DNA of 64,000 bases, taken from the NCBI GenBank assembly GCA_016783745.1, contig JADHVZ010000004.1, positions 3,544 through 67,543 of the forward strand, in the 5' to 3' direction. Shown piece by piece: positions 1 through 64,000 of this stretch (position 1 is its first letter; the number at the start of each line of letters is the position of its first letter). Position numbers and translations under genes: made by a program. The notes beneath the pieces were generated by a model. It did no database searches. It was not told the origin of the DNA and saw nothing but the letters and a program-made list of their open reading frames with translations. The stretch is from Candidatus Omnitrophota bacterium (GTDB taxonomy: Bacteria > Omnitrophota > Gorgyraeia > JAHIPI01).

Positions 1-3000
1 ATAGCGGCCTCACGGATACTATACCGGTTGATACGGTAGAGTATGATGGTACTTTACCGTCAACGGGCCTTAAAGATTCGGAAGGCATAACGATCACTGT
101 GTTGAGCGCCAATGATCCACCCGTCTTAAACCCCATAGGCGATAAGACGGTCAATGAAGATGTATTGCTCGAATTTACTATTACGGCTACGGATGGGGAC
201 GGCGATACACTAACGTACTCGGCATCTAATTTGCCTTCTGGCGCCGCATTCGACGCTCCGACACACACTTTCAGCTGGACGCCTTCCTATAGTAAGGCAG
301 GGGCATATCCGGATGTCCGCTTCAGCGTGGCCGACGGGATAACTACGGATACAGAAAATATAACCATTACCATAAACAACGTAAATCGCGCGCCCGTTTT
401 AAGCGCTATAGGGACAAAGAGTGTTGATGAGGGTGTACTCCTGACGTTTACGATCGCCGCTTCCGACGAAGACGGTGATTCCCTTACATACTCGGCGTCT
501 AGTCTGCCCGCTGGCGCGACATTCAGCGCAGCGGAAAAACGATTTAGCTGGACGCCGACGTTTATTCAAGCAGGCACATATTTAAATGTGCACTTTGAAA
601 TAACAGACGGCAGCATCGCGGATTCGGAAAATATAACTATAACAGTCAATGATGTTAATGCCCCGCCTTCTATGGATCCTATCGGTGATAAGAGCATTGA
701 CGAAGGATCGCTCCTTGAGTTTACGGTTACGGCATCTGATGTCGACGGAGATGCCCTGACGTATTACGCGTTGAATCTGCACTCCGGATCCGCTTTTGAT
801 GTTGATACGCAGGCCTTCAGCTGGACGCCCGGCTATACTGACGCGGGAGTCTACGACGACGTTATATTCATGGCAACCGACGGAGAAGAAGCCGAGGGCG
901 AGACAATAAGTATCACGGTCAGTGACATTAATGTGAAGCCCGTAATAGACTCACTTGACATGACCCCAGCCGCGACTATAAACGAAGGCGAAAGCATCAC
1001 CATTGTTATAAACTCGTCAGATCTTGACGGCGATGAGCTTACCTATTATGTACAAAATGAACCCGACGGTTCCGGTTTTATAGGCAGCGATTTCTACTGG
1101 AGGCCCGGATATGATCAAGCCGGTGAATACGCGGATGTGGAATTTACGGCATATGACGGCGTAGAATATTCAGATCCGTACACAGTGACTATAACCGTTA
1201 ACAATATGAACGATGCTCCGGTATTTATCACAGGCCCCACACTGATGTTATCTTATCAAGCCGGCGGTCAGGCATATGATGCGGCGATAAAAGACGGTTA
1301 TCTGTACACGGCGCACGGCGCGAATGGCTTAAAGGTGCTCGATATAAATAATCTGGACAATATCTATGTGGCGGATGCGATCAACGACTATCTTGCTTTA
1401 GAGGAAGTAGATATAGACGGCGACCTAGCTTATCTTATCGACAGCGGCAGTCTGGTCGAGATATTAGATGTAAGTGTTCCTTCTATGCCGTACAGAGAGG
1501 GAGATATCGTGGAAACGCTTGCCTCGGATGCGGCTACCAAAGATAATACCGCGTATCTGGCTTGCGGCAGCCAGCTTAAACTTTATGATATTACTGACAG
1601 GGATTTTCCGGAAGAAATAGAAGGCGTGGATCTGGGCGAAGCAAATAAAATAGCGGTAAGCGGAGATTACGCATACGCTATAAGCGCGGATGAGGACTTG
1701 AAAATAATAGACACGTTGACAAACCAGACCGTTGCTGCAAAGATATTCCAGGGGGCCGAAGCGCACGACGCTAAAGATATAGCGATTACGGGCAATAGCG
1801 CGTTTATAGCGAAAGATGCCTACGGCATTATCTGCTTTAACACCGAAGACAAAGTAAATCCCTCGGAGACCGGAGAGTTTTACATAGCAAATACTCTGGT
1901 TAAAGAGATATCTTCCTTTGGCGGGAACCGCTTATTCGCTCTCGGGTATCTGCCTGCCAGCAATAAATATAAACTTTTCTACATAGATACAACAGACCGC
2001 GCATCAATGGCTGAGGTCTGGTCGTATTCTTTTGCCGATGGCCTCGCCGTTAATGGTATGCACACGGACGGAAATACTGTATTTATCGCAGACTCAAGTG
2101 GTATGGACATGATCGTTTCTCCTCTTGAAGGCGAATATACCGTTGAAGCAGGGTCTACATTAAAAATAATGATATACGCTCTAGATCCTGACGCCGACAG
2201 CGTAACCTATTCTATGATCAACAAGCCTGAAGTAGACGAGACGGTATTTACCGATAACGAAGACGGGACAGCAACATTTTCGTGGACACCCACGGAGGCT
2301 CAGATAGGCTCTTACGGTGAGATATTCTTTATCGCGGATGATTCCTATCAGGCGGCCTGGTCGAATAGTCTTACTATCACAGTCGCGCAGAATGAAACGG
2401 CTATAATGCCGCCCTCCATTGACGAACACGCGAAGCTGCTCCTGCACTCCAACGGGACGGATGGTTCCACTACATTTACAGATTTAAGCAACTCAAATCA
2501 TACTCTAACAACTAACGGCTCTGCGCAAGTTGATACGGCCGAAAAAAAGTTCGGCACAGCTTCTTTATTACTTAACGGTGCCACCGATTATCTGACTGCT
2601 CCGGATTCGCCCGATTGGGACATATTTACTGCGAATTCTGACGATTGGACAATAGATCTGTGGATTAATCTGGCTAATGTAGGGCGCGACCATACACTTG
2701 TAAGCCAACGTTCCGGATATTACGATTATTGGATATTGGTACTTGGCTACAATCAGAAACTTAAATTTATGGCTCAAGATTCTTCTTTAGAGGTGTTTTC
2801 GCAGAGTAATGCGTTGTCCATCTTTGATAGTTGGCATCATGTTGTTCTTTGCAAGGTTGGGACTAAAGTCGCTTGTTACCTTGACGGCCAACAAGTTAGC
2901 TATAAAGAATTTGATCATAGTTTTAATTTTGTCGCTCCATTAGCAGTGGGGGCAAATTACCATCCTGGTAAAGGATGGCAAGATTTTGCTTCAGGCCATA

Positions 3001-3104
3001 TGGATGAGATAAGAATATCGCACAGCAATTATTTCAATGCCTCGCCTGATAGCGGCCTTTCGGATACTATACCGGTTGAGAGACAAGAGTACGCTGTAGA
3101 GTAA
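1..3104 (+). CDS. giant cell-surface repeat protein, 5'-partial (frame open to nt 1; codons phase from nt 3): four tandem He_PIG/cadherin-like Ig repeats, LVIVD beta-propeller-type repeats, a fifth Ig repeat and a C-terminal LamG/concanavalin A-like lectin domain
   Basis: ORF track starts at GTG 99, but the same frame has no stop back to nt 1, so the gene continues upstream. About 95-aa repeats 'P(V/S)(L/M)xPIGDK(T/S)(V/I)xE(D/G)xLLxFT(I/V)xAxDxDGD(T/S)LTY...FSWTP...AG(A/T)Y' recur four times. The middle has 'LxILDVS / LKLYDITD / LKIIDT' LVIVD-like repeats. The C-terminus has 'LLLHSNGTDGSTTFTDLSNSNHTLT...SLLLNGATDYLT...WTIDLWINL', a LamG_3-like jelly roll. Nt 1-33 nearly duplicate nt 3046-3078 (see findings). 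Confidence 0.7.
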   Translation, partial: SGLTDTIPVDTVEYDGTLPSTGLKDSEGITITVLSANDPPVLNPIGDKTVNEDVLLEFTITATDGDGDTLTYSASNLPSGAAFDAPTHTFSWTPSYSKAGAYPDVRFSVADGITTDTENITITINNVNRAPVLSAIGTKSVDEGVLLTFTIAASDEDGDSLTYSASSLPAGATFSAAEKRFSWTPTFIQAGTYLNVHFEITDGSIADSENITITVNDVNAPPSMDPIGDKSIDEGSLLEFTVTASDVDGDALTYYALNLHSGSAFDVDTQAFSWTPGYTDAGVYDDVIFMATDGEEAEGETISITVSDINVKPVIDSLDMTPAATINEGESITIVINSSDLDGDELTYYVQNEPDGSGFIGSDFYWRPGYDQAGEYADVEFTAYDGVEYSDPYTVTITVNNMNDAPVFITGPTLMLSYQAGGQAYDAAIKDGYLYTAHGANGLKVLDINNLDNIYVADAINDYLALEEVDIDGDLAYLIDSGSLVEILDVSVPSMPYREGDIVETLASDAATKDNTAYLACGSQLKLYDITDRDFPEEIEGVDLGEANKIAVSGDYAYAISADEDLKIIDTLTNQTVAAKIFQGAEAHDAKDIAITGNSAFIAKDAYGIICFNTEDKVNPSETGEFYIANTLVKEISSFGGNRLFALGYLPASNKYKLFYIDTTDRASMAEVWSYSFADGLAVNGMHTDGNTVFIADSSGMDMIVSPLEGEYTVEAGSTLKIMIYALDPDADSVTYSMINKPEVDETVFTDNEDGTATFSWTPTEAQIGSYGEIFFIADDSYQAAWSNSLTITVAQNETAIMPPSIDEHAKLLLHSNGTDGSTTFTDLSNSNHTLTTNGSAQVDTAEKKFGTASLLLNGATDYLTAPDSPDWDIFTANSDDWTIDLWINLANVGRDHTLVSQRSGYYDYWILVLGYNQKLKFMAQDSSLEVFSQSNALSIFDSWHHVVLCKVGTKVACYLDGQQVSYKEFDHSFNFVAPLAVGANYHPGKGWQDFASGHMDEIRISHSNYFNASPDSGLSDTIPVERQEYAVE

Positions 3105-3163
3105 CCCGCCGTTTGTCAAGTATTTTTTCTCCCATTTAAAATTACCAAGTCCAAATTATACTA

Positions 3164-3239
3164 TTGAAGTGGATTTGTATTATGATATAATAATATACTA
3201 GATAATATGGTAATATAGTTAAGGGAATAAATAAGGAGG
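3164..3239 (+). promoter_or_regulatory. putative sigma70-type promoter (-35 TTGAAG 3164-3169, 16-nt spacer, -10 TATAAT 3186-3191) plus Shine-Dalgarno AAGGAGG 3233-3239 for the Wzz-like gene
   Basis: The 142-bp gap 3105-3246 is AT-rich, the only such gap in the first 24 kb. Hexamers are read directly from the sequence with canonical spacing. The SD lies 7 nt upstream of ATG 3247. Confidence 0.4.
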
Positions 3240-3246
3240 AACTGGT

Positions 3247-4257
3247 ATGGAGCAAATAGAACAGGAAATAAATATACGCGAACTCATTTATACAATAGTG
3301 GAGAAAAAATGGCTGGTAATAGCCGTTTTTTTAATATCGGTTATACCGGCAATCTTGATAAGTTTGGCCATGCCACATATATATGAACTCTCCATGTTTT
3401 TAGAGCCCACTTTCATTGACATGACCGACCAGGGGCAATATCTGAAAATAGACGCGCCCCAAAATATTCGAGCCAAGATCCAGGAAAATACTTACAATTT
3501 AAAGGTGATTCATGCGTTAAATCTCGATCCGGATCAGGCCAAGCTGCGATTCGATGTCTCACAACCTGCTGGATCAAATTTGGTAAAGATCAGCATGAGG
3601 GAGAAGGCGGATAACGTAGAAATGGGGATCAAGATCCTTCATGCGCTATATGCGGAGCTGCTAAATGACTATAAGGGGATAATCGACTATAAAAAAGGCA
3701 TCTTTGAAAAGCAGATAATCGCTACCTCGGCATTTATAGCTGCTAAAAAAAAGAGCATAACGATGTTTGAACAGGAATTAATAAGTCTGAAAAACAGAGA
3801 AAATGCATTAGACATAGATTTAAAAGACGCAAAAGCCGGCTTTAGAAAAATTTTAGAAAATTCGGATAGGTTGATTTCAGAAAAGGATAACTTATCAACA
3901 TCTAATGTTGGCGACAACTTTTTTGAGCTGTATTCCAATGTCCTTGTCAGCAATATTCAGTGCATAGACAGCTTAAATTCTCATCTTGCGGAAACAGGTA
4001 AGGAAAAAATAAAGACTTTGGCCGCAATGGTAGATTTGGACGAGGAGATCAACGATCTACAGCTTCAGATGGAAGAGGCTCGCTTTAAAAAGGAGAGTAT
4101 CCAAAACATCAAATTACTCCAGGAGCCTGAAGTCTCATTGTTGCCTGTCGGCCCAAATAAGACTAAGAATGTAGCGATTGCCGGTGGGGCAGGCCTGATT
4201 TTCGGTATATTCCTGGTATTTTTTATGAAGTTCTGGGAAGGCTACAAGCGGAAGTAA
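3247..4257 (+). CDS. polysaccharide co-polymerase / chain-length determinant (Wzz, PCP-1-like)
   Basis: 336 aa with an N-terminal TM 'WLVIAVFLISVIPAILISLAM' and a long coiled-coil periplasmic region. The C-terminal proline/glycine motif 'LLPVGPNKTKNVAIAGGAGLIFGIFLVFF' (PxxP...GxGxxxG) precedes the second TM, which is the typical Wzz topology. Confidence 0.65.
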   Translation: MEQIEQEINIRELIYTIVEKKWLVIAVFLISVIPAILISLAMPHIYELSMFLEPTFIDMTDQGQYLKIDAPQNIRAKIQENTYNLKVIHALNLDPDQAKLRFDVSQPAGSNLVKISMREKADNVEMGIKILHALYAELLNDYKGIIDYKKGIFEKQIIATSAFIAAKKKSITMFEQELISLKNRENALDIDLKDAKAGFRKILENSDRLISEKDNLSTSNVGDNFFELYSNVLVSNIQCIDSLNSHLAETGKEKIKTLAAMVDLDEEINDLQLQMEEARFKKESIQNIKLLQEPEVSLLPVGPNKTKNVAIAGGAGLIFGIFLVFFMKFWEGYKRK

Positions 4258-4271
4258 TCGCGGGTATTGGA

Positions 4272-5465
4272 ATGAGTCGCAAAAAGGTTTCGGTTTTAAC
4301 ATTTTGTTTATTTGTCATATTATTTTTTATACTTACAGGCGCGTATATAAATAGCACCGATTTCTTCCGGAGGATAGCAGCGGATCATTGTAAGGCGAGC
4401 GGCCGGTATCCCCAAGCTATAGCCTTTTATAAAAAGATCATCAGGAAAGACAGTGTAAAAAAACATCTTATAGGCAGCGATTTTGCGAGTGTTAATTTCA
4501 ATTTAGGCTATTTGTATGCGCAAATAGGTCTCACAAATTCAGCGATCGAATCTTATGCCAGCGGAAGCGCAAGATCCATCGATATTAAAACCGAGGACTA
4601 TTATAGCGGTGACCTGGAAAAGGATAGATTGATAGCGGTTGGATTGCTGGAGGCCGGCAACTGGGATGCCGCTATAGATGAGTTCCAAAAGATGAAGCGG
4701 CGCTATCCCCGATCAGCCGATATCGATTCGTATCTTCGTACTGCAGATTCCTTAAAGCAGGAGGGTATTGCCTCCGGCAGAAGGGATATCTTTTTCGATA
4801 TAGGAGACGCTTATATCAGGAACCGATTATTTGATGAGGCCAGGCCCTTTTTTACCAGGAGAATATTGGATTATGGTGTCCACCCCCTGGAGGTATTGAG
4901 GCATCTCCGTAGAGCATATTACGCGGATCCGGATATCAAGCAGAAGGTCTGGGGGGATGAGATCTATGTCACACTGGAGGACTTTGAAAGGATCAAACCG
5001 CATTTAAAGAGATGGATCACCCAGGCAAGGCCGAGAACTAATGATCACCATATATCTGATGAAGTCGCTTTCAAAGGGGCTCGCTCGGAATTTTTGGACA
5101 TCCTTTATTCCAAAAAAGATTACGATTACTGGATAGTAGATGTGGATATTCCATTAGATGGCGATCTGCCGTTAGGACTGCGGGTGTTCGTAAAGAGTAA
5201 AGAGCGTTTCATAGGCCATCTTAAAGAGAACATCATCTATTCAGGAGGGAAAGGAAGCAGTGTCATAGAGCGGCCTGACGTCAAAATAAATGCCGGTGAC
5301 GGCTGGGAGATGCAAAGGACAGTAGGCCTCTATGAAAAGGCACAAGCCATAGGAGAGGAAATCGGCTGCGGCGGTTGTACGATCAAGATGGATAAGGTCA
5401 TTATAGATACTGCGGGAGGTTCCAATCAATTTTATGTCGATGATATTGAGTTATTCATTGAATAA
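4272..5465 (+). CDS. hypothetical membrane-anchored protein with TPR-like helical N-terminal region
   Basis: N-terminal hydrophobic anchor 'VSVLTFCLFVILFFILTGAY'. Helical repeat-like stretches follow ('AIAFYKKIIRKD...LGYLYAQIGLTNSAIESY'). No catalytic motif was recognised. Confidence 0.3.
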   Translation: MSRKKVSVLTFCLFVILFFILTGAYINSTDFFRRIAADHCKASGRYPQAIAFYKKIIRKDSVKKHLIGSDFASVNFNLGYLYAQIGLTNSAIESYASGSARSIDIKTEDYYSGDLEKDRLIAVGLLEAGNWDAAIDEFQKMKRRYPRSADIDSYLRTADSLKQEGIASGRRDIFFDIGDAYIRNRLFDEARPFFTRRILDYGVHPLEVLRHLRRAYYADPDIKQKVWGDEIYVTLEDFERIKPHLKRWITQARPRTNDHHISDEVAFKGARSEFLDILYSKKDYDYWIVDVDIPLDGDLPLGLRVFVKSKERFIGHLKENIIYSGGKGSSVIERPDVKINAGDGWEMQRTVGLYEKAQAIGEEIGCGGCTIKMDKVIIDTAGGSNQFYVDDIELFIE

Positions 5466-5473
5466 CATAGGGT

Positions 5474-6493
5474 ATGGGTTTTGAGATGCGGAGAAAAGTT
5501 TTCATAATAGCGGAAATAGGAAATCTTCATGACGGCTCATTAGACATGGCGAAGTCTTTCATCAGAGAAGTCGCCGGTTGCGGCGCGGATGCGATAAAGT
5601 TTCAAACACATATATTTAAAGCCGAAAGCCTGCCGGATGCCCCTAATCCTCCTTACTTCAAAAATGAAAGCAGAAAAGAGTATTTTGAAAGGACGGCTTT
5701 TAATCTGAAGCAGTGGGAAATGATCAAAAAGTTTACCGAGAATGAGTGCGGGCTGGAATTCATATCTTCTCCCTTTTCCCCGGAGGCCGTTGATTTGCTT
5801 GAGAAGCTGAGGGTCAGGACGTATAAAATCCCTTCGGGGGAGGTCACGAATGCGCCCCTGCTTTTAAAGATAGCCAAAACCGGTAAAAGGGTACTGCTTT
5901 CCAGCGGAATGAGTTCATGGGATGAGCTTGACCATGCTGTGAAAACATTGAAAAGAAACGGCTGCCCTAAGCCCGTAATATTACAGTGTACTTCCGAATA
6001 CCCCTGTCCGCCGCACAAGGTCGGGCTTAACGTCCTTCTGGAAATGAAGGAGAGGTATAAGCTGCCCGTAGGCTTGTCTGACCACACATTAGGCATAGCT
6101 TGTTCCATAGCTGCGGTCGCCCTTGGCGCGGAAGTAATAGAGAGGCACTTTACGCTCTCGAAGTCCATGTACGGAACGGATGCCGGGCATTCTTTGGAGC
6201 CCGGTGATCTCAAACTTCTTGTGAAAAACATAAGGGAGCTTGAAGCCGCCCTGTCCGCTAAAATAAATAAGGATATAACGGCTAAAGAAACGGCCGGTAT
6301 GAAGACGGTATTTGAAAAATCAATAGTCGCCGCTGCCCGCATAGAGAAAGGGACTGTCCTTAAAGAAGGGCATTTAGCTTATAAGAAGCCGGGCGACGGG
6401 ATACGGGCCGATAGATACAGGGAGATCATAGGAAAAACGGCGAAGACGGATATCGCCAGCGATACTAAAATAGACAGGAAGATGCTCAAGTGA
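5474..6493 (+). CDS. NeuB-family (non)ulosonic acid synthase, paralog 1 (N-acylneuraminate/legionaminate/pseudaminate synthase type), with C-terminal SAF domain
   Basis: 'KVFIIAEIGNLHDGSLDMAKSFIREVAGCGADAIKFQTH...LSSGMSSWDELDHAV...CTSEYPCPPHKVGLNVL...SDHTLG' match the NeuB TIM-barrel signature. The C-terminal 'SIVAAARIEKGTVLKEGHLAYKKPGDGI' is an SAF/antifreeze-like domain. Confidence 0.85.
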   Translation: MGFEMRRKVFIIAEIGNLHDGSLDMAKSFIREVAGCGADAIKFQTHIFKAESLPDAPNPPYFKNESRKEYFERTAFNLKQWEMIKKFTENECGLEFISSPFSPEAVDLLEKLRVRTYKIPSGEVTNAPLLLKIAKTGKRVLLSSGMSSWDELDHAVKTLKRNGCPKPVILQCTSEYPCPPHKVGLNVLLEMKERYKLPVGLSDHTLGIACSIAAVALGAEVIERHFTLSKSMYGTDAGHSLEPGDLKLLVKNIRELEAALSAKINKDITAKETAGMKTVFEKSIVAAARIEKGTVLKEGHLAYKKPGDGIRADRYREIIGKTAKTDIASDTKIDRKMLK

Positions 6494-7680
6494 AAAAGAA
6501 AAAAATAGGGCTTATTATAGGCAGCAGGGCGAATTACGCGAGTATAAAATCAGTTATAAGCCATATCTCAAAGCGCCGGGATTCGATGGAATTATTGATT
6601 TTTGTGGGTGCCTCCGCACTGCTGGAGAGGTACGGCCGGGTGGCGGATCTGGTAGAAGAGGATGGTTTTTCCATTACGGAGAAATTCTATATCCTGGTCG
6701 AAGGGGAAAATCCTCAGACCATGGCCATGTCAGTAGGATTGGGCATGATCGAGCTGGCCGGGCTGTTCATGAACCATAAACCGGATGTCGTGATAACAGT
6801 GGGCGACAGGTTTGAGACTATAGCTACGGCAGTCACAGCTTCTTATATGAACATCCACCTGGCTCATACGATGGGAGGCGAAATTTCCGGCACGATAGAT
6901 GAAAGCATAAGGCACGCTGTTACCAAGTTTTCCCATATTCATTTTCCGGCCAACAAAGAGGCAGCCGGAAGGATCATAAGAATGGGGGAGGACCCCGGCC
7001 ACGTTTTTGTTACGGGTTGTCCGAGGATAGACCTTGTAAAAGAGCTGATAGAGGAAAACAGGAACGGCGGCGGAATAGATAAAAATGAATTTTGGAAAAA
7101 ATACAAAGGCGTTGGAGAAGAATTCGACTTGGAGAAAGAGAGATTTTTACTGGTCTCCCAGCACCCCGTGACCACGGAATATGGTATGAACAGGGCCCGG
7201 ATGAGAGAGACGCTGATGGCCCTTTACAGTAAAAGGATGCCCACGATCTTACTCTGGCCGAATGCCGATGCCGGCTCGGATGAGATCTCCAAAGAGATAA
7301 GGACCTTCAGGGAGAAATATAAACCCGATGGTTGGCTGCACCTTTTTAAAAACCTTCCGATAGAAATATATACGAAATTGATGGATATGTGCGCCTGTAT
7401 GGTGGGGAATTCCAGCAGCGCCCTGAGAGAAGGCGCTATTGTCGGCGTGCCCGCAGTGAATATCGGGACGCGGCAGCAGGGAAGAAGCAGGGGAAAAAAT
7501 ATCGTGGACGCGGACTATGATAGAGAAAAAATCTTAGACGCGATGAATGGGCAGCTGAAAAATAGTAAGTTTGAACCCGATTATCTATATGGCGACGGCA
7601 AGGCCGGGGAGAAAATCGCGAAGATCCTGGCGGAAATAGATTTGAATAAAATCTATCTCCAAAAGAAGTTTATTGTTTAA
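6490..7680 (+). CDS. neuC: UDP-N-acetylglucosamine 2-epimerase (hydrolysing), NeuC/LegG-like
   Basis: 'IGLIIGSRANYASIKSV...DVVITVGDRFETIATAVTASYMNIHLAHTMGGEISGTIDESIRHAVTKFSHIHF...VTGCPRIDL' are typical of the NeuC/UDP-GlcNAc 2-epimerase family. Confidence 0.8.
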   Translation: MKKKKIGLIIGSRANYASIKSVISHISKRRDSMELLIFVGASALLERYGRVADLVEEDGFSITEKFYILVEGENPQTMAMSVGLGMIELAGLFMNHKPDVVITVGDRFETIATAVTASYMNIHLAHTMGGEISGTIDESIRHAVTKFSHIHFPANKEAAGRIIRMGEDPGHVFVTGCPRIDLVKELIEENRNGGGIDKNEFWKKYKGVGEEFDLEKERFLLVSQHPVTTEYGMNRARMRETLMALYSKRMPTILLWPNADAGSDEISKEIRTFREKYKPDGWLHLFKNLPIEIYTKLMDMCACMVGNSSSALREGAIVGVPAVNIGTRQQGRSRGKNIVDADYDREKILDAMNGQLKNSKFEPDYLYGDGKAGEKIAKILAEIDLNKIYLQKKFIV

Positions 7681-8725
7681 CGTACGGCTGTATAAAGGCG
7701 GCAGAATGTTTGTTTCTTATAAGCATATTTGTGATTATCAATCCGTTGATATAGGCAGGCTCAGGGGCAAGGGGAGTTATAAAACCTTGATGGAAAAAAG
7801 GGCCTACTTTTTAAAGATAGTCGGAGACAGGGATCAAAAAGTGAGAGGCGAATTTTTACAGGAGAGGCTTTGCCCTTTATGCGACGCGGACGATCATCGA
7901 TGTATTTTGGAAAAGGACGGCTTAAAAATAGTCAAATGCAGTAAGTGTGAAATGATCTATGTGAACCCGGTTTTAAGCACTGCCGCCCTGGAAAAGATAT
8001 ATAAACATGAAGATTATTCCGAAATAATGGAAAAGCTTCAGGGGGAATCCCATCAGTATAGAAAATCACGTTTCGGAAAAGAGCGGGTGGAAACGGTAAA
8101 AAGACTGCGGGATGATAGGCTGGATTTTAAAAAATGGCTGGATATAGGATGCAGTACCGGCTTTGTCTTAGAGGCCGCCAAGGAAGAGGGGTGGGATGCG
8201 GTAGGCGTAGAATTAAACCCCTATGCCGTACGGTTTGCCCGGGGGAGAGGCATAAAGGTCATCGACAGGGATTATCTGGGGATACGATTCGGCGAGTCCG
8301 AATTTTCGGAAATAACGATATTTGATGTTTTGGAGCATCTGCCGAATCCGAGTGATGTCCTGAGGAAGGCTTTTAAAGAATTAACCCAATACGGAGGCGT
8401 GTATATTTACGTACCGAACTGGGAATCCGCGAGTAGGATTTTAATGGGGGACGACGCCCATTTCATATGGCCTTCTCACCATTTGGCTTATTTTACCCCA
8501 TTTACCGTGACTAAGATGCTGGAAAGCATAGGCTTTGAAGTGATCCGCGTGGAGACTGAGGGCCTTGATATTTTTGATTATATCTGGTTTTTGAAAGATA
8601 GAGATAATGAAAAACCGGTTTCTTATTTGGAGGAAATAGCCGACAAGCTTCAATTTTTTATCAACGCGGGGCTTTACGGCAAGAATCTGAGGGTATACGC
8701 TAAAAAGACCGGTGGAAAAGGCTGA
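7673..8725 (+). CDS. class I SAM-dependent methyltransferase with N-terminal CxxC...CxxC zinc-ribbon (start ambiguous: TTG 7673, ATG 7706 or ATG 7790)
   Basis: 'CPLCDAD...CSKCEM' zinc ribbon. 'LDIGCSTGFVLEAAKEEGWDAVGVELNP' is motif I, and 'IFDVLEHLPNP' is motif II/post-I. Confidence 0.75.
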   Translation: MFNVRLYKGGRMFVSYKHICDYQSVDIGRLRGKGSYKTLMEKRAYFLKIVGDRDQKVRGEFLQERLCPLCDADDHRCILEKDGLKIVKCSKCEMIYVNPVLSTAALEKIYKHEDYSEIMEKLQGESHQYRKSRFGKERVETVKRLRDDRLDFKKWLDIGCSTGFVLEAAKEEGWDAVGVELNPYAVRFARGRGIKVIDRDYLGIRFGESEFSEITIFDVLEHLPNPSDVLRKAFKELTQYGGVYIYVPNWESASRILMGDDAHFIWPSHHLAYFTPFTVTKMLESIGFEVIRVETEGLDIFDYIWFLKDRDNEKPVSYLEEIADKLQFFINAGLYGKNLRVYAKKTGGKG

Positions 8726-9452
8726 TATGGAAAAGAACGCCAAGCGGGAAGTCTTAGCTGTTATTCCGGCGCGCGGCGGATCAAAGGGGATCCCGGGAAA
8801 GAATCTTACGCCTTTATGCGGAAGGCCGTTGATCCAATACACTATCGATGCCGCAAGAAGCAGCGCGTTTATCAGCCGCATTATCGTATCGAGTGATGAC
8901 GATGAGATAATCAGCCATTGCCAAAGGCAGAATATAGAGGCCCCCTTCAAGAGGCCCGCGGAATACGGCCGGGATGACGCGCCGATGATAGACGTGATCA
9001 GGCACGCGCTGTCATATTTAAAAAAAAATCAGGATTATAGCCCCGATTTCATAGTATTGCTCCAGCCGACTTCTCCTTTAAGGCAATCGAGGCATATTGA
9101 TGAGGCGCTGGAGGCTCTTATGCGCTCCGATGCCGATTCCGTGGTAAGCATCACGGAAGTGCCTCATAATTTCAATCCATACTCATTGATGAAGCTTGAA
9201 AACGGGCTTTTGAAACCGTTTCTTGATTATGACGAAAAAAACAACCAGAGGCAGAAAAAACCAAAATTTTACGCGCGAAACGGCGCCGCGATATACGCCT
9301 TTACCTATAGGTGCATAGCCGAAAAAGAGAGCATCTACGGGGATAAGATCCTGCCGTATTTTATGGGCAGGGACGAGTCTGTGGACATAGATTCGATCTT
9401 TGACCTGAAGTCGGCGGAAATATTATTGAATAAGAGAGAACGGATGCCATGA
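8712..9452 (+). CDS. acylneuraminate cytidylyltransferase-family CMP-sugar synthetase (NeuA-like), paralog 1
   Basis: 'VLAVIPARGGSKGIPGKNLTPLCGRPLIQYTID...LLQPTSPLR' is the CTP_transf_3 signature. Confidence 0.85.
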   Translation: MEKADMEKNAKREVLAVIPARGGSKGIPGKNLTPLCGRPLIQYTIDAARSSAFISRIIVSSDDDEIISHCQRQNIEAPFKRPAEYGRDDAPMIDVIRHALSYLKKNQDYSPDFIVLLQPTSPLRQSRHIDEALEALMRSDADSVVSITEVPHNFNPYSLMKLENGLLKPFLDYDEKNNQRQKKPKFYARNGAAIYAFTYRCIAEKESIYGDKILPYFMGRDESVDIDSIFDLKSAEILLNKRERMP

Positions 9453-10165
9453 TCTCTTTTTTAAAACCGTGGGTAAGGAATAAGGCGCAAAAAAAACTGG
9501 CCTCCCTTCCGGACGACAGAGGGATAAAGATGCTATTGCGCCTTGAGGCGCGGCTGTCTTCTTTGACGCTTGGGACGATAAAATTGGCGGAACGCTCAAG
9601 AGGGGGGATCCATCCCAAGCATTGGATCACGGATTTTGTGGGCTTCTTCCTGGACAACATCAATGCCTCCGATACGGTTCTTGAGATAGGATGCGCATAC
9701 GGGCACGTTGCCTCAAGGATAGCGGAGAAAGCCAAACATGTTACTGCCATTGACATCCGCCGGGACGCTATTGAAAAGGCCGGGCAGCAGTTCAACCGCA
9801 GCAATATCTCGTTTATCAGCGCTGACTTTTTTGATTTTACGGATGGAAGTAAATTTGATGTAGTGGTCATGTCCAATGTCCTGGAGCACATAGCGGACCG
9901 CGGGAGATTTTTGGAGAAAGCGGCCGTCTTAGGCGGGAAATTGCTTATACGCGTGCCGGCCTTTGACAGGGACTGGACGGTGCCTTATAAAAAGAAACTG
10001 GGCTTGGAATGGCGTTTAAACGATGGCCATGAAGTGGAGTATACGGAAGGCATGCTGAGAGATGAGCTTGGCCGCGCGGGCCTGTCCGTGAAATATCTAT
10101 GCTGTAAATGGGGTAACTATTGCTGCATAGCCGAGAAAAAAAGAGGCGATAACGGGCGATCATGA
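9449..10165 (+). CDS. class I SAM-dependent methyltransferase
   Basis: 'VLEIGCAYGHVASRIAEKAKHVTAIDIRRDAIEKA...FDVVVMSNVLEHIAD'. Confidence 0.75.
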   Translation: MISFLKPWVRNKAQKKLASLPDDRGIKMLLRLEARLSSLTLGTIKLAERSRGGIHPKHWITDFVGFFLDNINASDTVLEIGCAYGHVASRIAEKAKHVTAIDIRRDAIEKAGQQFNRSNISFISADFFDFTDGSKFDVVVMSNVLEHIADRGRFLEKAAVLGGKLLIRVPAFDRDWTVPYKKKLGLEWRLNDGHEVEYTEGMLRDELGRAGLSVKYLCCKWGNYCCIAEKKRGDNGRS

Positions 10166-11733
10166 ATATTATTTTTACAAGTTCGGGGATAGGCCTGAAG
10201 GTTTTTTATTCTATACTAAGAAGGATCAAAGATCCTCTGAAGGTCGAGAAGGCAGGGTTTTATGTAGCCCATTCGATGTACTATAGCCGTTTTGTCAAAG
10301 AACATCCCGATGTCGAATCTGACTATCAGGTAGTCAAAGAGTGGGAGATCCTGGAAAGGTCAAGAAAACTAAAGCCTGATCCTGAAAAAATCAGCGCCTA
10401 TGAAAAGGCCATCGGAAACCCTACCCTTTGGGAGCCTCTTGTATGCGATCGCAGGGTCTATCTGGGGAGGCGTTGTAAAGAGAAACAGGACTATCGCCCG
10501 TCGTTTACGCATGAGGGGATGCTGGGCATCCTTCAGGCGGCGCTGGAGGAGATCGAGGGCTTATTGGATAGAGTAAAGCCCGATCTTGTTTTTTCCCTGG
10601 ACCCTACTACGTTCGGGGATTATATCATGTATCTCTTTTGCAGGGCAAGGAACATACCTATGTTTTTTTTAAGGACAACAAAGATCAAGAACTACGTTGA
10701 ATTCAACGACGGCATGTTCGGCTGTTCCTCGCATATCTATAGGATGTTTCAGGAATATGAAAGAAATAACGCCTATGACAGGTGGGTAAAGGAAGCCGAA
10801 GCGTATCTGGAGGAAACTAGAAATAAGGATTCAAGGTATGAGGGGATGGTGCTTGTTTCACCCGAGAGAAAAAAAGAAGACCCGCCGGCCGGTATCGCGA
10901 GATCTCTCATAAGGGGATTGATGAGTGAGGCGGATTATCTCCTGAAATACAAGAGAGACAGCCACATCCCGGGTATCTTTATACCGTTCGCGTATCAAAA
11001 GTTTATTCTGCCTTTTAAGGCAAGGCTTCAACACCTGCGGTATTCGAGGTATTACGTGACAGAGAACAGGCTTGATTCCTTGAATTTCGCCTTTTATCCT
11101 CTCCAGTCTGAGCCGGAGATCTCGTCCTTGATCTGGGGTAAATCCTATATGAACCAGATAGAGACGATCAGAAATATTGCCCGAAGCCTTCCGGTTGGGA
11201 TGAAGCTTTTAGTAAAGGAACACCCCCGCGCCGTGGGGTATCGATCCTTCGGATATTACAAAAAGATTTTGCAAATACCTAATACCATGCTTATTTCTCC
11301 GTATGTAAAGGCGAGGCCTGTGATCAAGAGGGCTAAAGCCATTATTTCCATAGCTACTTTTGTGGCATTTGAGGCTGTAATACACAGGGTACCTTCGATA
11401 ATGCTGGGTGGGCCGCGGCCGTTTTCTATTTTACCGGATTCGATGATGCGTTACGTCCATAGCATGAATGACCTTGCCGCGGAGATCAACGGACTTTTAA
11501 GAGATTATGAATATAAAGAAAGGCCCCTCATTCATTATATCGCGGCTACCATGCGCGGGTCAGTGCCCGTTAATTACTTTACGACCATGTTAAAGAAGAA
11601 AAGCCGCTACGTTGGTTCAGCCAGCTGTGAATTTGAGGAGGAGATCGAGAAGTTGTCCCATTACACGATTCAAAGGGTCAAAGAAGTCATGGAAGCCAGA
11701 GAAGTTAAAGAAGCCAGAGAAGTGCTGTCATGA
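10162..11733 (+). CDS. KpsC/KpsS/LpsZ-like capsule-polysaccharide biosynthesis protein (GT-B-like, candidate ulosonic-acid transferase), paralog 1
   Basis: 523 aa. 'FAFYPLQSEPEISS...LLVKEHPRAVGY...AKAIISIATFVAFEAVIHRVPSIMLGG' gives an HP motif plus a GT-B C-terminal-type 'ST..EA....P' loop, as in beta-Kdo transferases and sialyltransferase-like GT-B enzymes. Motif-level only. Confidence 0.4.
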   Translation: MNIIFTSSGIGLKVFYSILRRIKDPLKVEKAGFYVAHSMYYSRFVKEHPDVESDYQVVKEWEILERSRKLKPDPEKISAYEKAIGNPTLWEPLVCDRRVYLGRRCKEKQDYRPSFTHEGMLGILQAALEEIEGLLDRVKPDLVFSLDPTTFGDYIMYLFCRARNIPMFFLRTTKIKNYVEFNDGMFGCSSHIYRMFQEYERNNAYDRWVKEAEAYLEETRNKDSRYEGMVLVSPERKKEDPPAGIARSLIRGLMSEADYLLKYKRDSHIPGIFIPFAYQKFILPFKARLQHLRYSRYYVTENRLDSLNFAFYPLQSEPEISSLIWGKSYMNQIETIRNIARSLPVGMKLLVKEHPRAVGYRSFGYYKKILQIPNTMLISPYVKARPVIKRAKAIISIATFVAFEAVIHRVPSIMLGGPRPFSILPDSMMRYVHSMNDLAAEINGLLRDYEYKERPLIHYIAATMRGSVPVNYFTTMLKKKSRYVGSASCEFEEEIEKLSHYTIQRVKEVMEAREVKEAREVLS

Positions 11734-12707
11734 AGAAGATCCTTATAACAGGCGGATGCGGGTTTATCGGAACGAATCTCATTGCCCGGCTGCTGAAGGA
11801 AAAAGACAGGCTGTTTATACGCGTTCTGGATAATCTGTCTGTTGGGACAGAAAAGGCGTTTGAGGACGTTTGCTCAGCTGATCCCGCTCCGGATGCGGAG
11901 CTTATCATAGGAGATATCCGCGATATTAAGGCCTGCATAAGGTGCTGTGAGGGGATTGATACTCTCGTGCATCTGGCCGCGGATACAGGAGTTGCCCCTT
12001 CCGTCGAAAATCCCCGCGTGGATATGGAAGTCAATGTCATCGGCACAGTCAATCTTCTAGAGGCGATGCGTGAGCGCGGAGTCGAAAGATTTATTTTCGC
12101 TTCAAGCGGAGCTCCGCTGGGTGAGGCCAAACTGCCGATCTGTGAGGAAAGCGCGCCAAAGCCGGTATCCCCGTATGGCGCAAGCAAACTGGCAGGGGAA
12201 GGATATTGTTCCGCGTATTATAGGACGTACGGCATAAAAACATTTACTTTGCGGTTCAGCAATGTGTACGGGCCGCGGTCTTTTCATAAGCAAAGTGTTG
12301 TCGCCAGGTTTATCAGGAGCGCGCTGGAAGGCAAGGCCATTGAGGTTTACGGCGATGGCAATCAGACGAGGGATTTCATACATGTTGATGACCTTGTTCA
12401 AGCAATAGTCCTGGCCGCCGGCGCAGAGGCCGGAGGAGAGGTTTTTCAGATAGCGACAAGCCGGGAAACAACTATAAGCGAGATAGCGTCACGTATTGAA
12501 AAGATAATCGAAGCGAAGGTAGGCATGACCACGGATATCGCTTATACCGGTTCCAGGCGCGGCGACGTAAGAAGAAATTTCTCAGATATTTCTAAGGCGA
12601 AGAAAATATTGGGGTTTGCCCCGTGTGTGGATTTGGCAGAGGGGCTGGAACGCACAGTCAACTGGTTTATCAGTGAGGGTGCCCCTATAGGAGAAAAAAG
12701 TGAGTAG
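11730..12707 (+). CDS. NAD-dependent sugar epimerase/dehydratase (extended SDR, GalE-like)
   Basis: 'KILITGGCGFIGTNL' Rossmann motif and 'YGASKLAGE' YxxxK catalytic dyad. Confidence 0.8.
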   Translation: MKKILITGGCGFIGTNLIARLLKEKDRLFIRVLDNLSVGTEKAFEDVCSADPAPDAELIIGDIRDIKACIRCCEGIDTLVHLAADTGVAPSVENPRVDMEVNVIGTVNLLEAMRERGVERFIFASSGAPLGEAKLPICEESAPKPVSPYGASKLAGEGYCSAYYRTYGIKTFTLRFSNVYGPRSFHKQSVVARFIRSALEGKAIEVYGDGNQTRDFIHVDDLVQAIVLAAGAEAGGEVFQIATSRETTISEIASRIEKIIEAKVGMTTDIAYTGSRRGDVRRNFSDISKAKKILGFAPCVDLAEGLERTVNWFISEGAPIGEKSE

Positions 12708-14094
12708 TAAAGCCGGTATAAAAGTAAGTGTTATAATAACCGCGCGTAATTACGGGCAATATCTCAGCCAGTGCATAGACAGCGTCCTTAGTCAGAAATA
12801 CACATTTTATGAGATCATAGCGGTAAACGACGGAAGTACGGACAATACCGCGGAGATACTCGAAGGTTATCGCGCAAAACACCCCGATAGAATAAAAGTA
12901 ATCACCCTGGCAGGCGCAGGGCTGGCGAAGGCATGCAACGCCGGTATACGGAATTCAAGCGGGGAATACATAATCCGGCTGGACGCCGACGATTATTTTG
13001 ACGAGAACATCCTGCTCGTAGAAGCGAATATCCTTGATAATAATCCGGATGTCCACCTTGTTTACACGGACTATTACCGGATCGACAAACACGGAGGGAT
13101 CATAGATTCATACCGCCTTCCCAAAGTGAATGACGAAGTAGAGCTTCTGGACAGAAGCCCTCTGGCTGGCGGCGCCATGTTCCGGCGGGAATGCTACGAG
13201 GCGATCGGCGGATATAGCGAGGAGCTGCGCTATCAGGAAGATTATGATTTTTGGATACGTTTCATAGATAGGTTTAAGGTATATAACGTAAACCTGCCCC
13301 TCATGTATTATCGCAGGCACAGCGCGAGCATGTCGAACAATTTCGATGAGCGGATGAAGGCGCGCCAGTATGTAAAGAAAAAGTTTGTGGATGAGAAAGG
13401 GTACCGAAAGAATAAAAAGATTTTTGCCGTTATTCCCGCTATGGGGCATTTCAGGGGCCACGAGAAACTGGCGCTTAGAAAGCTAAACGGCAGGCCTCTG
13501 ATCGCATATACGATCGAGCAGGCATTGAAAACAAAATTGATAGCCAGGGTAATCGTCTCGACAGAGGACGAAGAGGTAGCAAATACAGCGACGGAATTGG
13601 GAGCGGACGTTCCTTTTCTGCGGCCTCAGGAATTGGCCAGGACGAGCGTAGGTGTGGATGAGGTGCTGCGGCACATGGTCGGAGTGTGGCGGGAGAGTGG
13701 CGAAGCCGTACCCGATCTGATCGTAGTCCTGCCGTATATAGCTGTGTTTCAGAAAGAACGGCACATAACCGAAGCAATAGACACTGTTTTGCTTCATGAT
13801 ACTGACTCGGTCATAGGCGTAACGACCGACCTTACCTTTCATTGGAAGCCCGGTAAATACGGGTTGGAACCGGTCGGCTACCATAAGCGCCTGTTGAGAG
13901 AAGACAGGGAGACCGTTTATAAAGAAACCGCGTCGATCTATGTTCTAAAGACGGCAATAGTGGAGGCAGGCGGCTATCTGGGGGAACAAATAGGGCATAT
14001 TGAGATGTCCCTCCGAGACGCGTGGCGCATCCAGAGCGACTTTGATTTTTTGGTAGCTGAGAAGATATTGGAAGAGGCGGTATACAAAGAATGA
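12700..14094 (+). CDS. fusion protein: N-terminal GT2 glycosyltransferase plus C-terminal NeuA-like cytidylyltransferase module with a degenerate CTP-binding loop
   Basis: N-terminus 'VSVIITARNYGQYLSQCIDSVLSQ...AVNDGSTDNT...RLDADDYF' is a GT2 (DxD). The C-terminal half 'IFAVIPAMGHFRGHEKLALRKLNGRPLIAYTIEQAL...VIVSTEDEEV' aligns to 'IPARGGSKGIPGKN' of NeuA, but with R->M and G/S/K substitutions. Confidence 0.7.
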   Translation: MSSKAGIKVSVIITARNYGQYLSQCIDSVLSQKYTFYEIIAVNDGSTDNTAEILEGYRAKHPDRIKVITLAGAGLAKACNAGIRNSSGEYIIRLDADDYFDENILLVEANILDNNPDVHLVYTDYYRIDKHGGIIDSYRLPKVNDEVELLDRSPLAGGAMFRRECYEAIGGYSEELRYQEDYDFWIRFIDRFKVYNVNLPLMYYRRHSASMSNNFDERMKARQYVKKKFVDEKGYRKNKKIFAVIPAMGHFRGHEKLALRKLNGRPLIAYTIEQALKTKLIARVIVSTEDEEVANTATELGADVPFLRPQELARTSVGVDEVLRHMVGVWRESGEAVPDLIVVLPYIAVFQKERHITEAIDTVLLHDTDSVIGVTTDLTFHWKPGKYGLEPVGYHKRLLREDRETVYKETASIYVLKTAIVEAGGYLGEQIGHIEMSLRDAWRIQSDFDFLVAEKILEEAVYKE

Positions 14095-15086
14095 TGAAGA
14101 TGACCAGTCTTACGGATAAGACCGGGCTTAATGCCAGGCTCAGGAATGTCAGAAAGCGCGGTTTTAAACCGCGCTACTGGTGGTACCGTTTCAAGTGGAA
14201 TTATTATCCGCGATTGAGGCTGGCAAATCCAGTACCGCTCCACGTCGATATTGAATCCACGGATGCCTGTAATCTTAGATGCGCGATGTGTATACACGGC
14301 CAGGGCGGGGTAAAGGAGACCGGCTTCATCAAGCCCGAGCTTACTTATAAAGCGATCGACCAGTGCGCGGAGCTGGGTGTCTACTCGATAAAGTTCAACT
14401 ATCGCGGTGAACCTTTACTGCATAAAAACCTGGCGGATTTCGTGAAGTACGCTAAACAGAGGGGCATAATGGAGGTCCAGTTCAATACAAACGGCCTTCC
14501 CGTAAGCGAAGTTGAGATTGAAGCGTTGATAAAGGCAGGGCTCGACCGTATTATATTCTCGGTTGACGGCGCTAAGAAGGAAACGTATGAGAGGGTCCGA
14601 ATCGGCGGGAGTTATGAAAGATTACTTAAGAATATAGATACGTTTCTTGAAATCAAAAGAAGGGACGGTTTGAAGAAGCCTTTCATCCGGGTTCAGATGG
14701 TAAAAGATCCCGGAGGGGAAAAAGAGGCCAGGCAGTTTATAGAGTTCTGGACGCGGAAAGGCGTGGATAATATTGCGGTCATCAACAAGCAGGACAGGGA
14801 CAACAGGGGTGGCGCCCCGCTTAAAGACGGTAAAAGGCCCCTGGGCAGGACCTTCTGCGACCAGCCCTGGCAGAGGTTGGTTGTGACCAGGGACGGCAAG
14901 GTATTGATGTGCTGCGGAGATTGGTACAGAAAAACGGTAATAGGGGATTTAAATAAGGAAAGCTTGAAACAGATATGGCACAGTGAATTATTGAGAGGAC
15001 ATCGCTCTATGATCGCCAGAGGCCTTCTTGCGGATATCGCGGCCTGCAAGACCTGTTTCAGGCCGACAACATATAAGTGGGATTGA
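14091..15086 (+). CDS. radical SAM enzyme with C-terminal SPASM/twitch-type Cys-rich domain, paralog 1
   Basis: 'DACNLRCAMC' is CxxxCxxC, followed by a 'GEPLL' glycine-rich SAM motif. The C-terminal cysteines are 'CDQPWQRLVVTRDGKVLMCCGDW...CKTCF'. Confidence 0.85.
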   Translation: MMKMTSLTDKTGLNARLRNVRKRGFKPRYWWYRFKWNYYPRLRLANPVPLHVDIESTDACNLRCAMCIHGQGGVKETGFIKPELTYKAIDQCAELGVYSIKFNYRGEPLLHKNLADFVKYAKQRGIMEVQFNTNGLPVSEVEIEALIKAGLDRIIFSVDGAKKETYERVRIGGSYERLLKNIDTFLEIKRRDGLKKPFIRVQMVKDPGGEKEARQFIEFWTRKGVDNIAVINKQDRDNRGGAPLKDGKRPLGRTFCDQPWQRLVVTRDGKVLMCCGDWYRKTVIGDLNKESLKQIWHSELLRGHRSMIARGLLADIAACKTCFRPTTYKWD

Positions 15087-15087
15087 A

Positions 15088-16101
15088 GTGAATATAAAGG
15101 GACGTGAAATAAAGCCATATACGTCTATATTTGTGATCGCGGAAACGGCCTCAAGCCACGAAGGAAGGGTTGATATCGCCAAAAAGATGGCCGATGCCGC
15201 AGCCGCAGCGGGAGCCGATGCCATTAAGTTTCAGATGCTGGATGCCGACAGCCTGCTTGTGCCGGGGCATCATAAATATAAAAGCTTCAAAGAGATCCAA
15301 TTTTCGGAGCGGGAGTGGAGGGACATCATTGCTTATGCCAGGTCCACAGGATTATGCATTATTGCCGAGATATTTGACGATAAGAGCTTTGTGCTGGCCG
15401 AGCAGTTGAATATTGATATCTACAAGGTTCCTACTTCGGACCTGACAAATCCGTTCCTACTGTCCGGCATGGCGGCCAGTGGAAAGTTTGTCATTCTATC
15501 AGTCGGCTCTGCCACAGAAGCCGAAATCGAGTTCGCGGTTAAGGCGTTCGAGTCTAAAGGTAATAAAAATTTAGCCTTGATGCACGGTTTTCAAAACTTT
15601 CCGACAAAAATCGAGGATACGAAATTCAGACTTCTGGACTTTTTGAAGAGAAGGTACCCCTACTATATAGGGTTCGCGGATCATGTAGACGCGGAAAGCG
15701 AACTCGCGCTGGTTTTGCCGGCGGCCGCAATCGGATACGGGGCGAGTATTATCGAAAAACATATCACCTTGGACCGCTCCTTAAAAAAGAGGGATTATTA
15801 TTCGGCGCTTGATCCCCGGGAATTTTCCCGCATGGTGGGCCTGATAAGGGGCGTTGAGAAGGCATACGGTTCTCCGGGGTCAGGGCATTCTCCCGCGGAG
15901 GCCGCATACAGGAAATTAATGAAGAAAAAGATAGTCGCGGGCCGCAATATCGCAAAAGGGCAGATGATCCGCATGGAAGATATTATGTTTAGAAGGACGG
16001 ACGAAGACGGTTTGATCCCTGGCGAATATCAAAAGATCTTGCGGCAGGCAAAAAAAATTATGCCCGAGTATTCCGTGATAAGGGAAGAAGATGTCGATTA
16101 A
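15088..16101 (+). CDS. NeuB-family (non)ulosonic acid synthase, paralog 2 (start reassigned to GTG 15088, immediately after the upstream stop)
   Basis: 'IFVIAETASSHEGRVDIAKKMADAAAAAGADAIKFQM...LSVGSATEAEIEFAV...' plus a C-terminal SAF-like 'KKIVAGRNIAKGQMIRMEDIMFRR'. The ORF-track start 15028 overlaps the upstream gene, and GTG 15088 gives an N-terminus matching the paralogs. Confidence 0.8.
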   Translation: MNIKGREIKPYTSIFVIAETASSHEGRVDIAKKMADAAAAAGADAIKFQMLDADSLLVPGHHKYKSFKEIQFSEREWRDIIAYARSTGLCIIAEIFDDKSFVLAEQLNIDIYKVPTSDLTNPFLLSGMAASGKFVILSVGSATEAEIEFAVKAFESKGNKNLALMHGFQNFPTKIEDTKFRLLDFLKRRYPYYIGFADHVDAESELALVLPAAAIGYGASIIEKHITLDRSLKKRDYYSALDPREFSRMVGLIRGVEKAYGSPGSGHSPAEAAYRKLMKKKIVAGRNIAKGQMIRMEDIMFRRTDEDGLIPGEYQKILRQAKKIMPEYSVIREEDVD

Positions 16102-16855
16102 TCCAAAAATAGTCAGTTTGGTCGCCGTGAGGATGAAGTCCGTCAGGCTTCCGGGCAAGGCGCTGCTGCCTCTGTGCGGCAGGCCTGTTCTATGGCATTT
16201 GATGGGCCGCATTCTAAGGGCAAGGCTTCCCGGTAAGGCAGTCATCTGCACTTCGACACTTGAAGAAGACGATCCTATCGAGACATTCGCCGAACAGAAT
16301 GATTTCGACCTTTTTAGGGGGCATCCGGATAACGTCCTGCTGCGTTTTGCGGAGGCCGGCGAAAAATACAGAGCCGGACATATCGTAAGAATAACAGGAG
16401 ACAACCCCCTTACGGATCCGTACCTTATCGATGAGATGGCACGGCTTCACATCGCGGAACAGGCAGATTATACCTTTACGGAGGATCCGCCGCGGGGCAC
16501 AAGGCCCGAGATCATCTCGATGGCGGCAATAAAAAGGTGCCTGGAGCTGGCGGAAGAACCCGACAACAGCGAGTACATGACGCTATATTTCAAAGATTAC
16601 CCCGGGGTATTCAGGAATATAAAATATTCATGCCCTCAGAGCTATTGCCGCCCGGATTACCTGGTAACAATTGATACGCCGGAAGATCTTGAGGTTGTAA
16701 AAAGAATCTATTCCTCTCTCTACAACAAAAATAATGAATTCACATTAAGAGAGGTTATAGATTTTTTAGATTCAAGACCTGAGATCGATCACGCCGGCAG
16801 AATAAATGACCCGGCAGAATCGTTTAAAGTGAATACAGGACTTAAGGCGCTATGA
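16091..16855 (+). CDS. CTP_transf_3 cytidylyltransferase of the SpsF/PseF-like subtype (CMP-ulosonic acid synthetase)
   Basis: 'IVSLVAVRMKSVRLPGKALLPLCGRPVLWHLM...ITGDNPLTDPYLIDEMARLH' has the P-loop R...K(S)xRLPGK typical of PseF/SpsF-like cytidylyltransferases. Confidence 0.7.
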   Translation: MSINPKIVSLVAVRMKSVRLPGKALLPLCGRPVLWHLMGRILRARLPGKAVICTSTLEEDDPIETFAEQNDFDLFRGHPDNVLLRFAEAGEKYRAGHIVRITGDNPLTDPYLIDEMARLHIAEQADYTFTEDPPRGTRPEIISMAAIKRCLELAEEPDNSEYMTLYFKDYPGVFRNIKYSCPQSYCRPDYLVTIDTPEDLEVVKRIYSSLYNKNNEFTLREVIDFLDSRPEIDHAGRINDPAESFKVNTGLKAL

Positions 16856-17595
16856 AGGCATTATGCGTGATCCCGGCCAGAGGCGGCTCTAAAGGCATAC
16901 CGGGTAAGAATATCAGGCTGGTGGACGGCAAGCCGCTGATCGGGTTTGTCATCGAAGCTGTCGTGCGATCGGGTGTTTTTGATAAGGCTATTGTATCAAC
17001 GGACTCGGCAGAGATAGCGGATATCGTCAATAGATATTATCCCGAAATCGATGTACCTTTTATCAGGCCCGCAGAACTTGCCGGGGATGATGTGCCTGTT
17101 ACGGCAGTGATAAAACACGCTGTTGATTTTTATGAAAAAGAAGATTTTGGACTCGTATTTTCAGTACAGTCGACAAACCCATTTACGAGGCCTGAGACAT
17201 TGACCGGCATGCTGGATATCATGAATGGGGATAAGTGTGATTCTATAGTGACCATTGCAAAAATACTTCATTTGCATCCGTTTCGTTCTTACCGGTACGA
17301 CTCAGAGACGATGCGGATCTCCCCGCTTACGCAGTACACAAAGGAGTTATTTCTGCAGAAGCAGGACAGGCCGGACGCTTACGGCTTGACCGGCGGAGTA
17401 CTTGGCCGCAGATCTCGATTGATCAAAGAGTGGGCCGGCAAAGGACTTGCCCTCGGAGAAGATCAACGGGGATATGTGGTCCAAGAGGAAGAGGCATTTG
17501 ACCTGGATACGCCTTTTGAGATGAACCTCTTTGAGAGCTTGATTTCCGCCAGAAGCGCAAAGGCAGCCATGGCAATGGAGGAAGGCCGACGATGA
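16852..17595 (+). CDS. NeuA-like cytidylyltransferase, paralog 2
   Basis: 'ALCVIPARGGSKGIPGKNIRLVDGKPLIGFVIEAV'. Confidence 0.85.
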   Translation: MKALCVIPARGGSKGIPGKNIRLVDGKPLIGFVIEAVVRSGVFDKAIVSTDSAEIADIVNRYYPEIDVPFIRPAELAGDDVPVTAVIKHAVDFYEKEDFGLVFSVQSTNPFTRPETLTGMLDIMNGDKCDSIVTIAKILHLHPFRSYRYDSETMRISPLTQYTKELFLQKQDRPDAYGLTGGVLGRRSRLIKEWAGKGLALGEDQRGYVVQEEEAFDLDTPFEMNLFESLISARSAKAAMAMEEGRR

Positions 17596-18626
17596 AAGGC
17601 CTGAAGTTATATTCGACTACCGGAAGAAAGCATCTATATCTGCTGAATGAAGAAACAGACCGTATAATGGTGGATGCTGTCGGCAGAGAATACCTGAAAT
17701 ACAGAGAGATATGGGAGAAGGTCACAAAGGCAGAGCTGGAGCCCGATTTTCCGCCGCAGATCGATTTTGAGCTTAGTACCACTTGCAACTATTTTTGCCC
17801 CATGTGCCCGGCGGAACTGCGGGCGCCCGGCTCAAAAATGAAATGCATGGATTATTCATTATATACAAAGGTATTGAGCGACGGTTTTAAAAATGGGCTG
17901 AAATCCGTGGAATTAAATTATGTAAATGAGCCCCTTATGCTGAGGGACATAGCAAGATTCATCTCATACGCAAGGGAGGCCGGCGCTTTGGATGTACTTC
18001 TCAATTCAAACGGGAGCCTCTTGACAGAGGAGATGTCCGAAAAAATCATCTCAGCCGGCCTGACCAAGCTCTCGATATCCCTTGAGGCGGTAACCGAAGC
18101 TACATACGGCAAAATAAGGTACGGAGGAAATTTCGGCAAAGTCGTCAATAACGTCTTAAAATTTATTGAAATCAGAAAGGCTATGGGGAAGAGATTACCG
18201 TTACTCAAGCTGACGTATCTCATGACTAAGGTGAATGTCCATGAGTTCGACGAATATATCGAATACTGGAAGGACAAGGCCGATCTGATCTCTATTCAAA
18301 ACCTCACTAACCCGCTTGAGGGAGAACGCCGGCAAAAACTAGAAGACCTTTTCGCCATAGACGGTATCAAATTAGATTCCGACGAAGCCTTCAAGTGTGT
18401 CTTGCCGCTGCAAAGAATGGTGGTGAGGCATGACGGTACTGTTTTGGCCTGCTGCCATTTCAGGGGGATCGGACTTGTTCTCGGAAACGTAAAAGAACAG
18501 AACATAGTTGATATTTATCACAGCGGTTTTGCCGCAAGGATAAGACGGCTATTAATGGCCGGGGAATATGCAAAGATACCTGTCTGTAAGAGGTGCGTTG
18601 AGAATTCCCGGCTGGCAAATTACTGA
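17592..18626 (+). CDS. radical SAM enzyme with SPASM/twitch-type domain, paralog 2
   Basis: 'TTCNYFCPMC' is CxxxCxxC, followed by 'NEPLM'. The C-terminal cysteines are 'CVLPLQRMVVRHDGTVLACCHFRG...CKRC'. Same architecture as 14091-15086. Confidence 0.85.
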   Translation: MKGLKLYSTTGRKHLYLLNEETDRIMVDAVGREYLKYREIWEKVTKAELEPDFPPQIDFELSTTCNYFCPMCPAELRAPGSKMKCMDYSLYTKVLSDGFKNGLKSVELNYVNEPLMLRDIARFISYAREAGALDVLLNSNGSLLTEEMSEKIISAGLTKLSISLEAVTEATYGKIRYGGNFGKVVNNVLKFIEIRKAMGKRLPLLKLTYLMTKVNVHEFDEYIEYWKDKADLISIQNLTNPLEGERRQKLEDLFAIDGIKLDSDEAFKCVLPLQRMVVRHDGTVLACCHFRGIGLVLGNVKEQNIVDIYHSGFAARIRRLLMAGEYAKIPVCKRCVENSRLANY

Positions 18627-18653
18627 CCGATCGAATTATTTTTTATGTGAGGT

Positions 18654-19664
18654 ATGATGAATACCGCCCGAAATCACAAGATCTACGTTATCGCGGAAAT
18701 CGGCAGCAACCATAACGGCGATTTCGCCAAGGCCAGGGAGATGGTGTCTGCCGCGAAAGAAGCAGGCGCCGATGCCGTAAAATTCCAGACTTATATACCC
18801 GAAAAACTGTGCCACTCCTCTCAAGCACCGCTCCCCATCTTAAAAGATAGATATAAGAATCAGCAGGAACGGTTCCGAGAACTCACATTCACGGAACCGC
18901 AATACCGCGAACTGAAGGCCCTTGCCGATAAGCTGGGAATAGATTTTGCCTCCTCGCCTTTTGATATTGAGAGCGCGCTTATGCTGGAGCCCCTTGTGTC
19001 TTTTTACAAAATCGCCTCGGGAGATATAAACAATGTACAGCTTATAGATAGGGTCGCAAGGACGGGTAAGTCAGTTCTCATATCTACCGGCATGTCGACG
19101 CTTGAAGAGGTTGACAGGATCTATCAAAGTGTTGACCATAATAAACTGGCAATACTTCACTGTGTCTCGTTATATCCGGCGGACGGGGATAAGCTTAATT
19201 TGATGACCATACCCTTCCTAAAAGAGAGATATCCTGATATTGCGATCGGATATTCAGACCACCATCCGGGTATCGATGCCTGTTTATATGCGGCGGTTCT
19301 GGGGGCACAGATTATCGAGAAGCATTTTACGTTTGATAAGTCTATTTGCTACGGAGACCATGCGCTATCGGCAGATTACCGGGATATGCGCCGAATGGCG
19401 AGGGAGATAAAAGCGATTTCCGGGATGCTCGGCCAAAAAGATTTTCGTCACGGCGAAGAGGAATTACAAAACCGGCGTTTCTTCAGACGCGGATTGTACA
19501 CTGCCCGCGAATTGAATGCGGGCGAGAAGATTCGGCCAAGCGATATCGTGCCGCTCCGGCCGCCTGCTTCAATCAATATTTACGAGATTGAAAAAGTGAT
19601 AGGCATGACCGTGAAGCGCCCTTTAGAAAAAGAGACACCCATCTCATGGGAAGACCTGGAATAG
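18654..19664 (+). CDS. NeuB-family (non)ulosonic acid synthase, paralog 3, with SAF domain
   Basis: 'KIYVIAEIGSNHNGDFAKAREMVSAAKEAGADAVKFQTY...ISTGMSTLEEVDRIY...SDHHPG' plus a C-terminal SAF-like 'RGLYTARELNAGEKIRPSDIVPLRP'. Confidence 0.85.
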   Translation: MMNTARNHKIYVIAEIGSNHNGDFAKAREMVSAAKEAGADAVKFQTYIPEKLCHSSQAPLPILKDRYKNQQERFRELTFTEPQYRELKALADKLGIDFASSPFDIESALMLEPLVSFYKIASGDINNVQLIDRVARTGKSVLISTGMSTLEEVDRIYQSVDHNKLAILHCVSLYPADGDKLNLMTIPFLKERYPDIAIGYSDHHPGIDACLYAAVLGAQIIEKHFTFDKSICYGDHALSADYRDMRRMAREIKAISGMLGQKDFRHGEEELQNRRFFRRGLYTARELNAGEKIRPSDIVPLRPPASINIYEIEKVIGMTVKRPLEKETPISWEDLE

Positions 19665-19678
19665 ATTGTAAGTGATAT

Positions 19679-20953
19679 ATGATAATTTTTATCCTAAGAC
19701 GCTATAACGATATAGACCATATGGTGCCGGTTATCTATAAAACAGCAATGAATAAAGATGTGCCTATCGCGGCTTTGTGCATTGAGCCGACCTACGATAT
19801 CGCTTCCGACAGCCGTTTGAAATTCCTCAGAGAAAAGTGCGGGGTAAGGGTCGACTATATCTACAGGTTTTATCAGCCATCTTTGCTTCATAAGCTGGTT
19901 TCGCGGATGATCTGCGTAAGTGGCAAAAATTTATTTACTAAAATTTATCTCAGATTCTTCCAGAAATGGGTTTATGATGGGATCGCCAAGCCGTTTTTCT
20001 TTAACCGGAGATGGACAGAAGCGTTTTACAGGAATAAGGGGGTCACTATCGCCGTCTTCGATTACGCGAAGCTCCATCAATCTATTATCGGGGTTCTCAT
20101 GAAAGCCGCCCGGGCTTGTAACGTGCGGACTATTGCGATACCCCACGGCTTGAAAATATGGTCTAGTGAATCGATCAACGGTGATAGTGACAACACCATA
20201 AAGGGTTTTCACGAGCTGCTGCCATTCGATCATTTTATTTTAAGCAATAATCTATCAAAAGACATATATTATTACGAGGGCAAAGGAATGCCGGCTGAGA
20301 AAATGCGCGTTATAGGAAGCGCCAGATATTGCCCGGAGTGGAATAGGATGTGCCGGGAGATATACCCGGAATACAGGCAGCAACGGACTAAAAACGGAAA
20401 AAAACTCAAGGTTGTATATTTCGAGGGCGGAGATAGGTTTGTCCGCAGTAACGATATGATCATAAGAACTTTGAAGTCGATCAACAATTTGGAATTCGTG
20501 GATATGGTCGTGCAGCCGAGGACAAGGAGCGGCAGCCTGTCTTTTAATGAAATGAGAGGCTCTATGAACATTAATTCTGCCGTTCCGGCATACAGCCTTT
20601 GCAGATGGGCCGACGTTGTTATAGTGGGCATAACAAGCGTGTTCATGGAGGCCTTTTGCCAGGGCAAGACGGTGATTTTTCCGAAATATCTGCATACCAG
20701 GCCTACTATATTCGAAGAGAGGAAGGTAGGCTGGGTCATTGATAGCTATGATGAGCTTGAAAACGCCTTGAGGATTCTAAGGGGTAACCCGAGGTACAGG
20801 CCCTATTCCGAAGAAGATATGGAAAGTTTCTTTACTGAAATAGTCGAAGGCGGAGTAAGAAAACGCGATGTATTAAGCGGTTACAAGGATTTTATTTTAT
20901 CCTTAAACCGCCGGTATCCGGAGGAGAAAAAGATAGAATATGCCAGCGTCTAA
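19679..20953 (+). CDS. GT-B-fold protein of unknown specificity (TagF/PseG/KpsS-like C-terminal Rossmann motif), paralog 2 of candidate ulosonic-acid transferases or UDP-sugar hydrolases
   Basis: 424 aa. 'LKVVYFEGGDRFV...WADVVIVGITSVFMEAFCQGKTVIFPKY' resembles the GT-B C-terminal donor-binding loop. No stronger signature was seen. Confidence 0.35.
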   Translation: MIIFILRRYNDIDHMVPVIYKTAMNKDVPIAALCIEPTYDIASDSRLKFLREKCGVRVDYIYRFYQPSLLHKLVSRMICVSGKNLFTKIYLRFFQKWVYDGIAKPFFFNRRWTEAFYRNKGVTIAVFDYAKLHQSIIGVLMKAARACNVRTIAIPHGLKIWSSESINGDSDNTIKGFHELLPFDHFILSNNLSKDIYYYEGKGMPAEKMRVIGSARYCPEWNRMCREIYPEYRQQRTKNGKKLKVVYFEGGDRFVRSNDMIIRTLKSINNLEFVDMVVQPRTRSGSLSFNEMRGSMNINSAVPAYSLCRWADVVIVGITSVFMEAFCQGKTVIFPKYLHTRPTIFEERKVGWVIDSYDELENALRILRGNPRYRPYSEEDMESFFTEIVEGGVRKRDVLSGYKDFILSLNRRYPEEKKIEYASV

Positions 20954-22089
20954 AAAGAACAATAAATTGGTGAATGATCTGGAATTGCTCAAGATCATGT
21001 TGGGAGATATGCAGAATGCCCCGGGACTTTTCCAGCCCACAAGCTTCTGGAGATACCATGAAAGATATCATGTTCCGTGGCTTAAGAGTTCCGATTTGAA
21101 TAATTTCAGGAGCATAGCCGGCGGCGGAAACAGTAGTTTCGGAGCCAATTTTTACGGGCACTATCCCTTTGATCCTGTGACGATCGAAAAAATGCCTCAC
21201 TCCGTACGGGCGATGGGGAATATCATTAATAGGTTTTCGCGGCATATAAAGCCCCTCATGTTTTTTAACCCGGAGATCGTCTCTCTACTGTACCGCCGGC
21301 TGCGAAAGACACAGAAGATGCTTGAAAATCTTGCGTATTATTCTGCCGGATTGATCGACGGAGACGGGACCTTGGGCAGGATCGAAGATTCGGGATTGGG
21401 AAATCCGACCGATCTGATAATTATCGACGGGAAAAAATATACCAATGTGTTTTTAAAGTATTTTTCGCAATACGTTTACGCGAAGAAGTTTATCGATTTT
21501 AACGGCATAAAAAGCATTTTTGGAGATCGGCTCCGGATACGGCGGACAGGCAGAGATGTTATTAAAGGCACACCCGCATCTTAATATTTGCGTTATTGAT
21601 ATTCCTCCGCAGTTGTATGTTACCGAGCAATACCTAAGCGCCTGTTTCAAAGGACAAGTGTGCGGCTATAGAGCCTTGAGGGGGATGAATAAGATAGGGC
21701 GTGATATTTTTGATAAATACAGCATTGTAGCCCTGGCGCCGTGGCAGTTAGACTATATTGACGGTGTATCCTTCGATTTATTCTGGAATTCCGCGTCTTT
21801 TCAGGAGATGGAGCCCCCGGTAGTGGAAAATTACGCAAAATATATACAAAAGATGGTTTCAAAATGGCTTTATCTGCGAAACCAGCCGGATGGAAGTTCT
21901 ATAGTGGAGGGCCGGAAGAAAAACGTGGAGGCGCAAACCCGCATGGAGCACTATGTGAAGTTTTTCTCTGATTTTGAGCTTGTTGACCGAAGTCCTTCAA
22001 AAGTGATTCCTAATATTGCCTCAGGCGAAAGATATGACAACATGATTTTCAGGCGGAAGGCGCCTAAGGGCGGGGAGCGCGAAACATGA
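20940..22089 (+). CDS. putative sugar O-methyltransferase (class I SAM MTase) interrupted by an apparent +1 frameshift near 21511-21522
   Basis: ORF-track pieces 20940-21584 and 21520-22089 lie in adjacent frames. The second opens right after an in-frame TAA at 21508 and begins with MTase motif I 'FLEIGSGYGGQAEMLLKAHP'. The first encodes an N-terminal domain ('FQPTSFWRYHERYHVPW...NFYGHYPF') of the kind seen in sialic-acid-cluster O-methyltransferases. The junction sits in A5/T5 homopolymers (ggcataaaaagcatttttgg). Confidence 0.55.
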
Positions 22090-22583
22090 TCGATAAGGAT
22101 CAGTTAGTTTTAAGGTTGAAAAAAATCAAGCTTGTAGCCCTGGATGTGGATGGCGTGCTTACGGACGGGCGGGTTTATTTAGATGCCGACGGCCGGGAAA
22201 CACGGGCCTTTAATTTCAAGGATATCATGGGCATATCCCGCCTAAAAAAAAGAGGCGTCAAGGTAGCGTTAATATCGGGAGAAAAAAACGCTGTTATTGA
22301 CCGGTTCTGCCGGAAGCTCGGCATAGAAAAAAACTATCAGAACTGCAGGGAAAAGGATAAGGCTATTGATGAGCTCACGGATTATTACAAGCTGAAGCCA
22401 GAGGATATATGTTTCATAGGTGATGATATTAATGATATCCCCGTTTTTAAGAAGGTAGGCCTGGCCGTAGGCGTGTCCAACGGCTGGGAAGGTATAATGG
22501 GCAGCGCGCATATAGTTACGAAAAATAAAGGGGGAAACGGCGCTGTCAGGGAGATTTGCGAGTTAATCATAGCTAACATATGA
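22086..22583 (+). CDS. HAD-superfamily KdsC/YrbI-type phosphatase (3-deoxy-ulosonate 8/9-phosphate phosphatase)
   Basis: 'LVALDVDGVLTDGRVYLDADGRE...FIGDDINDIPVFKKVGLAVGVSNG' carries HAD motif I DxDGVLTDG and motif IV GDDxND at KdsC-like size (165 aa). Confidence 0.8.
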   Translation: MIDKDQLVLRLKKIKLVALDVDGVLTDGRVYLDADGRETRAFNFKDIMGISRLKKRGVKVALISGEKNAVIDRFCRKLGIEKNYQNCREKDKAIDELTDYYKLKPEDICFIGDDINDIPVFKKVGLAVGVSNGWEGIMGSAHIVTKNKGGNGAVREICELIIANI

Positions 22584-22593
22584 GGATCGCGTT

Positions 22594-23382
22594 ATGAAAG
22601 TTTTGTGTGTGATTCCTGCCCGCGGCGGCTCGAAGACTGTGCCAAAAAAGAACCTGGTGGAAATAGGCGGAAAATCGCTGCTTTATTACGCGGCGGAATG
22701 CGTGAAAAACTCGAAGGTTATTGAGCGGACAGTGCTTTCAACTGATTCCGGCGAGATAGCCGCGCAGGCCCGGTCTTTGGGGCTGGAAGTCCCGTTTATG
22801 CGGTCGGCGGAATTGGCCACGGACGAGACTACGGATTGGCCCGTTTTCAACCATTGCATGGAATGGCTGAAAGATAATGATAGATATGTTCCTGATATTG
22901 TTGTCCATTTGCGGGTGACTTCACCTTTTGCTTTTAAAATGCACGGTGGACCGACAGGCGATTTTTCACGTAATTGGATATGCGTCAAAAGAGAAGAGAT
23001 CATAGATGGGGTTGTAAATATGCTGGCTGAGAGGCCGGAACTAGATTCTGTGAGGACTGTAGAACTTGTCCGGAGTACGCCTTATAAAATGTGGCGTATG
23101 GAGGGAGGAGTAATAAAGCCTGTTATCCGGACAAGCGAAAAAGAGATCTATAATCAGCCCAGGCAAAAGATACCGCCGGCCTACCTCCAGAACGGGTATG
23201 TGGACGCGGCGCGTTATTCAACTATTATGCGAAAGAAATCAATGAACGGCGAAACAATAGGCGGCTACGTGCTCGATTGCGATTATTTTGTGGACATTGA
23301 CGGATATGCCGATATTGAACTGGGAGATCTGATCTACCGCCAGCTTATGGAGGAGGAGAGCGTAGATGAGTATAAAAGATAA
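22594..23382 (+). CDS. NeuA-like cytidylyltransferase, paralog 3
   Basis: 'VLCVIPARGGSKTVPKKNLVEIGGKSLLYYAAE'. Confidence 0.8.
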   Translation: MKVLCVIPARGGSKTVPKKNLVEIGGKSLLYYAAECVKNSKVIERTVLSTDSGEIAAQARSLGLEVPFMRSAELATDETTDWPVFNHCMEWLKDNDRYVPDIVVHLRVTSPFAFKMHGGPTGDFSRNWICVKREEIIDGVVNMLAERPELDSVRTVELVRSTPYKMWRMEGGVIKPVIRTSEKEIYNQPRQKIPPAYLQNGYVDAARYSTIMRKKSMNGETIGGYVLDCDYFVDIDGYADIELGDLIYRQLMEEESVDEYKR

Positions 23383-24193
23383 GTTTGATATAAAAGGCAG
23401 GGTCGCGGTTATAACGGGCGGCGCGGGGCTATTGGGCAAAGAATTCGCCAGGACATTGCTTGAGTACGGAGGAAAGGTCGTTATGGCGGATATCGCGCGC
23501 GATAGAGGCGCGGCCGCGCTTAAAGAGATCGGGCAAGGATCTAAAGGCGACATTGTCTATGAGTATGTCGATGTCAGCTCCAAAGATTCGGTTGAGAAGA
23601 TGGCGCAGTCCGTTAAAAAGCGTTTCGGAAAGGTGGACATATTGATCAATTGCGCGGCGCTCGATCCTAAATTCGAAGCCGGCGATATGGAAAAACACGG
23701 CTATGCATTCGAAGATTATCCGTTGGAGTCATGGGAAAGAGCGGTATCCGTCAATCTAACGGGCGCCTTTTTATGCTGTCAGGTGATCGGCCGGATCATG
23801 ATATCTCAGGAGAAAGGCGTTATTGTGAACGTCGCCTCTGAGATCGGTATGATCGCTCCTGACAATAGGATCTATATTAAAAAGGCGGAACCGGAAAAGA
23901 AAAGATTTAAACCGATCGACTATCCTGTCACAAAAGCGGCGCTTATACATCTTTCGAGGTATCTCGCGTCTTATTGGGGAGATAAGAATATTCGAGTCAA
24001 TACGCTGACACCGGCAACTGTTTATACAGATCAGGATGATGAGTTGGTGAAAAACATCTCTTACAGGGCGATCCTCGGCAGGATGTCCGATAAAAACGAA
24101 TTCTGCGGGGCGCTGATATTCTTGGTCTCTGACGCCTCAAGTTATATGACGGGCGCGAACCTCGTAGTGGACGGCGGCAGGACGGCTTGGTAG
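23366..24193 (+). CDS. short-chain dehydrogenase/reductase (classical SDR)
   Basis: 'VAVITGGAGLLGKEFARTLLEYGGKVVMAD' is TGxxxGxG; 'NCAALDP' and 'YPVTKAAL' give the YxxxK dyad. Confidence 0.8.
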   Translation: MSIKDKFDIKGRVAVITGGAGLLGKEFARTLLEYGGKVVMADIARDRGAAALKEIGQGSKGDIVYEYVDVSSKDSVEKMAQSVKKRFGKVDILINCAALDPKFEAGDMEKHGYAFEDYPLESWERAVSVNLTGAFLCCQVIGRIMISQEKGVIVNVASEIGMIAPDNRIYIKKAEPEKKRFKPIDYPVTKAALIHLSRYLASYWGDKNIRVNTLTPATVYTDQDDELVKNISYRAILGRMSDKNEFCGALIFLVSDASSYMTGANLVVDGGRTAW

Positions 24194-24219
24194 GGATTAC
24201 GTAGGGAAATGCCGGGTTA

Positions 24220-24350
24220 GGTTTACGGTTTTCGGTTCACGGTTTACGGAAAATCCAATGGGATTTAAAAAACCGTACACCGTAAACCGTACACCGTAAA
24301 CCGTACACCGTAAACCGTACACCGTAAACCGTACACCGTAAACCGTAAGT
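24220..24350. repeat. heptad-periodic repeat block: 30-bp element GGTTTACGGTTTTCGGTTCACGGTTTACGG (24220-24249), small hairpin AAATCCaatgGGATTT (24252-24267), then 14-bp tandem repeat CCGTACACCGTAAA x about 5.5 (24272-24350)
   Basis: Read directly from the sequence. The 30-mer is the reverse complement of the tandem-repeat consensus (CCGTAAACC...), so the two can pair. It ends 12 nt before ATG 24363. Confidence 0.85.
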
Positions 24351-24362
24351 GAGATATTCAAA

Positions 24363-25286
24363 ATGAACAACATAACAATCGGCATCATGCAGGGTCGGCT
24401 GATGCCTCCGGTCAACGGTCAGCTGCAGGCATTTCCGGGAAAGGGGTGGGAGAAGGAATTTTCCCGGGCCGGCCTGTGCGGGTTGGACACGATCGAATTC
24501 ATTTTTGACACGGATGAAGAATATAATCCGCTTCACGATGACGAAAAAATCGAACGGATCCGGGAATTATCGAGGGATCATAGGATCAAGGTATCCTCCG
24601 TATGCGCCGATTACTTTATGAGGAGAGGCTTCCTGCGGGTGGCTGACGAGGAGCGTAAGAAAAATGTGGAAATGCTCCGGAAGCTGACTTTAAGATGCGA
24701 TAAAATCGGTATCCGGTATATCGTAATACCGTTTGTGGATGAATCCGAAATAAAAACGGCTGAAGAGCTGTATATAGTACGGGACGCATTGATCGAAGCG
24801 CTTGACGGCACAAAAGGGTGCGATGTCTATTATGCGCTTGAGATGTCGCTTCCGGCCGAGAGAATCGTCCCGTTTCTGAAGGAGGCCGGCCACCCTCGGT
24901 TGAAGATCAATTATGATACGGGAAACTCAACGGCCCTCGGTTATGATCTAGCCTCCGAAATAGAGCAGCTGGCTCCGTGGATCGTGGATGTGCATATTAA
25001 GGACAGGAAGGTGGGCGGAGGAAGTTGTATCCTCGGAGAAGGCGATACTGACTTTGACGGTGCGTTTAGGGCGTTGGCCGGGATCGGCTTCCGCGGCCCG
25101 TATATCATCCAGGCGCAGCGCACCGGAAACGAGGCCAAACTCGCAAAGCGCTATCTGGGGTTCGTGAAAAATATGATCTCTCGCTCGCGCAGAGCATACA
25201 GCTCTCATTCTGTCTCCAAGGGGAGTTTCCCCTTAACCGTAAACCGTGAACCGAAAACCGATAACCGAAAACCGAGAACCGAATAA
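24363..25286 (+). CDS. sugar phosphate isomerase/epimerase (xylose-isomerase-like TIM barrel)
   Basis: 'GLDTIEFIFDTDEE...YIVIPFVDESE...DVHIKDRK' with metal-binding E/D/H spacing is typical of the AP-endonuclease-2/xylose-isomerase-like TIM-barrel family. The C-terminal 20 aa are encoded by the downstream heptad repeat. Confidence 0.6.
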   Translation: MNNITIGIMQGRLMPPVNGQLQAFPGKGWEKEFSRAGLCGLDTIEFIFDTDEEYNPLHDDEKIERIRELSRDHRIKVSSVCADYFMRRGFLRVADEERKKNVEMLRKLTLRCDKIGIRYIVIPFVDESEIKTAEELYIVRDALIEALDGTKGCDVYYALEMSLPAERIVPFLKEAGHPRLKINYDTGNSTALGYDLASEIEQLAPWIVDVHIKDRKVGGGSCILGEGDTDFDGAFRALAGIGFRGPYIIQAQRTGNEAKLAKRYLGFVKNMISRSRRAYSSHSVSKGSFPLTVNREPKTDNRKPRTE

Positions 25287-25288
25287 GG
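25220..25288. repeat. hairpin GGGGAgttTCCCC (25220-25232) followed by heptad repeat CCGTAAACCGTGAACCGAAAACCGATAACCGAAAACCGAGAACCGAA, an inverted copy of the 24220-24249 element
   Basis: 25238-25261 equals the reverse complement of 24226-24249 over 24/24 nt (28/30 over the full element). Confidence 0.8.
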
Positions 25289-25293
25289 ATAAT

Positions 25294-26331
25294 ATGAAGA
25301 TACTAATGGCAGGGCTGGGGTCTATCGGCCAGCGGCACCTGCGGAATATACTGTCTATTTTAGGGGAAGATGCTGAGATAAGCGCATACAGGGTCCGTAA
25401 GGGGCAGGAGGTGTTTACCGATAAGCTGTCAGTTTTAAAAGGCGCCCGGCTGGAGGAAGAATATAAATTCAGGTCTTTTGATTCTCTGGACGAGGCGCTT
25501 GCCGGTTCTCCTGAAGCGGTGTTTATTTGCAATCCGACCAGTATGCATATACCGGTCGCGCTGGCCGCCGCGAAAAAGGGCTGCCACCTCTTTATCGAAA
25601 AACCGCTTTCGCATGATCTCGAGGGAATTGAAGAGCTTGAGTCTATTGTCAGGGAGAAGGGCCTGACGGCGCTGGTGGGTTTCCAGCTGCGTTTCCACCC
25701 GTGCTATTTGAAATTAAAAGAGCTGATAGCGGAGGAAAGGGCCGGCAATATTTTATCGGCCTTCATAGAGGTAGGCGAATTTCTCCCCGCATGGCATAAA
25801 TGGGAGGACTACCGAAGGATGTATGCCTCACGAAAAGACCTGGGCGGAGGCGTTGTACTGACTCAGATACACGAAATCGACTACGCGATGGACATTTTCG
25901 GAGCGCCGCAGCGCATATGCGCTGCCGGCGGACATTTGAGCTCCCTCGATATCGACGTCGAAGATACCGTTGACGCGCTCATGGAATTTTCGCACAAAGG
26001 GAGGAGGCTGCCGGTCAGTTTTCATATGGATTATCTGCAGAGGCCCCCAAGGCGGGGATGCAGGATAATCGGGGAAGACGCGATTATCGCAATGGATTTG
26101 GTTGCGCAGAATGTAGTTATAATCAATAGTGACGGCAAAGAGGAGAGGTTCGAATACGGTGACTTTTCGAGAAATCAGCTATTTATAGATGAAATAAAAC
26201 ATTTCTTCGCATGTATCCGGGCCGAGGAGAAGCCGCTGGTCGACATATCAACGGCGCTTCAAGGGATGAAGACAGCCATGGCCGTCAAGGAATCGATGAA
26301 TAAGAGAAAAAAGGTATTATTGAAATTTTAA
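25294..26331 (+). CDS. Gfo/Idh/MocA-family NAD(P)-dependent sugar oxidoreductase (start reassigned to ATG 25294; the ORF-track N-terminus is translation of the heptad repeat)
   Basis: 'MKILMAGLGSIGQRHLRN' N-terminal Rossmann, then '...CHLFIEKPLSHDLEGIEEL', the EKP motif of the Gfo/Idh/MocA family. Confidence 0.75.
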   Translation: MKILMAGLGSIGQRHLRNILSILGEDAEISAYRVRKGQEVFTDKLSVLKGARLEEEYKFRSFDSLDEALAGSPEAVFICNPTSMHIPVALAAAKKGCHLFIEKPLSHDLEGIEELESIVREKGLTALVGFQLRFHPCYLKLKELIAEERAGNILSAFIEVGEFLPAWHKWEDYRRMYASRKDLGGGVVLTQIHEIDYAMDIFGAPQRICAAGGHLSSLDIDVEDTVDALMEFSHKGRRLPVSFHMDYLQRPPRRGCRIIGEDAIIAMDLVAQNVVIINSDGKEERFEYGDFSRNQLFIDEIKHFFACIRAEEKPLVDISTALQGMKTAMAVKESMNKRKKVLLKF

Positions 26332-26344
26332 AAAAGGAGGCATT

Positions 26345-27214
26345 ATGAAGAGGGAAGTGAAGCTCGGCGATACATGGGTGGGGAGCGGACATCCATGTTT
26401 CTTTACCGCAGAGATAGGGATCAATCACAACGGCGATATAGCGATAGCAAAGAAACTTATTGATGTGGCAATACTTACGGGATGCAATGCCGTAAAGTTT
26501 CAGAAAAGGACGATCGAGGTCGTGTATTCGCCGGAAGATCTTGACCGTCCGAGGGAAAATCCGTTCGGGCCGACCAACAGGGATTTAAAGAGAAACCTCG
26601 AATTCGGAAAGAAAGAATATGAACAGATCGATAGGTATTGCAAAGAAAAAGGTATTATGTGGTATGCCTCCTGCTGGGATGAGCAATCGATCGACTTCAT
26701 GGAGGAGTTTGATCCGCCTTGTTATAAAATAGCTTCAGCTTCGCTTACCGATGATGACCTTCTTCGTCATACCCGCAAAACCGGCAAGCCGATAATACTA
26801 TCTACGGGCATGTCGTCTATGGGTCAGATCTACCACGCCGTAGAAGTGCTTGGAGAAGAAGGCCTAGTCATCATGCATTGCACTAGCACGTATCCGTCAA
26901 AACCCGATGAGTTAAACCTGAGGATGATAGAGACGCTTCATAGAGAGTTTAAGTGTCCTATCGGTTACTCCGGACACGAAGTCGGCCTGATGACTACTTT
27001 GGCCGCAAAGGTATTAGGGGCATCTATGCTTGAGCGCCATATAACGTTGGACCGCGCGATGTGGGGAAGCGACCAGGCGGCCTCGGTAGAATCTCACGGA
27101 ATGATGAGGTTGATCAAAGACATCCGTTCCGTGGAATCGGCGCACGGTGACGGCGAGAAGATCATTTATGAGAGCGAGATGCCTATTATGAAGAAGCTGC
27201 GAAGAAAAGGATGA
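26345..27214 (+). CDS. NeuB-family synthase paralog 4, short form lacking the C-terminal SAF domain
   Basis: 'CFFTAEIGINHNGDIAIAKKLIDVAILTGCNAVKFQKRT...ILSTGMSSMGQIYHAV...CTSTYPSKPDELNL...SGHEVG'. Only 289 aa, ending about 50 aa before where the SAF domain would start. RBS AAAAGGAGG precedes it. Confidence 0.75.
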   Translation: MKREVKLGDTWVGSGHPCFFTAEIGINHNGDIAIAKKLIDVAILTGCNAVKFQKRTIEVVYSPEDLDRPRENPFGPTNRDLKRNLEFGKKEYEQIDRYCKEKGIMWYASCWDEQSIDFMEEFDPPCYKIASASLTDDDLLRHTRKTGKPIILSTGMSSMGQIYHAVEVLGEEGLVIMHCTSTYPSKPDELNLRMIETLHREFKCPIGYSGHEVGLMTTLAAKVLGASMLERHITLDRAMWGSDQAASVESHGMMRLIKDIRSVESAHGDGEKIIYESEMPIMKKLRRKG

Positions 27215-28764
27215 GTTTTGTGAAAGATAAGACGATTTTAATCGCGCTGAATCACGGCATATCGGTCAGGAACATCCTGCAGACGGATATATTCCGCATT
27301 TTACAGAAAAGCGGCATAAAGATCGTCATCCTGACGCCGAATGCTGAAAATGAATCCTTCCGGCGGATGTATAAATCGGATAACGTCTATTTTGAAAAAT
27401 TGAACTGGGATAAGTATGATGCCTATTTTCGGCGTTCTAGATTGCAGCCGAGGCTGAAGTGTGTCCGGTGGTTTACCCTAAACGGGCGCTACGATCTTAC
27501 AACCATTTCCGACTGGTATGAAAAGGTGCATAAAAAACAAAGGAACTCCTCGACGGCTCGCCATAAAATCGTGAATTTAGTTGAGGATAGTTTGATCCGT
27601 TTGCTTAGATCAAGCAGTATCTTAAGAAAGATATTTATTCGCCTCGAATCATTATTTTTCTCACCCCCATACCATAGAGATATTTTTTTAAGGCATAAAC
27701 CAGATTGGGTCCTTGTAACGAGCTTAGGCTTCTTTGACTATGATCAGTATATTATGAGGGAAGCTAAAAAGCACGGAGCCAAGCTTATATCTTATATTTT
27801 AAGCTGGGACAATACGTCAACACGCGGCATCGGCGCAGAATTTCCGGACGAGGTAATCGCCTGGACGGACATTATGAAGAAAGAGCTTATACAACTTCAC
27901 GATATTAAACCGGAAAAGATTTTTGTGGGAGGGGTAGCCCATTACGACCATTATTACCACAGGGAATCGATTTATGAGCGAAGGGATTTTTTGTCGAGAT
28001 TCAATCTATCCGAAGGGAGAAAACTCATATTTTTCGCCACAAAATCTCCGACAGGCTTTCCCTGGAACCCGGACATCGTAGAGATAATCGCCGAAGCTAT
28101 ACAAAACGATGTATTTGCATATCCCTGCCAATTACTGATCCGGCTCCACCCTATTCATTTTCGCCGCGCCGGAGGGGAACTGAGATTTAAAGATTTTTTC
28201 GACCGCTATGATAAGATCTCGCGTAGATATAAGCATGTGTCCTTCAATATACCGCATATAAGATCAAAGGAAATAGCCTTTGATCTGCCGAAGAGCGAAT
28301 TATATGATGTGGCGTCGCTGCTTCATTACTCTGATGTGATGCTGAACGTATTTTCTACGATGAATCTTGAAGCGAGCATATTCGATACGCCTATTATCAA
28401 TGTGTGCTTTGAAGGTGAAAGGGCCGGGCAATATGGCAATACACCCAGGGTCAATATCAACATCGACGAAATGCAGACTCATAACCAGCGGATTGTGAAG
28501 ACCGGCGGCATAAGGCTTGCGCGCAGTAAAAGAGAATTAGTAGATCTGATCAATATGTATCTTAAGAATCCTGAAATGGACATGGAGGGCAGGGCGAAAA
28601 TCGTCAGGGATGAATGCGGTCCTAATCAGGGCCGCGCAGGATTTATCATAGGAAAGCATATATCAAAACTGCTGGGCAGCGAAACAGGAGTGGGCGAAAT
28701 AAATGCAGACGGATTACCCGTAAGGAAAGAAGAGAGATGTGCCGATGCTTTTAACAAAAGATAA
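27211..28764 (+). CDS. GT-B-like protein with HP motif (KpsC/KpsS/TagF-like), paralog 3 of candidate ulosonic-acid transferases
   Basis: 517 aa. 'LLIRLHPIHFR' is an HP motif, and 'HYSDVMLNVFSTMNLEASIFDTPIINV' is a GT-B C-terminal loop, as in 10162-11733. Confidence 0.35.
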   Translation: MSFVKDKTILIALNHGISVRNILQTDIFRILQKSGIKIVILTPNAENESFRRMYKSDNVYFEKLNWDKYDAYFRRSRLQPRLKCVRWFTLNGRYDLTTISDWYEKVHKKQRNSSTARHKIVNLVEDSLIRLLRSSSILRKIFIRLESLFFSPPYHRDIFLRHKPDWVLVTSLGFFDYDQYIMREAKKHGAKLISYILSWDNTSTRGIGAEFPDEVIAWTDIMKKELIQLHDIKPEKIFVGGVAHYDHYYHRESIYERRDFLSRFNLSEGRKLIFFATKSPTGFPWNPDIVEIIAEAIQNDVFAYPCQLLIRLHPIHFRRAGGELRFKDFFDRYDKISRRYKHVSFNIPHIRSKEIAFDLPKSELYDVASLLHYSDVMLNVFSTMNLEASIFDTPIINVCFEGERAGQYGNTPRVNINIDEMQTHNQRIVKTGGIRLARSKRELVDLINMYLKNPEMDMEGRAKIVRDECGPNQGRAGFIIGKHISKLLGSETGVGEINADGLPVRKEERCADAFNKR

Positions 28765-29827
28765 CGCGGTCAACTTGGTTTGCCCCCGCTGCAAAAACCC
28801 GCTTGCGGAAACAGGCGATGTATTACAGTGCGGGTCGTGCGGAGTTGATTGGAAAGTCGAAAACGGTGTACCCATCCTGACGGAATCGTCAAAATGGTAT
28901 CCCAAGGAACATATGACAAAAGAGCAATTTGAGGAATTGCTTGGGGATATAGATTCGAAAGGATGGGAAGAGGCTATCAAGGTTGCAACGGGCTCTATGC
29001 GAGACTCGAAGGGTTTTAATATCCTGGCTTTTAACGAATCAAGGAGAGACCTTTCGTCTATACTCCCGCTTAATAAAGAATCCGTCGTGCTTGATTACGG
29101 ATGCGGGATGGGGGGTATTAGCTTCAATCTCGCCAAGTCGTGCGGTCATATCATCGCCGCCGACCAAAGCGCGTTTCGGGCACAATTCATACGTGCCCGC
29201 TGTAAAAATTCAGGGGTGCCCAACGTTACGCCGGTGTGCGCCGGAAATTCACGCTATCTGCCTTTTTCCGATAATAGTTTTGACGCGGTAATCATGAACG
29301 GTGTTTTGGAATGGATGCCGCTTTCCATGGAGGGAGACCCCCGCGACATTCAAATGTCGGCTCTTAAAGAGGCCGGCAGGGTCCTTAAAAAAGGGGGCAT
29401 CATCTACCTGGCGATAGAAAACAGGTTCGGCTACAGATATCTGTTTTTCGGAAAGGGCGATAGCCATAATCAAAAAAAGAAAAAGATACGCTATATTACA
29501 CTTTTACCGCGGGTTATCGCGAATCTTTATTCGAAGTTAAGGATCAAGGCGCCTTACAGATGCTATCTCTATTCGTACGGAGGCTACAGAAAAATGCTAA
29601 TAGATTCGGGTTTTAGAAAATGCGTTTTCTATTTCCCGTATCCGGACCATAATCATCTTAAGTATATCATTCCGGTCGATAACCGGAAGGCAAGTTCTTC
29701 TTTCCTGAATTATATTTTAAATGGGGCGTCTTTATCCGCAAAGGAAAGATCCGCTATTTCATTTTTGAGTTTTACGGGGCTCCTGAAGCATTTCGCGCAG
29801 GACTATTTAATTATCGCCACGAGGTGA
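28739..29827 (+). CDS. class I SAM methyltransferase with N-terminal Trm112-like CxxC...CxxC zinc ribbon
   Basis: 'CPRCKNPL...CGSCG'; 'VLDYGCGMGGISFNLAKSCGHIIAADQS' is motif I; 'FDAVIMNGVLEWMP'. Confidence 0.75.
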   Translation: MPMLLTKDNAVNLVCPRCKNPLAETGDVLQCGSCGVDWKVENGVPILTESSKWYPKEHMTKEQFEELLGDIDSKGWEEAIKVATGSMRDSKGFNILAFNESRRDLSSILPLNKESVVLDYGCGMGGISFNLAKSCGHIIAADQSAFRAQFIRARCKNSGVPNVTPVCAGNSRYLPFSDNSFDAVIMNGVLEWMPLSMEGDPRDIQMSALKEAGRVLKKGGIIYLAIENRFGYRYLFFGKGDSHNQKKKKIRYITLLPRVIANLYSKLRIKAPYRCYLYSYGGYRKMLIDSGFRKCVFYFPYPDHNHLKYIIPVDNRKASSSFLNYILNGASLSAKERSAISFLSFTGLLKHFAQDYLIIATR

Positions 29828-30804
29828 TCATGCTCGAAACAGTGAAAGTTGATAATAGCCCGGTTGCGCCGTTATTGCGGAAATGCGGCATCGGCAGCGA
29901 GGATGGTTCGCCCTTTATGATCAATAACAGGGATAAGATAACCCTGTATTTTGTTATGGAGAGGGGCTTATCCCGTTACTGCGTAAAATTGGCGAGGTAT
30001 CCGAAACATAACCGTTTTATTGAGCATGAGTATGATAACCTGTCAAAACTTCATACATTAATAAGCGGGAACAGAATTCTTGAAAATAGTATTCCTAAGC
30101 CCATATCTCTGGGGTATGACAACGACAGGGCTTATGCAGTCACCGATTTTTTCAACGGCCGCAAATTGTTTTCGGCCGCGTTTAGGCCGAAACAGTACGA
30201 ACAGATAGTTTCATGGTTGATCGAGCTGCACTGGCTGACCAGGAAAGAGGCAGGATTCGATAGGGATATCTTGATGCGGTATATAAATCATCGCCTTGAG
30301 CCGGTAGCGACACTTGATGATATGCCCGAAGATTTACGCCTTTTGTTTGATAATATCATGGACGGCTGGAACCGGATGGGCAGGAAGTCGATTCCGGCGG
30401 TTTTCACCCATAATGATTTTACAATCGCAAATATTTTATTCAATAACGACGATCTTTATGTAGTCGACTGGAGCTGGGCTACTGAGGCCGGATTTCTTTT
30501 TGTAGACCTATTGGATGCTCTTCTATACTCAGTATACAAAGGGAACGATGATTATATTTCCGCTTTAAAAATACTTTTTTCAGGAAGCACCGTAAAACGC
30601 GGGAAGATGATCGCCGGATCGATCAAAAGATACAAAGATAGATTTGACCTGTCCGATGAGCTGGCCCGCTGGTTGACGGAAGTATTCCTTTTCGGCAAGG
30701 CGGCTCAATTTCACCAAGCGGGGCGCATGGATAGATTTAATCCGCTGGCTGATTGCTGTAGTTATGTTCATGGACTGAGGGCATCGGAGTTATTTTCTCA
30801 ATAG
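29824..30804 (+). CDS. protein-kinase-like fold small-molecule kinase (APH/choline kinase/Kdo-kinase superfamily)
   Basis: 'FTHNDFTIANILFNNDDLYVVDWSWA' carries the HxDxxxxN catalytic loop and a DW(E) metal-binding motif. Confidence 0.55.
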   Translation: MIMLETVKVDNSPVAPLLRKCGIGSEDGSPFMINNRDKITLYFVMERGLSRYCVKLARYPKHNRFIEHEYDNLSKLHTLISGNRILENSIPKPISLGYDNDRAYAVTDFFNGRKLFSAAFRPKQYEQIVSWLIELHWLTRKEAGFDRDILMRYINHRLEPVATLDDMPEDLRLLFDNIMDGWNRMGRKSIPAVFTHNDFTIANILFNNDDLYVVDWSWATEAGFLFVDLLDALLYSVYKGNDDYISALKILFSGSTVKRGKMIAGSIKRYKDRFDLSDELARWLTEVFLFGKAAQFHQAGRMDRFNPLADCCSYVHGLRASELFSQ

Positions 30805-30813
30805 GAAGAGGCA

Positions 30814-31845
30814 ATGATGGCATATTTCAAAGGGCAAAAGCGCAGGTTATCGTTTATGGAAAAGTATATGACAGGCTTGAGGCCTGTCGATTGCCCCGTA
30901 TGCGGGAGCGGTAAGTCTACGGTGCTGGGGGCCAGAAGCAGGGGCGGGCTCAGTATAAATTCGGTGCTATGCGCCAACTGTTCGCTGGTGTACCTTAATC
31001 CCAAGCCCTTGCCGGAAAAATACCACGAGTTTTACGCCTCCGGAGACTACAGGCGTTTTTTGAATATTGTCAAGGGAGCAAAAACCGGCGATGATATCAA
31101 CAATTTCTTTACCGAAAAAAAGTTTATTGATAGAAAAGAATATGGCGCGCAAATAGCCAGAAAGTATTTCAGCAATATTTTGGTAAAGGACGACTTATAT
31201 TTCGATTTCGGATGCGATTCCGGCGGCATTATGGCGGGCGTGCGCGATGAAACAGGCTGCAGGATCATGGGTAATGAGCCCTCCAGGCTATGCGCGGATT
31301 TTATCCGCGAAAGACTTGGGGTCCGGATACTTTGCTGTGGCATGGAAGGCATGTGTGATTCCGATAAGGAAATATATAAAGGCAAGGCGAAAGCCGCATC
31401 ACTCATCGGCGTACTGGAACATGTCAATGACCCGATCGCATGTTTGAATATCGCCTATGGGGTACTCTCGGACGGGGGATTCCTCTACGTTGAGAGCCTC
31501 GATATCCTTAAACGCATGGAAAGGAATAAGGAGTCGGTTGAAGATGCGGCAACAATAGATCACCAATATTATTTCCATGAAGACGTGTATAAATATATGC
31601 TGCGATCCTGCAATTTTGAAGTTAAGAGATTCGATTATGACGAAAAAGGCAAGATCATGAGGGTGTTGGCTCAAAAGGTCGGGCCTGAATCGCCTAAAAA
31701 TAGATTTGAAGCAGCAGAAATAGTAGATAGGATCTCGCGGCTGAATAGCGAGGCAGCGCGCTATCAAGCGGGTATTTTCAGAAGGGCCGGAAAGAAGGCG
31801 GCACAAGCGGCAAGAAAGGTGCTAAAGTGGAAGTCACCCTCATAA
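30814..31845 (+). CDS. class I SAM methyltransferase with N-terminal zinc ribbon
   Basis: 'CPVCGSG...CANCS'; 'YFDFGCDSGGIMAGV' is motif I; 'ASLIGVLEHVNDP'. Confidence 0.7.
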   Translation: MMAYFKGQKRRLSFMEKYMTGLRPVDCPVCGSGKSTVLGARSRGGLSINSVLCANCSLVYLNPKPLPEKYHEFYASGDYRRFLNIVKGAKTGDDINNFFTEKKFIDRKEYGAQIARKYFSNILVKDDLYFDFGCDSGGIMAGVRDETGCRIMGNEPSRLCADFIRERLGVRILCCGMEGMCDSDKEIYKGKAKAASLIGVLEHVNDPIACLNIAYGVLSDGGFLYVESLDILKRMERNKESVEDAATIDHQYYFHEDVYKYMLRSCNFEVKRFDYDEKGKIMRVLAQKVGPESPKNRFEAAEIVDRISRLNSEAARYQAGIFRRAGKKAAQAARKVLKWKSPS

Positions 31846-33296
31846 ACGTAGGGGACATTATCGCGTACGGGCTCAGGTGCGTCTCCTCAAACCTGAAAAA
31901 GCACGGAATCGGTACGAGGATGATATTTATTCCCCCAAGATTTGCCGATATTTCGCACAAGAATCTCTTTGCCGGTATTGCGGAAGTAGCCGGAGATTCC
32001 GCCTTTATAGGCATATCGCTTATGGCGGGACAGTATAAGAGCGCCGTTTATTTGACCGAAAATTTAAAAAAAATAACGGATGCCCCGGTTTACTGGGGAG
32101 GGATACATCCGACCGTTTGCCCGGATGAAAGCATAAAGCACGCTGACGCTATCTGCATAGGGGAAGGCGAGGAAACCGCGGTTGCCCTGGCAAAGAGAAT
32201 GGGATCCGGAGGGGGTTTGGAAGGTCTGGACGGCATATGGTTCAAAAAGGACGGAGGGGTCGTAAAGAACCGCCAGAGACGCATCCCGGAGGATCTTGAT
32301 TCATTACCGCCTCCGGACTATAGTTTCGATACTCACTATGTGTTCGATTTTGATAAGGGGATCATGGCGCGTATGGACGATCATTATTTCTTTAAACACA
32401 GAGGGGACAGGTACACCACCCTTCCTACGCGCGGGTGCGCGATGAATTGCTCCTATTGCGTCAATGCGTATTTGCATGATATGTATCCGGGATCGAATAG
32501 ATTGAGAAGCAAAAGCGTCGATACGCTTATCTTGGAGTTAAAATGGGTAAAGGACAATCTGAAATTTATCCGGCAAATAAACTTCTATGACGATGATTTT
32601 CTTCGGTTACCTGTGGAATATATCCGTGATTTTGTCGATCGTTACAAGCGGGAGATCGATATGCCTCTGGTCTTGACGGGTATAAGCCCCGCCAATTTCA
32701 ACATGGAAAAACTGGAATTGATCAGCCGGAAGATCAGATTGGATAAATTACGGATGGGGGTTCAATCCGGCTCAGAGAGGACCAGGAAGGAAATATTCAA
32801 TCGGCCGCATTCCGATAAACAATTGCTTAGTGTGATCCAACAGTTATCCCGGGTAAGAAGAAAGGGCCGTATTCTCTACGACGTCATTTTAGATGTTCCT
32901 TGGGAGAATGAAAAAGATAAAATCGATACCTTCCGCTTTTTGATGAAGATCCCGAGGCCCTTTTGGCTCATTGTCTATTACCTGACATTCTATCCCGGTA
33001 CAGCGCTTTATGAAAGGGCACAGAAGGAAGGCGTATTGAATGATATCAATAACGGTTATTCCCAAAGGTATCAACGCCCGCGCACAAAGGACAAGTTAAA
33101 TAAGATCATTACCTTGACAGATAAGATGCCGCGGTGGTTTCTATGGCTTTTATTCTATACGAGAAAGGCCGCTTTAATTTCAGATGTTTTGATTTTTTCC
33201 GGGGATATGGTCATCGTTATCCATAATGCTTTACGGCGGATACTTACGGGAATAGCCCTAACCAAGAGAAGATTGAGTTTTAGACGGGCACAATGA
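31827..33296 (+). CDS. B12-binding (class B) radical SAM enzyme, paralog 1
   Basis: N-terminal cobalamin-binding-like Rossmann region 'VTLINVGDIIAYGLRCVSSNLKKHG', then 'TRGCAMNCSYCVNA' CxxxCxxC. Confidence 0.8.
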   Translation: MEVTLINVGDIIAYGLRCVSSNLKKHGIGTRMIFIPPRFADISHKNLFAGIAEVAGDSAFIGISLMAGQYKSAVYLTENLKKITDAPVYWGGIHPTVCPDESIKHADAICIGEGEETAVALAKRMGSGGGLEGLDGIWFKKDGGVVKNRQRRIPEDLDSLPPPDYSFDTHYVFDFDKGIMARMDDHYFFKHRGDRYTTLPTRGCAMNCSYCVNAYLHDMYPGSNRLRSKSVDTLILELKWVKDNLKFIRQINFYDDDFLRLPVEYIRDFVDRYKREIDMPLVLTGISPANFNMEKLELISRKIRLDKLRMGVQSGSERTRKEIFNRPHSDKQLLSVIQQLSRVRRKGRILYDVILDVPWENEKDKIDTFRFLMKIPRPFWLIVYYLTFYPGTALYERAQKEGVLNDINNGYSQRYQRPRTKDKLNKIITLTDKMPRWFLWLLFYTRKAALISDVLIFSGDMVIVIHNALRRILTGIALTKRRLSFRRAQ

Positions 33297-34744
33297 AGAA
33301 GGTAGTATTGACCAATATAGGCTGTTCTTCTGCCGGCGCAAAGCCGATCGCGACATCAATACTATCGGCCGTGCTGAAAAAAAGAGGCCATAGCGTCTCT
33401 CTATTTGATACCACATTTATGGATTTGGGGTTTATGCTCGACGGCGAGATATCCGACAGGCTGAAGATGTTTAAGCCCGTTGACTGGAAGGGGCGCGGTC
33501 TGGTAAGAGACAAAAATGTCGATGCCAAAGAGGAATTTATAAGATTCCTGGATAGGGAAAAGCCGGATGTCATCGCTGCAAGCGCTTTTAGCGATATGTA
33601 CAGGCATACAATGGAATTTTTGAGGATTGCCAAGGAAAGATACGGTATCCCCGTTATTATCGGTGGCATTCATGCCACACTGCTGCCCGATGAAGTCATA
33701 GCTGAAGATTGCGTAGACGCCCTTTGTGTCGGAGAGGGAGAAGATGCCCTGGTCGAGTATGTAGACTCACTTGACGGTAAAAAAGCGACAAGGACCGATA
33801 TAAAAAATCTATGGATCAAGCGCGATGGGTCCGTATATAAAAATTCCCTCCGCGAGCTTAAAGAACTTGATTCCCTCCCATTTATGGATTACTCCATTTA
33901 CGACGAAAGACAATTCCTGCGCCCGTTCGAAGGAAGGATATTACGAAGCGGCGACTACCAGGATAAACGCGGCTGCCCGCGCAGGTGCACCTATTGCGCA
34001 TATGCGGTGATAAATAAGGATATATACCCCGGGGGGAGGATCAAGTTTTATTCAGCGGAGAGATTTGCGGAAGAGGCAAAATACCTGAAGCAGGCTTTTG
34101 ACCTGGAATTCTTCAAAATATTCTCGGAGGATATATTCTTGAGGCCGGAGGATGATCTGGCGAGAATGTCGGAATTGTATTCAAAAAAAGTGGGGCTGCC
34201 TTTTACGACCAGCGCGCACCCGCTTTCCGTTACGGAAAAGAAGGCAGGGTTGTTAAAAAAGATGAATTGTGTCAGCGTTTCCGTGGCGCTGGAATGCGGC
34301 AACGCCCAATACCGCGAAAACATGCTGGGGCGTAAATATACAAACGGGCAGTTTGCCAGGAGCATTAAAATTTTACAGGAAGCCGGCATACGGGCGGTCT
34401 CTTTAAATATGATAGGCCTGCCGGGAGAGACGAGAAAGATGATATTCGAGACCATCGAGGTCAATAGAAAGGTAAAGCCGGATTTCGCGGACTTCGGATG
34501 TTTTTTTCCGTTTCGGGGAACGCCCCTGGGGGACACAGCGGTCAGGGACGGGTTAGCGTATCCCGGCGAAATAAAAAGATCCAGGAGCGACCACGGAAAA
34601 TCAATACTCCACATGCCTCACCTAGGGGCAGAGGAGATCAACGGCATAATGAAGATGCATCATTTTTATCTGCGTTATCCTAAGGCCCTGTGGCCGTTTT
34701 TCAGATTGCGCGAAAGGGATAATTTTTTTAAGGTAAAGGCGTAA
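33293..34744 (+). CDS. B12-binding (class B) radical SAM enzyme, paralog 2
   Basis: 'VVLTNIGCSSAGAKPIATSILSAVLKKRGH...IIGGIHATL', then 'RGCPRRCTYCAYA'. Confidence 0.8.
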   Translation: MKKVVLTNIGCSSAGAKPIATSILSAVLKKRGHSVSLFDTTFMDLGFMLDGEISDRLKMFKPVDWKGRGLVRDKNVDAKEEFIRFLDREKPDVIAASAFSDMYRHTMEFLRIAKERYGIPVIIGGIHATLLPDEVIAEDCVDALCVGEGEDALVEYVDSLDGKKATRTDIKNLWIKRDGSVYKNSLRELKELDSLPFMDYSIYDERQFLRPFEGRILRSGDYQDKRGCPRRCTYCAYAVINKDIYPGGRIKFYSAERFAEEAKYLKQAFDLEFFKIFSEDIFLRPEDDLARMSELYSKKVGLPFTTSAHPLSVTEKKAGLLKKMNCVSVSVALECGNAQYRENMLGRKYTNGQFARSIKILQEAGIRAVSLNMIGLPGETRKMIFETIEVNRKVKPDFADFGCFFPFRGTPLGDTAVRDGLAYPGEIKRSRSDHGKSILHMPHLGAEEINGIMKMHHFYLRYPKALWPFFRLRERDNFFKVKA

Positions 34745-34748
34745 ATAA

Positions 34749-36521
34749 ATGGCGATAGGCGAAAAAATAAGATTCTTGTGGAAGGCTATAAGGGTATATA
34801 AATATTTCGCCCTTTTTCTCTTTTTCATCATCCTGGCAGCCGCGCTGACGGAAACTATCGGCATCGGTATGGTCATGCCGTTCCTGGAAGTTGTTTTCGA
34901 TCCGGGCAGTTCGTCGGGTTCTGTCAGGTTCATGGAGCCTATTTTGAGTCGTTTTCCGGATGCGCACAGGCTTATGGTCATAGGCATATTACTTATGGGG
35001 TTGATCCTGATAAAAAATCTACTTATCATATTCAGGATCGGCCTTTCCACACATTTTGTTTTTCGCTTCAGAAGATTATGGCAGTGCGCGGTTATGGAGA
35101 AATACATGTATGCGGAATACTCTTTTCTCCTATCTCATAAACAAGGGTATCTGTTAAACAATCTTTTAATAGAACCTGGCAGAGCGGCAAAATCACTGCA
35201 GCAACTAATAGAGTTTTCCTCAAAGGCGATTTTAGCTTTTTCTCTTTATTGCCTGTTGATCATAGTAAGCTGGAAAGCTACTTTAAGCATTACTTTTGTG
35301 GGTCTTCTCATAGTCCTCCTGCTGAGTAAACCTACTTATAATTACGCTATCGGAGTCGGACGAAAAAAAGTATCACTTTCGCAGGATATAACTGCCATGG
35401 GCGCGGAGAATATCAGCGCGATCCGTCAGATAAAGATATTTTCTCTTGAAAACGATACTTGCCGCAGATTCAGGGAAAAGCTGGAGGACATCATTCGCGT
35501 AATGACGAAGTTCAACGTGATCCGCAGATTACCCAATCCAATCGCGGAGACACTCTTTATAGCAGGAGTAGTGTTGACACTCTTATACCTTAATTATTTT
35601 ACCTTAGTTCCACTGATGACCATAGCTCCGGTTATAGGGCTTTTTGTTGTCACTTCCCAGAGGTTTTTTCCGGTCGTTTCGCAATTGTTTGCCGAGCGGA
35701 TGAACATCCTTACGTTTATTCCTTCCCTGAAGGTGGCGTATGGTTTATATGATTCGAAAATACGAAACGAAGAATTGAAGACAGGGGAGGCTATTGACTC
35801 TATCAAGAGAGGCATTGAATTTAAAAACGTTTTTTTTACGTATAAAGGCTCACGGCCGCTTTTTGAGGATTTAAGCCTAATCATTCCGAAGGGAAAGACA
35901 ACAGCGATCGTAGGCCCGTCCGGTTCGGGCAAATCGACCATGGTCGACCTGTTGACCGGTTTTTTTAAGAAGCAGAACGGGGAGATATTAATAAACGGCA
36001 TAGACATCGATAGGATAAACCTGCGGTCATGCCGCAGGCTCATAGGATATGTCAGCCAGGATACGTTTCTCTTTAACGCTACGGTGAGAGAAAATATTAT
36101 TGCCGGAAGACCGGACGCGCCGGAGCGGGAGATGGTAATGGCCGCGAAGCAGGCTCACGCGGATGAGTTTATACGCCGGCTGCCGCAGGGATATGATACG
36201 GTGCTGGGTGACAGGGGGTTGAAGGTCTCCGGGGGGCAGCGCCAGAGGATCGCCATAGCAAGAGTTCTTATACGCAACCCGGAGGTGTTGATATTTGATG
36301 AAGCCACCAGCTCGCTTGACTCCGAATCCGAAAGGTTGATCCAGGAATCGATTGATTCGTTCGCGGGCAAAAAAACCATTATCGTCATATCTCACCGTTT
36401 CTCGACAGTGAAGAATGCCGACGTGATCTATGTTTTTGATAAAGGCCATATAGTGGAATCCGGGACATTTGAGGAGCTCGAGAAGAGTAAGGGCCGATTT
36501 TATCAGATGAATATCGTGTAA
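34749..36521 (+). CDS. ABC exporter, fused TMD-NBD half transporter (MsbA/PglK-like; candidate lipid-linked glycan flippase)
   Basis: Six predicted N-terminal TM helices. Walker A 'GPSGSGKST', signature 'LSGGQRQRIAIAR', Walker B 'LIFDEATSSLD'. Confidence 0.9.
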   Translation: MAIGEKIRFLWKAIRVYKYFALFLFFIILAAALTETIGIGMVMPFLEVVFDPGSSSGSVRFMEPILSRFPDAHRLMVIGILLMGLILIKNLLIIFRIGLSTHFVFRFRRLWQCAVMEKYMYAEYSFLLSHKQGYLLNNLLIEPGRAAKSLQQLIEFSSKAILAFSLYCLLIIVSWKATLSITFVGLLIVLLLSKPTYNYAIGVGRKKVSLSQDITAMGAENISAIRQIKIFSLENDTCRRFREKLEDIIRVMTKFNVIRRLPNPIAETLFIAGVVLTLLYLNYFTLVPLMTIAPVIGLFVVTSQRFFPVVSQLFAERMNILTFIPSLKVAYGLYDSKIRNEELKTGEAIDSIKRGIEFKNVFFTYKGSRPLFEDLSLIIPKGKTTAIVGPSGSGKSTMVDLLTGFFKKQNGEILINGIDIDRINLRSCRRLIGYVSQDTFLFNATVRENIIAGRPDAPEREMVMAAKQAHADEFIRRLPQGYDTVLGDRGLKVSGGQRQRIAIARVLIRNPEVLIFDEATSSLDSESERLIQESIDSFAGKKTIIVISHRFSTVKNADVIYVFDKGHIVESGTFEELEKSKGRFYQMNIV

Positions 36522-36582
36522 AGAGTTTTATGTGCCGTTCAGGTGGTTTGGAAGTACTTTTTTACAAAAGGAGGGTAAGTAG

Positions 36583-38061
36583 ATGAAAGAAAAAATTTTT
36601 AACGCGAAATGTACGTGCCGGAATTGTCCGGCAGCCGATTTTGGCGGGAAATCTGAAAAAGATCAAGGCGGATCAGAGGCCCGCGTCATGGTTGAGTGCA
36701 GGCGCAGGCCGGAGCTCGGTTTCTTTGATCCCACAAACGTTACCTTTGAAAAATGTTCGGAATGGATCAGCACGCCGTACGGCTATTTTTTAAAGGATAT
36801 GCGCGTGATGATCTTAGGCATTGACGGGTATCTGGGCTGGACTCTTGCATTATGGCTCGGCAAACTTGGATGCAAGGTGAGCGGGGTGGATAACTATAAC
36901 AGGCGCAACTGGGTGAAGGAAAGAGGGGCGCATACGGTTGTTCCAATATCGAGGATGACCGAAAGGCTTCACGCAGCGAAAGAGGTGCTGGGCATACATA
37001 TTAATTTCCGCGAGATAGATATCCTTAATAAGTCTTCCTTGAAGGAGTTTATCGATGAGATAAAACCGGAGGCCATAGTCCATTATGCCGAATGCCCAAG
37101 CGCGCCTTACAGCATGATAGACTTTGAGCATGCAAGCCTGGTTCAAACAAACAATGTGATAGGGACGTTGGGTGTTCTTTTCAGTATGCATGAAGTGGTG
37201 CCGGAAACATCGCTCATTAAATTGGGAACGATGGGGGAGTACGGGACGCCGTTATCGGGCAGGCCGCTTTTTGAGGGATTTTTTCCCGAGGACGCGGTCC
37301 TTCACTGGAAGAACCGCAAATGGAGCATGGGCGGGGAATTGACGCCGCGTTATCCCGCGTCTTTCTACCATATTACCAAAGTCCAGGATACCATAAACGT
37401 GCATCAATCCTGCAGGTATTGGCAGCTCCGTTCATATGACGTGATGCAGGGGGTCATATACGGAGTGCACACCGAGCAGGTTGCCGCCGACCCGCGGCTG
37501 CGGACGCGCCTGGATATCGACGAATGGTTCGGGACGGTAGTCAACCGGTATGTCGCTCAGGCGATCATCGGTTTCCCGCTTACGATTTTCGGGGGAGGAG
37601 GCCAGACGCGCGGTTTCATCTCTCTGGAAGACGCTATGCAGTGCATAACCCGGCTCATCGCGAAACCGCCCGCGCCAGGTGAGTACGGCGTGATAAATCA
37701 GATGTCCGGATATTACAACGTGAAGCAGCTTGCCGAAACGGTAGCGAAAATCGGCTCAGAAGAATTCGATTTTGACGTAAAGATCCAGAGGGTGGAGAAC
37801 CCGCGGATAGAGGCAAACAGGCACACCTTTGAGCCGATATTTGACAAATTGCCGGATGAGTTCGGGTTTATTCAAAGCAACACTTTAGAAAATGAAATAA
37901 GGAGGATGTTTAAACTTTTGTCTCAGCCCCATATAAAGAGCAGGATCGAGGAAAAAAGGCATCTTATCATGCCCAGGACGTGGTGGTCGGGCGTAAAGAA
38001 GGAGGTCAAGAGGATCGAGATGCTGAATAACTCAATCCGGGAAACGGTAGCTAAGCAATGA
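36583..38061 (+). CDS. UDP-sulfoquinovose synthase family enzyme (SQD1/SqdB/Agl3-like extended SDR) with about 60-aa Cys-containing N-terminal extension
   Basis: Long collinear similarity to SQD1 as I recall it. 'RVMILGIDGYLGWTLALWL' matches RVMVIGGDGYCGWATALHL; 'CPSAPYSMID' matches QRSAPYSMID; 'NNVIGTLGVLFSMHE', 'LIKLGTMGEYGTP', 'SFYHITKVQD' (YxxxK), 'QGVIYGV', 'GGQTRGFISLEDAMQCI' and 'VENPRIEA' also match. The N-terminus 'KCTCRNCPAADFGG' is extra. Confidence 0.75.
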   Translation: MKEKIFNAKCTCRNCPAADFGGKSEKDQGGSEARVMVECRRRPELGFFDPTNVTFEKCSEWISTPYGYFLKDMRVMILGIDGYLGWTLALWLGKLGCKVSGVDNYNRRNWVKERGAHTVVPISRMTERLHAAKEVLGIHINFREIDILNKSSLKEFIDEIKPEAIVHYAECPSAPYSMIDFEHASLVQTNNVIGTLGVLFSMHEVVPETSLIKLGTMGEYGTPLSGRPLFEGFFPEDAVLHWKNRKWSMGGELTPRYPASFYHITKVQDTINVHQSCRYWQLRSYDVMQGVIYGVHTEQVAADPRLRTRLDIDEWFGTVVNRYVAQAIIGFPLTIFGGGGQTRGFISLEDAMQCITRLIAKPPAPGEYGVINQMSGYYNVKQLAETVAKIGSEEFDFDVKIQRVENPRIEANRHTFEPIFDKLPDEFGFIQSNTLENEIRRMFKLLSQPHIKSRIEEKRHLIMPRTWWSGVKKEVKRIEMLNNSIRETVAKQ

Positions 38062-39185
38062 AAGTCGAATTCTATAAACACAATATCGGTGAAGAAGAGA
38101 AGAGGAAGGCCTTGGAAGTCCTCGATGGCATATTCCTAACTACAGGAAAATACGTAGAGGAGTTCGAAAAGACATTTTCGGATTATCTCGGTGTAGAATT
38201 TGCCGTAGGCGTTTCATCCTGCACGGCTGCGCTTCATCTTGCTCTCATGCATTACGGCATCGGCGCGGGAGACGAAGTCATTACAACACCGCTTACATTT
38301 ATAGCTACGGCAAATGCAATTCTTTATAGCGGAGCAAAACTTGTATTTGTTGATGTTGAAAAAGAGACAGGGTTGATAGATCCCGAAAAGGTGGAAGCTG
38401 CCGTAACGAAGCGCACAAAAGCTATTATACCCGTGCACCTCTACGGGGTGATGGCGGACATGAAAAGGTTGCGTAAAGTCGCCGATAAATACGGATTAAA
38501 AATCATAGAGGATTCAGCGCACTGCATCGAAGGCGAGAGAGACGGCATAAGGCCGGGCGAGTCAGGCGATGCGGCCTGTTTCAGTTTTTACGCGACAAAG
38601 AATATAACAAGCGGAGAAGGCGGCGCGATAACTGTTCACACAAAAGAGGAGAAAGACAGGCTTTACAAATTACGTTCCCACGGCATGTCCAGGGAAGCAT
38701 ACGGCAGATATGAAAGTCTTTACAGGCACTGGGACATGGAGACACTGGGCTGGAAATACAACATGAACAACATACAGGCCGCCCTATTATTAAATCAGAT
38801 CAAGAATGTAGAAAAATATTGGAAAAGAAGAGAAGAGATCTGCCGGCGGTACGAGTCGGCCTTTAAGGATGAGAAAAAGATACGGCTTCTAACCATACCT
38901 CCGCATACAAAGAGCGCGCGGCATCTGATCACGATTTTGGTAGATCCCCAGACAAGGGATGAGATCCTCGCAAAACTCCAAAAAAGGGATATAGGCGTTG
39001 CGGTAAATTTCAGGCCTATACACCTTTTGACATACTATCGGCAGACATACGGCTATAAAATAGGCGCGTTTCCCGCAAGCGAGGAGATAGGGGGCGGGAC
39101 TATCAGCCTACCGCTCTATCCCCAACTCACAGATGAGGAGATCGAATACGTTATCAAATCGGTAAAAGAGGCGATCAGAAAATAG
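38058..39185 (+). CDS. DegT/DnrJ/EryC1/StrS-family PLP-dependent sugar aminotransferase
   Basis: 'GVSSCTAALHLAL...GDEVITTPLTFIATANAI...AIIPVHLYG...EDSAHC...FSFYATKNITSGEGG', with the catalytic Lys in 'ATKN'. Confidence 0.85.
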   Translation: MKVEFYKHNIGEEEKRKALEVLDGIFLTTGKYVEEFEKTFSDYLGVEFAVGVSSCTAALHLALMHYGIGAGDEVITTPLTFIATANAILYSGAKLVFVDVEKETGLIDPEKVEAAVTKRTKAIIPVHLYGVMADMKRLRKVADKYGLKIIEDSAHCIEGERDGIRPGESGDAACFSFYATKNITSGEGGAITVHTKEEKDRLYKLRSHGMSREAYGRYESLYRHWDMETLGWKYNMNNIQAALLLNQIKNVEKYWKRREEICRRYESAFKDEKKIRLLTIPPHTKSARHLITILVDPQTRDEILAKLQKRDIGVAVNFRPIHLLTYYRQTYGYKIGAFPASEEIGGGTISLPLYPQLTDEEIEYVIKSVKEAIRK

Positions 39186-40115
39186 ATGAGTTATTTAAGC
39201 GATATAAAAAAGGTGATACGCACCAACGAAGCTATTGAGTTCCCGAAAGTCATCCTCATAGACAACTTCAACGGATGCAATCTGCGCTGTTCAATATGCG
39301 ACCACAAAAATATGGAAAAATACAGGCGCATTCAAAAAATGGATCTCGAGTTGTATGAAAAGGTCATAGATGAGATAGCCGTGATGGATCCTGATGCCAG
39401 GGTATGGGAGATATTTTTTGGTGACCCGTTTTTATGTAAAGATATGCCTATGAGGATAAAATATGCGAAAGATAAAGGCCTTAAAGACGTAGTTCTCAAT
39501 ACAAACGGCGCATTGATGACTCCTGAGAGAGCTAAACCCGTTATCGAAGCCGGTCTGGATGCCATGTATGTGGGCATTGACGCTACGAAGGCCGGGACCT
39601 ATGATAAGATAAGAGTAGGGGGAGATTTTAATAAAACCGTGGAAAATACGCTGAGCTACAGAGATCTATTGAAAAAATACGGCACGGAAAACCAAAAGCT
39701 ATATGTTCAATTTGTGGTCTGCGGCATAAACAGCGATGAAGCGGAAGGTTTCAAAGATTTTTGGACGAAGGAAAAAATTAATGTTAAGATCCGGCCAAAA
39801 GTGAGCTGGGCGGGCCTGGTAGAGGCCATGAATCTACGTGACAACAAGGGCCTGACCCGCAAACCTTGTTACTGGCTCATGCGGACGATCAATATATGCG
39901 CCGACGGTGAGGTTACGCTTTGCTCGGTAGATGTCCATTGCCATGTAAAGTGCGGCAATGCGGCGGATAAGACTATAAAAGAGATATGGGACGGCAAACT
40001 CAAAGAATACCGCGCCATGCATAATGCGGGCAGGTATGATGCGCTGCCGCCCATGTGCAGAGATTGCGGAGACTGGCAATCTACCTATGCGGAGTTTTTT
40101 AAGCCCGCGCTTTAA
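39186..40115 (+). CDS. radical SAM enzyme with SPASM/twitch-type domain, paralog 3
   Basis: 'FNGCNLRCSICDH' is CxxxCxxC, followed by 'GDPFL'. The C-terminal cysteines are 'CYWLMRTINICADGEVTLCSVDVHCHVKCGN...CRDCGDW'. Confidence 0.85.
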   Translation: MSYLSDIKKVIRTNEAIEFPKVILIDNFNGCNLRCSICDHKNMEKYRRIQKMDLELYEKVIDEIAVMDPDARVWEIFFGDPFLCKDMPMRIKYAKDKGLKDVVLNTNGALMTPERAKPVIEAGLDAMYVGIDATKAGTYDKIRVGGDFNKTVENTLSYRDLLKKYGTENQKLYVQFVVCGINSDEAEGFKDFWTKEKINVKIRPKVSWAGLVEAMNLRDNKGLTRKPCYWLMRTINICADGEVTLCSVDVHCHVKCGNAADKTIKEIWDGKLKEYRAMHNAGRYDALPPMCRDCGDWQSTYAEFFKPAL

Positions 40116-40133
40116 ACGGTCAAGGATAGAAGA

Positions 40134-41111
40134 ATGCCTGAAAAAGAGATAAGCCACACTAAAGAGAGATACGCTATCAAGGGGGGCGCCGAAGAATTTC
40201 CCTTGATGCTCATATTGTCACTTGTTTATGTCTGTAACAGCAAGTGCCCCAATTGTCCGTATAGCAACTGCGATATTCAGAAAACTTATGACGATGCGCC
40301 GGTAATGCCGGAAGATATCTTCAGAAGGATCGTTGAAGAATCCGGACGATACAATGCCTATCTCAGAATAACAGCCGGCGGTGAGCCTATGCTCCACCCA
40401 AAGGCCGTCGACTTGATGGCCTACGCTAAAAGGCAAGGCACGAGGATAGGGTTGATCACGAATGGCTCACTATTCGACAGGAAGAAACTAACTTCTCTTA
40501 TAGAAGCCGGCGTAGATAATATCGAATTCAGCATCGATGCCGGCGACGAGGAGACATATAAGAGGGTGAGGCCCGGCCTGGATTGGAAAAGAGTGAATGA
40601 AAATGTCCGAATGGCGGCTGATATCAGAGATCATCTGAAGGCGCCTACCCGGATTATTGTCAGCGTCATAAACCAAAAGGACGTTGACATAAAAGCGGCC
40701 GATGGTTATTGGGGGAAAATCGCGGATAAGGTTCAGATAAGGAAATACTTGACCTGGGGCTACAACAAAGATCATTCGGCGGATCCCACACCTTATCTTC
40801 CTCTCGAAGAAGCGGTTCCGTGCCCATGGCTTTTTGAAAGGTTTAACATAGATACGAGGGGTGATGTTACCGTATGCGGCGAAGATATTGCTTTCGGCGA
40901 AAAATTCGGCAATGTTATGGAACACTCAATAAAAGAACTGTGGCGGCACCCCAAAATGGAATATTTCAGAAAGACGCATTTAGGCAAAAAAGGCGCCGAG
41001 ATCCCCATATGCGGCAAGTGTGATGATTGGCAGTACCGTTCATGGAATTATAATTACTGGAAAGTCGTCGATGATGCCGAGAAGACTAAAGGACTGAGAT
41101 CGAAGAGATGA
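40134..41111 (+). CDS. radical SAM enzyme with SPASM/twitch-type domain, paralog 4
   Basis: 'CNSKCPNCPY' is CxxxCxxC, followed by 'GEPML'. The C-terminal cysteines are 'CPWLFERFNIDTRGDVTVCGED...CGKCDDW'. Confidence 0.85.
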   Translation: MPEKEISHTKERYAIKGGAEEFPLMLILSLVYVCNSKCPNCPYSNCDIQKTYDDAPVMPEDIFRRIVEESGRYNAYLRITAGGEPMLHPKAVDLMAYAKRQGTRIGLITNGSLFDRKKLTSLIEAGVDNIEFSIDAGDEETYKRVRPGLDWKRVNENVRMAADIRDHLKAPTRIIVSVINQKDVDIKAADGYWGKIADKVQIRKYLTWGYNKDHSADPTPYLPLEEAVPCPWLFERFNIDTRGDVTVCGEDIAFGEKFGNVMEHSIKELWRHPKMEYFRKTHLGKKGAEIPICGKCDDWQYRSWNYNYWKVVDDAEKTKGLRSKR

Positions 41112-42028
41112 AGACTCATAAAAAAGTATTCTTAATAACGGGCGGATTCGGGTTTTTAGGCCCGCATCTCGTTCAACTTTTACTTAAGAAGGTCAGTCAT
41201 TGCGCGATGTATGTAGTAGGCAGGAAGAAGGCCAAGCTTATTTGGAAAGGAGACTCAAGGGTCAAATTCATTTACGGTGATTTGCGGGATGCCGGACTTT
41301 GGGCCGGATTGCCTAAGGACATCACGCATGTCTTTCATTTGGCCGCCGTTATTCCCTGGGGAAAGATGGATCAAAATAGGACGGACGTATTTATGGATAA
41401 CGTCCTGCCTATTTCGCATCTAATCGGATCCAGCCGGGCCTGGCCCGGGTTGAGGCAGGTTATATATTCTTCATCTATCTCGGTCTATGCGAGGACAAAT
41501 CGATTTATAAGAGAAGGTTCGCTTAAGGATCCGCCGAATGTTTACGGCGCTGCCAAGCTGGAAGGAGAGATCCTGTTGCAGAATTTAATAGCAAGGGGGA
41601 TCAAGGTCACTTACTTAAGGTATAGCTCTATTTACGGACATGGGCATCACCCAGGGACTGTCCTGCCGGTCATGCTCGATCGGGCTTTAAAAAGAAAAGA
41701 GGTCCTTGTCTATGGAACGGGCAATCGAACACAGGATTTTCTTTATTGCGAAGATGCGGCAAACGCAAATCTTCTGGCTTATGAGAAGAGCGCGAACGGA
41801 GTATTTAACATAGGATGCGGGGTGCCGGTTTCTATGAGGGAACTGGCTCATGCTATCAGCGATGTTTTTACGAATGGCAAAGCGAAGCTTATGCGGCAGC
41901 CCGCGAAAAAAAACCGCGAGCCGGGTTATAAAATCGACATTTCCAGAGCAAAGAGGGCATTGGGTTACCGGCCGACGCGAATAAAAGAAGGTTTGCGAAG
42001 ACTAAAGAAGGATATGGAGAGGTATTAG
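41108..42028 (+). CDS. NAD-dependent sugar epimerase/dehydratase (extended SDR)
   Basis: 'VFLITGGFGFLGPHL' Rossmann motif and 'YGAAKLEGE' YxxxK dyad. Confidence 0.8.
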   Translation: MKTHKKVFLITGGFGFLGPHLVQLLLKKVSHCAMYVVGRKKAKLIWKGDSRVKFIYGDLRDAGLWAGLPKDITHVFHLAAVIPWGKMDQNRTDVFMDNVLPISHLIGSSRAWPGLRQVIYSSSISVYARTNRFIREGSLKDPPNVYGAAKLEGEILLQNLIARGIKVTYLRYSSIYGHGHHPGTVLPVMLDRALKRKEVLVYGTGNRTQDFLYCEDAANANLLAYEKSANGVFNIGCGVPVSMRELAHAISDVFTNGKAKLMRQPAKKNREPGYKIDISRAKRALGYRPTRIKEGLRRLKKDMERY

Positions 42029-43819
42029 GTGGATTTTCATCGCGTGTTAGTAACTGCAGTAGGCGGAAACATCGGCCAGGGGGTCATCAAGGCCCTCAGG
42101 GCTGGAAAAAGGCACTACCACATCGTCGGGGTGGATATGGAACCTCTCTCGGCGGGTTTTTCGCTTGTCGACAGCTATTATCGGATGCCGAGGACGGGAG
42201 ACCCGAGTTTCAATGATAAATTAATCGAAATCGCGCGACGGGAAAAAATAGAAGGGATTTATGTCTGCTCTCCGACTGAGCTTGAACCCTTTAGCATCTA
42301 TAAGGAAGAGCTGGAAAGAGAGTTGGGCCTCACGGTATTCGTGAACCCTATAGATGTGATCCGCATCGGCTCTGATAAGCTTGAGACGGCCGATTTCCTG
42401 CAAGGGGAGGGACTGCCTTATCTTGAAGCCGTGTCCGCTCAGGATGAAAAGGGCTTGAGCCGGCTGATACATAAATATAATTGGCCTTTACTGATGAAGC
42501 CGCGCAAAGGCTTTAGCTCAAGGGATCTGTTTGTCGTGGATTCCATGGAAAAGATAAAGGCTGTGCGGATGCTGGTTTCCGATTCGATAGTCCAAAGATA
42601 TCTACCGGACGATAACACCGAATATACCGCGGGCACGGTCTCCGGTCCGGACAAGAAAGTCCGAGCGTCCATAACCCTGCACAGGGACCTCATCCAGGGC
42701 ACTTCATATAGAACGGAGTTGGTGCAGGATAGAGATATTACCGATCAGGTCGTAAGCATAGTCGAGGCTTTAGGCGCCGTAGGCGTCTGTAATATCCAAT
42801 TCCGTTTACATGACGGAAAGGCCTATGTATTCGAGATCAATCCGCGCTTTTCCGGCACAAGCGGCATACGCTATCTTTATGGTTTTAACGATCCCGAGAT
42901 GGCCTTCGAACTCTTTCGGCTGGGTGTCGATATCGGTCAACCGGAGCTGCGTCCGGCAGCGGTCCTCAGGTATTGGAACGAGATCTTTATATCAGGAGCT
43001 ACGTTTGACAAACTTCATGACGGGACGCAAGGACACCGGGGCATCCAGAAGGTGATCAAAAGGCCTATTATTGAGAGATCCGCGCGCGATCTTGACCTTT
43101 CCCATGAGCAGGAGAAGAGCTCTTTAGACAGCATGGCCGATAGGTATTTCACCCAAAAGGCCCTCGGGCCGGATGACAAACAGATGGGATTTATTATAGA
43201 CGAGATCTTAACTGTCTGCCGCGGGCCAAAGGTCTTAAAATTGGGCTATGGTAACGGCCATTCAGTCCTGAAACTTGTAGATATGGGATTTGACGTGACC
43301 GTAGTGGAGGGTGCTTCTCAACTGGCAAATGAGTGCCGTGACGGCTTCGGCGGAAGGGTAAAAATAGCCCATTCTCTTTTTGAAGAATTTAAACCGGAAG
43401 AATATTATGATACTATCATCGCGTCATGCGTGCTTGAGCATGTGAAAGATCCGAAGGAGCTTTTACACTTACTTACAGCCTGGCTTGCGCCTGAAGGAAG
43501 TCTACATATTGCGGTTCCAAATGCTCTGTCTTTGCATAGAAGGGTCGGGCTTAAAATGGGTTTGCTGCGGGAACCTATGGAACTCAGTCCCCAGGAACTT
43601 GAAGTAGGGCATCGCCGTTCATACACGGTAGATACTTTGAAGGCGGAGCTTGATAGTGCCGGGCTGAATGTGAATTTTATCAAAGGTATATTTTTGAAGC
43701 CTCTCTCAAGCGGGCAGATGATGGACTGGCCCCATGATCTTCTAGAGGGCTATAATAAACTAAGTGATGAATTGCCGGAATATACCGCGTTTATTTACGG
43801 AAGTTGTTCGAAAAAATAA
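42029..43819 (+). CDS. fusion: N-terminal ATP-grasp ligase domain plus C-terminal class I SAM methyltransferase domain (GTG start)
   Basis: ATP-grasp: 'WPLLMKPRKGFSSRDLFVV...GVCNIQFRLHDGKAYVFEINPRFSGTSG'. MTase: 'VLKLGYGNGHSVLKLVDMGFDVTVVEGAS...TIIASCVLEHVKDP'. Confidence 0.75.
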   Translation: MDFHRVLVTAVGGNIGQGVIKALRAGKRHYHIVGVDMEPLSAGFSLVDSYYRMPRTGDPSFNDKLIEIARREKIEGIYVCSPTELEPFSIYKEELERELGLTVFVNPIDVIRIGSDKLETADFLQGEGLPYLEAVSAQDEKGLSRLIHKYNWPLLMKPRKGFSSRDLFVVDSMEKIKAVRMLVSDSIVQRYLPDDNTEYTAGTVSGPDKKVRASITLHRDLIQGTSYRTELVQDRDITDQVVSIVEALGAVGVCNIQFRLHDGKAYVFEINPRFSGTSGIRYLYGFNDPEMAFELFRLGVDIGQPELRPAAVLRYWNEIFISGATFDKLHDGTQGHRGIQKVIKRPIIERSARDLDLSHEQEKSSLDSMADRYFTQKALGPDDKQMGFIIDEILTVCRGPKVLKLGYGNGHSVLKLVDMGFDVTVVEGASQLANECRDGFGGRVKIAHSLFEEFKPEEYYDTIIASCVLEHVKDPKELLHLLTAWLAPEGSLHIAVPNALSLHRRVGLKMGLLREPMELSPQELEVGHRRSYTVDTLKAELDSAGLNVNFIKGIFLKPLSSGQMMDWPHDLLEGYNKLSDELPEYTAFIYGSCSKK

Positions 43820-43830
43820 AGAGGCCTGAA

Positions 43831-44415
43831 ATGTCAATAAGTCTTAAGGGGTTGATCAGAAGTGATCTGGAAAGATATTCTCAGACATATAAATTGAGAG
43901 GCCAGGCTTACTCAAAGTGGCGGGTGGCGTTTGAGAGTTTTGTCTTTAAGGCCGGGTTTCAGGCTGTCCTCCTTTATCGCGTAAGCCATTGGTTTTATCG
44001 TATAAGATTCACCGGCTTAGCGTGGTTGTTGGCCCGTTTGAATGTCACCCTGACAGGCGCGGAGATCGAATTCAATGCCGAAATAGGCCCTGGTATGTTT
44101 ATATCACATCCTGTGGGAATAGTGATAGGCAGGGGTACGAGGATCGGTTCCGGTGCCACCCTATTTCAGGGTGTTTCTTTCGGCGTTAAGAGCTGGCATC
44201 CGGATGACATAAAGAAGTTTCCAAAGGTAGGGAACAACTGTTTCTTTTTTGCGCATGCGGTGATCCTTGGGGACGTGACTATCGGGGATAATTGTGTTGT
44301 GGCTGCCCAGGCAGTAGTCACCAAAGATATGCCGGACGGCTACCTTGCCAAAGGCGTGCCCGCGGAGATCTATTCGGAAAAAGGGCAAGAAGTCATCTCT
44401 TCCTGGAGCTATTAA
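43831..44415 (+). CDS. left-handed beta-helix (hexapeptide-repeat) acyl/acetyltransferase, serine-acetyltransferase-like (start placed at ATG 43831 behind RBS AAGAGG)
   Basis: 'GAEIEFNAEIGPGMFISHPVGIVIGRGTRIGSGATLFQGVSFG...GNNCFFFAHAVILGDVTIGDNCVVAAQAVV' hexapeptide repeats. Confidence 0.75.
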   Translation: MSISLKGLIRSDLERYSQTYKLRGQAYSKWRVAFESFVFKAGFQAVLLYRVSHWFYRIRFTGLAWLLARLNVTLTGAEIEFNAEIGPGMFISHPVGIVIGRGTRIGSGATLFQGVSFGVKSWHPDDIKKFPKVGNNCFFFAHAVILGDVTIGDNCVVAAQAVVTKDMPDGYLAKGVPAEIYSEKGQEVISSWSY

Positions 44416-44424
44416 GGCAAAATT

Positions 44425-46278
44425 ATGTGCGGGATATGCGGTTATAGCGGCGAAAAAAACGATAAGTTGATGGCGAAGATGCTGGAGCGCATGCGCCATA
44501 GGGGCCCTAATGACAGCGGCTGTTACATGGATAGGAACAGAAAGATCAATATTGGCATGGTCCGTCTTTCTATCATCGACCTGCACGGCGGGCATCAGCC
44601 GATATCAAATGAGGACGGGGCCATAAGAGTGGTCTTTAACGGTGAAATATATAATTATATCGAACTGCGGGATGAGCTTGAAAGAAAGGGGCATCGGTTT
44701 AAGACATTGAGCGATACGGAGACTATAGTACACGCCTATGAAGAATACGGGCTCTCTTTCCCCGATAAGTTAAACGGGATGTTTGCTATAGGCATCTGGG
44801 ATCTTCGCGAAAATAAACTTATCTTAATAAGGGACCGGTTCGGTATCAAGCCGCTGTTTTACGCTCATAGGCCCGGCATGCTGGTTTTCGGTTCTGAGAT
44901 CAAAGTCCTCTTATCACATCCGGATGTCAGCAGAGATATCGATTACGAAGCTCTTTCCCACTATTTTTCTTTAAGGAATATCCCGGCGCCTTTCACTGTG
45001 TATAAATCCATTAAGGCGCTGTTGCCGGGACAGATGCTGATCTGGGATGGAAAGCGATGCGAGATATCCGGGTGGTATAAATTGGATATGGAAACAAAAT
45101 GGGGCGATGATGATGAGGATGTATTGATCGACAGGATCAATGAGCTGCTGCGAGACAGCGTCAGACTGAGATTACGCTCAGACGTTGAATACGGAGCTTA
45201 TCTATCCGGGGGCATGGATTCTTCGACCGTGGTCGGTATCATGAGTGAATTTTCAAAAAAACCGGTAAAGACTTTCAGCCTCTCTTATGCCGATTCTCCT
45301 GGACATAAACAGGATGCCCATTTCGCGCGTAAGGTCGCCCGACGTTATTCGACTGAACACCATGAATACGTTATGGGCTGGAATGACTTGCAAAGGGAGA
45401 TGCCGGAGGTTATCCGCCATCTGGATCAACCTTTTGCCGGGGTTATCTCATCCTATTGGCTTTCACGCTTCATGAGCAAATATGTGACTGTCGCCCTATC
45501 AGGTGACGGCGCAGACGACACCTTTGCCTCTTACGGACACCATCGGCTCATCGCCCCTATTGCCGCGGCTCAAAGAGTAGGGCATGGGGGAGGATCGATT
45601 GATGAAGCGGATCTCGGCTTTTTTAAAGAAAAAGAGGGACTAGTACGCGAATTGGCGCAGCGTTCGCCCTGGGAGTGGAGGCTTTCTTACGCTTCTTTTA
45701 TGGAGCACGAGAAGGAGATGCTCTTTTCAGCAAAAGGTAAGGATGCGATGATGCCTTACTCGACATCAGAGTTTTTTAAAGATGTCTACCTGCGTTGCGT
45801 ATCCGGGACCGATGAGCTTAACAGGATGTTGTATCTGGATATAAACACGCTTCTTCCGAATGAGATCCTCTATTTTAACGACATGCTTTCAATGCGTAAT
45901 TCAATGGAGGTGCGGACGCCATTTCTTGACTTCCGGCTCGTCGAATTGGCCTGTTCCATACCCGGGACGCTTAAGATCAAGGGCATGTCCCTTAAATATA
46001 TTTTAAGGAAAGTAGCCTCACGCTATCTTCCCGATGAAATATTAAAGAGGCCAAAGGAGGGATTCGTTCTTCCTAAGAATACGTGGCTTAGGCAAGGTAT
46101 GGCACCGATGCTCAGGGATGTTTTGTCGAAAGACCGCATAGCCATTCACGGATATTTAAATCACGAATACGTCGATTCTTTAATAAAGGACTTTTTTGCT
46201 GGAAACGATACGTTAACGTTTAAGGTCTGGAGTCTTATGGTCTTCCAGGTCTGGTATGAGAATCATTTAAAGATATGA
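44425..46278 (+). CDS. asparagine synthetase B-type glutamine amidotransferase (PseA/WbpS-like sugar amidotransferase candidate)
   Basis: N-terminal 'MCGICGY' Ntn Cys2, and the adenylation-domain PP-loop 'SGGMDSS'. Confidence 0.85.
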   Translation: MCGICGYSGEKNDKLMAKMLERMRHRGPNDSGCYMDRNRKINIGMVRLSIIDLHGGHQPISNEDGAIRVVFNGEIYNYIELRDELERKGHRFKTLSDTETIVHAYEEYGLSFPDKLNGMFAIGIWDLRENKLILIRDRFGIKPLFYAHRPGMLVFGSEIKVLLSHPDVSRDIDYEALSHYFSLRNIPAPFTVYKSIKALLPGQMLIWDGKRCEISGWYKLDMETKWGDDDEDVLIDRINELLRDSVRLRLRSDVEYGAYLSGGMDSSTVVGIMSEFSKKPVKTFSLSYADSPGHKQDAHFARKVARRYSTEHHEYVMGWNDLQREMPEVIRHLDQPFAGVISSYWLSRFMSKYVTVALSGDGADDTFASYGHHRLIAPIAAAQRVGHGGGSIDEADLGFFKEKEGLVRELAQRSPWEWRLSYASFMEHEKEMLFSAKGKDAMMPYSTSEFFKDVYLRCVSGTDELNRMLYLDINTLLPNEILYFNDMLSMRNSMEVRTPFLDFRLVELACSIPGTLKIKGMSLKYILRKVASRYLPDEILKRPKEGFVLPKNTWLRQGMAPMLRDVLSKDRIAIHGYLNHEYVDSLIKDFFAGNDTLTFKVWSLMVFQVWYENHLKI

Positions 46279-47078
46279 ATGAAATAAATAAACAGCATTT
46301 AAACAGATATTTTCATTTCGACAGATTGATGAAGGACTGTTCGATAGAATGCGTCCTCGAGCGATATAAGTCGGATCACGACGGCATTGACCAGTCTGTC
46401 CTGATCATGAGGCCCGCAGGCAGGAGATCCAAAAGGATTTTCTTCTTTTTCCACGGCATGAGCGGGGATCGCGGCGACGGTATCGTAGCCCAGGACCTGG
46501 TAAAAAAACTGGACGCCACTATTGTCTCGATGGGCGGCCGCGGCCCTTGCTGGATCTCAGACGGGTTTATACAGGATGCCGAAAAAGTCATAGAGCAGTA
46601 TTCTAAGGGGTACAAGGGGTATTATTTAATGGGTATCTCTATGGGCGGGACTCAGGCGTTTTCCCTGGCGGGTTTACTTTCCAATGAATTGCAGCGGGCG
46701 ATATCAGGCGTGATCGCCCTTATGCCGGGTTCAGACCTGCCGGCTATCGCTGATAGATCCAGCCATAAAAGCGTCAGGGATACATTGATATCTTCCGTAG
46801 GCGGAGATATTACCAGGTTAGAGCAGAGGAGCCCGGATAGGCTTATCGGTAAATATAGAAAGGGTCTTCCGTTCAGCATATTTTATAACGAGCATGATAC
46901 GGTCCTTTTAAGCGAAAAACTGGAAGGGTTTATTCAAGATCTGCAAAAAAGACACCCCGTAAGCGTTTTTACGGCGCCCGGAGAACATGATTTCACTTAT
47001 GAAGATTTTGACTACAAAAAGATATTTGATGCTTTAGGCAGAGATCCAGCGGCAAAAGAGGTGTTAAATTTTTCTTAA
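46275..47078 (+). CDS. alpha/beta-hydrolase-fold esterase-like protein
   Basis: 'YLMGISMGGTQAF' is a GxSxG nucleophile elbow. The upstream 'FFFFHGMSG' fits the oxyanion-region HG motif. Confidence 0.45.
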   Translation: MNEINKQHLNRYFHFDRLMKDCSIECVLERYKSDHDGIDQSVLIMRPAGRRSKRIFFFFHGMSGDRGDGIVAQDLVKKLDATIVSMGGRGPCWISDGFIQDAEKVIEQYSKGYKGYYLMGISMGGTQAFSLAGLLSNELQRAISGVIALMPGSDLPAIADRSSHKSVRDTLISSVGGDITRLEQRSPDRLIGKYRKGLPFSIFYNEHDTVLLSEKLEGFIQDLQKRHPVSVFTAPGEHDFTYEDFDYKKIFDALGRDPAAKEVLNFS

Positions 47079-47090
47079 AAGAAGGAGTAT

Positions 47091-48128
47091 ATGATGAAGA
47101 CGGTATTACTTACAGGCGGAGCGGGATTTATGGGCAGCAACGTAGTCAAACACATTTACAATAAATATCCTGATTATAAAATAATCATCCTGGACGCCTT
47201 GACCTATGCCAGTGATATCGAGAACCTTCCGGTGAACATCAATGAAAACAGCGACAACAGGATCGTCTTCTGGTACGGCAATGTGAGGAACGGCGAGCTT
47301 GTAGATAGCCTTGTCTCTCAATCCGATATTGTCCTGCACTTTGCCGCCGAGACCCATGTAACGCGCTCCATATACGACAATTTTTTGTTCTTTGAAACAG
47401 ACGTGTTAGGGACTCAAGCAGTGGCCAATGCGGTCGTAAAGTACAAGGATAGAGTAGAGAGATTTATTCACATCTCCACATCCGAGGTCTACGGAACCGC
47501 TATGAAGGAAGTGATGGACGAAGAGCATCCGTTGATGCCGATGACTCCTTATGCCTCGGCGAAGGCAGGCGCCGACAGGCTGGTCTACTCCTACTGGAAG
47601 ACCTATGATATACCGGCTACGATCATCCGCCCCTTCAACAATTACGGCCCCTTCCAACATCTTGAAAAGGCGGTCCCGAGGTTCATAACCAGTTGTATGT
47701 TGGACGAGCCCCTCAGGGTCCACGGAGACGGAAGCGCGTCAAGGGACTATGTATTTGTGGAGGATATGTGCAGGGCCGTTGATATTGTGATGCACGCCGA
47801 TATCGAAAAAGTCAAAGGCGAGACCTTTAATGTGGCGTCCGGAACGCACCGCTCTATTCTGTCTATCGCGTATGACGTCGTAAGGTCCATGGGAAAGGAC
47901 GGATCAGCGATCACTTTCGTCGGAGACCGTCCCGGCCAGGTCTTCAGGCATACGGGAAGCGTCATAAAGGCGAAGAATATATTAAACTGGAGCCCCACCG
48001 TGGCTTGGGAGGAAGGACTGGAAAGCACGATAAAGTGGTATATGGACAATAGGAGTTGGTGGGAGAAGCAGCTGTGGATGAGGACGGTCCCGGTCATAAC
48101 TAGTATGGGTAAAAAGGAAATACATTGA
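47091..48128 (+). CDS. dTDP/NDP-sugar 4,6-dehydratase family enzyme (RfbB-like)
   Basis: 'VLLTGGAGFMGSNVV...ILDALTYASDIENL...HFAAETHVTRSI...YASAKAGADRL...IIRPFNNYGPFQHLEKAVPRFI' closely follow the RfbB motif order. Confidence 0.8.
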   Translation: MMKTVLLTGGAGFMGSNVVKHIYNKYPDYKIIILDALTYASDIENLPVNINENSDNRIVFWYGNVRNGELVDSLVSQSDIVLHFAAETHVTRSIYDNFLFFETDVLGTQAVANAVVKYKDRVERFIHISTSEVYGTAMKEVMDEEHPLMPMTPYASAKAGADRLVYSYWKTYDIPATIIRPFNNYGPFQHLEKAVPRFITSCMLDEPLRVHGDGSASRDYVFVEDMCRAVDIVMHADIEKVKGETFNVASGTHRSILSIAYDVVRSMGKDGSAITFVGDRPGQVFRHTGSVIKAKNILNWSPTVAWEEGLESTIKWYMDNRSWWEKQLWMRTVPVITSMGKKEIH

Positions 48129-49057
48129 TGGAGACAGCGCCTGCGAATATAGGCCGACTCAAAAGTAAGTTCGACGGAAGCGTATCCCTTTTATGCTGGG
48201 CATATAACGAAGAGGCCTCTGTCGGCGATTTTCTCGAAAGGGCGTCGGCCTTGATGGAAGAGGCGGTGGAAGACTATGAGATCGTGATGATAGATGACGG
48301 GAGCACTGACAAGACTTATGAGATCGCCAGAAGTTTTCAGGAAAAAGACCCCCGCTTGAAAATATTCAGAAATGAGAAAAATTCCAATGTGGGTGTTTCG
48401 ATCCCAAAAGCTATAAAGAACGCGTCAAAAGAGTATCTATTCTGGCAGACCGTTGATTGGTGCTACGATATCTCAAATTTGAGGATCTTTCTCGAATATT
48501 TAAAGTCATATGATATTGTTCAGGGGGTAAGGAGAAGGCCGGTAAAAGTAAAGGGTAGATTGATAAAGCCCATAGCGGCGGTTATAAGACTCTTTGGCAT
48601 AAAACATCTGACCAGGCGCTCGGATACGCTGATGAAAGCGGTGATCTCAGTGATCAACTATAGCCTTATAAGAGGTCTTTTTGGGTTGCCCGTATCCGAT
48701 TTTCAAAACGTTACTTTTTACCAGACAAAAATGGTCCGATCTTTGAGATCGGAGGCGAAGAGCGCTTTCACCAATCCGGAGCTCTTGATAAAATCTTATT
48801 GGAAAGGGGCATCCATAAAAGAAGTCCCCATAAGTTTTATACCGAGGACAAAAGGGAAGCCTAAGGGCACGGCTTTGAGATCTGTGGCAAATGCCGTTAA
48901 CGACATACTTAAGCTGCACTTTAGATGGGTGATACTGGGCAGAAGGGATCTCATCCGGCCGGGTAAAGTGCACAGGCTCGATCCGTCTGAGTGGAAAGAA
49001 GGATATGAAGGTATTACTGATAATCCCGCCTACAGACTTGAAGAAGTCTTACGGTAA
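48125..49057 (+). CDS. GT2 polyprenyl-phosphate sugar synthase (DPM1/ArnC/GtrB-like)
   Basis: 'SLLCWAYNEEASVGDFLERA...YEIVMIDDGSTDKTYEIAR' gives the GT2 DxD context in a compact 310-aa DPM1-like architecture. Confidence 0.7.
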   Translation: MMETAPANIGRLKSKFDGSVSLLCWAYNEEASVGDFLERASALMEEAVEDYEIVMIDDGSTDKTYEIARSFQEKDPRLKIFRNEKNSNVGVSIPKAIKNASKEYLFWQTVDWCYDISNLRIFLEYLKSYDIVQGVRRRPVKVKGRLIKPIAAVIRLFGIKHLTRRSDTLMKAVISVINYSLIRGLFGLPVSDFQNVTFYQTKMVRSLRSEAKSAFTNPELLIKSYWKGASIKEVPISFIPRTKGKPKGTALRSVANAVNDILKLHFRWVILGRRDLIRPGKVHRLDPSEWKEGYEGITDNPAYRLEEVLR

Positions 49058-50435
49058 GCTGAGAAAATTTTTAAATCCGCAGCCGTCGATAGGTATCGCT
49101 TATATAGCGGCGGTTTTAAGAAAAAACGGCTATGATGTAAAAATAACCGATGCCTATGTCGATGAAAACGGCATAGAAGAGATCATGGATGCGGTAAAGG
49201 AGTATTCGCCCGGTGTCATCGGCATAAGCGTTTTGACTGCATCTGCGGATGTGGTTTACGAAATATCAAAAACCATACGCGCGAGATTTCCTTATATTAA
49301 AATCGTAATGGGGAATATTCATGCGTCTCTATTTTCAGACGAGATATTATCAAAGGGCTATGCCGATTTCATAGTGCATCGCGAGGGAGAGCTGACTATG
49401 CTTGAGATCCTTCGAATGCTGGAGACCGGCGGAGATGCCGAAGATATAAAAGGCGTGTCCTTTAAAAAAGAAGGCACCGCCGTACATAATCCTATGAGGC
49501 CGTTTATAGCCGAACTCGATGATCTTCCTTATCCGGCGTGGGACTTGTTTCCGCTGGATAAATATTCTACCGACCCAAGGTCCGAGCTGAAAAGGGGCGC
49601 GGTTCCGATGGAATTACTTGTGACCAGAGGTTGCCCGTTTCAGTGCACATTCTGCTCCTCAAGAGAAGATAGAAGCCTTGGCAGTAGATATAGGATGCGG
49701 GATCCTAAAACGGTAGTGAACGAAATGGTCTATATGTACGAGAGGTACGGCAAGGATACCTTCGCATTTATGGATTTGGCATTTCCTCTTGTAAAGGAGC
49801 ACGCATACGGGTTGTGCGATGAGATAATTAATAGGGGATATGGAGAGAGGTTTATTTGGCATACCGAATGCCGCGTTACACCTCTTGACCAGGAACTGCT
49901 TTTTCATATGAGGAAAGCGGGTTGTGTGAGGTTATACCTCGGTATCGAATCCGGCAATGACGAAACCCTTAAGGCACTTAAGAAAAACTGCACGACAGAA
50001 GATGCTAGAAATGCCGTGAAAATGGCCCATGGGGCCGGGATGGAAGTCGACGGGATGTTTATGATAGGCCTGCCGGGCGAGACCGAGGAAATGATAGAGA
50101 AGACCGTTGATTTTGCCATAGAGCTGGATGTAAGATATGCGATCTTTAATCTATTCGTCCCTTAGCCCGGGTGCGAGCTCTGGGATACGTTGCGGGGAGA
50201 AGGCAAAGTTAAATATACGAACTGGAGCGACTTTACCTCGTATCCGACGTATTCTGGCGGCGAGCCGATATATGTCCCTGACGGCATTACCAAAGACAGG
50301 CTTATGGAATTGCAGTCCCGTGCCATGAAAAGGTTTTATGTAAGGCCGAGGTTTATTTTTGATGAGTTCAAAAGGTTTAAAATAGATAAGACGGCGCATT
50401 ATTTGGAAGGGTTGAAAGGTATCCTTTTATGGTGA
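49005..50435 (+). CDS. B12-binding (class B) radical SAM enzyme, paralog 3, interrupted by an in-frame TAG at 50163-50165
   Basis: 'KVLLIIPPTD...IGIAYIAAVLRKNGYDVKI' is the B12 domain, and 'TRGCPFQCTFCSS' is CxxxCxxC. ORF-track pieces 49005-50165 and 50190-50435 are in the same frame, separated only by TAG. The downstream piece 'PGCELWDTL...' continues the conserved 'P-x-PG(T/C)ELW' C-terminal motif. Confidence 0.7.
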
Positions 50436-52561
50436 AAAATAAAGACAAAAAAATATTCTTAATTGTAATCCTAATTTGCCTGATTTTTCTGCCAACATCA
50501 AGGCTGCTTACCACCGGCACCTCAGCCAACTTTCTTATGCAGGCATTGCACCTGGTCAGAGGAGATAAGGATTGGGTCGGCTGTTACGGCACTTTCGGGT
50601 CCCATGCCCTGAAGCCGCCCGGGTATTCGATACTGATGGCCGGAGTTTTTAAGATCGCCGGCATTTCCTTAGAAAGTGTTTTTTACGCAACAAGATTTTT
50701 TTACGGACTGAATGTGCTGGTTGTTTTTCTGCTGGCGAGTGCCCTGTTCGGAACCGGCGCAGGTCTTATAAGCAGCATATTCATTGTCTCATCCTACGCG
50801 ATAAATGACGCGGGGACGTACTTAAATTATGACGTCATAAATCCCTCTCTTATATTATTGAGTATATGGATTTTTATTAAGCAGTTCCGAAGCAATAAAT
50901 TGACGTATTCTTTTTTATCGGGCGTTGTTTTAGGGTCAGCGTATTGGATAAGGGAGTTTACCCTGTTGTTTATACTGTTGCCATGGTGTATATTTTTATT
51001 CAAAAAAGAATTCGGCTTGAAATATGTCATTAAATCCATAGCGGCATTCTATGTCTCCTTTGCTATAGTGATAGCCCCGTGGATGATCTACGTTCTGAAT
51101 AAAGGATTGGGGCCGCTTATGATATTAGGCGGAGGTTCGCCGGAATCGCTCGGCAAGGTTTACGGCAACTCGAACATGATATCTCTTGTCATAAATAAAG
51201 AGATGTTCAAAGGCCTGGCCGAATATTACAGGGATTATTTGAAGCCCAATTTTATTATCGCGCCTCTTATGGTGATCGCCTGGCTATATACAATGGCTTT
51301 AAGTATCATTAAAAGAAACAGAAATGTGATTTTTTTAGGAATATGCGGGGCATTATGCCTGCCTCTATTGATATTTCTCGGCAAGACGGGTGAAAGGCTG
51401 GGGCAGGCCGTGATATTCTTTGATCTGAGCTTTATTGCCGTCGCGTTTATGCTGGTAAACGCTGCCGGCTTGATTTCCTCAAAAGCGGTCATATTGCGGC
51501 GTAAGCGCGTACAGATCTTAGCCATAACGCTTTTAGCTGTTTTAGCTGCCGTTTCCTTGATCGTAAGCCCTAAGATAAGAAAGCGGACAAAGGCGCGCGT
51601 AACTGCCATAAAGAGTTTCTACGTTGACGGAAGATTTAAGATGGAGGGGCGGCTTAATCCTTATGTTAAAGATGCGTGCGAGTGGCTGGTCGCTAATCTG
51701 CCTAAGGGCGATATAGTGTACGTCGACGGCGGGATATGGGAGACTTTTGATTTTTTCACAAGGCTCAATTTTGATAAGAGGTCCATGGAAATAAACGGCG
51801 GTTGGTATAATTTAGCGACAGATACCGTCAAAGCCTCCGCCCTCAAAGGGGGCGATATAATAGGGTTTTGGCCCTCCATGAGCATTAACATGAATACTAA
51901 AAGTAAATACGACAGATATAGAAAAGTGGAATTTATCACTAAAGAACCTATGTACGATTTGCTTCAAAAAGCAATAGACGCTCACGTAGTCGTCTCAAAC
52001 AGGAATAATTTCATAGGCTATTATTTAGAGAGAATGGGCGCGGTCTTAAAATATAAGAATCGCGAGGTGAGGATCTATAGCGGCCTGAAGGATCCCTTAG
52101 GCCTCCGCAATGAGGTATCGTTGATCACGGGTGACTCATTTGTCAGTATTATACCATGGCTCAAGGAGACATATCCGGACGAGTACGGTGATTTTGAGGA
52201 TTTTCTCGGCAGGCAAAACTTGACGTATGACGACTTGCTTGAAAATACCTATAAGAAACATCAGAAGGATTGGATCACTCAAAATATACCCATGGGATCC
52301 AAGATCGCCCTTTCCTGCTGCTGCGAGGTAAAAGATTTTTTTATAACGGACTTTCAGTCCAAACTCTGCAATCAGGATAAACCTCTATCATGGTTTAAAG
52401 AAAGATATGATTTTTTAATCATACATTGGTGCATGCGATATTATAATTCGCTTCCGGGCTTATTCGAAGATATAGAAGGGGAAGATGCCGTGATTTGGTT
52501 TCCGAATAGCCCATACTTAGGAGAAGGGTCAGGGGAGGTGTATAAACTAAAAAGTGAATAA
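50429..52561 (+). CDS. GT-C-fold polytopic membrane glycosyltransferase (ArnT/PMT GT39/GT83-like) with large C-terminal soluble domain
   Basis: 710 aa with about 11-13 hydrophobic helices in the first about 380 aa ('YPGYSILMAGVFKIAG...' loop after TM1). It lies directly downstream of a DPM1-like GT2, the classic ArnC-ArnT / GtrB-GtrC / Dpm1-Pmt pairing. Confidence 0.45.
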   Translation: MVKNKDKKIFLIVILICLIFLPTSRLLTTGTSANFLMQALHLVRGDKDWVGCYGTFGSHALKPPGYSILMAGVFKIAGISLESVFYATRFFYGLNVLVVFLLASALFGTGAGLISSIFIVSSYAINDAGTYLNYDVINPSLILLSIWIFIKQFRSNKLTYSFLSGVVLGSAYWIREFTLLFILLPWCIFLFKKEFGLKYVIKSIAAFYVSFAIVIAPWMIYVLNKGLGPLMILGGGSPESLGKVYGNSNMISLVINKEMFKGLAEYYRDYLKPNFIIAPLMVIAWLYTMALSIIKRNRNVIFLGICGALCLPLLIFLGKTGERLGQAVIFFDLSFIAVAFMLVNAAGLISSKAVILRRKRVQILAITLLAVLAAVSLIVSPKIRKRTKARVTAIKSFYVDGRFKMEGRLNPYVKDACEWLVANLPKGDIVYVDGGIWETFDFFTRLNFDKRSMEINGGWYNLATDTVKASALKGGDIIGFWPSMSINMNTKSKYDRYRKVEFITKEPMYDLLQKAIDAHVVVSNRNNFIGYYLERMGAVLKYKNREVRIYSGLKDPLGLRNEVSLITGDSFVSIIPWLKETYPDEYGDFEDFLGRQNLTYDDLLENTYKKHQKDWITQNIPMGSKIALSCCCEVKDFFITDFQSKLCNQDKPLSWFKERYDFLIIHWCMRYYNSLPGLFEDIEGEDAVIWFPNSPYLGEGSGEVYKLKSE

Positions 52562-53780
52562 AGCGCAGAATGTATTGAAGAAAATGCCGGGTGTTTCCGC
52601 CGCCGGAGATATATTCCGGAAAAAAGTCTTACACTGGCTTCTTTCCATGCAGACGGGAGCCACTCAATTCCGGATGAACAACATGGCCGATAGTACAATA
52701 TTCACCTCCTGCTTCGCTTTGTTTATTTTTGACATTCTGGGTGAGACGAAAAAGTGGCTGCGGGAAGAAAAAGACTTATGGGTCAGATATATAACTTCCT
52801 ACCAGGATAAAGAGACGGGTTATTTCATACCGGATAATTATAAGGGCGACCTGGATACAAAAACCGTACAGCAGCTCACATGTTTCTGCCTCAGCGCGCT
52901 TGAGATCCTGAAAGCGTCCCCTAATTACAAACTCTCTTTTCTTAAAAAGTGGCCGCAGCCAAGCAATATTTACGACTATTTGAACAGAATCGGGTGCTTT
53001 CAAGGAAAGCCTATGACAGGTAATATGGCCATGTTTCTGGCTATTTTCCTGACATATCAGTATGAGAAATGCGGGGACGAATTAGCGCTCAATTTTATCG
53101 ATACATGGTTTCACTGGCACGAAAGGACGCAGAACAAAAGGACCGGTTTCTGGGGAAAAGGGGTAAGCAATAAATATTATTTCGGATTTCAAAACGCTTT
53201 TCACCAGCTTCTTATTTATGACTACTGGAACAGGCCTATCCCTAATCACGAACGCATCATAGACTCTGTGCTTTTACTGCAGGATGAGGAAGGCTATTTC
53301 GCGCCGACTCCCGGTGGCTGGGCCTGTTATGATTATGACGCTATCCACATTCTGTCTCACGCGTACCGTACCATCGATCATAGAAAAAATAATATAGAGA
53401 ACAGCCTTAAAAAGGTATTTCACGCGATAATAGCCAAGCAAAACAGTGACGGCGGCTTTTGCCAGTCAAGCGAGAAGCCTTCAAGTATGACAGATATATT
53501 CAATAATAGAGATTTCTTTATCCGTAACGACGCGCCCTATCTCGCCTATTACAGGATGAGAAACGCCTTAAGCATATTGCTTAAAGGCAATAAGACCATT
53601 ATGACGAAATGGACAGTGAAGGGTAGGTTGTGGAACGAAAGCAATCTCTGGGATACATGGTTGTACTGTCTTTGCCTTGCAGAGATCGCGAATTCCATCG
53701 AGATCGAGAAGCATCTCGATCTGAAGAATACAAATTTTCATAAAATGGCAGGCATAGGATATTTTAACCCGAGGAAATAG
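52554..53780 (+). CDS. alpha/alpha-toroid repeat protein (prenyltransferase/terpene-cyclase-like fold), function unknown
   Basis: Repeated 'aromatic-x-aromatic...(Q/K)xxDGGF/W' units, e.g. 'KQNSDGGFCQS', 'YQDKETGYF', 'LLQDEEGYFAP', resemble QW/prenyltransferase repeats. Confidence 0.3.
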   Translation: MNKAQNVLKKMPGVSAAGDIFRKKVLHWLLSMQTGATQFRMNNMADSTIFTSCFALFIFDILGETKKWLREEKDLWVRYITSYQDKETGYFIPDNYKGDLDTKTVQQLTCFCLSALEILKASPNYKLSFLKKWPQPSNIYDYLNRIGCFQGKPMTGNMAMFLAIFLTYQYEKCGDELALNFIDTWFHWHERTQNKRTGFWGKGVSNKYYFGFQNAFHQLLIYDYWNRPIPNHERIIDSVLLLQDEEGYFAPTPGGWACYDYDAIHILSHAYRTIDHRKNNIENSLKKVFHAIIAKQNSDGGFCQSSEKPSSMTDIFNNRDFFIRNDAPYLAYYRMRNALSILLKGNKTIMTKWTVKGRLWNESNLWDTWLYCLCLAEIANSIEIEKHLDLKNTNFHKMAGIGYFNPRK

Positions 53781-53782
53781 AT

Positions 53783-54916
53783 ATGATTAAACCGCATGGC
53801 GGCAGATTGATAAACCGATACGTTAAAACGGGATCCGTGGCGCCCTTGCGCGGCTTACCGCGTGTACGTTTATCAGAGGTGGCTCTTTCCGACCTTTATA
53901 ATATCGCTGACGGCACATTCAGCCCGTTGACCGGTTTTATGAGGGGCCCCGAGCTCGGCGATGTTATTAACAGGAATAAAGTGAACGGGGTGCCGTGGAC
54001 TATTCCGGTCGTGCTGGACGCGGATAAGGCGGCCGTAAATGGCCTTAAGAAGGGAAAGTCTATCGCGCTTGAAGGCGATGACGGCAAAGTCGTGGCCAGG
54101 ATGGAATTAGAGGACATATATACCCATAAAAAAGACGAATACGCCCTGAAGGTGTTTGGCACCAGGGACCGCAGACATCCCGGAGTGAATCTGGCGTATG
54201 AGATGAAGGAGTATCTTTTGGGCGGAAAGGTGCATGTTTTCAGGAAGCAGGATAACGTAAAGAATTATCTTTCACCGCTTGAGGTCCGTAAGATAATCAC
54301 GGATAAAGGTTACAAGTCTGTTGCGGGCTTCCAGACAAGAAATGTGCTTCACCGCGCCCATGAATACCTGCAGCGCTGCGCGCTGGAACATGTGGACGGA
54401 CTTTTTCTGCAGCCGATCATAGGCTGGAAAAAGAAAGGTGATTTTACCGCGGATGCCATAATCAAGGCATACCGTGAATTTATATCTGACTATTATCCGG
54501 GAAACAGGGTGGTATTCGGGACTTTAAAAACAGCGATGCGTTACGCGGGCCCAAAGGAAGCCGTTTTTCATGCTATAATCAGAAAGAATTTCGGATGCAC
54601 TCATTTTATCGTGGGAAGGGACCATGCCGGTGTGGGCGGCTATTACGGAAAATATGAAGCGCACGATATATTTGATAAGATCGGGGATGTCGGTATCAAT
54701 ATTTTAAAGTTCAAGGAACCGCTTTATTGCAAAAAATGTGATCTGGTCGTAACAGAGAAGACTTGCGGCCACGGCCCCGAATATCACCAGGAGATAAGCG
54801 GTACTTTAGTCAGGAAGATAATCAAGAACGGGCATCAGCCGAAGCATAAGATCTTCAGGCCGGAAGTCTATAAGATATTACTTAAAGAGTTTAAGAGGAA
54901 ACATTTGTTTTATTAA
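53783..54916 (+). CDS. sat: sulfate adenylyltransferase (ATP sulfurylase)
   Basis: 'GFQTRNVLHRAHEYL' is the QTRN/HRAH motif, and 'HFIVGRDHAGVGGYYG' is the GRDHAG motif. Confidence 0.9.
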   Translation: MIKPHGGRLINRYVKTGSVAPLRGLPRVRLSEVALSDLYNIADGTFSPLTGFMRGPELGDVINRNKVNGVPWTIPVVLDADKAAVNGLKKGKSIALEGDDGKVVARMELEDIYTHKKDEYALKVFGTRDRRHPGVNLAYEMKEYLLGGKVHVFRKQDNVKNYLSPLEVRKIITDKGYKSVAGFQTRNVLHRAHEYLQRCALEHVDGLFLQPIIGWKKKGDFTADAIIKAYREFISDYYPGNRVVFGTLKTAMRYAGPKEAVFHAIIRKNFGCTHFIVGRDHAGVGGYYGKYEAHDIFDKIGDVGINILKFKEPLYCKKCDLVVTEKTCGHGPEYHQEISGTLVRKIIKNGHQPKHKIFRPEVYKILLKEFKRKHLFY

Positions 54917-55115
54917 TCATGATAATTAAATCACAAATAACAAGCATCAAATCACAAACAAATAACAATCACCAAATTCCAAATCTCAAACAAGCTGTTT
55001 TGAATTTTGAATTTGATATTTTGAATTTGTTTGTTATTTGTAATTTGTGATTTGTAATTTATTCGTTATTTGTTTGTAATTTGTAATTTCATGCTAATTT
55101 GAAATATACATCGAT
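54917..55115. repeat. about 200-bp intergenic inverted array of degenerate heptamer repeats: left arm A/C-rich (AAATCAC/AAATAAC units), right arm complementary T/G-rich (TTTGTGA/TTTGTAA units), centred near 54995-55000
   Basis: Read directly. Left: aaatcacaaataacaagcatcaaatcacaaacaaataacaatcaccaaattccaaatctcaaacaagc. Right: gttttgaattttgaatttgatattttgaatttgtttgttatttgtaatttgtgatttgtaatttattcgttatttgtttgtaatttgtaatttc. Confidence 0.8.
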
Positions 55116-55133
55116 TTGTTCAAGGGAGAATTT

Positions 55134-56561
55134 ATGAATAAAACTAAAATAGTATGCACAATAGGCCCAAGTTCATGCGAGGTGCCTGTACTTAAGAAAC
55201 TGATCAACGCGGGGATGAACGTTGTCCGGTTGAACGGGTCGCATAACAGCCTGGACTGGCATGAAGCCGTGATCAAGCGCATAAGATCACTGGATAAGAA
55301 CATCTCAATACTTCTTGACCTGCCCGGCAGGAAGATACGGACAAAGGCCTGGGGAAGGTCATTTCACTTCGCTAAGGGGCAGAGGCTTGTATTCACATCG
55401 AGTCAGGACTACAGAGGTGAGGGTAAAATACCCGTAAATCACAGTGAGATCCACCGCGCGCTAAAAAAATCGGATATGATCCTGGCGGAAGACGGAACGC
55501 TGAAATTCAAAGTCGAATCAATCGATGGCCGGGATATACTGTGCAGGGCGCTTTCCACCTGCACGCTGGAAAGCGGGAAGGGCCTGAATATCCCCTCAGT
55601 AAAGCTCGGCGCGGCGGTAGCCACGGAAACAGATAAAAAGCTGATAAGATTTGCCATAAATAAGGGCGTGGATTGGGTCGGTTTATCCTATGTCGAAAAC
55701 GGCGAACAGGTGAGAAAGGTCAAAAGACTACTGGCGGGCAGCGGCATAGGCGTTGTATCGAAAATAGAGAACCAGGCAGCTCTTGAGAATCTCGAGAGCA
55801 TTATAGAGGAATCAGCCGCCCTGATGGTGGACAGAGGAGACCTGGGGGCTGAGATCGGGATCGAGCGCATAAGTTTAGCGCAAAAAGGTGTTATATCCAG
55901 AGGCAATGAATACGGTAAACCTGTAATAGTAGCCACGGAGATGCTTCATTCAATGGTCCATAATCCTCATCCCACAAAGGCTGAGGTCATGGATATAAGC
56001 AATTCCATTCTCGACGGCGCTTCGGCGATCATGCTGTCGGCCGAGACGGCTGTAGGCAAGAACCCCGTAGCCGCCGTGAAGATCATGAGGAGTGTCGCCA
56101 ATGAAGTCGAGAAAGGCCGTTCTATTTACGATAAGGCCATGGTTTCTTTAAAGCGCACTTCAATACCCAACGCCATCGGAAGATCTATCTATGAGATATG
56201 TAAAGAGATGCCCATAGATAAAGTAGTATGCATCACATTTTCGGGTTATGCGGCAAGCATGGTCAGCCGCTACCGCATAGAACCTCCTATTATAGCCGTA
56301 AGCGATAAGCTGGAGAAAACCAGGGCGTTTAATCTGTTGTGGGGGGTGGAAGGGGTACCGCTTAAGATACGATTTTACCGGGACAGGTATGACCATATAC
56401 TGGAGAGCGCGGAAAAACTCTGGAGGGCCGGAAGACTTTCCGGTTCCGACCAGGTCATATTCACCGCAGTATTATTCCCGAAAAAAGGCAATAAGATGAA
56501 TTTTCTCGCGATACATAAAATCAGCGATTTGGAGAGGGTGTTCAAGTGGAAGAAAAAATAG
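55134..56561 (+). CDS. pyruvate kinase family protein (paralog embedded in the glycan locus; start placed at ATG 55134 behind GGGAG)
   Basis: 'KIVCTIGPSS...GMNVVRLNGSHNS...LLDLPGRKIRT...MVDRGDLGAEIGIE...KPVIVATEMLHSMVHNPHPTKAEVMDISNSILDGASAIMLSAETAVGKNPVAAVKIM' are collinear with the canonical PK motifs. Confidence 0.85.
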   Translation: MNKTKIVCTIGPSSCEVPVLKKLINAGMNVVRLNGSHNSLDWHEAVIKRIRSLDKNISILLDLPGRKIRTKAWGRSFHFAKGQRLVFTSSQDYRGEGKIPVNHSEIHRALKKSDMILAEDGTLKFKVESIDGRDILCRALSTCTLESGKGLNIPSVKLGAAVATETDKKLIRFAINKGVDWVGLSYVENGEQVRKVKRLLAGSGIGVVSKIENQAALENLESIIEESAALMVDRGDLGAEIGIERISLAQKGVISRGNEYGKPVIVATEMLHSMVHNPHPTKAEVMDISNSILDGASAIMLSAETAVGKNPVAAVKIMRSVANEVEKGRSIYDKAMVSLKRTSIPNAIGRSIYEICKEMPIDKVVCITFSGYAASMVSRYRIEPPIIAVSDKLEKTRAFNLLWGVEGVPLKIRFYRDRYDHILESAEKLWRAGRLSGSDQVIFTAVLFPKKGNKMNFLAIHKISDLERVFKWKKK

Positions 56562-57715
56562 TCCTTATTTCAAAAGATATTTTAAGAGCAGACTACCTGC
56601 CCGCATACGGTAACAAATACTGGAAGACCCCCAACATCGACGAATTAGCCTGCAAAGGTACCATATTCAGAAGGCATTATGTCTCTTCGCCTTCTACGGG
56701 TATGGGATTCACGTGCATGTTTTCCGGGCTGAATGCCTATGAACTCGAAAGAAAGAGCTTTACCGTGGTCGACGAATTCAAACAGGCCGCCACGCTTTTT
56801 GACTTATTAGTAGAAAAAGGGTATGCCTGCCATGTCTTATGGGATGAATTTTGGTGGGAAAAAATAGGATACCCCTATTCCAAATGTTATGGCCCGAGCA
56901 CCGTCTTTCATAATATAAAGATCGGGCAGATGGTGGGGCCTCATAAGATCGATAAGAGTGAGGTTGCCGAGGGCCAGGGAGAAAAAACAATAGAAAAAAT
57001 CACCGCGGAAGTAGATTCGATAAAGGACGACAAGCTTTTTCTTTGGATCCATTTGCCGCATGTGGTATACGGCCGGACCGCATACGGTTCGGATATAGAC
57101 TTGTTTGACAGATTAGTCGGAGATATCAGGAACAGGTTTTCGGACGGATCTATCTATATTACGGCCGATCACGGCCATATGAATTGCGAGAAGGGGCTGC
57201 CCATATACGGATTCCACGTATATGAGGGAGCGGTCCGGATCCCTTTGATCACGCCGCGAATAGACAATATGGGGGAAGTAAGATTTCCCACGAGTAATAT
57301 ACAATTGAAGGATATAATCTTGAATAAAAAGCTGGCCAGGCCGGATTATGTTTTCTGCGATACGCAGTATTACGCTCAGCCGCACAGAAAATTAGCGGTT
57401 ATAAAAGATAACTATAAGTACATTTACAACAAGTGGGACGGGACAGAAGAGCTGTATGATTGCGAATGGGACAAAAATGAAGATGTAAACCTGCTGAAAA
57501 AGAAGTGGTTTGACCGTGACAGGTTCAGATGGTATCACACAGCGGAGATTTATTTTTACCCCTATTATGAAAAGGCTTACGAATATTACCGCCTTCTCAA
57601 GGCAAAGAAAGATGAGATCTGGAGAAAGAGCGCTTTTTTGGAAGAGGCTATAAATCTTCTCAAGTATCAGGCGAAAGCGTTCTTAAAAAAAATAGAAAAT
57701 ATAAAGAAACGATAA
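56546..57715 (+). CDS. alkaline-phosphatase-superfamily phosphodiesterase/nucleotide pyrophosphatase-like enzyme (NPP type, Thr nucleophile); not a sulfatase
   Basis: 'ISKDILRADYLPAYGN...TPNIDELACKGTIF...SSPSTGMGF' parallels the NPP 'DGFRADYL...TPNLDRL...FPTKTFPNH' pattern, and 'ITADHGHMN' is the distal metal-binding DHG. It lacks the sulfatase C/S-x-P-x-R motif. Confidence 0.55.
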   Translation: MEEKIVLISKDILRADYLPAYGNKYWKTPNIDELACKGTIFRRHYVSSPSTGMGFTCMFSGLNAYELERKSFTVVDEFKQAATLFDLLVEKGYACHVLWDEFWWEKIGYPYSKCYGPSTVFHNIKIGQMVGPHKIDKSEVAEGQGEKTIEKITAEVDSIKDDKLFLWIHLPHVVYGRTAYGSDIDLFDRLVGDIRNRFSDGSIYITADHGHMNCEKGLPIYGFHVYEGAVRIPLITPRIDNMGEVRFPTSNIQLKDIILNKKLARPDYVFCDTQYYAQPHRKLAVIKDNYKYIYNKWDGTEELYDCEWDKNEDVNLLKKKWFDRDRFRWYHTAEIYFYPYYEKAYEYYRLLKAKKDEIWRKSAFLEEAINLLKYQAKAFLKKIENIKKR

Positions 57716-57725
57716 GAGCTAAGAT

Positions 57726-58592
57726 ATGAAAGTAGTCATCCTTACGCACTCTAGTGACAGGCATTATTATTTTTGCAACCGGCTCATAGAAAATGTGAAT
57801 GTCGTAGGAGTTATTTCCGGGGCCAAGACTGTTTATAGTGGATTCGGAGAAAAACTGAGGAAGGCGGTCAGCAAGAATGGATTTAAGTATAAAGCTGGCA
57901 GCATATCATTGAACATATTTTTCAGAAAATACGGAAATCTTTTCAGACAGGAAAAGGAAGCCGCGGAAGAGATGTTTTTCAGTGGAGAGAAAGACGCCTT
58001 TCAGAAAAATTATTCCGGCCTGTTACTTGCTCATGTCGGCTCCCCGCGCCGCTCTATAAACGATAAATATTATATTGATCTCATCCGTCAAAAAAATCCT
58101 GACGTTATCGCGGTGATGGGAACCTGCCTGCTCGGCAAAGAAATTATCTCTTCCGCTCCGCATGCCCTCAATTTGCACACGGGATTAGCCCCATATTACA
58201 GAGGGGACAGCACCAATTTGTGGCCTATCATCGAGGAGGATTTTGGCGTCTTCGGAGCCACTGTTCACAGGATGTCTTTAGGTATCGATTCGGGCGACAT
58301 CATTTTTACGAAGCAGCCCGCGGTTTATCGGGATGATACCTTTGGAAAAATTAACAGCAGATGTATTGAGATCGGGACTGAACGTATGATCAGGGCGATC
58401 AAGGGCCTTGAAAGCGGAAAAGCGACTTTCGTAAAACAGTGGACAAGAGGAAAATTATTCAATAGTCGGGATGTAAACAGCTATACCGCATACAGATACT
58501 TTAAAACAAAAGAAAAATATCTTTCAAGGTATTGCGAGCTTAAGGCAAGCGATCGATTACCCCGGATAAGGACTATCGGCGATGTTTTTTAA
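57726..58592 (+). CDS. formyltransferase-domain protein (sugar N-formyltransferase candidate; Fmt/ArnA N-domain fold)
   Basis: 'ALNLHTGLAPYYRGDSTNLWPIIE...GATVHRMSLGIDSGDII' matches the N10-formyl-THF transferase motif (catalytic N/H...D). Confidence 0.6.
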   Translation: MKVVILTHSSDRHYYFCNRLIENVNVVGVISGAKTVYSGFGEKLRKAVSKNGFKYKAGSISLNIFFRKYGNLFRQEKEAAEEMFFSGEKDAFQKNYSGLLLAHVGSPRRSINDKYYIDLIRQKNPDVIAVMGTCLLGKEIISSAPHALNLHTGLAPYYRGDSTNLWPIIEEDFGVFGATVHRMSLGIDSGDIIFTKQPAVYRDDTFGKINSRCIEIGTERMIRAIKGLESGKATFVKQWTRGKLFNSRDVNSYTAYRYFKTKEKYLSRYCELKASDRLPRIRTIGDVF

Positions 58593-59553
58593 AGTACCAT
58601 CCATGATAAATAGATTACAACGGAGATGGACTTCACATATTTTGCTTTACCATGCGACATTCAGCGAGGTCTCAGAGAATATAGGATCAGAGCTGCATAA
58701 CGTAAGCCCGGATGTCCTTTATAAAGAATTAAAATGGCTTGCCGCTTATTTCGACGCAGTGGATATCGATGATTATTTCCAGGCAGCCGATAAGACCGGA
58801 AAATTCGTCGTTACTTTCGATGACGGCTATAACTCGTTTTTTCAAGAGGGCTTCCCTGTCATCAAGGCTCTGAAGATTCCGTGCGCTGTTTTTTTGTGCG
58901 GCAGCACGATCGACGGTAAAATTTTCTGGCGGGATAAGATCAGATTTTTAATAAGCAACAGCTTAGTCGGTGAATTTTTGGAGTTCTACCGTAGATTTTC
59001 GGATCCGGACCCTCTTTTAAACGAAGCCACTTTTTACAGACGGACAAAAACACCGTCTGTCAATAGCCTCGAGCTGAATACGCTATTAGACAGGTTTTTT
59101 GAAAAGAAACGCATTGATACAAAAAATTTCGAGTATTGTCTCAAAGATAAGAATGATCTGATCAAAGACCCGTTTATAACATACGGGAATCATACGTATG
59201 ATCATTATATTCTATCTTCGCTATCAGAAGAGCAGCAAGAGGACCAGATACGGAAGAACGATGAATTGCTTCGGTCGCTTGGGGTAAGGATGTCCAGGAT
59301 ATTCTCTGTGCCATTCGGAGGCCAAAGAGACTTCAATCAGGCCTCTTGCCGGCTGATGAAGAAATACGGGTATACGGGATTTATGTATTCAAGAGACCGC
59401 ATAAATGTATCAAGAATGACGGGTGTGAGGACGAATTGTTCCCTACCCTCCTTTGAACGCTACATGCCCGCGGGGAACTTTGCGTCTTTCCAAAAACAGC
59501 TGACAAAGATGGCTTTCAAGGGTTTGTGCAGAAAAGTTTTTAAAGAGGGATAA
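58582..59553 (+). CDS. polysaccharide deacetylase (CE4, NodB-homology domain)
   Basis: 'FVVTFDDGYNSFFQEGFPVIKALKIPCAVF' is NodB motif 1 (TFDDG); 'HTYDH' is the His-His metal motif. Confidence 0.7.
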   Translation: MFFKVPSMINRLQRRWTSHILLYHATFSEVSENIGSELHNVSPDVLYKELKWLAAYFDAVDIDDYFQAADKTGKFVVTFDDGYNSFFQEGFPVIKALKIPCAVFLCGSTIDGKIFWRDKIRFLISNSLVGEFLEFYRRFSDPDPLLNEATFYRRTKTPSVNSLELNTLLDRFFEKKRIDTKNFEYCLKDKNDLIKDPFITYGNHTYDHYILSSLSEEQQEDQIRKNDELLRSLGVRMSRIFSVPFGGQRDFNQASCRLMKKYGYTGFMYSRDRINVSRMTGVRTNCSLPSFERYMPAGNFASFQKQLTKMAFKGLCRKVFKEG

Positions 59554-59570
59554 CAGGGCAGTATAATACA

Positions 59571-60710
59571 ATGAACGCGCTTTATATACATTTGAGCTCA
59601 TTAGCCGAAAAACGCGCTAATGTTATACAGGTAATGCAGATGTGTAACGCCTTGGAGGAGGCTGGTATCGCTGTTACGCTTGCGATACCTAAGAATAGTC
59701 ACAGATCAGGAAATATGGAGACGATAAGAGACGAGCTGGGAAGACCTGCCGGATTTAAAGTCCAGGAGTATTCAAAATATACTATTAGAGGCAGGCCTAT
59801 GTCGCTCGGAGCTTATTGGGGAGTAAGATCTATTCTGGATAAAGACAGGCATTATGATTTTTGTTATACCAGGAATTTTTTTCTGGCAAATTTGGCGATA
59901 AATAAGGGGTTGAAAACAATATATGAGGAACATTACGACAGATTGCATCCTTCGAGCTTATTGAATAGATGGTATATCAAGGAATTTCTAAAAAATGTCC
60001 ATTCGGTGAATCTCATTAAGATCGTTACTATCAGCCAGGCGCTTGCCGATATCTGGAGAAAGCGCGGTGTCCCCTCAGAAAAGATGTCGGTCCTGCATGA
60101 CGGTGTCGCCCTTGAGGATTACGCGGCGGTAAAAGGCCGGGATCAGGCGCGTTTGGAATTGGGGATCAAGACAAAAAAGAAAATAGTTGTGTATGCTGGA
60201 AGCCTGTACGGAGACAGAGGTATTGAAAATATATTGAAAGCCGCTGATTCATTTCCTGAAGCTTACTTCATTGTCGTGGGCGGGCCCGAGAAACATAAGC
60301 GCATGTATGAGTCAAGTGCCGCTAAGCGCGGACTCACAAACATCATTTTTAAAGGGAGGGTCCCTCATCATAAAGTCAGAGATTACCTTTTTGCGGCAGA
60401 CGTATTGATCGCGCTTTTTAGCCGGCGGGTGCCGACTATAAATGTATGTTCGCCGCTAAAGGTGTTTGAATACATGGCAGCGGAACGCATTATCCTCACT
60501 CAAGACTTCCCTGTAATAAGGGAAGTGCTTAAAGACGGTGATAACGCTTTGTTGGCAGACCCCGATTCCTACGAAGATCTTGAATCTAAAATGCGGCATG
60601 CCCTCTCAATCGAATATCCAAATGCGCTTGCCATTAAGGCGAGAATCGACGCGTTTAATAAATATAGTTGGAAAAAAAGGGCCGAGGCGATTTTAAATAT
60701 ACTGAAATGA
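59571..60710 (+). CDS. GT4-family (GT-B) glycosyltransferase
   Basis: C-terminal 'SPLKVFEYMAAERIILTQDFPVIREVLKDGDNALLADP' carries the EX7E motif. Confidence 0.7.
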   Translation: MNALYIHLSSLAEKRANVIQVMQMCNALEEAGIAVTLAIPKNSHRSGNMETIRDELGRPAGFKVQEYSKYTIRGRPMSLGAYWGVRSILDKDRHYDFCYTRNFFLANLAINKGLKTIYEEHYDRLHPSSLLNRWYIKEFLKNVHSVNLIKIVTISQALADIWRKRGVPSEKMSVLHDGVALEDYAAVKGRDQARLELGIKTKKKIVVYAGSLYGDRGIENILKAADSFPEAYFIVVGGPEKHKRMYESSAAKRGLTNIIFKGRVPHHKVRDYLFAADVLIALFSRRVPTINVCSPLKVFEYMAAERIILTQDFPVIREVLKDGDNALLADPDSYEDLESKMRHALSIEYPNALAIKARIDAFNKYSWKKRAEAILNILK

Positions 60711-60763
60711 CAGTTTGTAGAGATAGACGGCGTTGTTGTGGCTAAAAAATAACGGCAGGGACT

Positions 60764-62224
60764 ATGGAAGCGATGTTAACCTTTAGGCAAAATTGGAGAT
60801 TGATCATTTCACTTACATTTCTTTCGGCTCTCTTCATATGGAAATTCGGCGTCGGGACACTGTTTACTTTAGCATTTCTATGCATGGCGTTCCTCTTTCT
60901 TATGTCGATTATTTTTAGGTCAAATAAGACCGCGCTGGTCATCATCCTTACGCTGGCGTTCACCCGGGGAATAATATTATTGGCCGGCATTCCCACGATT
61001 GTGCCAAGGTCGATCATGGAGATCTCAATACTTTTACTATTGGTAAAGTCGCTTTATCTGCAATCTATTGTGGTGAAAAGATCTGTAAAGGTAATAGGAT
61101 TTTCGCCGCTCCTCGCCCTTTTCATAGTCTCTTTATTTTCATTGTATGTTAATAAAAAACCGTTTTTTCCTTATCTATTCTTTTTAAGAGATATCTTTAT
61201 TTATTATTTATTTTTTGTCGCCTTACTCAATTTGGATTTAGCCGAGAGAACGCTAAAATTCATAAATAAATATATCGTATTCCTTTTTTTACTTCAAATA
61301 CCTGCCGCGATAACAAAATTTATTATCATAGGAATGGAGGAGGGAAGGGGCATCGGAACAGTGTCGGTTTATGCCGGCCCCCTCTCCGTGACTCTACCTT
61401 TGTTCGCAATAGCCTTTCTGCTTTCGTTATATTTTTTTAGAAAACGTAACATATACCTGCTTGCGATACTTGCTTTTATTGCCTTTAGCCTTATGGGACA
61501 AAAGAGAGCCCTCGCTTTCTATCTACCGCTTTTGTCCCTGTTTCTTTATCATGCTTACAGAAAAATGGTATATCATAAAAGCGTCTTAATATTGAACCTG
61601 AGACAGATCAAAATCGTCGTTTTAATAGGATTAATTTTTTTACTGGCGCTCTATTCCACCGCGAAGACGCAGAACTTCCTGAATCCCGAAGAAAGAATAG
61701 GCGGCAGTTTTAATATACGCTTCATGTCAAAGAAGGTCTCTCAGTATATGACAGAGAAGACAAATGAAGGGCGCACCCTCGGCCGCCTGGCCACTACGGT
61801 ACATTCATATAACATTTTAAGGAAAGAAGGGCCTGTGACTTCGATGCTAGGGCTCGGAGCGGGTATACTGACGGCATCTTCCTTAATGGATACAGACCTC
61901 AGCGCAACGTACCTGCGGCTCGGGATCATGGGCGGGAAAACGGGTCTGGTATGGCTGCTTCTTCAGGTCGGTATATTAGGCGTATTTTTTCTACTGCTGT
62001 TCTATTTTCAATTATATAGACGGGCATATATAGTTTATAAACATGTTTCGGATCCTTATTGGAAACCGATAATCCTGGGTTTCCTGGGAGTTACTTTTGT
62101 ATTTGTTTTAGATTTTTTGACTTATTCGGTCAGCAGCATGTTTTTGGGGATCTTGACGCCGGTATATTTCTACCTGGCGGCAGCCTGCTTTAAGTCGATA
62201 CATTTCGAGAAAACCGTATTATAG
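60764..62224 (+). CDS. polytopic membrane protein, Wzy-like O-antigen/glycan polymerase or ligase candidate
   Basis: 486 aa with about 12 hydrophobic helices and a large loop 'NPEERIGGSFNIRFMSKK...RTLGRLATT' between late TMs, flanked by two GT4 genes. Confidence 0.4.
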   Translation: MEAMLTFRQNWRLIISLTFLSALFIWKFGVGTLFTLAFLCMAFLFLMSIIFRSNKTALVIILTLAFTRGIILLAGIPTIVPRSIMEISILLLLVKSLYLQSIVVKRSVKVIGFSPLLALFIVSLFSLYVNKKPFFPYLFFLRDIFIYYLFFVALLNLDLAERTLKFINKYIVFLFLLQIPAAITKFIIIGMEEGRGIGTVSVYAGPLSVTLPLFAIAFLLSLYFFRKRNIYLLAILAFIAFSLMGQKRALAFYLPLLSLFLYHAYRKMVYHKSVLILNLRQIKIVVLIGLIFLLALYSTAKTQNFLNPEERIGGSFNIRFMSKKVSQYMTEKTNEGRTLGRLATTVHSYNILRKEGPVTSMLGLGAGILTASSLMDTDLSATYLRLGIMGGKTGLVWLLLQVGILGVFFLLLFYFQLYRRAYIVYKHVSDPYWKPIILGFLGVTFVFVLDFLTYSVSSMFLGILTPVYFYLAAACFKSIHFEKTVL

Positions 62225-62232
62225 AGGGCGGT

Positions 62233-63390
62233 ATGCAGAAGAGGATTAAAATACTATATCTATTTCCGTCATTAAGAAGGGCGGGCCCGACATCGGGCAT
62301 GCTCGCTTTAATAAAGTATATGGACCGCAAAAGGTACGATATAACGGTAGGCTCCCTCGATAGATTACCTGAGAAGTCCAGGTCTATTGGTCCCGCCCTG
62401 GAAAAAATGAATATTAGAATTAAAACCTTTAATATGCACGGCTGGTGGGGTTTACTAAAAGCAGGGCGCGTGAAAAAATTTATTGCCCAGGAGAGTTTTG
62501 ATATAGTCCATAGCTGCGGAATAAGGCCCGATATCGTAAACTCCAGAATAAAAAAGAATATATCGGTGTCATCGGTAAGGGAGATAATCGGCGGAAATTA
62601 CCGCCTTTTGTGCGGGCCCGTTTTTTCTAAGGCCTTCTCTTTTGTTCATAAGAAGGCTCTGAGAAAAATGGATTATATAATAACGGTCTCGAATGCGGTG
62701 GAGGATTACCTGGTGAGAAAAGGCCTCGATAAGAAAAGCATTTCCTGCGTCCATAATTTCATAGATCCTGAATGGCGCAAAGTATCGGCTTCCGTCCGCC
62801 GCAGGGATCCGGGCAACGGGGCCACGAACATCGGTTATATAGGTAATCTGATACCTTTGAAAAGAGTCGATTGGATCATAAAGGCCGTAGGTGATATAAA
62901 AAAGAAGTATCCCGGGAAGAGGCTTCGCCTGCATATCGCGGGGGAGGGTTTTATGAATAGCCGCTTAAGGTCTTTAACGAGGAAACTGGGCCTGGGTGAT
63001 TCCATTAAATTCTATGGGCACTTGAATGACGCGGCGATACTGATGGACAGGCTGGATGTCTTTATCATGGCTTCTGAATTCGAGGGCTTGCCGAGGGTGT
63101 TGATGGAGGCGATGTCCGTCGGTATAACGTGTGTAGCCCCTGACACGGGCGGGATCCCGGAACTTATAGAGAATGACTCGACCGGATATCTTTTTGACTC
63201 CTCAAGCTACGGCGATATGGCGGCAAAATTAGAGGATGTGGTCATAGGCGGGAGATTTTTGGACGCCGAAAAAATAAGGAAACGTATCGAAGATGACTTT
63301 AACGCGGAAAAAGGGTCCGGAAAGACTCAGGAGCTGTACGAGGATATGATATCCGGCGAACGGTTGAGGAAGAAGGCATATGGCGGATAG
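62233..63390 (+). CDS. GT4-family (GT-B) glycosyltransferase
   Basis: 'VFIMASEFEGLPRVLMEAMSVGITCVAPDTGGIPELIENDSTGYLFD' is the EX7E region. Confidence 0.75.
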   Translation: MQKRIKILYLFPSLRRAGPTSGMLALIKYMDRKRYDITVGSLDRLPEKSRSIGPALEKMNIRIKTFNMHGWWGLLKAGRVKKFIAQESFDIVHSCGIRPDIVNSRIKKNISVSSVREIIGGNYRLLCGPVFSKAFSFVHKKALRKMDYIITVSNAVEDYLVRKGLDKKSISCVHNFIDPEWRKVSASVRRRDPGNGATNIGYIGNLIPLKRVDWIIKAVGDIKKKYPGKRLRLHIAGEGFMNSRLRSLTRKLGLGDSIKFYGHLNDAAILMDRLDVFIMASEFEGLPRVLMEAMSVGITCVAPDTGGIPELIENDSTGYLFDSSSYGDMAAKLEDVVIGGRFLDAEKIRKRIEDDFNAEKGSGKTQELYEDMISGERLRKKAYGG

Positions 63391-64000
63391 GACTATCTTA
63401 AATATACTCGCTCATTTAAAGCGGTTTAACTGGCTGAAGGCCCAGTATCTAAAGGCCAAGATATCCTGGGATTTCCCCATAGACCTCCATATAGAGCCCA
63501 CTAATCTCTGTAATCTGGACTGCTCCTTTTGCGCAAGCCCTCAGAATAAAGAGGCAAAAAAGGGCTACATGGATATGGCACTTTACAAAAAGATAATCGA
63601 TGAATGCGCCGCGTCCGGAAAGGTCATGTTGTTATTGCTGCATAAGGACGGGGAGTCGCTTTTACATTCCGGCCTGCCGGAGATGATCCGGTACGCAAAA
63701 GAGAAAAAGGCCGCTAAGATCATCCATCTATCGACGAACGGGCTTGAGCTGGATAAAAATAAAAGCAGGCTTTTGATAGAGTCCGGACTGGACGATATAT
63801 TAATAGCTCTGGATGCCGCCAGGAGATCGACATATCTCCGGATAAAGGGCGTGGACAGGCTGGAGGAAGTCGAGGATAATATTATGCATTTTGTCGAGGC
63901 CAGGAAGGCAATTAACGGAAAGAGGCCGTTTATCCGCGTCAAGATGATCAGGACGGAAAAAAATAGCGCTGAAGTGCCGCTTTTTAAAAGAAAATGGGAA
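63380..64000 (+). CDS. radical SAM enzyme (fifth short SPASM-type paralog by N-terminal similarity), 3'-partial at the window edge; not in the ORF track because no stop occurs before nt 64000
   Basis: My own translation from ATG 63380, which overlaps the upstream stop: 'MADRTILNILAHL...DLHIEPTNLCNLDCSFCASP...LLLLHKDGESLLHSGLPEMIRYAKEK...STNGLEL' gives CxxxCxxC plus 'GESLL'. The minus-strand ORF 63583-63942 is its antisense shadow. Confidence 0.75.
   Translation, partial: MADRTILNILAHLKRFNWLKAQYLKAKISWDFPIDLHIEPTNLCNLDCSFCASPQNKEAKKGYMDMALYKKIIDECAASGKVMLLLLHKDGESLLHSGLPEMIRYAKEKKAAKIIHLSTNGLELDKNKSRLLIESGLDDILIALDAARRSTYLRIKGVDRLEEVEDNIMHFVEARKAINGKRPFIRVKMIRTEKNSAEVPLFKRKWE

Follow-up and report, generated by a model that had tools for sequence, protein, structure and literature searches.

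A rare pyruvate kinase-family lineage paired with ATP sulfurylase and its possible role in sulfating surface glycans

Sulfate activation that is situated in a cluster and feeds glycan modification is known from sulfated-glycan and Nod-factor loci. Their PAPS-synthesis sets consist of Sat or CysDN plus CysC, or of a bifunctional SAT/APS kinase (e.g. PDB: 2gks). A dedicated pyruvate kinase (PK) component is not known to us from any such system, nor did the searchable literature show one. PK is a component of in-vitro PAPS generation, where ATP sulfurylase, APS kinase and pyrophosphatase are combined with PK/PEP, which regenerates ATP and removes ADP. The Campylobacter jejuni O-methyl phosphoramidate pathway (Cj1415-Cj1418) combines an APS-kinase homologue with an enzyme from a PEP-handling family.

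The window, meaning the whole 64 kb stretch of DNA analysed here, carries a sat gene followed by a PK-family gene within a glycan cluster. An earlier note on this DNA had named an ATP sulfurylase, a full-length PK-family protein, an alkaline-phosphatase-superfamily enzyme and a formyltransferase, and these identities hold for four genes on the + strand. They are listed here with the features discussed alongside them:

53783 to 54916, + strand: Sat gene, ATP sulfurylase (sulfate adenylyltransferase of the homo-oligomeric Sat type), 377 aa
54917 to 55133: AT-rich and unusually long spacer that separates sat from the PK gene
55134 to 56561, + strand: Sat-linked PK-clade gene, 475 aa, with A, B and C domains (ORF start at 55116)
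56546 to 57715, + strand: AP390, alkaline-phosphatase-superfamily enzyme of sulfatase fold, 389 aa, its start overlapping the PK gene end by 16 bp
57726 to 58592, + strand: formyltransferase (Pfam: Formyl_trans_N, E 6e-15; also matched in NCBIfam)
58582 to 59553: polysaccharide deacetylase, directly after the formyltransferase
36583 to 38061, + strand: SQD1-like (UDP-sulfoquinovose-synthase-like) SDR with a 72-aa N-terminal extension
38058 to 39185: PseC-like aminotransferase, directly after the SQD1-like gene

The Sat protein has the Pfam domains PUA_2 and ATP-sulfurylase (E 6e-85), scores 460 bits against the NCBIfam model NF003166 (cutoff 387) and aligns with about 55% identity (E 7e-105) to 8a8d, a solved archaeal ATP sulfurylase from M. 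thermolithotrophicus. It retains all three motifs given below and is predicted to be a genuine ATP sulfurylase.

54332 to 54343, + strand: Sat motif QTRN
54350 to 54361, + strand: Sat motif HRAH
54614 to 54631, + strand: Sat motif GRDHAG

The PK-family protein matches the PK barrel (E 1e-90) and PK_C in Pfam and reaches 420 bits against TIGR01064 (cutoff 306). Its residues were judged by alignment to the S. aureus and G. stearothermophilus PKs, followed by a comparison of the clade with canonical PKs. The alignment shows that the equivalents of the catalytic residues R72, N74, R119, K206, K269, E271, D295, T327, S361 and E363 are all present, and the earlier note's idea of a neofunctionalised phosphotransferase therefore finds no support at the residue level. 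The following PK motifs are found:

55227 to 55247, + strand: RLNGSHN
55317 to 55340, + strand: DLPGRKIR (L113/K117)
55761 to 55772, + strand: KIEN
55830 to 55847, + strand: DRGDLG (clade signature A292D)
55932 to 55955, + strand: ATEMLHSM
55971 to 55985, + strand: PTKAE
56031 to 56051, + strand: MLSAETA

The signature of the clade consists of F75G, K/Q114P, E117K, A292D, Q328E and a change of PTRAE to PTKAE, accompanied by T to A and T to M changes in the effector loop. L113/K117 is the published signature of K+-independent PKs (PMC4284704, PMC8835810). Judged by these residues, the window enzyme would be of the K+-independent type with an altered sugar-phosphate effector loop. The clade shares L113/K117 and an intact catalytic apparatus with the K+-independent (Lys117) PKs, but it has P114 instead of Q114 and differs from them in A292D, F75G, Q328E, PTKAE and the effector loop. 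Its genes, unlike theirs, are accessory, rare and linked to sat. At least 186 relatives were detected in 185,579 species genomes (about 0.1%), scattered across many phyla, and the clade makes up about 30 of 7,860 PK-family representatives. The PK-like protein is a member of a rare, discrete, accessory and previously undescribed kinase lineage.

The 84 loci of the PK clade span more than 10 phyla, with taxa from the Alphaproteobacteria, Omnitrophota, Planctomycetota, Saganbacteria, Acidobacteriota, Gemmatimonadota, Bacteroidota, Chloroflexota, Parcubacteria and others. The sat gene is positioned directly upstream of the PK gene in 68 of these loci and directly downstream in one, usually with a 4-bp overlap. 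The identity matrices of PK and Sat are correlated with r = 0.82, a value matched by none of 999 permutations. Two natural kinase-sulfurylase fusions were detected, P0261 (859 aa) and P0389 (744 aa, without PK_C), each known from a single metagenomic contig; their mutual identity is only about 45% and they are independent of each other. The gene adjacency, the translational coupling, the co-evolution and the two fusions all indicate that Sat and the PK-clade protein work together, probably as a complex. No description of the Sat-PK cassette was found in the searchable literature.

The earlier note had called a PK paralog odd at this place and grouped it with sat. This is borne out, and more strongly than the note assumed, by a pair that stays together in 69 of 84 loci and whose two proteins co-evolve and are in some cases fused. 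Its three-gene sub-module stands as a conserved two-gene core of Sat and PK with a variable third gene, and the formyltransferase does not belong to it. The latter pairs with the deacetylase, outside the sulfate unit, and this formyltransferase-deacetylase pair recurs in another locus (L013) apart from Sat-PK. The four NeuB enzymes noted before are present as four homologues in the window. A role of the PK in handling PEP or pyruvate for them is not supported, as the clade tracks sat and NeuB is found in only 16 clustered loci of the PK clade. The Sat-PK pair seems to be dedicated to the production of sulfated surface sugars.

Like the PAPS-synthesis sets, most Sat-PK loci combine sat with an APS-kinase-like gene (nearby in 58 of the 84 loci), and some also carry PF00685 sulfotransferases and CysQ. 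The cassette differs from these sets by its integral, co-evolving and sometimes fused PK-clade component, and the version in the window has no APS kinase. Those loci that contain an APS kinase encode the in-vitro PAPS cocktail as an operon. The assay is a laboratory device with a housekeeping PK, whereas Sat-PK is natural, horizontally spread and equipped with its own PK lineage, and its PK is tied to Sat and not to the ADP-producing kinase. The C. jejuni pathway is comparable in that a tetrahedral oxyanion is activated on a nucleotide within a capsule cluster. Its substrates are CTP and phosphoramidate, and its nucleotidyltransferase and glutamine kinase are unrelated enzymes, whereas the sulfate site of Sat is canonical and genes for sulfotransferase, CysQ and TauE occur in the Sat-PK loci.

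In related loci, PF00685 sulfotransferase, CysQ-like and TauE genes directly adjoin the cassette, and on a Komagataeibacter plasmid a sulfotransferase gene overlaps a clade pyk gene. In the 64 kb of the window, tblastn found no homologue of APS kinase, PF00685-type sulfotransferase, CysQ or TauE, and none of the called genes bears a PAPS_reduct label from Pfam, as the earlier note had observed for APS kinase, reductase and sulfotransferase. This result holds for the window, and with one contig covered, a housekeeping cysC may lie elsewhere in the genome. Of 8 loci that lack an APS kinase and have full flanks, 7 contain a TagF-like or AP390 gene, compared to 4 of about 58 loci with APS kinase, an association that represents about four independent lineages. 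Neither these APS-kinase-less TagF-like or AP390 loci nor the window contain a TagD-like CDP-glycerol synthase. In six loci the cassette has as its direct neighbour a member of a second cytoplasmic sulfatase-fold family, which has an S-T motif and a length of about 550 aa. Within 8 kb, about two thirds of the loci have no recognisable transferase candidate.

AP390 matches the Pfam Sulfatase family with E 2e-15 and stays with 21.9 bits under the cutoff of 23 for Phosphodiest. Its AF2 model (pLDDT 93) has S1 sulfatases and phosphonate monoester hydrolases (PMH) as best fold matches, and NPP is absent among the top 50. The earlier assignment as an NPP-type phosphodiesterase was therefore rejected. 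The Thr nucleophile noted before is supported, with a hydroxyl residue at or beside the formylglycine position: T51 aligns with the formylglycine Cys of 4upl, and in the family alignment column 51 is T in 26 of 41 sequences, S in 15 and C in none, while column 50 holds S in 38 sequences and T in the other 3. The residues concerned are positioned as follows:

56570 to 56578 (region), + strand: D11, candidate metal ligand
56687 to 56701, + strand: SPSTG, with Ser50-Thr51 at the formylglycine position
57164 to 57178, + strand: ADHGH, with D208-H209 as candidate metal ligands

The best sequence and fold matches are formylglycine sulfatases and PMH (4upl, 9fo1, arylsulfatase A), and the Asp that serves as metal ligand is conserved in AP390, as is the Asp-His pair. 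It differs from them in that the C/S-x-P/A-x-R motif is missing, with Ser-Thr in place of formylglycine and the Arg lost, and it is about 100 residues shorter and stands in a biosynthetic context. With no signal peptide, transmembrane segment or hydrophobic window in its sequence, AP390 is predicted to be a cytoplasmic enzyme. The Thr-nucleophile transferases of the alkaline-phosphatase superfamily (the phosphoethanolamine transferases EptA/MCR-1, and LtaS) have an S-T-A-like motif, and AP390 resembles them in its hydroxyl nucleophile; for both, a ping-pong transfer of a charged substituent to a glycan would be expected. These transferases are membrane-anchored, extracytoplasmic and use lipid donors, whereas AP390 is soluble and adjoins nucleotide-activating enzymes (Sat here, a TagD-like enzyme in locus L099), and they are not among the top fold matches of its model.

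We propose, with about even confidence, that the region is a PEP-fed sulfate-activation-and-transfer unit which decorates the glycan of the cluster with sulfate. The formation of APS and PPi from ATP and sulfate by Sat is the well supported step. The PK-clade enzyme would still convert PEP and ADP to ATP and pyruvate and act as the private ATP source of Sat. In this way the intrinsically unfavourable Sat reaction would be fed by PEP with its high phosphoryl potential, and the mobile glycan island would be self-sufficient. Such an ATP supply is thermodynamically meaningful only with channelling of ATP, as a private PK otherwise adds little to bulk ATP. Since Sat makes no ADP, PK and Sat do not form a closed cycle. 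More tentatively, the adjacent AP390 may transfer sulfate at the APS level, because the window and its closest relatives have no APS kinase or PAPS-type sulfotransferase. The sulfuryl group of APS would move to its Ser/Thr as AMP leaves, and from there to a sugar hydroxyl; AP390 relatives presumably carry out the same chemistry on CDP-glycerol. The role of AP390 might be taken by a TagF-like transferase in other loci without APS kinase.

For the kinase, two other readings have to be weighed. A housekeeping pyruvate kinase caught by chance in the glycan island would fit the passed curated model and the retained catalytic residues, with this contig as the part of the genome covered, but the scattered presence of the clade in about 0.1% of species genomes, the changed effector loop and one MAG carrying the cassette twice (L018 and L024) make this hardly credible, and the adjacency to sat, the co-evolution and the fusions effectively exclude an incidental co-location. 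It is rather improbable that the enzyme has been neofunctionalised to use a sulfonucleotide in place of ADP, taking both variants of this reading together. The kinase would either provide a PEP-dependent PAP salvage step (PAP to 3'-phospho-ADP to 3'-phospho-ATP to PAPS), in which Sat and the divergent APS-kinase-like protein would accept 3'-phosphorylated substrates, or phosphorylate APS in a PEP-dependent way. The clade differs from canonical PKs in the second shell at A292D, Q328E, P116R, F75G and R to E in SFVR, as well as in the effector loop, and the substitutions other than F75G could have changed the substrate. Its direct linkage to sulfotransferase genes besides Sat and the fusion of PK to Sat, which suits consecutive steps, point the same way. 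So do the APS-kinase-like proteins of related loci, which depart from canonical CysC in the APS-binding motifs (FISP to AALY, KAR to NAI) and score just under the TIGR00455 cutoff. Against this, every residue that serves to bind PEP, to protonate the enolate or to bind the NDP phosphate is retained, Sat is very near to a characterised ATP-using enzyme, and CysQ-like PAP phosphatases stand beside the cassette in some loci. The three-enzyme PAP cycle cannot run in the window because its subclade has no APS-kinase-like gene, and we know of no PK-family member using acceptors such as APS, PAP or 3'-phospho-ADP.

For the fate of the sulfate, the sulfation proposed above competes with a less probable but serious reading, in which AP390 is unrelated to sulfate and is a cytoplasmic phospho-alcohol (e.g. 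glycerol-phosphate) transferase or a glycan-pathway phosphatase. Its position after Sat-PK would then reflect cluster packing, and the transfer of sulfate would fall to an enzyme not recognised as such or to a PAPS route encoded elsewhere in the genome. A 62%-identical relative directly follows the TagD-like CDP-glycerol synthase (glycerol-3-phosphate cytidylyltransferase) gene in locus L099 with no Sat or PK nearby; this suggests a transferase role for AP390 and points to a phospho-alcohol donor, so that AP390 may add glycerol phosphate or act as a phosphatase. A further relative in Marinifilum also has neither Sat nor PK nearby, most of the 1,018 family matches have no Sat linkage, the order Sat-PK-AP390 occurs in only two loci, and the nucleophile motif S-T-A resembles that of phosphoethanolamine transferases. 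However, a CDP-glycerol synthase is missing from the window, the AP390 gene overlaps the PK gene end, and an orthologue holds the same place after Sat-PK in a different phylum, the Planctomycetota. Also in favour of sulfate are the second S-T family beside the cassette, which is unrelated in sequence, and the closest fold, that of sulfate-ester enzymes. Formylglycine-to-Ser sulfatase mutants trap a sulfo-enzyme, as a ping-pong sulfotransferase needs; the PDB entries 1e1z and 1n2k are among the AP390 fold matches. Still less probable, and clearly unlikely, is that APS is made for sulfite which supplies the SQD1-like enzyme 17 kb upstream for a sulfoquinovose-type sugar instead of O-sulfation. 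The SQD1-like gene pointed out earlier does encode a genuine SQD1 homologue (E 2e-81 to 1i24) in the same co-directional cluster, and the window has no recognisable sulfotransferase. Yet the window also has no APS/PAPS reductase, and none of the other Sat-PK loci examined has an SQD1-like gene; they carry sulfotransferases, CysQ and TauE instead. The homologue may not use sulfite, because it stays with 429 bits under the NCBIfam UDP-sulfoquinovose synthase equivalog cutoff of 575 and is followed by an aminotransferase.

The long spacer downstream of sat contains an imperfect palindrome of about 135 nt with 66-nt arms (54927 to 54992 and 54996 to 55061) of 74% complementarity. Its predicted RNA fold has -44.2 kcal/mol (z = -2.8) and the motif occurs once in the window. 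Several independent assemblies terminate within this palindrome. Related loci show either a 4-bp overlap of sat with the PK gene or a gap of 10-20 bp.

The window carries one long co-directional glycan-biosynthesis cluster, in which gene calls and family labels identify four NeuB homologues, several CMP-sugar synthetases and many methyltransferases and radical SAM (rSAM) enzymes. ORF calling and family matches at 53783-58592 returned exactly the genes and the order that the earlier note had read from the sequence:

53783-54916, + strand: ATP sulfurylase (Sat, gene sat)
55134-56561, + strand: full-length pyruvate kinase (PK) family protein, as the gene was called (the PK-like protein)
56546-57715, + strand: alkaline-phosphatase-superfamily protein of 389 aa (AP390), its start overlapping the end of the PK gene by 16 bp
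57726-58592, + strand: formyltransferase

By its sequence, Sat is a conventional enzyme. It contains the PUA_2 (E 9e-43) and ATP-sulfurylase (PF01747 family, E 6e-85) Pfam domains and scores above the curated NCBIfam cutoffs of NF003166 (460 bits against 387) and TIGR00339 (343 against 323). The motifs QTRN (residue 184), HRAH (190) and GRDHAG (278) are intact and align with the same motifs in 8a8d and 1v47. Since Sat is about 55% identical (E 7e-105) to 8a8d, the ATP sulfurylase of Methanothermococcus thermolithotrophicus, which is characterised by structure and biochemistry, it probably catalyses the reaction of ATP and sulfate to APS and PPi.

The PK-like protein has the PK (Pfam: PF00224, E 1e-90) and PK_C (Pfam: PF02887, E 3e-16) domains and reaches 420 bits with TIGR01064, the cutoff of which is 306. 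The earlier note had singled out its active-site residues for alignment, and every one of them is present. The catalytic and substrate residues, in rabbit numbering with the window counterpart in brackets, are R72 (R32), N74 (N34), S76 (S36), D112 (D62), R119 (R69), K206 (K149), K269 (K210), E271 (E212), D295 (D236), T327 (T268), S361 (S302) and E363 (E304); they include the enolpyruvate-protonating Thr together with the Arg and Lys by which the nucleotide phosphates are bound, and are invariant or near-invariant in the lineage of Sat-linked PKs, here called the clade. The protein also carries Leu113/Lys117, the published signature of K+-independent pyruvate kinases (PMC4284704, PMC8835810).

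Around this kept core the clade is changed at second-shell active-site positions (F75G, A292D, Q328E, usually P116R, and R to E in SFVR) and in the phosphate-binding effector loop of the C domain, where SGxTA becomes SGYAA, together with a T to M change. All of the best 120 matches differ from canonical PKs in having RLNGSH for RLNFSHG, D[IL]PGxK[IV]R for DTKGPEIR/DLQGPKIR, xxDRGDL for xxARGDL, ATEMLH for ATQMLES and PTKAE for PTRAE. None of the curated NCBIfam and Pfam models separates the clade from other PKs. Three near-clade PK-family proteins of about 560-570 aa (P0266, P0271 and P0272) have an N-terminal winged-helix DNA-binding domain of the MarR/IclR type.

We define the Sat-linked PK cassette as a PK with the clade signature (xxDRGDL, RLNGSH, D[IL]PGxK[IV]R, PTKAE) directly adjoining sat on the same strand in a glycan locus. 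The window has MVDRGDLG, RLNGSHN, DLPGRKIR and PTKAE, with sat upstream on the same strand and an atypical spacer of 217 bp (54917-55133); in related loci sat and the PK gene share 4 bp or are separated by 10-20 bp. The spacer is AT-rich and contains an imperfect palindrome of about 135 nt (arms 54927-54992 and 54996-55061), found once in the window, and several independent Logan assemblies terminate within it. It could be an inserted element, a hairpin for RNA processing or stability, or an internal terminator or promoter.

The closest relatives of the PK-like protein (58-65% identity) come from a Saganbacteria MAG, a Planctomycetota MAG and an unassigned contig; in each, sat lies directly 5' of the kinase, and all are in glycan clusters. 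The next tier (44-48% identity) has the same pair with a small APS-kinase-like gene alongside. We then surveyed 84 loci, comprising the window, 80 genome loci and 3 metagenome loci, by ORF calling and phmmer search.

Position of sat and presence of an APS-kinase-like gene in the 84 loci
sat directly upstream of the kinase, same strand: 68/84
sat directly downstream of the kinase: 1/84
sat not adjoining the kinase: 15/84
APS-kinase-like gene in the flanks: 58/84

The upstream arrangement mostly shows the 4-bp overlap typical of translational coupling, and in 7 of the 15 loci without an adjoining sat there are sulfotransferase, CysQ-like (PAP phosphatase) or TauE genes close by. Pairwise identity among the kinases correlates with that among their partner sulfurylases (r = 0.82), a value that none of 999 permutations reached and that is due in part to the shared ancestry of the hosts. 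The distribution is patchy, so the pair is inherited and transferred as a unit. Two natural fusions were found in the PK-family library: P0261 (859 aa) with PK barrel, PK_C, PUA_2 and ATP-sulfurylase, and P0389 (744 aa) with a PK barrel lacking the C domain, followed by Sat. Both have the DRGDL signature and one contig is known for each; as they are only about 45% identical and differ in architecture, they are fusions that evolved independently and not one sequencing error. The conserved linkage of Sat and PK is solid. On a plasmid of Komagataeibacter xylinus, an annotated sulfotransferase gene overlaps a truncated pyk gene of the clade.

The lineage is rare. A search of 5.8 billion proteins with the PK-like protein found ten relatives that are 55-65% identical to it, while the thousands that come next do not exceed 48%, and the clade signature occurs in about 30 clusters of 7,860 PK-family representatives (library of 1.84 billion representatives). 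A pattern scan with two clade-specific peptides identified at least 186 relatives in 185,579 species genomes (one genome per species), in Alphaproteobacteria, Omnitrophota, Planctomycetota, Acidobacteriota, Gemmatimonadota, Bacteroidota, Chloroflexota, Actinomycetota, Parcubacteria and one Methanosarcinales MAG. A few carriers are cultured, namely BAL199, Stappia sediminis, Hongsoonwoonella zoysiae and Caballeronia. The alphaproteobacterial MAG JAJFGG01 (OFTM58) has two APS-kinase/Sat/PK cassettes (L018 and L024), which lie on separate contigs and in different glycan loci.

The earlier note had considered that the PK might be a housekeeping gene whose place beside sat is incidental. This is contradicted by the rarity and the scatter over phyla, by sat adjoining the kinase in 69 of 84 loci, by the correlation and by the fusions, and the altered effector loop likewise does not fit a housekeeping glycolytic PK. 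Its proposal that the kinase handles PEP or pyruvate for the NeuB enzymes was also dropped, because the clade goes with sat and not with NeuB. Cluster-situated sulfate-activation genes are well known, as are K+-independent PKs; a literature search found nothing relevant on a Sat-PK link or on a PK lineage dedicated to ATP sulfurylase. New here is a cassette for sulfate activation of which a co-evolving PK is an integral part, and whose mechanism we infer.

In the simplest reading, the PK-like enzyme would still make ATP from PEP and ADP, would no longer be regulated like the glycolytic PK, and would pass its ATP to Sat; we regard this as close to an even chance. The PK-to-Sat fusions fit it, since ATP is the metabolite common to both enzymes. 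The cassette with APS kinase has the same three enzymes as the laboratory cocktail that drives PAPS synthesis, in which PK also removes ADP, an inhibitor of APS kinase. Three points call for caution about the ATP-supply role: a private PK helps thermodynamically only if its ATP is channelled, Sat returns no ADP, and the enzyme could, given its second-shell changes, have come to use another acceptor. The PK-like enzyme may instead, though we consider this unlikely, be neofunctionalised towards a sulfonucleotide, for example in a salvage cycle from PAP through 3'-phospho-ADP and 3'-phospho-ATP to PAPS. Such a cycle would also account for the divergent APS-kinase-like partner. That partner had further raised the activation of phosphoramidate or another phosphate analogue (MeOPN-like). 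With a canonical Sat, and with sulfotransferase, CysQ and TauE genes in the company of the cassette, this was dropped as the main reading.

The APS-kinase-like proteins of the cassette (e.g. L015:9693-10214 and L016:6395-6928) differ from canonical CysC at the APS-binding motifs, with LDGDNVR changed to LDGDVIR, FISP to AALY and KAR to NAI. They pass the PRK05541 subfamily model only and fall just under the TIGR00455 cutoff. Upstream of the cassette, locus L016 also has a separate HTH_24 gene and a NusG paralogue.

The canonical PAPS pathway of Sat, APS kinase, PAPS sulfotransferase and CysQ is incomplete in the window, while many related loci do have its partner genes. Queried with sequences from the cassettes and with E. 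coli CysC, tblastn found no homologues of APS kinase, PF00685-type sulfotransferase, CysQ or TauE in the 64 kb, nor could a PF13469 sulfotransferase or a PAP phosphatase of this pathway be detected by tblastn there; no called gene of the window bears a PAPS-reductase family label. The statement of the earlier note that APS kinase, reductase and sulfotransferase are not visible thus holds for the whole window. A match of the APS-kinase query in a 710-aa PMT_2 protein (51998-52180, E 0.003, tblastn) was judged to be chance, as the region has no P-loop.

Families directly beside the cassette (same strand, within 200 bp) in the related loci
TagF-like glycerophosphotransferase homologues: 6 loci
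Cytoplasmic sulfatase-fold family of about 550 aa with conserved Q-S-T motif: 6 loci
PF00685 sulfotransferases: 5 loci
AP390 family: 2 loci
CysQ-like phosphatases: 3 loci
TauE/SafE-type anion permeases: 4 loci
CPA2 transporters: 7 loci

It seems likely that a transport function is tied to sulfate activation. A CPA2-type cation/proton antiporter homologue (Na_H_Exchanger) occurs in 14 loci altogether (L010, L031, L041, L043, L044, L048, L050, L060, L067, L071, L076, L086, L090 and L092). In about two thirds of the loci, no candidate for sulfuryl transfer can be recognised within 8 kb.

AP390 had been described as an NPP-type phosphodiesterase, an assignment that did not survive. Its match to the NPP/type I phosphodiesterase family (PF01663) reaches 21.9 bits, under the cutoff of 23, and covers residues 6-63 only, and no NPP fold is among the top 50 PDB fold matches of its AF2 model (pLDDT 93). 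All 50 are S1 sulfatases or phosphonate monoester hydrolases (probability 1.0, TM about 0.6), and the best sequence matches are likewise arylsulfatase and phosphonate-monoester-hydrolase family members, e.g. 4upl. The metal ligands are kept, with D11 near-invariant and D208-H209 invariant in the family alignment, and no signal peptide or membrane segment was found. At the formylglycine (FGly) position the family has Thr in 26 of 41 members, Ser in 15 and Cys in none, just after a near-invariant Ser. The S1 maturation motif C/S-x-P/A-x-R is replaced by S-P-S-T-G-M-G-F in the window, and the family lacks P/A at +2 and R at +4. AP390 can therefore not be an FGly sulfatase. The pairing of such a sulfatase with an anaerobic maturase, suggested by an rSAM/SPASM gene after the Planctomycetota AP390 orthologue, was rejected since the motif cannot be matured.

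The AP390 family has 1,018 matches, mostly without sat linkage. In another glycan cluster, a 62%-identical member lies directly 3' of a gene for a TagD-like glycerol-3-phosphate cytidylyltransferase. TagD and Sat belong to one nucleotidyltransferase superfamily and carry out analogous chemistry, in which NTP and X-O3 give NMP-X and PPi. From this neighbour and this analogy, the members of the family appear to be cytoplasmic transferases, with an NMP-activated donor from which they would take over a charged group. A sulfatase with Ser in place of FGly becomes stably sulfated, which is what a ping-pong sulfotransferase would need, and structures that we take to be such FGly-to-Ser sulfatases stand among the fold matches of the AP390 model. 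The second cytoplasmic sulfatase-fold family (about 530-560 aa, no TM segment, conserved N-A-Q-S-T-Q and G-D-H-G motifs) was found within 8 kb of the cassette in 10 loci (L021, L025, L041, L044, L048, L055, L060, L063, L072 and L086; e.g. L041:9431-11089), with three copies in one locus; these proteins are candidates for sulfuryl transfer or for editing.

A TagF-like or AP390 gene is present in 7 of the 8 full-flank Sat-PK loci without APS kinase, against 4 of about 58 loci with it; the eight loci represent about four independent lineages, and their genomes may have a housekeeping cysC elsewhere. Neither the APS-kinase-less loci with TagF-like or AP390 genes nor the 64-kb window encodes a TagD-like CDP-glycerol synthase. 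This suggests two flavours of the cassette, one for PAPS with APS kinase and a classical sulfotransferase and one for APS, in which enzymes that normally expel NMP from an NDP-alcohol would instead expel AMP from APS. That the AP390 of the window is such an APS-level sulfotransferase is a tentative proposal, to which we give rather low probability; about the same weight goes to an ordinary phospho-alcohol transferase or phosphatase. The full picture, of Sat-PK as a physically coupled, PEP-driven sulfate-activating machine and of the Ser/Thr sulfatase-fold families (390 and 550 aa), possibly with the TagF-like proteins, as unrecognised sulfotransferases acting through a covalent sulfo-enzyme from APS or PAPS, is doubtful, and its probability is likewise rather low. 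If true, sulfatases run as transferases would make APS-level glycan sulfation possible without APS kinase. The literature search found nothing relevant on an APS-dependent sulfotransferase or on sulfatase-fold or TagF-fold sulfotransferases, and the extension to new sulfotransferase families is plausible but unproven.

Sulfate activation is thermodynamically among the hardest steps of sulfur metabolism, and three ways of driving it are known: GTP hydrolysis (CysDN), APS kinase and pyrophosphatase. A PK lineage that travels, co-evolves and is sometimes fused with ATP sulfurylase would be a fourth, PEP-powered solution. The linkage is surprising for sulfur metabolism and glycobiology and is directly testable in the cultured carriers. 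As a simple genomic marker, the cassette would predict sulfated capsules or exopolysaccharides in uncultured bacteria, among them Omnitrophota, Saganbacteria, Parcubacteria and many Alphaproteobacteria of marine and fresh waters. Its variable neighbours are candidates for new sulfotransferase families of sulfatase or TagF fold, which could serve in enzymatic sulfation provided that APS is their donor, and a natural ATP-regenerating PAPS/APS operon would be directly relevant to biotechnological PAPS supply.

The homologue of SQD1 (UDP-sulfoquinovose synthase) at 36583-38061 is genuine (E 2e-81 to SQD1), scores under the equivalog cutoff and has a 72-aa N-terminal extension. Directly 3' of it, in the 36583-39185 region, lies a PseC-like aminotransferase gene, and the two suggest a sulfo- or amino-modified 6-deoxy sugar. 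Because the window encodes no sulfite-forming enzyme, and an SQD1-like gene is in no other Sat-PK locus examined, the cassette as a family serves something other than sulfoquinovose synthesis.

The short formyltransferase gene is followed by a polysaccharide-deacetylase-family gene, a pair that recurs (window 57726-59553 and L013:12788-14403) and suggests a conserved step of de-N-acetylation and N-formylation on an amino sugar.

Three B12-binding radical SAM genes are located in the window, at 31827-34744 and 49005-50165. The last, with a reading frame of 49005-50435, has a single in-frame amber TAG (50163-50165) inside the conserved P-x-PG motif (FNLFVP*PGCELW), after which the frame continues for 81 codons; at least three independent assemblies have a gene call for the same truncated protein of 386 aa. 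As 10 other genes of the window end normally at TAG, the amber codon points to a pseudogene, a split gene or local read-through and not to a code change. Three paralogous rSAM/SPASM genes belong to the one glycan cluster, at 14091-15086, at 17592-18626 and on the contig beyond 63380 (L001:18247-19218), and two of them directly adjoin NeuB paralogues. An identity as anaerobic sulfatase maturases was rejected, given this number and placement and scores far under the maturase model. The rSAM set may be a sign that nonulosonic acids are C-methylated or epimerised in an unusual way.

Follow-up and report, generated by a model that had tools for sequence, protein, structure and literature searches.

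A heptad-built palindromic element between sat and a pyruvate-kinase paralog of a Candidatus Omnitrophota bacterium, read as one copy of a dispersed non-coding repeat

The window, by which we mean the whole 64-kb stretch of DNA analyzed here, is laid out as a single long + strand array of genes with very few gaps. Near its distal end, sat, encoding ATP sulfurylase (53783..54916, + strand; Pfam PUA_2 and ATP-sulfurylase, E = 6e-85), is followed by a pyruvate-kinase (PK) paralog (55134..56561, + strand; Pfam PK and PK_C). The protein P0001, from a MAG named Candidatus Omnitrophica, is 100% identical to this paralog, whose closest relatives reach just 59 to 65% identity. The gap between sat and PK is 217 nt long, and the PK ATG (55134) stands behind a Shine-Dalgarno-like AAGGGAG at 55122-55128 (together 55122..55136, + strand), as in the gene call at 4624-6051 of another assembly, L001. 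A preliminary description of this DNA had called it the only long gap of the distal locus, and we agree, as the other gap, at 50166-50428, is one in which a radical-SAM reading frame runs on past an in-frame TAG.

The gap contains a complete quasi-palindromic element at 54918..55093, the span of the hairpin predicted by DNA and RNA folding and by an inverted-repeat search. Its first heptad begins 10 nt downstream of the TAA stop codon of sat, and the PK start codon lies 44 nt 3' of the element. The A/C-rich arm (54928..54992, + strand) was delimited by the family alignment described below, by base composition, and by an nhmmer match at 54928-54989 (E = 3.6e-10); measured over 54927-54992, it is 56% A, 26% C, and 2% G. 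It reads AAATCAC, AAATAAC, AAGCATC, and AAATCAC, then AAAC, then AAATAAC, AATCACC, AAATTCC, and AAATCTC, and then AAAC again, and it includes the family core 25-mer CAAACAAATAACAATCACCAAATTC (54955..54979, + strand), which fits the pattern CAAACAAATMACAAKCACCAAATTC. The symmetry center is AGC within AAGCTG (54993..54995); unlike some family members, this copy has neither a separate loop nor a GC-rich tip hairpin. The part of the T/G-rich arm that is shared with the family (54996..55061, + strand) mirrors the block plan with TTTTGAA-type units, GTTT, and TTTGTNA units, and its reverse complement aligns to the left-arm HMM. It is followed by extra heptads, ATTCGTTATTTGTTTGTAATTTGTAATTT (55062..55090, + strand), that are absent from other family members and stem from a local right-arm duplication of 29 to 32 nt, visible as TRF rows of period 29 and 32 (55006-55073 and 55044-55101). 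Because of this duplication, the right arm (54996-55090; 61% T, 16% G, and 2% C) exceeds the left by about 30 nt. Composition, TRF, and the inverted-repeat search therefore agree with the earlier account of an A/C-rich heptamer array followed by its T/G-rich complement. The palindrome is imperfect, as that account held, but its arms are unequal, at about 66 nt on the left and 95 nt on the right, and not of about 90 bp each.

Periods of 7, 11, and 14 nt were reported by TRF in the gap. The period-7 rows cover 54998-55028 (4.4 copies) and 55030-55089 (9.4 copies), the left arm has period 14, and a periodicity scan reached its maximum at 55025-55089. Like heptameric simple-sequence repeat (SSR) arrays, the element thus contains at least three head-to-tail 7-nt units. 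The repeat search returned two 66-nt arms, separated by 3 nt and complementary at 74% of positions, and the complementarity score was 57, compared with 24 +/- 4 in composition shuffles. In the whole 64 kb, just two inverted repeats have arms of 26 nt or more lying no more than 300 nt apart: this one and a second heptad element at 24220..24348. The latter consists of (GGTTTAC-like)x4, a small palindromic tip, and a perfect (AAACCGTACACCGT)x5.6 array, and its T/G-rich arm comes first, opposite to the order in the sat-PK element. As had been pointed out, the two share the 7-nt period and not the sequence. In another assembly of the same genome (L131), the perfect array is shorter by one 14-nt unit, a difference implying that slippage is active. 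A third heptad array, (AACCGNN)x7 (25235..25283, + strand), forms the 3' end of the open reading frame (ORF) 24363-25286, and a 24-nt stretch of it is an exact inverted match to 24226-24249.

Folding was compared with dinucleotide shuffles. The + strand RNA folded at -46.8 kcal/mol (z = -2.4), the - strand RNA at -48 kcal/mol (z = -3.9), and single-stranded DNA at -32.5 kcal/mol (z = -5.3), with the DNA hairpin spanning 54918-55093. The long A/C:U/G hairpin proposed for this gap is thus borne out in the RNA of either strand, in the sense that both folds beat their shuffles.

Relatives retain the neighborhood without the element. Their contigs keep the order sat and then PK at a spacing of 20 nt (L134 and L135) or 14 nt (L136 and L137), while L133 has the order sat-TauE-PK with gaps of 5 nt and 35 nt, and no element-like structure was present at the sat-PK junction of any of these relatives (L133 to L137). 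Because the junctions of relatives are so short, the element must have been acquired inside an otherwise tightly coupled module; comparison of the contigs shows the 176-nt element to be a gain in the window's lineage, on an ancestral sat-PK junction of 14 to 20 nt. Its arrival would have abolished the tight sat-PK translational coupling of the relatives. The preliminary description had counted two observations against its own reading, the lack of a conserved structure in related genomes and uniform transcriptional read-through; the former is what the relatives present at this junction. The element is not a regulatory structure specific to the sat-PK locus.

What the preliminary description lacked is the wider setting of the element, which, judged by sequence comparison, is a dispersed family with a fixed block plan that recurs at many unrelated loci across at least two phyla. 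Several loci retrieved in a scan for heptamer units resembled the window element by more than the units used as query. The family query was the 25-mer CAAACAAATMACAAKCACCAAATTC, which is common to the window and the GTDB locus L119 and spans irregular units (AAAC, AAATMAC, AAKCACC, and AAATTC), and the JGI metagenomes were scanned with it. Exact matches were found in 15 JGI contigs, about 11 distinct loci, as well as in L119; an earlier metagenome scan with the central 24-mer AAATCTCAAACAAGCTGTTTTGAA had given zero matches. Ten loci could be aligned in perfect heptad register. In 10/10 of them, the left boundary is identical, exactly four heptads ahead of the first AAAC, and so is the 4+4 block plan. 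Each left arm reads (AAANNNC)x4, AAAC, (AAANNNC)x4, AAAC and is followed by a loop of variable length and by the mirror-image T/G-rich arm, which is the same array inverted; when aligned to the left-arm HMM, reverse-complemented right arms follow the same block plan. The 7-nt units of both arms keep CAAA/TTTG as their invariant core, and the three bases from one core to the next are variable. The window copy conforms in arm plan, in containing CAAACAAATMACAAKCACCAAATTC, and in the inverted array that follows. Using nhmmer, we also found copies outside the HMM training set, two per contig in L031, L076, L145, and L152. The family is thus multicopy in other genomes, and the roughly 100 kb of the window's genome that was searched with nhmmer contained one copy. 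In complete members, the A/C-rich arm always comes first and the T/G-rich arm second.

The copies lie among unrelated housekeeping genes. The closest of them (L150), which over 138 nt matches the window element at 85% identity, is between kdtA-like and hisI-like genes and adjoins AACCGAG-type arrays like those at 25.2 kb; its organism is probably related to the window's, and its locus is clearly a different one. Other copies are flanked by GT2 and GT2, ahcY and metK, murA and mreB, or MaoC and ferredoxin genes. They sit after stop codons, between co-directional or convergent genes, and not in divergent promoter regions. No transposase, RAYT, or small DNA-binding gene was seen near the window copy or the other copies examined, and no ribbon-helix-helix Pfam match was obtained with 10 window proteins around the two heptad elements or with 10 proteins flanking five other copies. 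The contig of one ahcY-metK copy (L141) belongs to Bacteroidales, its AdoHcyase being 92% identical to a Bacteroidales MAG protein; with the Omnitrophota window, this places the family in at least two phyla, with the proviso that phylum labels of MAG contigs can err and that the independent check covers this contig alone. A second, orthologous ahcY-metK gap (L153, 92% protein identity to L141) carries the element with a different number of heptads and with another palindromic element nested in the loop, and a third (L155, 79% identity) has a GC-rich terminator-like hairpin in its place. Some caution applies to these statistics, part of which are biased: A/C-rich heptads, being of low complexity, inflate similarity, and a pattern was used to choose the seed loci. 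A test of unit-order conservation on hand-picked loci gave p = 0.001 to 0.008 for three pairs, a biased choice of loci, with several pairs non-significant; it was superseded by the independent 25-mer scan.

We also examined heptamer arrays in general. A TTTGTRATTTGTRATTTGTRA scan of one genome per GTDB species returned at least 119 loci from many phyla, two Omnitrophota MAGs among them. Over the 830 kb of matches listed, period 7 accounted for 301 arrays, period 8 for 87, and period 6 for 22, and neighboring arrays formed 48 inverted-complement and 30 direct pairs. Based on crude ORF calls for the matches listed, 12/28 inverted pairs lay between convergent genes, against a background of 17% (p = 0.001), while such pairs were rare between divergent genes and often abutted stop codons. 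Among the matches listed, 14 inverted pairs had the A-rich arm first and 13 the T-rich arm first; with the two orders equally common, inverted heptamer pairs cannot all be explained by one U-tail terminator model. Runs of A3/T3 stood at 43% in other heptamer units compared with a background of 27.5%, an excess that is real but modest and largely a matter of AT-rich intergenic DNA.

A bacterial excess of heptameric repeats has reportedly been noted since 1990 (as STRR) and in 2007, and we know of no accepted explanation for it. The closest published relatives of the present element are such heptameric SSR arrays: the GGGAATC inverted pairs of Xanthomonas and the arrays of Nostoc, Calothrix (STRR), and Beggiatoaceae (TAACTGA) (PMC4692102, PMC4679880). 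Heptameric repeats are over-represented in bacteria, with 70 to 75 convergent pairs per genome in Xanthomonas (Rehm et al. 2015, PMC4692102); TAACTGA arrays occur in Beggiatoaceae, cyanobacteria, and Bacteroidetes (MacGregor 2015, PMC4679880); and TTTTGAA arrays of Nostoc influence recF and recO expression and modulate promoter output (bioRxiv 10.1101/2022.06.06.494920). Our literature search found nothing on such arrays in Omnitrophota. The likeness consists of intergenic tandem 7-nt units, many per genome, often as two opposed arrays nearby. The known arrays vary in length among relatives while their position stays, as do the orthologous family copies of L141 and L153. Known heptameric SSR arrays are also transcribed, as the sat-PK element probably is. 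However, those arrays have other unit sequences and are plain repeats of one unit with variable length, whereas the present family has a fixed block plan, mixed units in partly conserved order, a discrete boundary, and copies across phyla.

Pairing between the arms was considered separately from their layout. In the window element, the mirror order of units made the two arms no more complementary than a shuffled unit order did (p = 0.08). At the variable columns, identity between the left arm and the reverse-complemented right arm was 0.39 within an element and 0.44 between different elements. Native left and right arms folded at a mean of -35.8 kcal/mol and chimeric arm pairs at -39.3 kcal/mol, and the window's own right arm ranked last among nine partners for its left arm. 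No compensatory change preserving arm pairing, as seen in REPINs, was found in the family. The arms are not co-adapted for pairing. Since the variable bases of mirrored heptads are not complementary within an element, pairing is not tuned pair by pair; it results from two opposed arrays with a common 4-of-7 core. This argues against a hairpin that has been selected for its base pairs.

These tests bear most directly on the possibility that the element is a selected cis-acting RNA, that is, an operon-internal terminator or attenuator, an RNase III processing site, or a 3'-end stabilizer, with the family as terminator-like modules. Such a role would suit a start 10 nt past a stop codon, and inverted heptad pairs among the matches listed are over-represented where genes converge and in many cases adjoin a stop codon. 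It would also suit the constant A/C-first order of complete members, by which a transcript from either strand ends U-rich, the GC-richer perfect tip stem followed by a U-rich arm in three members (L031, L119, and L141), and the terminator-like hairpin that replaces the element in one ahcY-metK gap. However, a scan of 53500-56500 placed neither a sigma-70-like promoter nor an intrinsic terminator in the gap. The window copy has no tip hairpin, and its AU-rich, imperfect stem differs from the short GC-rich stem-loop and U run of a Rho-independent terminator, so the suggestion of an operon-internal terminator or attenuator goes unconfirmed. The same holds for the suggested small structured RNA: a permissive Rfam 15 search of the gap gave sub-threshold microRNA-model noise only, and 12 family loci had zero matches at the gathering score. 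The two other roles suggested earlier, a processing site and a protein-binding array, likewise found no confirmation. G-U asymmetry picks no strand (2 wobble mismatches in the + RNA and 5 in the - RNA), chimeric arm pairs fold at least as well as native ones, and the variable positions show no surplus of complementary bases. Arm orders are about equal in the matches listed, and the 24.2 kb element is in the opposite order. Finally, sat and PK are co-transcribed across 14 to 20 nt in relatives, and a strong terminator would therefore split a conserved module. We consider a selected RNA unlikely. Arms conserved as arrays and not as complements are what would be expected if each heptad were instead one unit of a two-fold symmetric protein-binding array on DNA, or if U/G-rich heptads bound a cold-shock-type protein on RNA. 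The invariant 4-nt core, strict 7-nt period, free spacer bases, and four-heptad blocks fit this, and there is precedent in omega of pSM19035, a ribbon-helix-helix ParB that binds 7 to 10 contiguous 7-bp repeats, direct or inverted, with at least 4 needed and one dimer per WATCACW heptad (PMC9499535). The omega unit AATCACA is identical to the AAATCAC heptads of the sat-PK element and of many retrieved arrays, and both systems combine 7-bp units in direct and inverted orientation. In addition, CspB binds heptamer repeats, as cited in PMC4679880, and the Nostoc arrays modulate promoter output. However, omega sites are contiguous WATCACW units in plasmid promoter regions next to the omega gene, whereas the sat-PK element is chromosomal, follows a stop codon, and has sat and PK as neighbors with no omega-like gene nearby. 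Only 3 of its about 20 heptads are exact WATCACW (54929, 54950, and 55046), and these are non-contiguous; most units differ. The proteins scanned in the window and beside other copies include no small DNA-binding protein, and the copies avoid divergent promoter regions in favor of co-directional and convergent gaps. A binding array is therefore, in our estimate, distinctly unlikely.

An origin as a purely local SSR, by slippage and template switching across a small palindrome and with no common ancestry elsewhere, draws on the dominance of the heptamer among tandem repeats in the matches listed and on the published over-representation with inverted pairs in Xanthomonas (PMC4692102). It also draws on active slippage, seen in the 14-nt unit at 24.2 kb, the right-arm duplication, and the L141 and L153 heptad numbers, and on low-complexity units that make chance similarity likely, with several unit-order tests non-significant. 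However, it leaves unexplained an exact 25-mer of irregular units in 15 metagenome contigs, a block plan and boundary identical in 10/10 aligned loci, and a full-length, 85% identical copy at an unrelated locus. The 25-mer, the alignment, and that copy make a local origin a disfavored and, to our mind, improbable account. The gap also holds a 44-codon ORF that starts from ATG 54920 and runs through both arms, and Logan gene callers predict a 37-aa product at two contig ends (L002 and L003). Yet it has no ribosome-binding site upstream, its sequence is low-complexity, the frame is open only because A/C-rich units contain no stop codons, and the closest copy has stops in every frame across the element, so that a small protein gene is refuted for practical purposes. 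Equally negligible is an assembly artefact in the form of a hairpin chimera. Logan contigs do break off inside the element, which is expected of a repeat, and the ENA contig L005 diverges within the right arm; but independent assemblies of different samples agree on every letter of it (the window, L001, and L006, and L005 up to 55081), and arms that are 74% complementary and unequal are unlike artefactual perfect palindromes. The alternative junction of L005 leads into a tail that is absent from the window and its extensions and has no protein homologue, and this contig was set aside as a chimera or strain variant. Two further candidates were dropped: an integron attC site, whose core sites RYYYAAC and GTTRRRY are absent, and TAnnTTTG, which we take to be a Bacteroidetes promoter motif, within TAATTTG units, where the spacing misfits.

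The preferred reading, which we hold to be somewhat more probable than the rest combined, is that the sat-PK gap contains one copy of a REP/BIME-like or foldback-MITE-like dispersed, non-coding palindromic repeat. Like REP, BIME, and REPIN elements, the family members are short, non-coding, imperfect palindromes, dispersed in many copies with no target-site duplication, after stop codons and between operon genes or convergent genes. However, REP units are 20 to 40 nt long with a conserved GTAG-type head, are not built of heptads, and are linked to a RAYT transposase, and REPIN arms keep their pairing. The present element shares the inverted-doublet architecture, but its arms are at least 64 nt long, heptad-periodic, and not co-adapted, and it has no GTAG-like head and no RAYT among the proteins examined. 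Neisseria Correia elements, foldback elements, and MITEs are likewise non-autonomous palindromic insertions of 100 to 200 nt between genes, and foldback elements typically have arms built of short subrepeats. A MITE, however, is bounded by defined terminal inverted repeats and target-site duplications and has an autonomous IS as a relative; for the sat-PK element, no such feature was found. The nearest thing to a target-site duplication is an 11-nt flanking direct repeat, TCATG[A/C]TAATT, with one mismatch; it is not significant, as 6% of shuffled flanks contain such a repeat, and the palindrome, with which it overlaps, partly explains it, and flanking repeats were not detected by eye in other family members. 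Heptamer arrays, inverted pairs of them, and REP-like and MITE-like palindromic repeats are already known; a family with this block architecture and cross-phylum spread was not found in the literature or libraries searched and seems to be undescribed.

After arrival, the arms of family members appear to change by heptad slippage, as indicated by the right-arm duplication, the differing heptad numbers in the two ahcY-metK gaps, and the 14-nt unit at 24.2 kb; across assemblies of the window's genome, the sat-PK element itself showed no copy-number variation. Because the cluster reads on the + strand almost without gaps, the element is probably transcribed within a polycistronic mRNA. In the operon transcript, the A/C-rich and U/G-rich arms would then pair in a long, imperfect hairpin lying 10 nt past the stop codon of sat and 44 nt short of the PK start codon, and this hairpin is presumably a by-product of the inverted arrangement and not a structure tuned by base pairs. 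REP, BIME, and REPIN elements are transcribed as parts of mRNAs, in which they fold into hairpins that influence message stability and read-through, and Correia elements are co-transcribed with their neighbors and cut by RNase III at their terminal-repeat hairpins. By analogy, the sat-PK element may influence expression in a REP/BIME- or Correia-like way, and the most likely effect would be modest, in that the hairpin could hold up 3' exonucleases, attenuate in part, or serve as an RNase III site.

These results indicate that at least some heptamer arrays are not free-running microsatellites but represent copies of a discrete, sharply bounded element whose block plan is fixed and whose relatives can be recognized in Omnitrophota and Bacteroidales. 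Defined in this way, the element becomes an object whose copies can be counted, whose gain and loss can be traced, whose co-occurring genes can be searched for, and for which assays are possible. It breaks short-read assemblies inside gene clusters, and it puts long hairpins into the operons of uncultured bacteria, which bears on operon prediction and on heterologous expression of clusters. A bolder proposal, which we put forward tentatively and think rather unlikely, is that CAAA-heptad palindromes are an unrecognized cross-phylum class of element whose arms are arrays of recognition units for a putative protein that contacts nucleic acid every 7 nt. Such a protein could coat DNA in a ribbon-helix-helix-like manner, or it could be of the cold-shock/OB-fold type and bind the U/G-rich arm in RNA. 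If this were true, the arrays would not be passive repeats but a genome-wide layer of regulation or chromosome organization, or the ends of a new mobile element, and the long-noted bacterial heptamer excess would have a concrete, testable cause.

A second inverted heptad element lies at 24220-24348 and consists of four GGTTTAC-like units, the tip AAATCCaatgGGATTT and then a perfect array of (AAACCGTACACCGT)x5.6. It differs in its heptad units from the main element, the quasi-palindrome at 54918-55093 between sat and the pyruvate kinase (PK) paralog, and the order of its arms is reversed. As RNA, it folds at -52.8 kcal/mol (z = -2.8), and the version in L131, a further assembly of this genome, is shorter by one 14-nt unit. 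Downstream, an (AACCGNN)x7 array at 25235-25283, which contains stop codons in all three frames, codes for the final 16 codons of ORF 24363-25286, whose product is a xylose isomerase-like TIM barrel. Because 24 nt within this array (25237-25260) exactly match 24226-24249 in inverted orientation, this single gene is flanked by perfect inverted repeats.

Some dispersed copies of the heptad-palindrome family carry the A/C-rich arm alone. In JACKQG010136072.1 (L145), both copies of the 25-mer family core fall within a 122-nt tandem repeat, each unit of which holds only the A/C-rich arm plus unique sequence, with the T/G-rich partner absent; the arm likewise stands alone in L144 and L146. In the ahcY-metK gap of a Bacteroidales relative (L153:2926-3364), the loop of the heptad element itself holds a second palindromic element, about 170 nt long, and the orthologous gap of a more distant relative (L155:2926-3168) has a GC-rich, terminator-like hairpin in place of the element.

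Inverted arrays of (TTTGTGA)n and (TCACAAA)n were also seen in three Acidobacteriota MAGs of 57-71% GC (L049, L074, and L108). These arrays are AT rich and their host genomes very GC rich. The arrays repeat exactly the WATCACW heptad to which omega/ParB of plasmid pSM19035 binds (PMC9499535).

The genes flanking the main element recur together elsewhere. ATP sulfurylase is followed directly by the PK paralog, often with a sulfatase family protein third (L133 to L137; window 53783-57715), and glycan clusters keep this sulfation module in distant MAGs, whose labels include Planctomycetota and Saganbacteria. Upstream, a B12-binding radical-SAM ORF (49005-50432) has an in-frame TAG at 50163-50165, a stop that other assemblies share, as seen from the gene call in L002. 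Beyond it, the frame is open for another 88 codons resembling the usual C terminus of such enzymes, and the interrupted frame could be a pseudogene or could reflect read-through or recoding.

Logan contigs, which are short-read unitig assemblies (L002, L003, L004, and L007), break consistently within the main element, terminating at ...GAATTTGT or starting 115 nt upstream of PK. A low-coverage ENA contig, L005, tracks the window across sat and most of the element and then switches within the right arm, after the equivalent of 55081, to unrelated sequence (L005:1861-2174). This tail encodes a membrane protein-like N terminus for which a homologue search found none. Either the contig was assembled as a chimera at the repeat, or it represents a strain variant whose recombination breakpoint lies within the array. 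Repeats like the main element fragment gene clusters in public assemblies.
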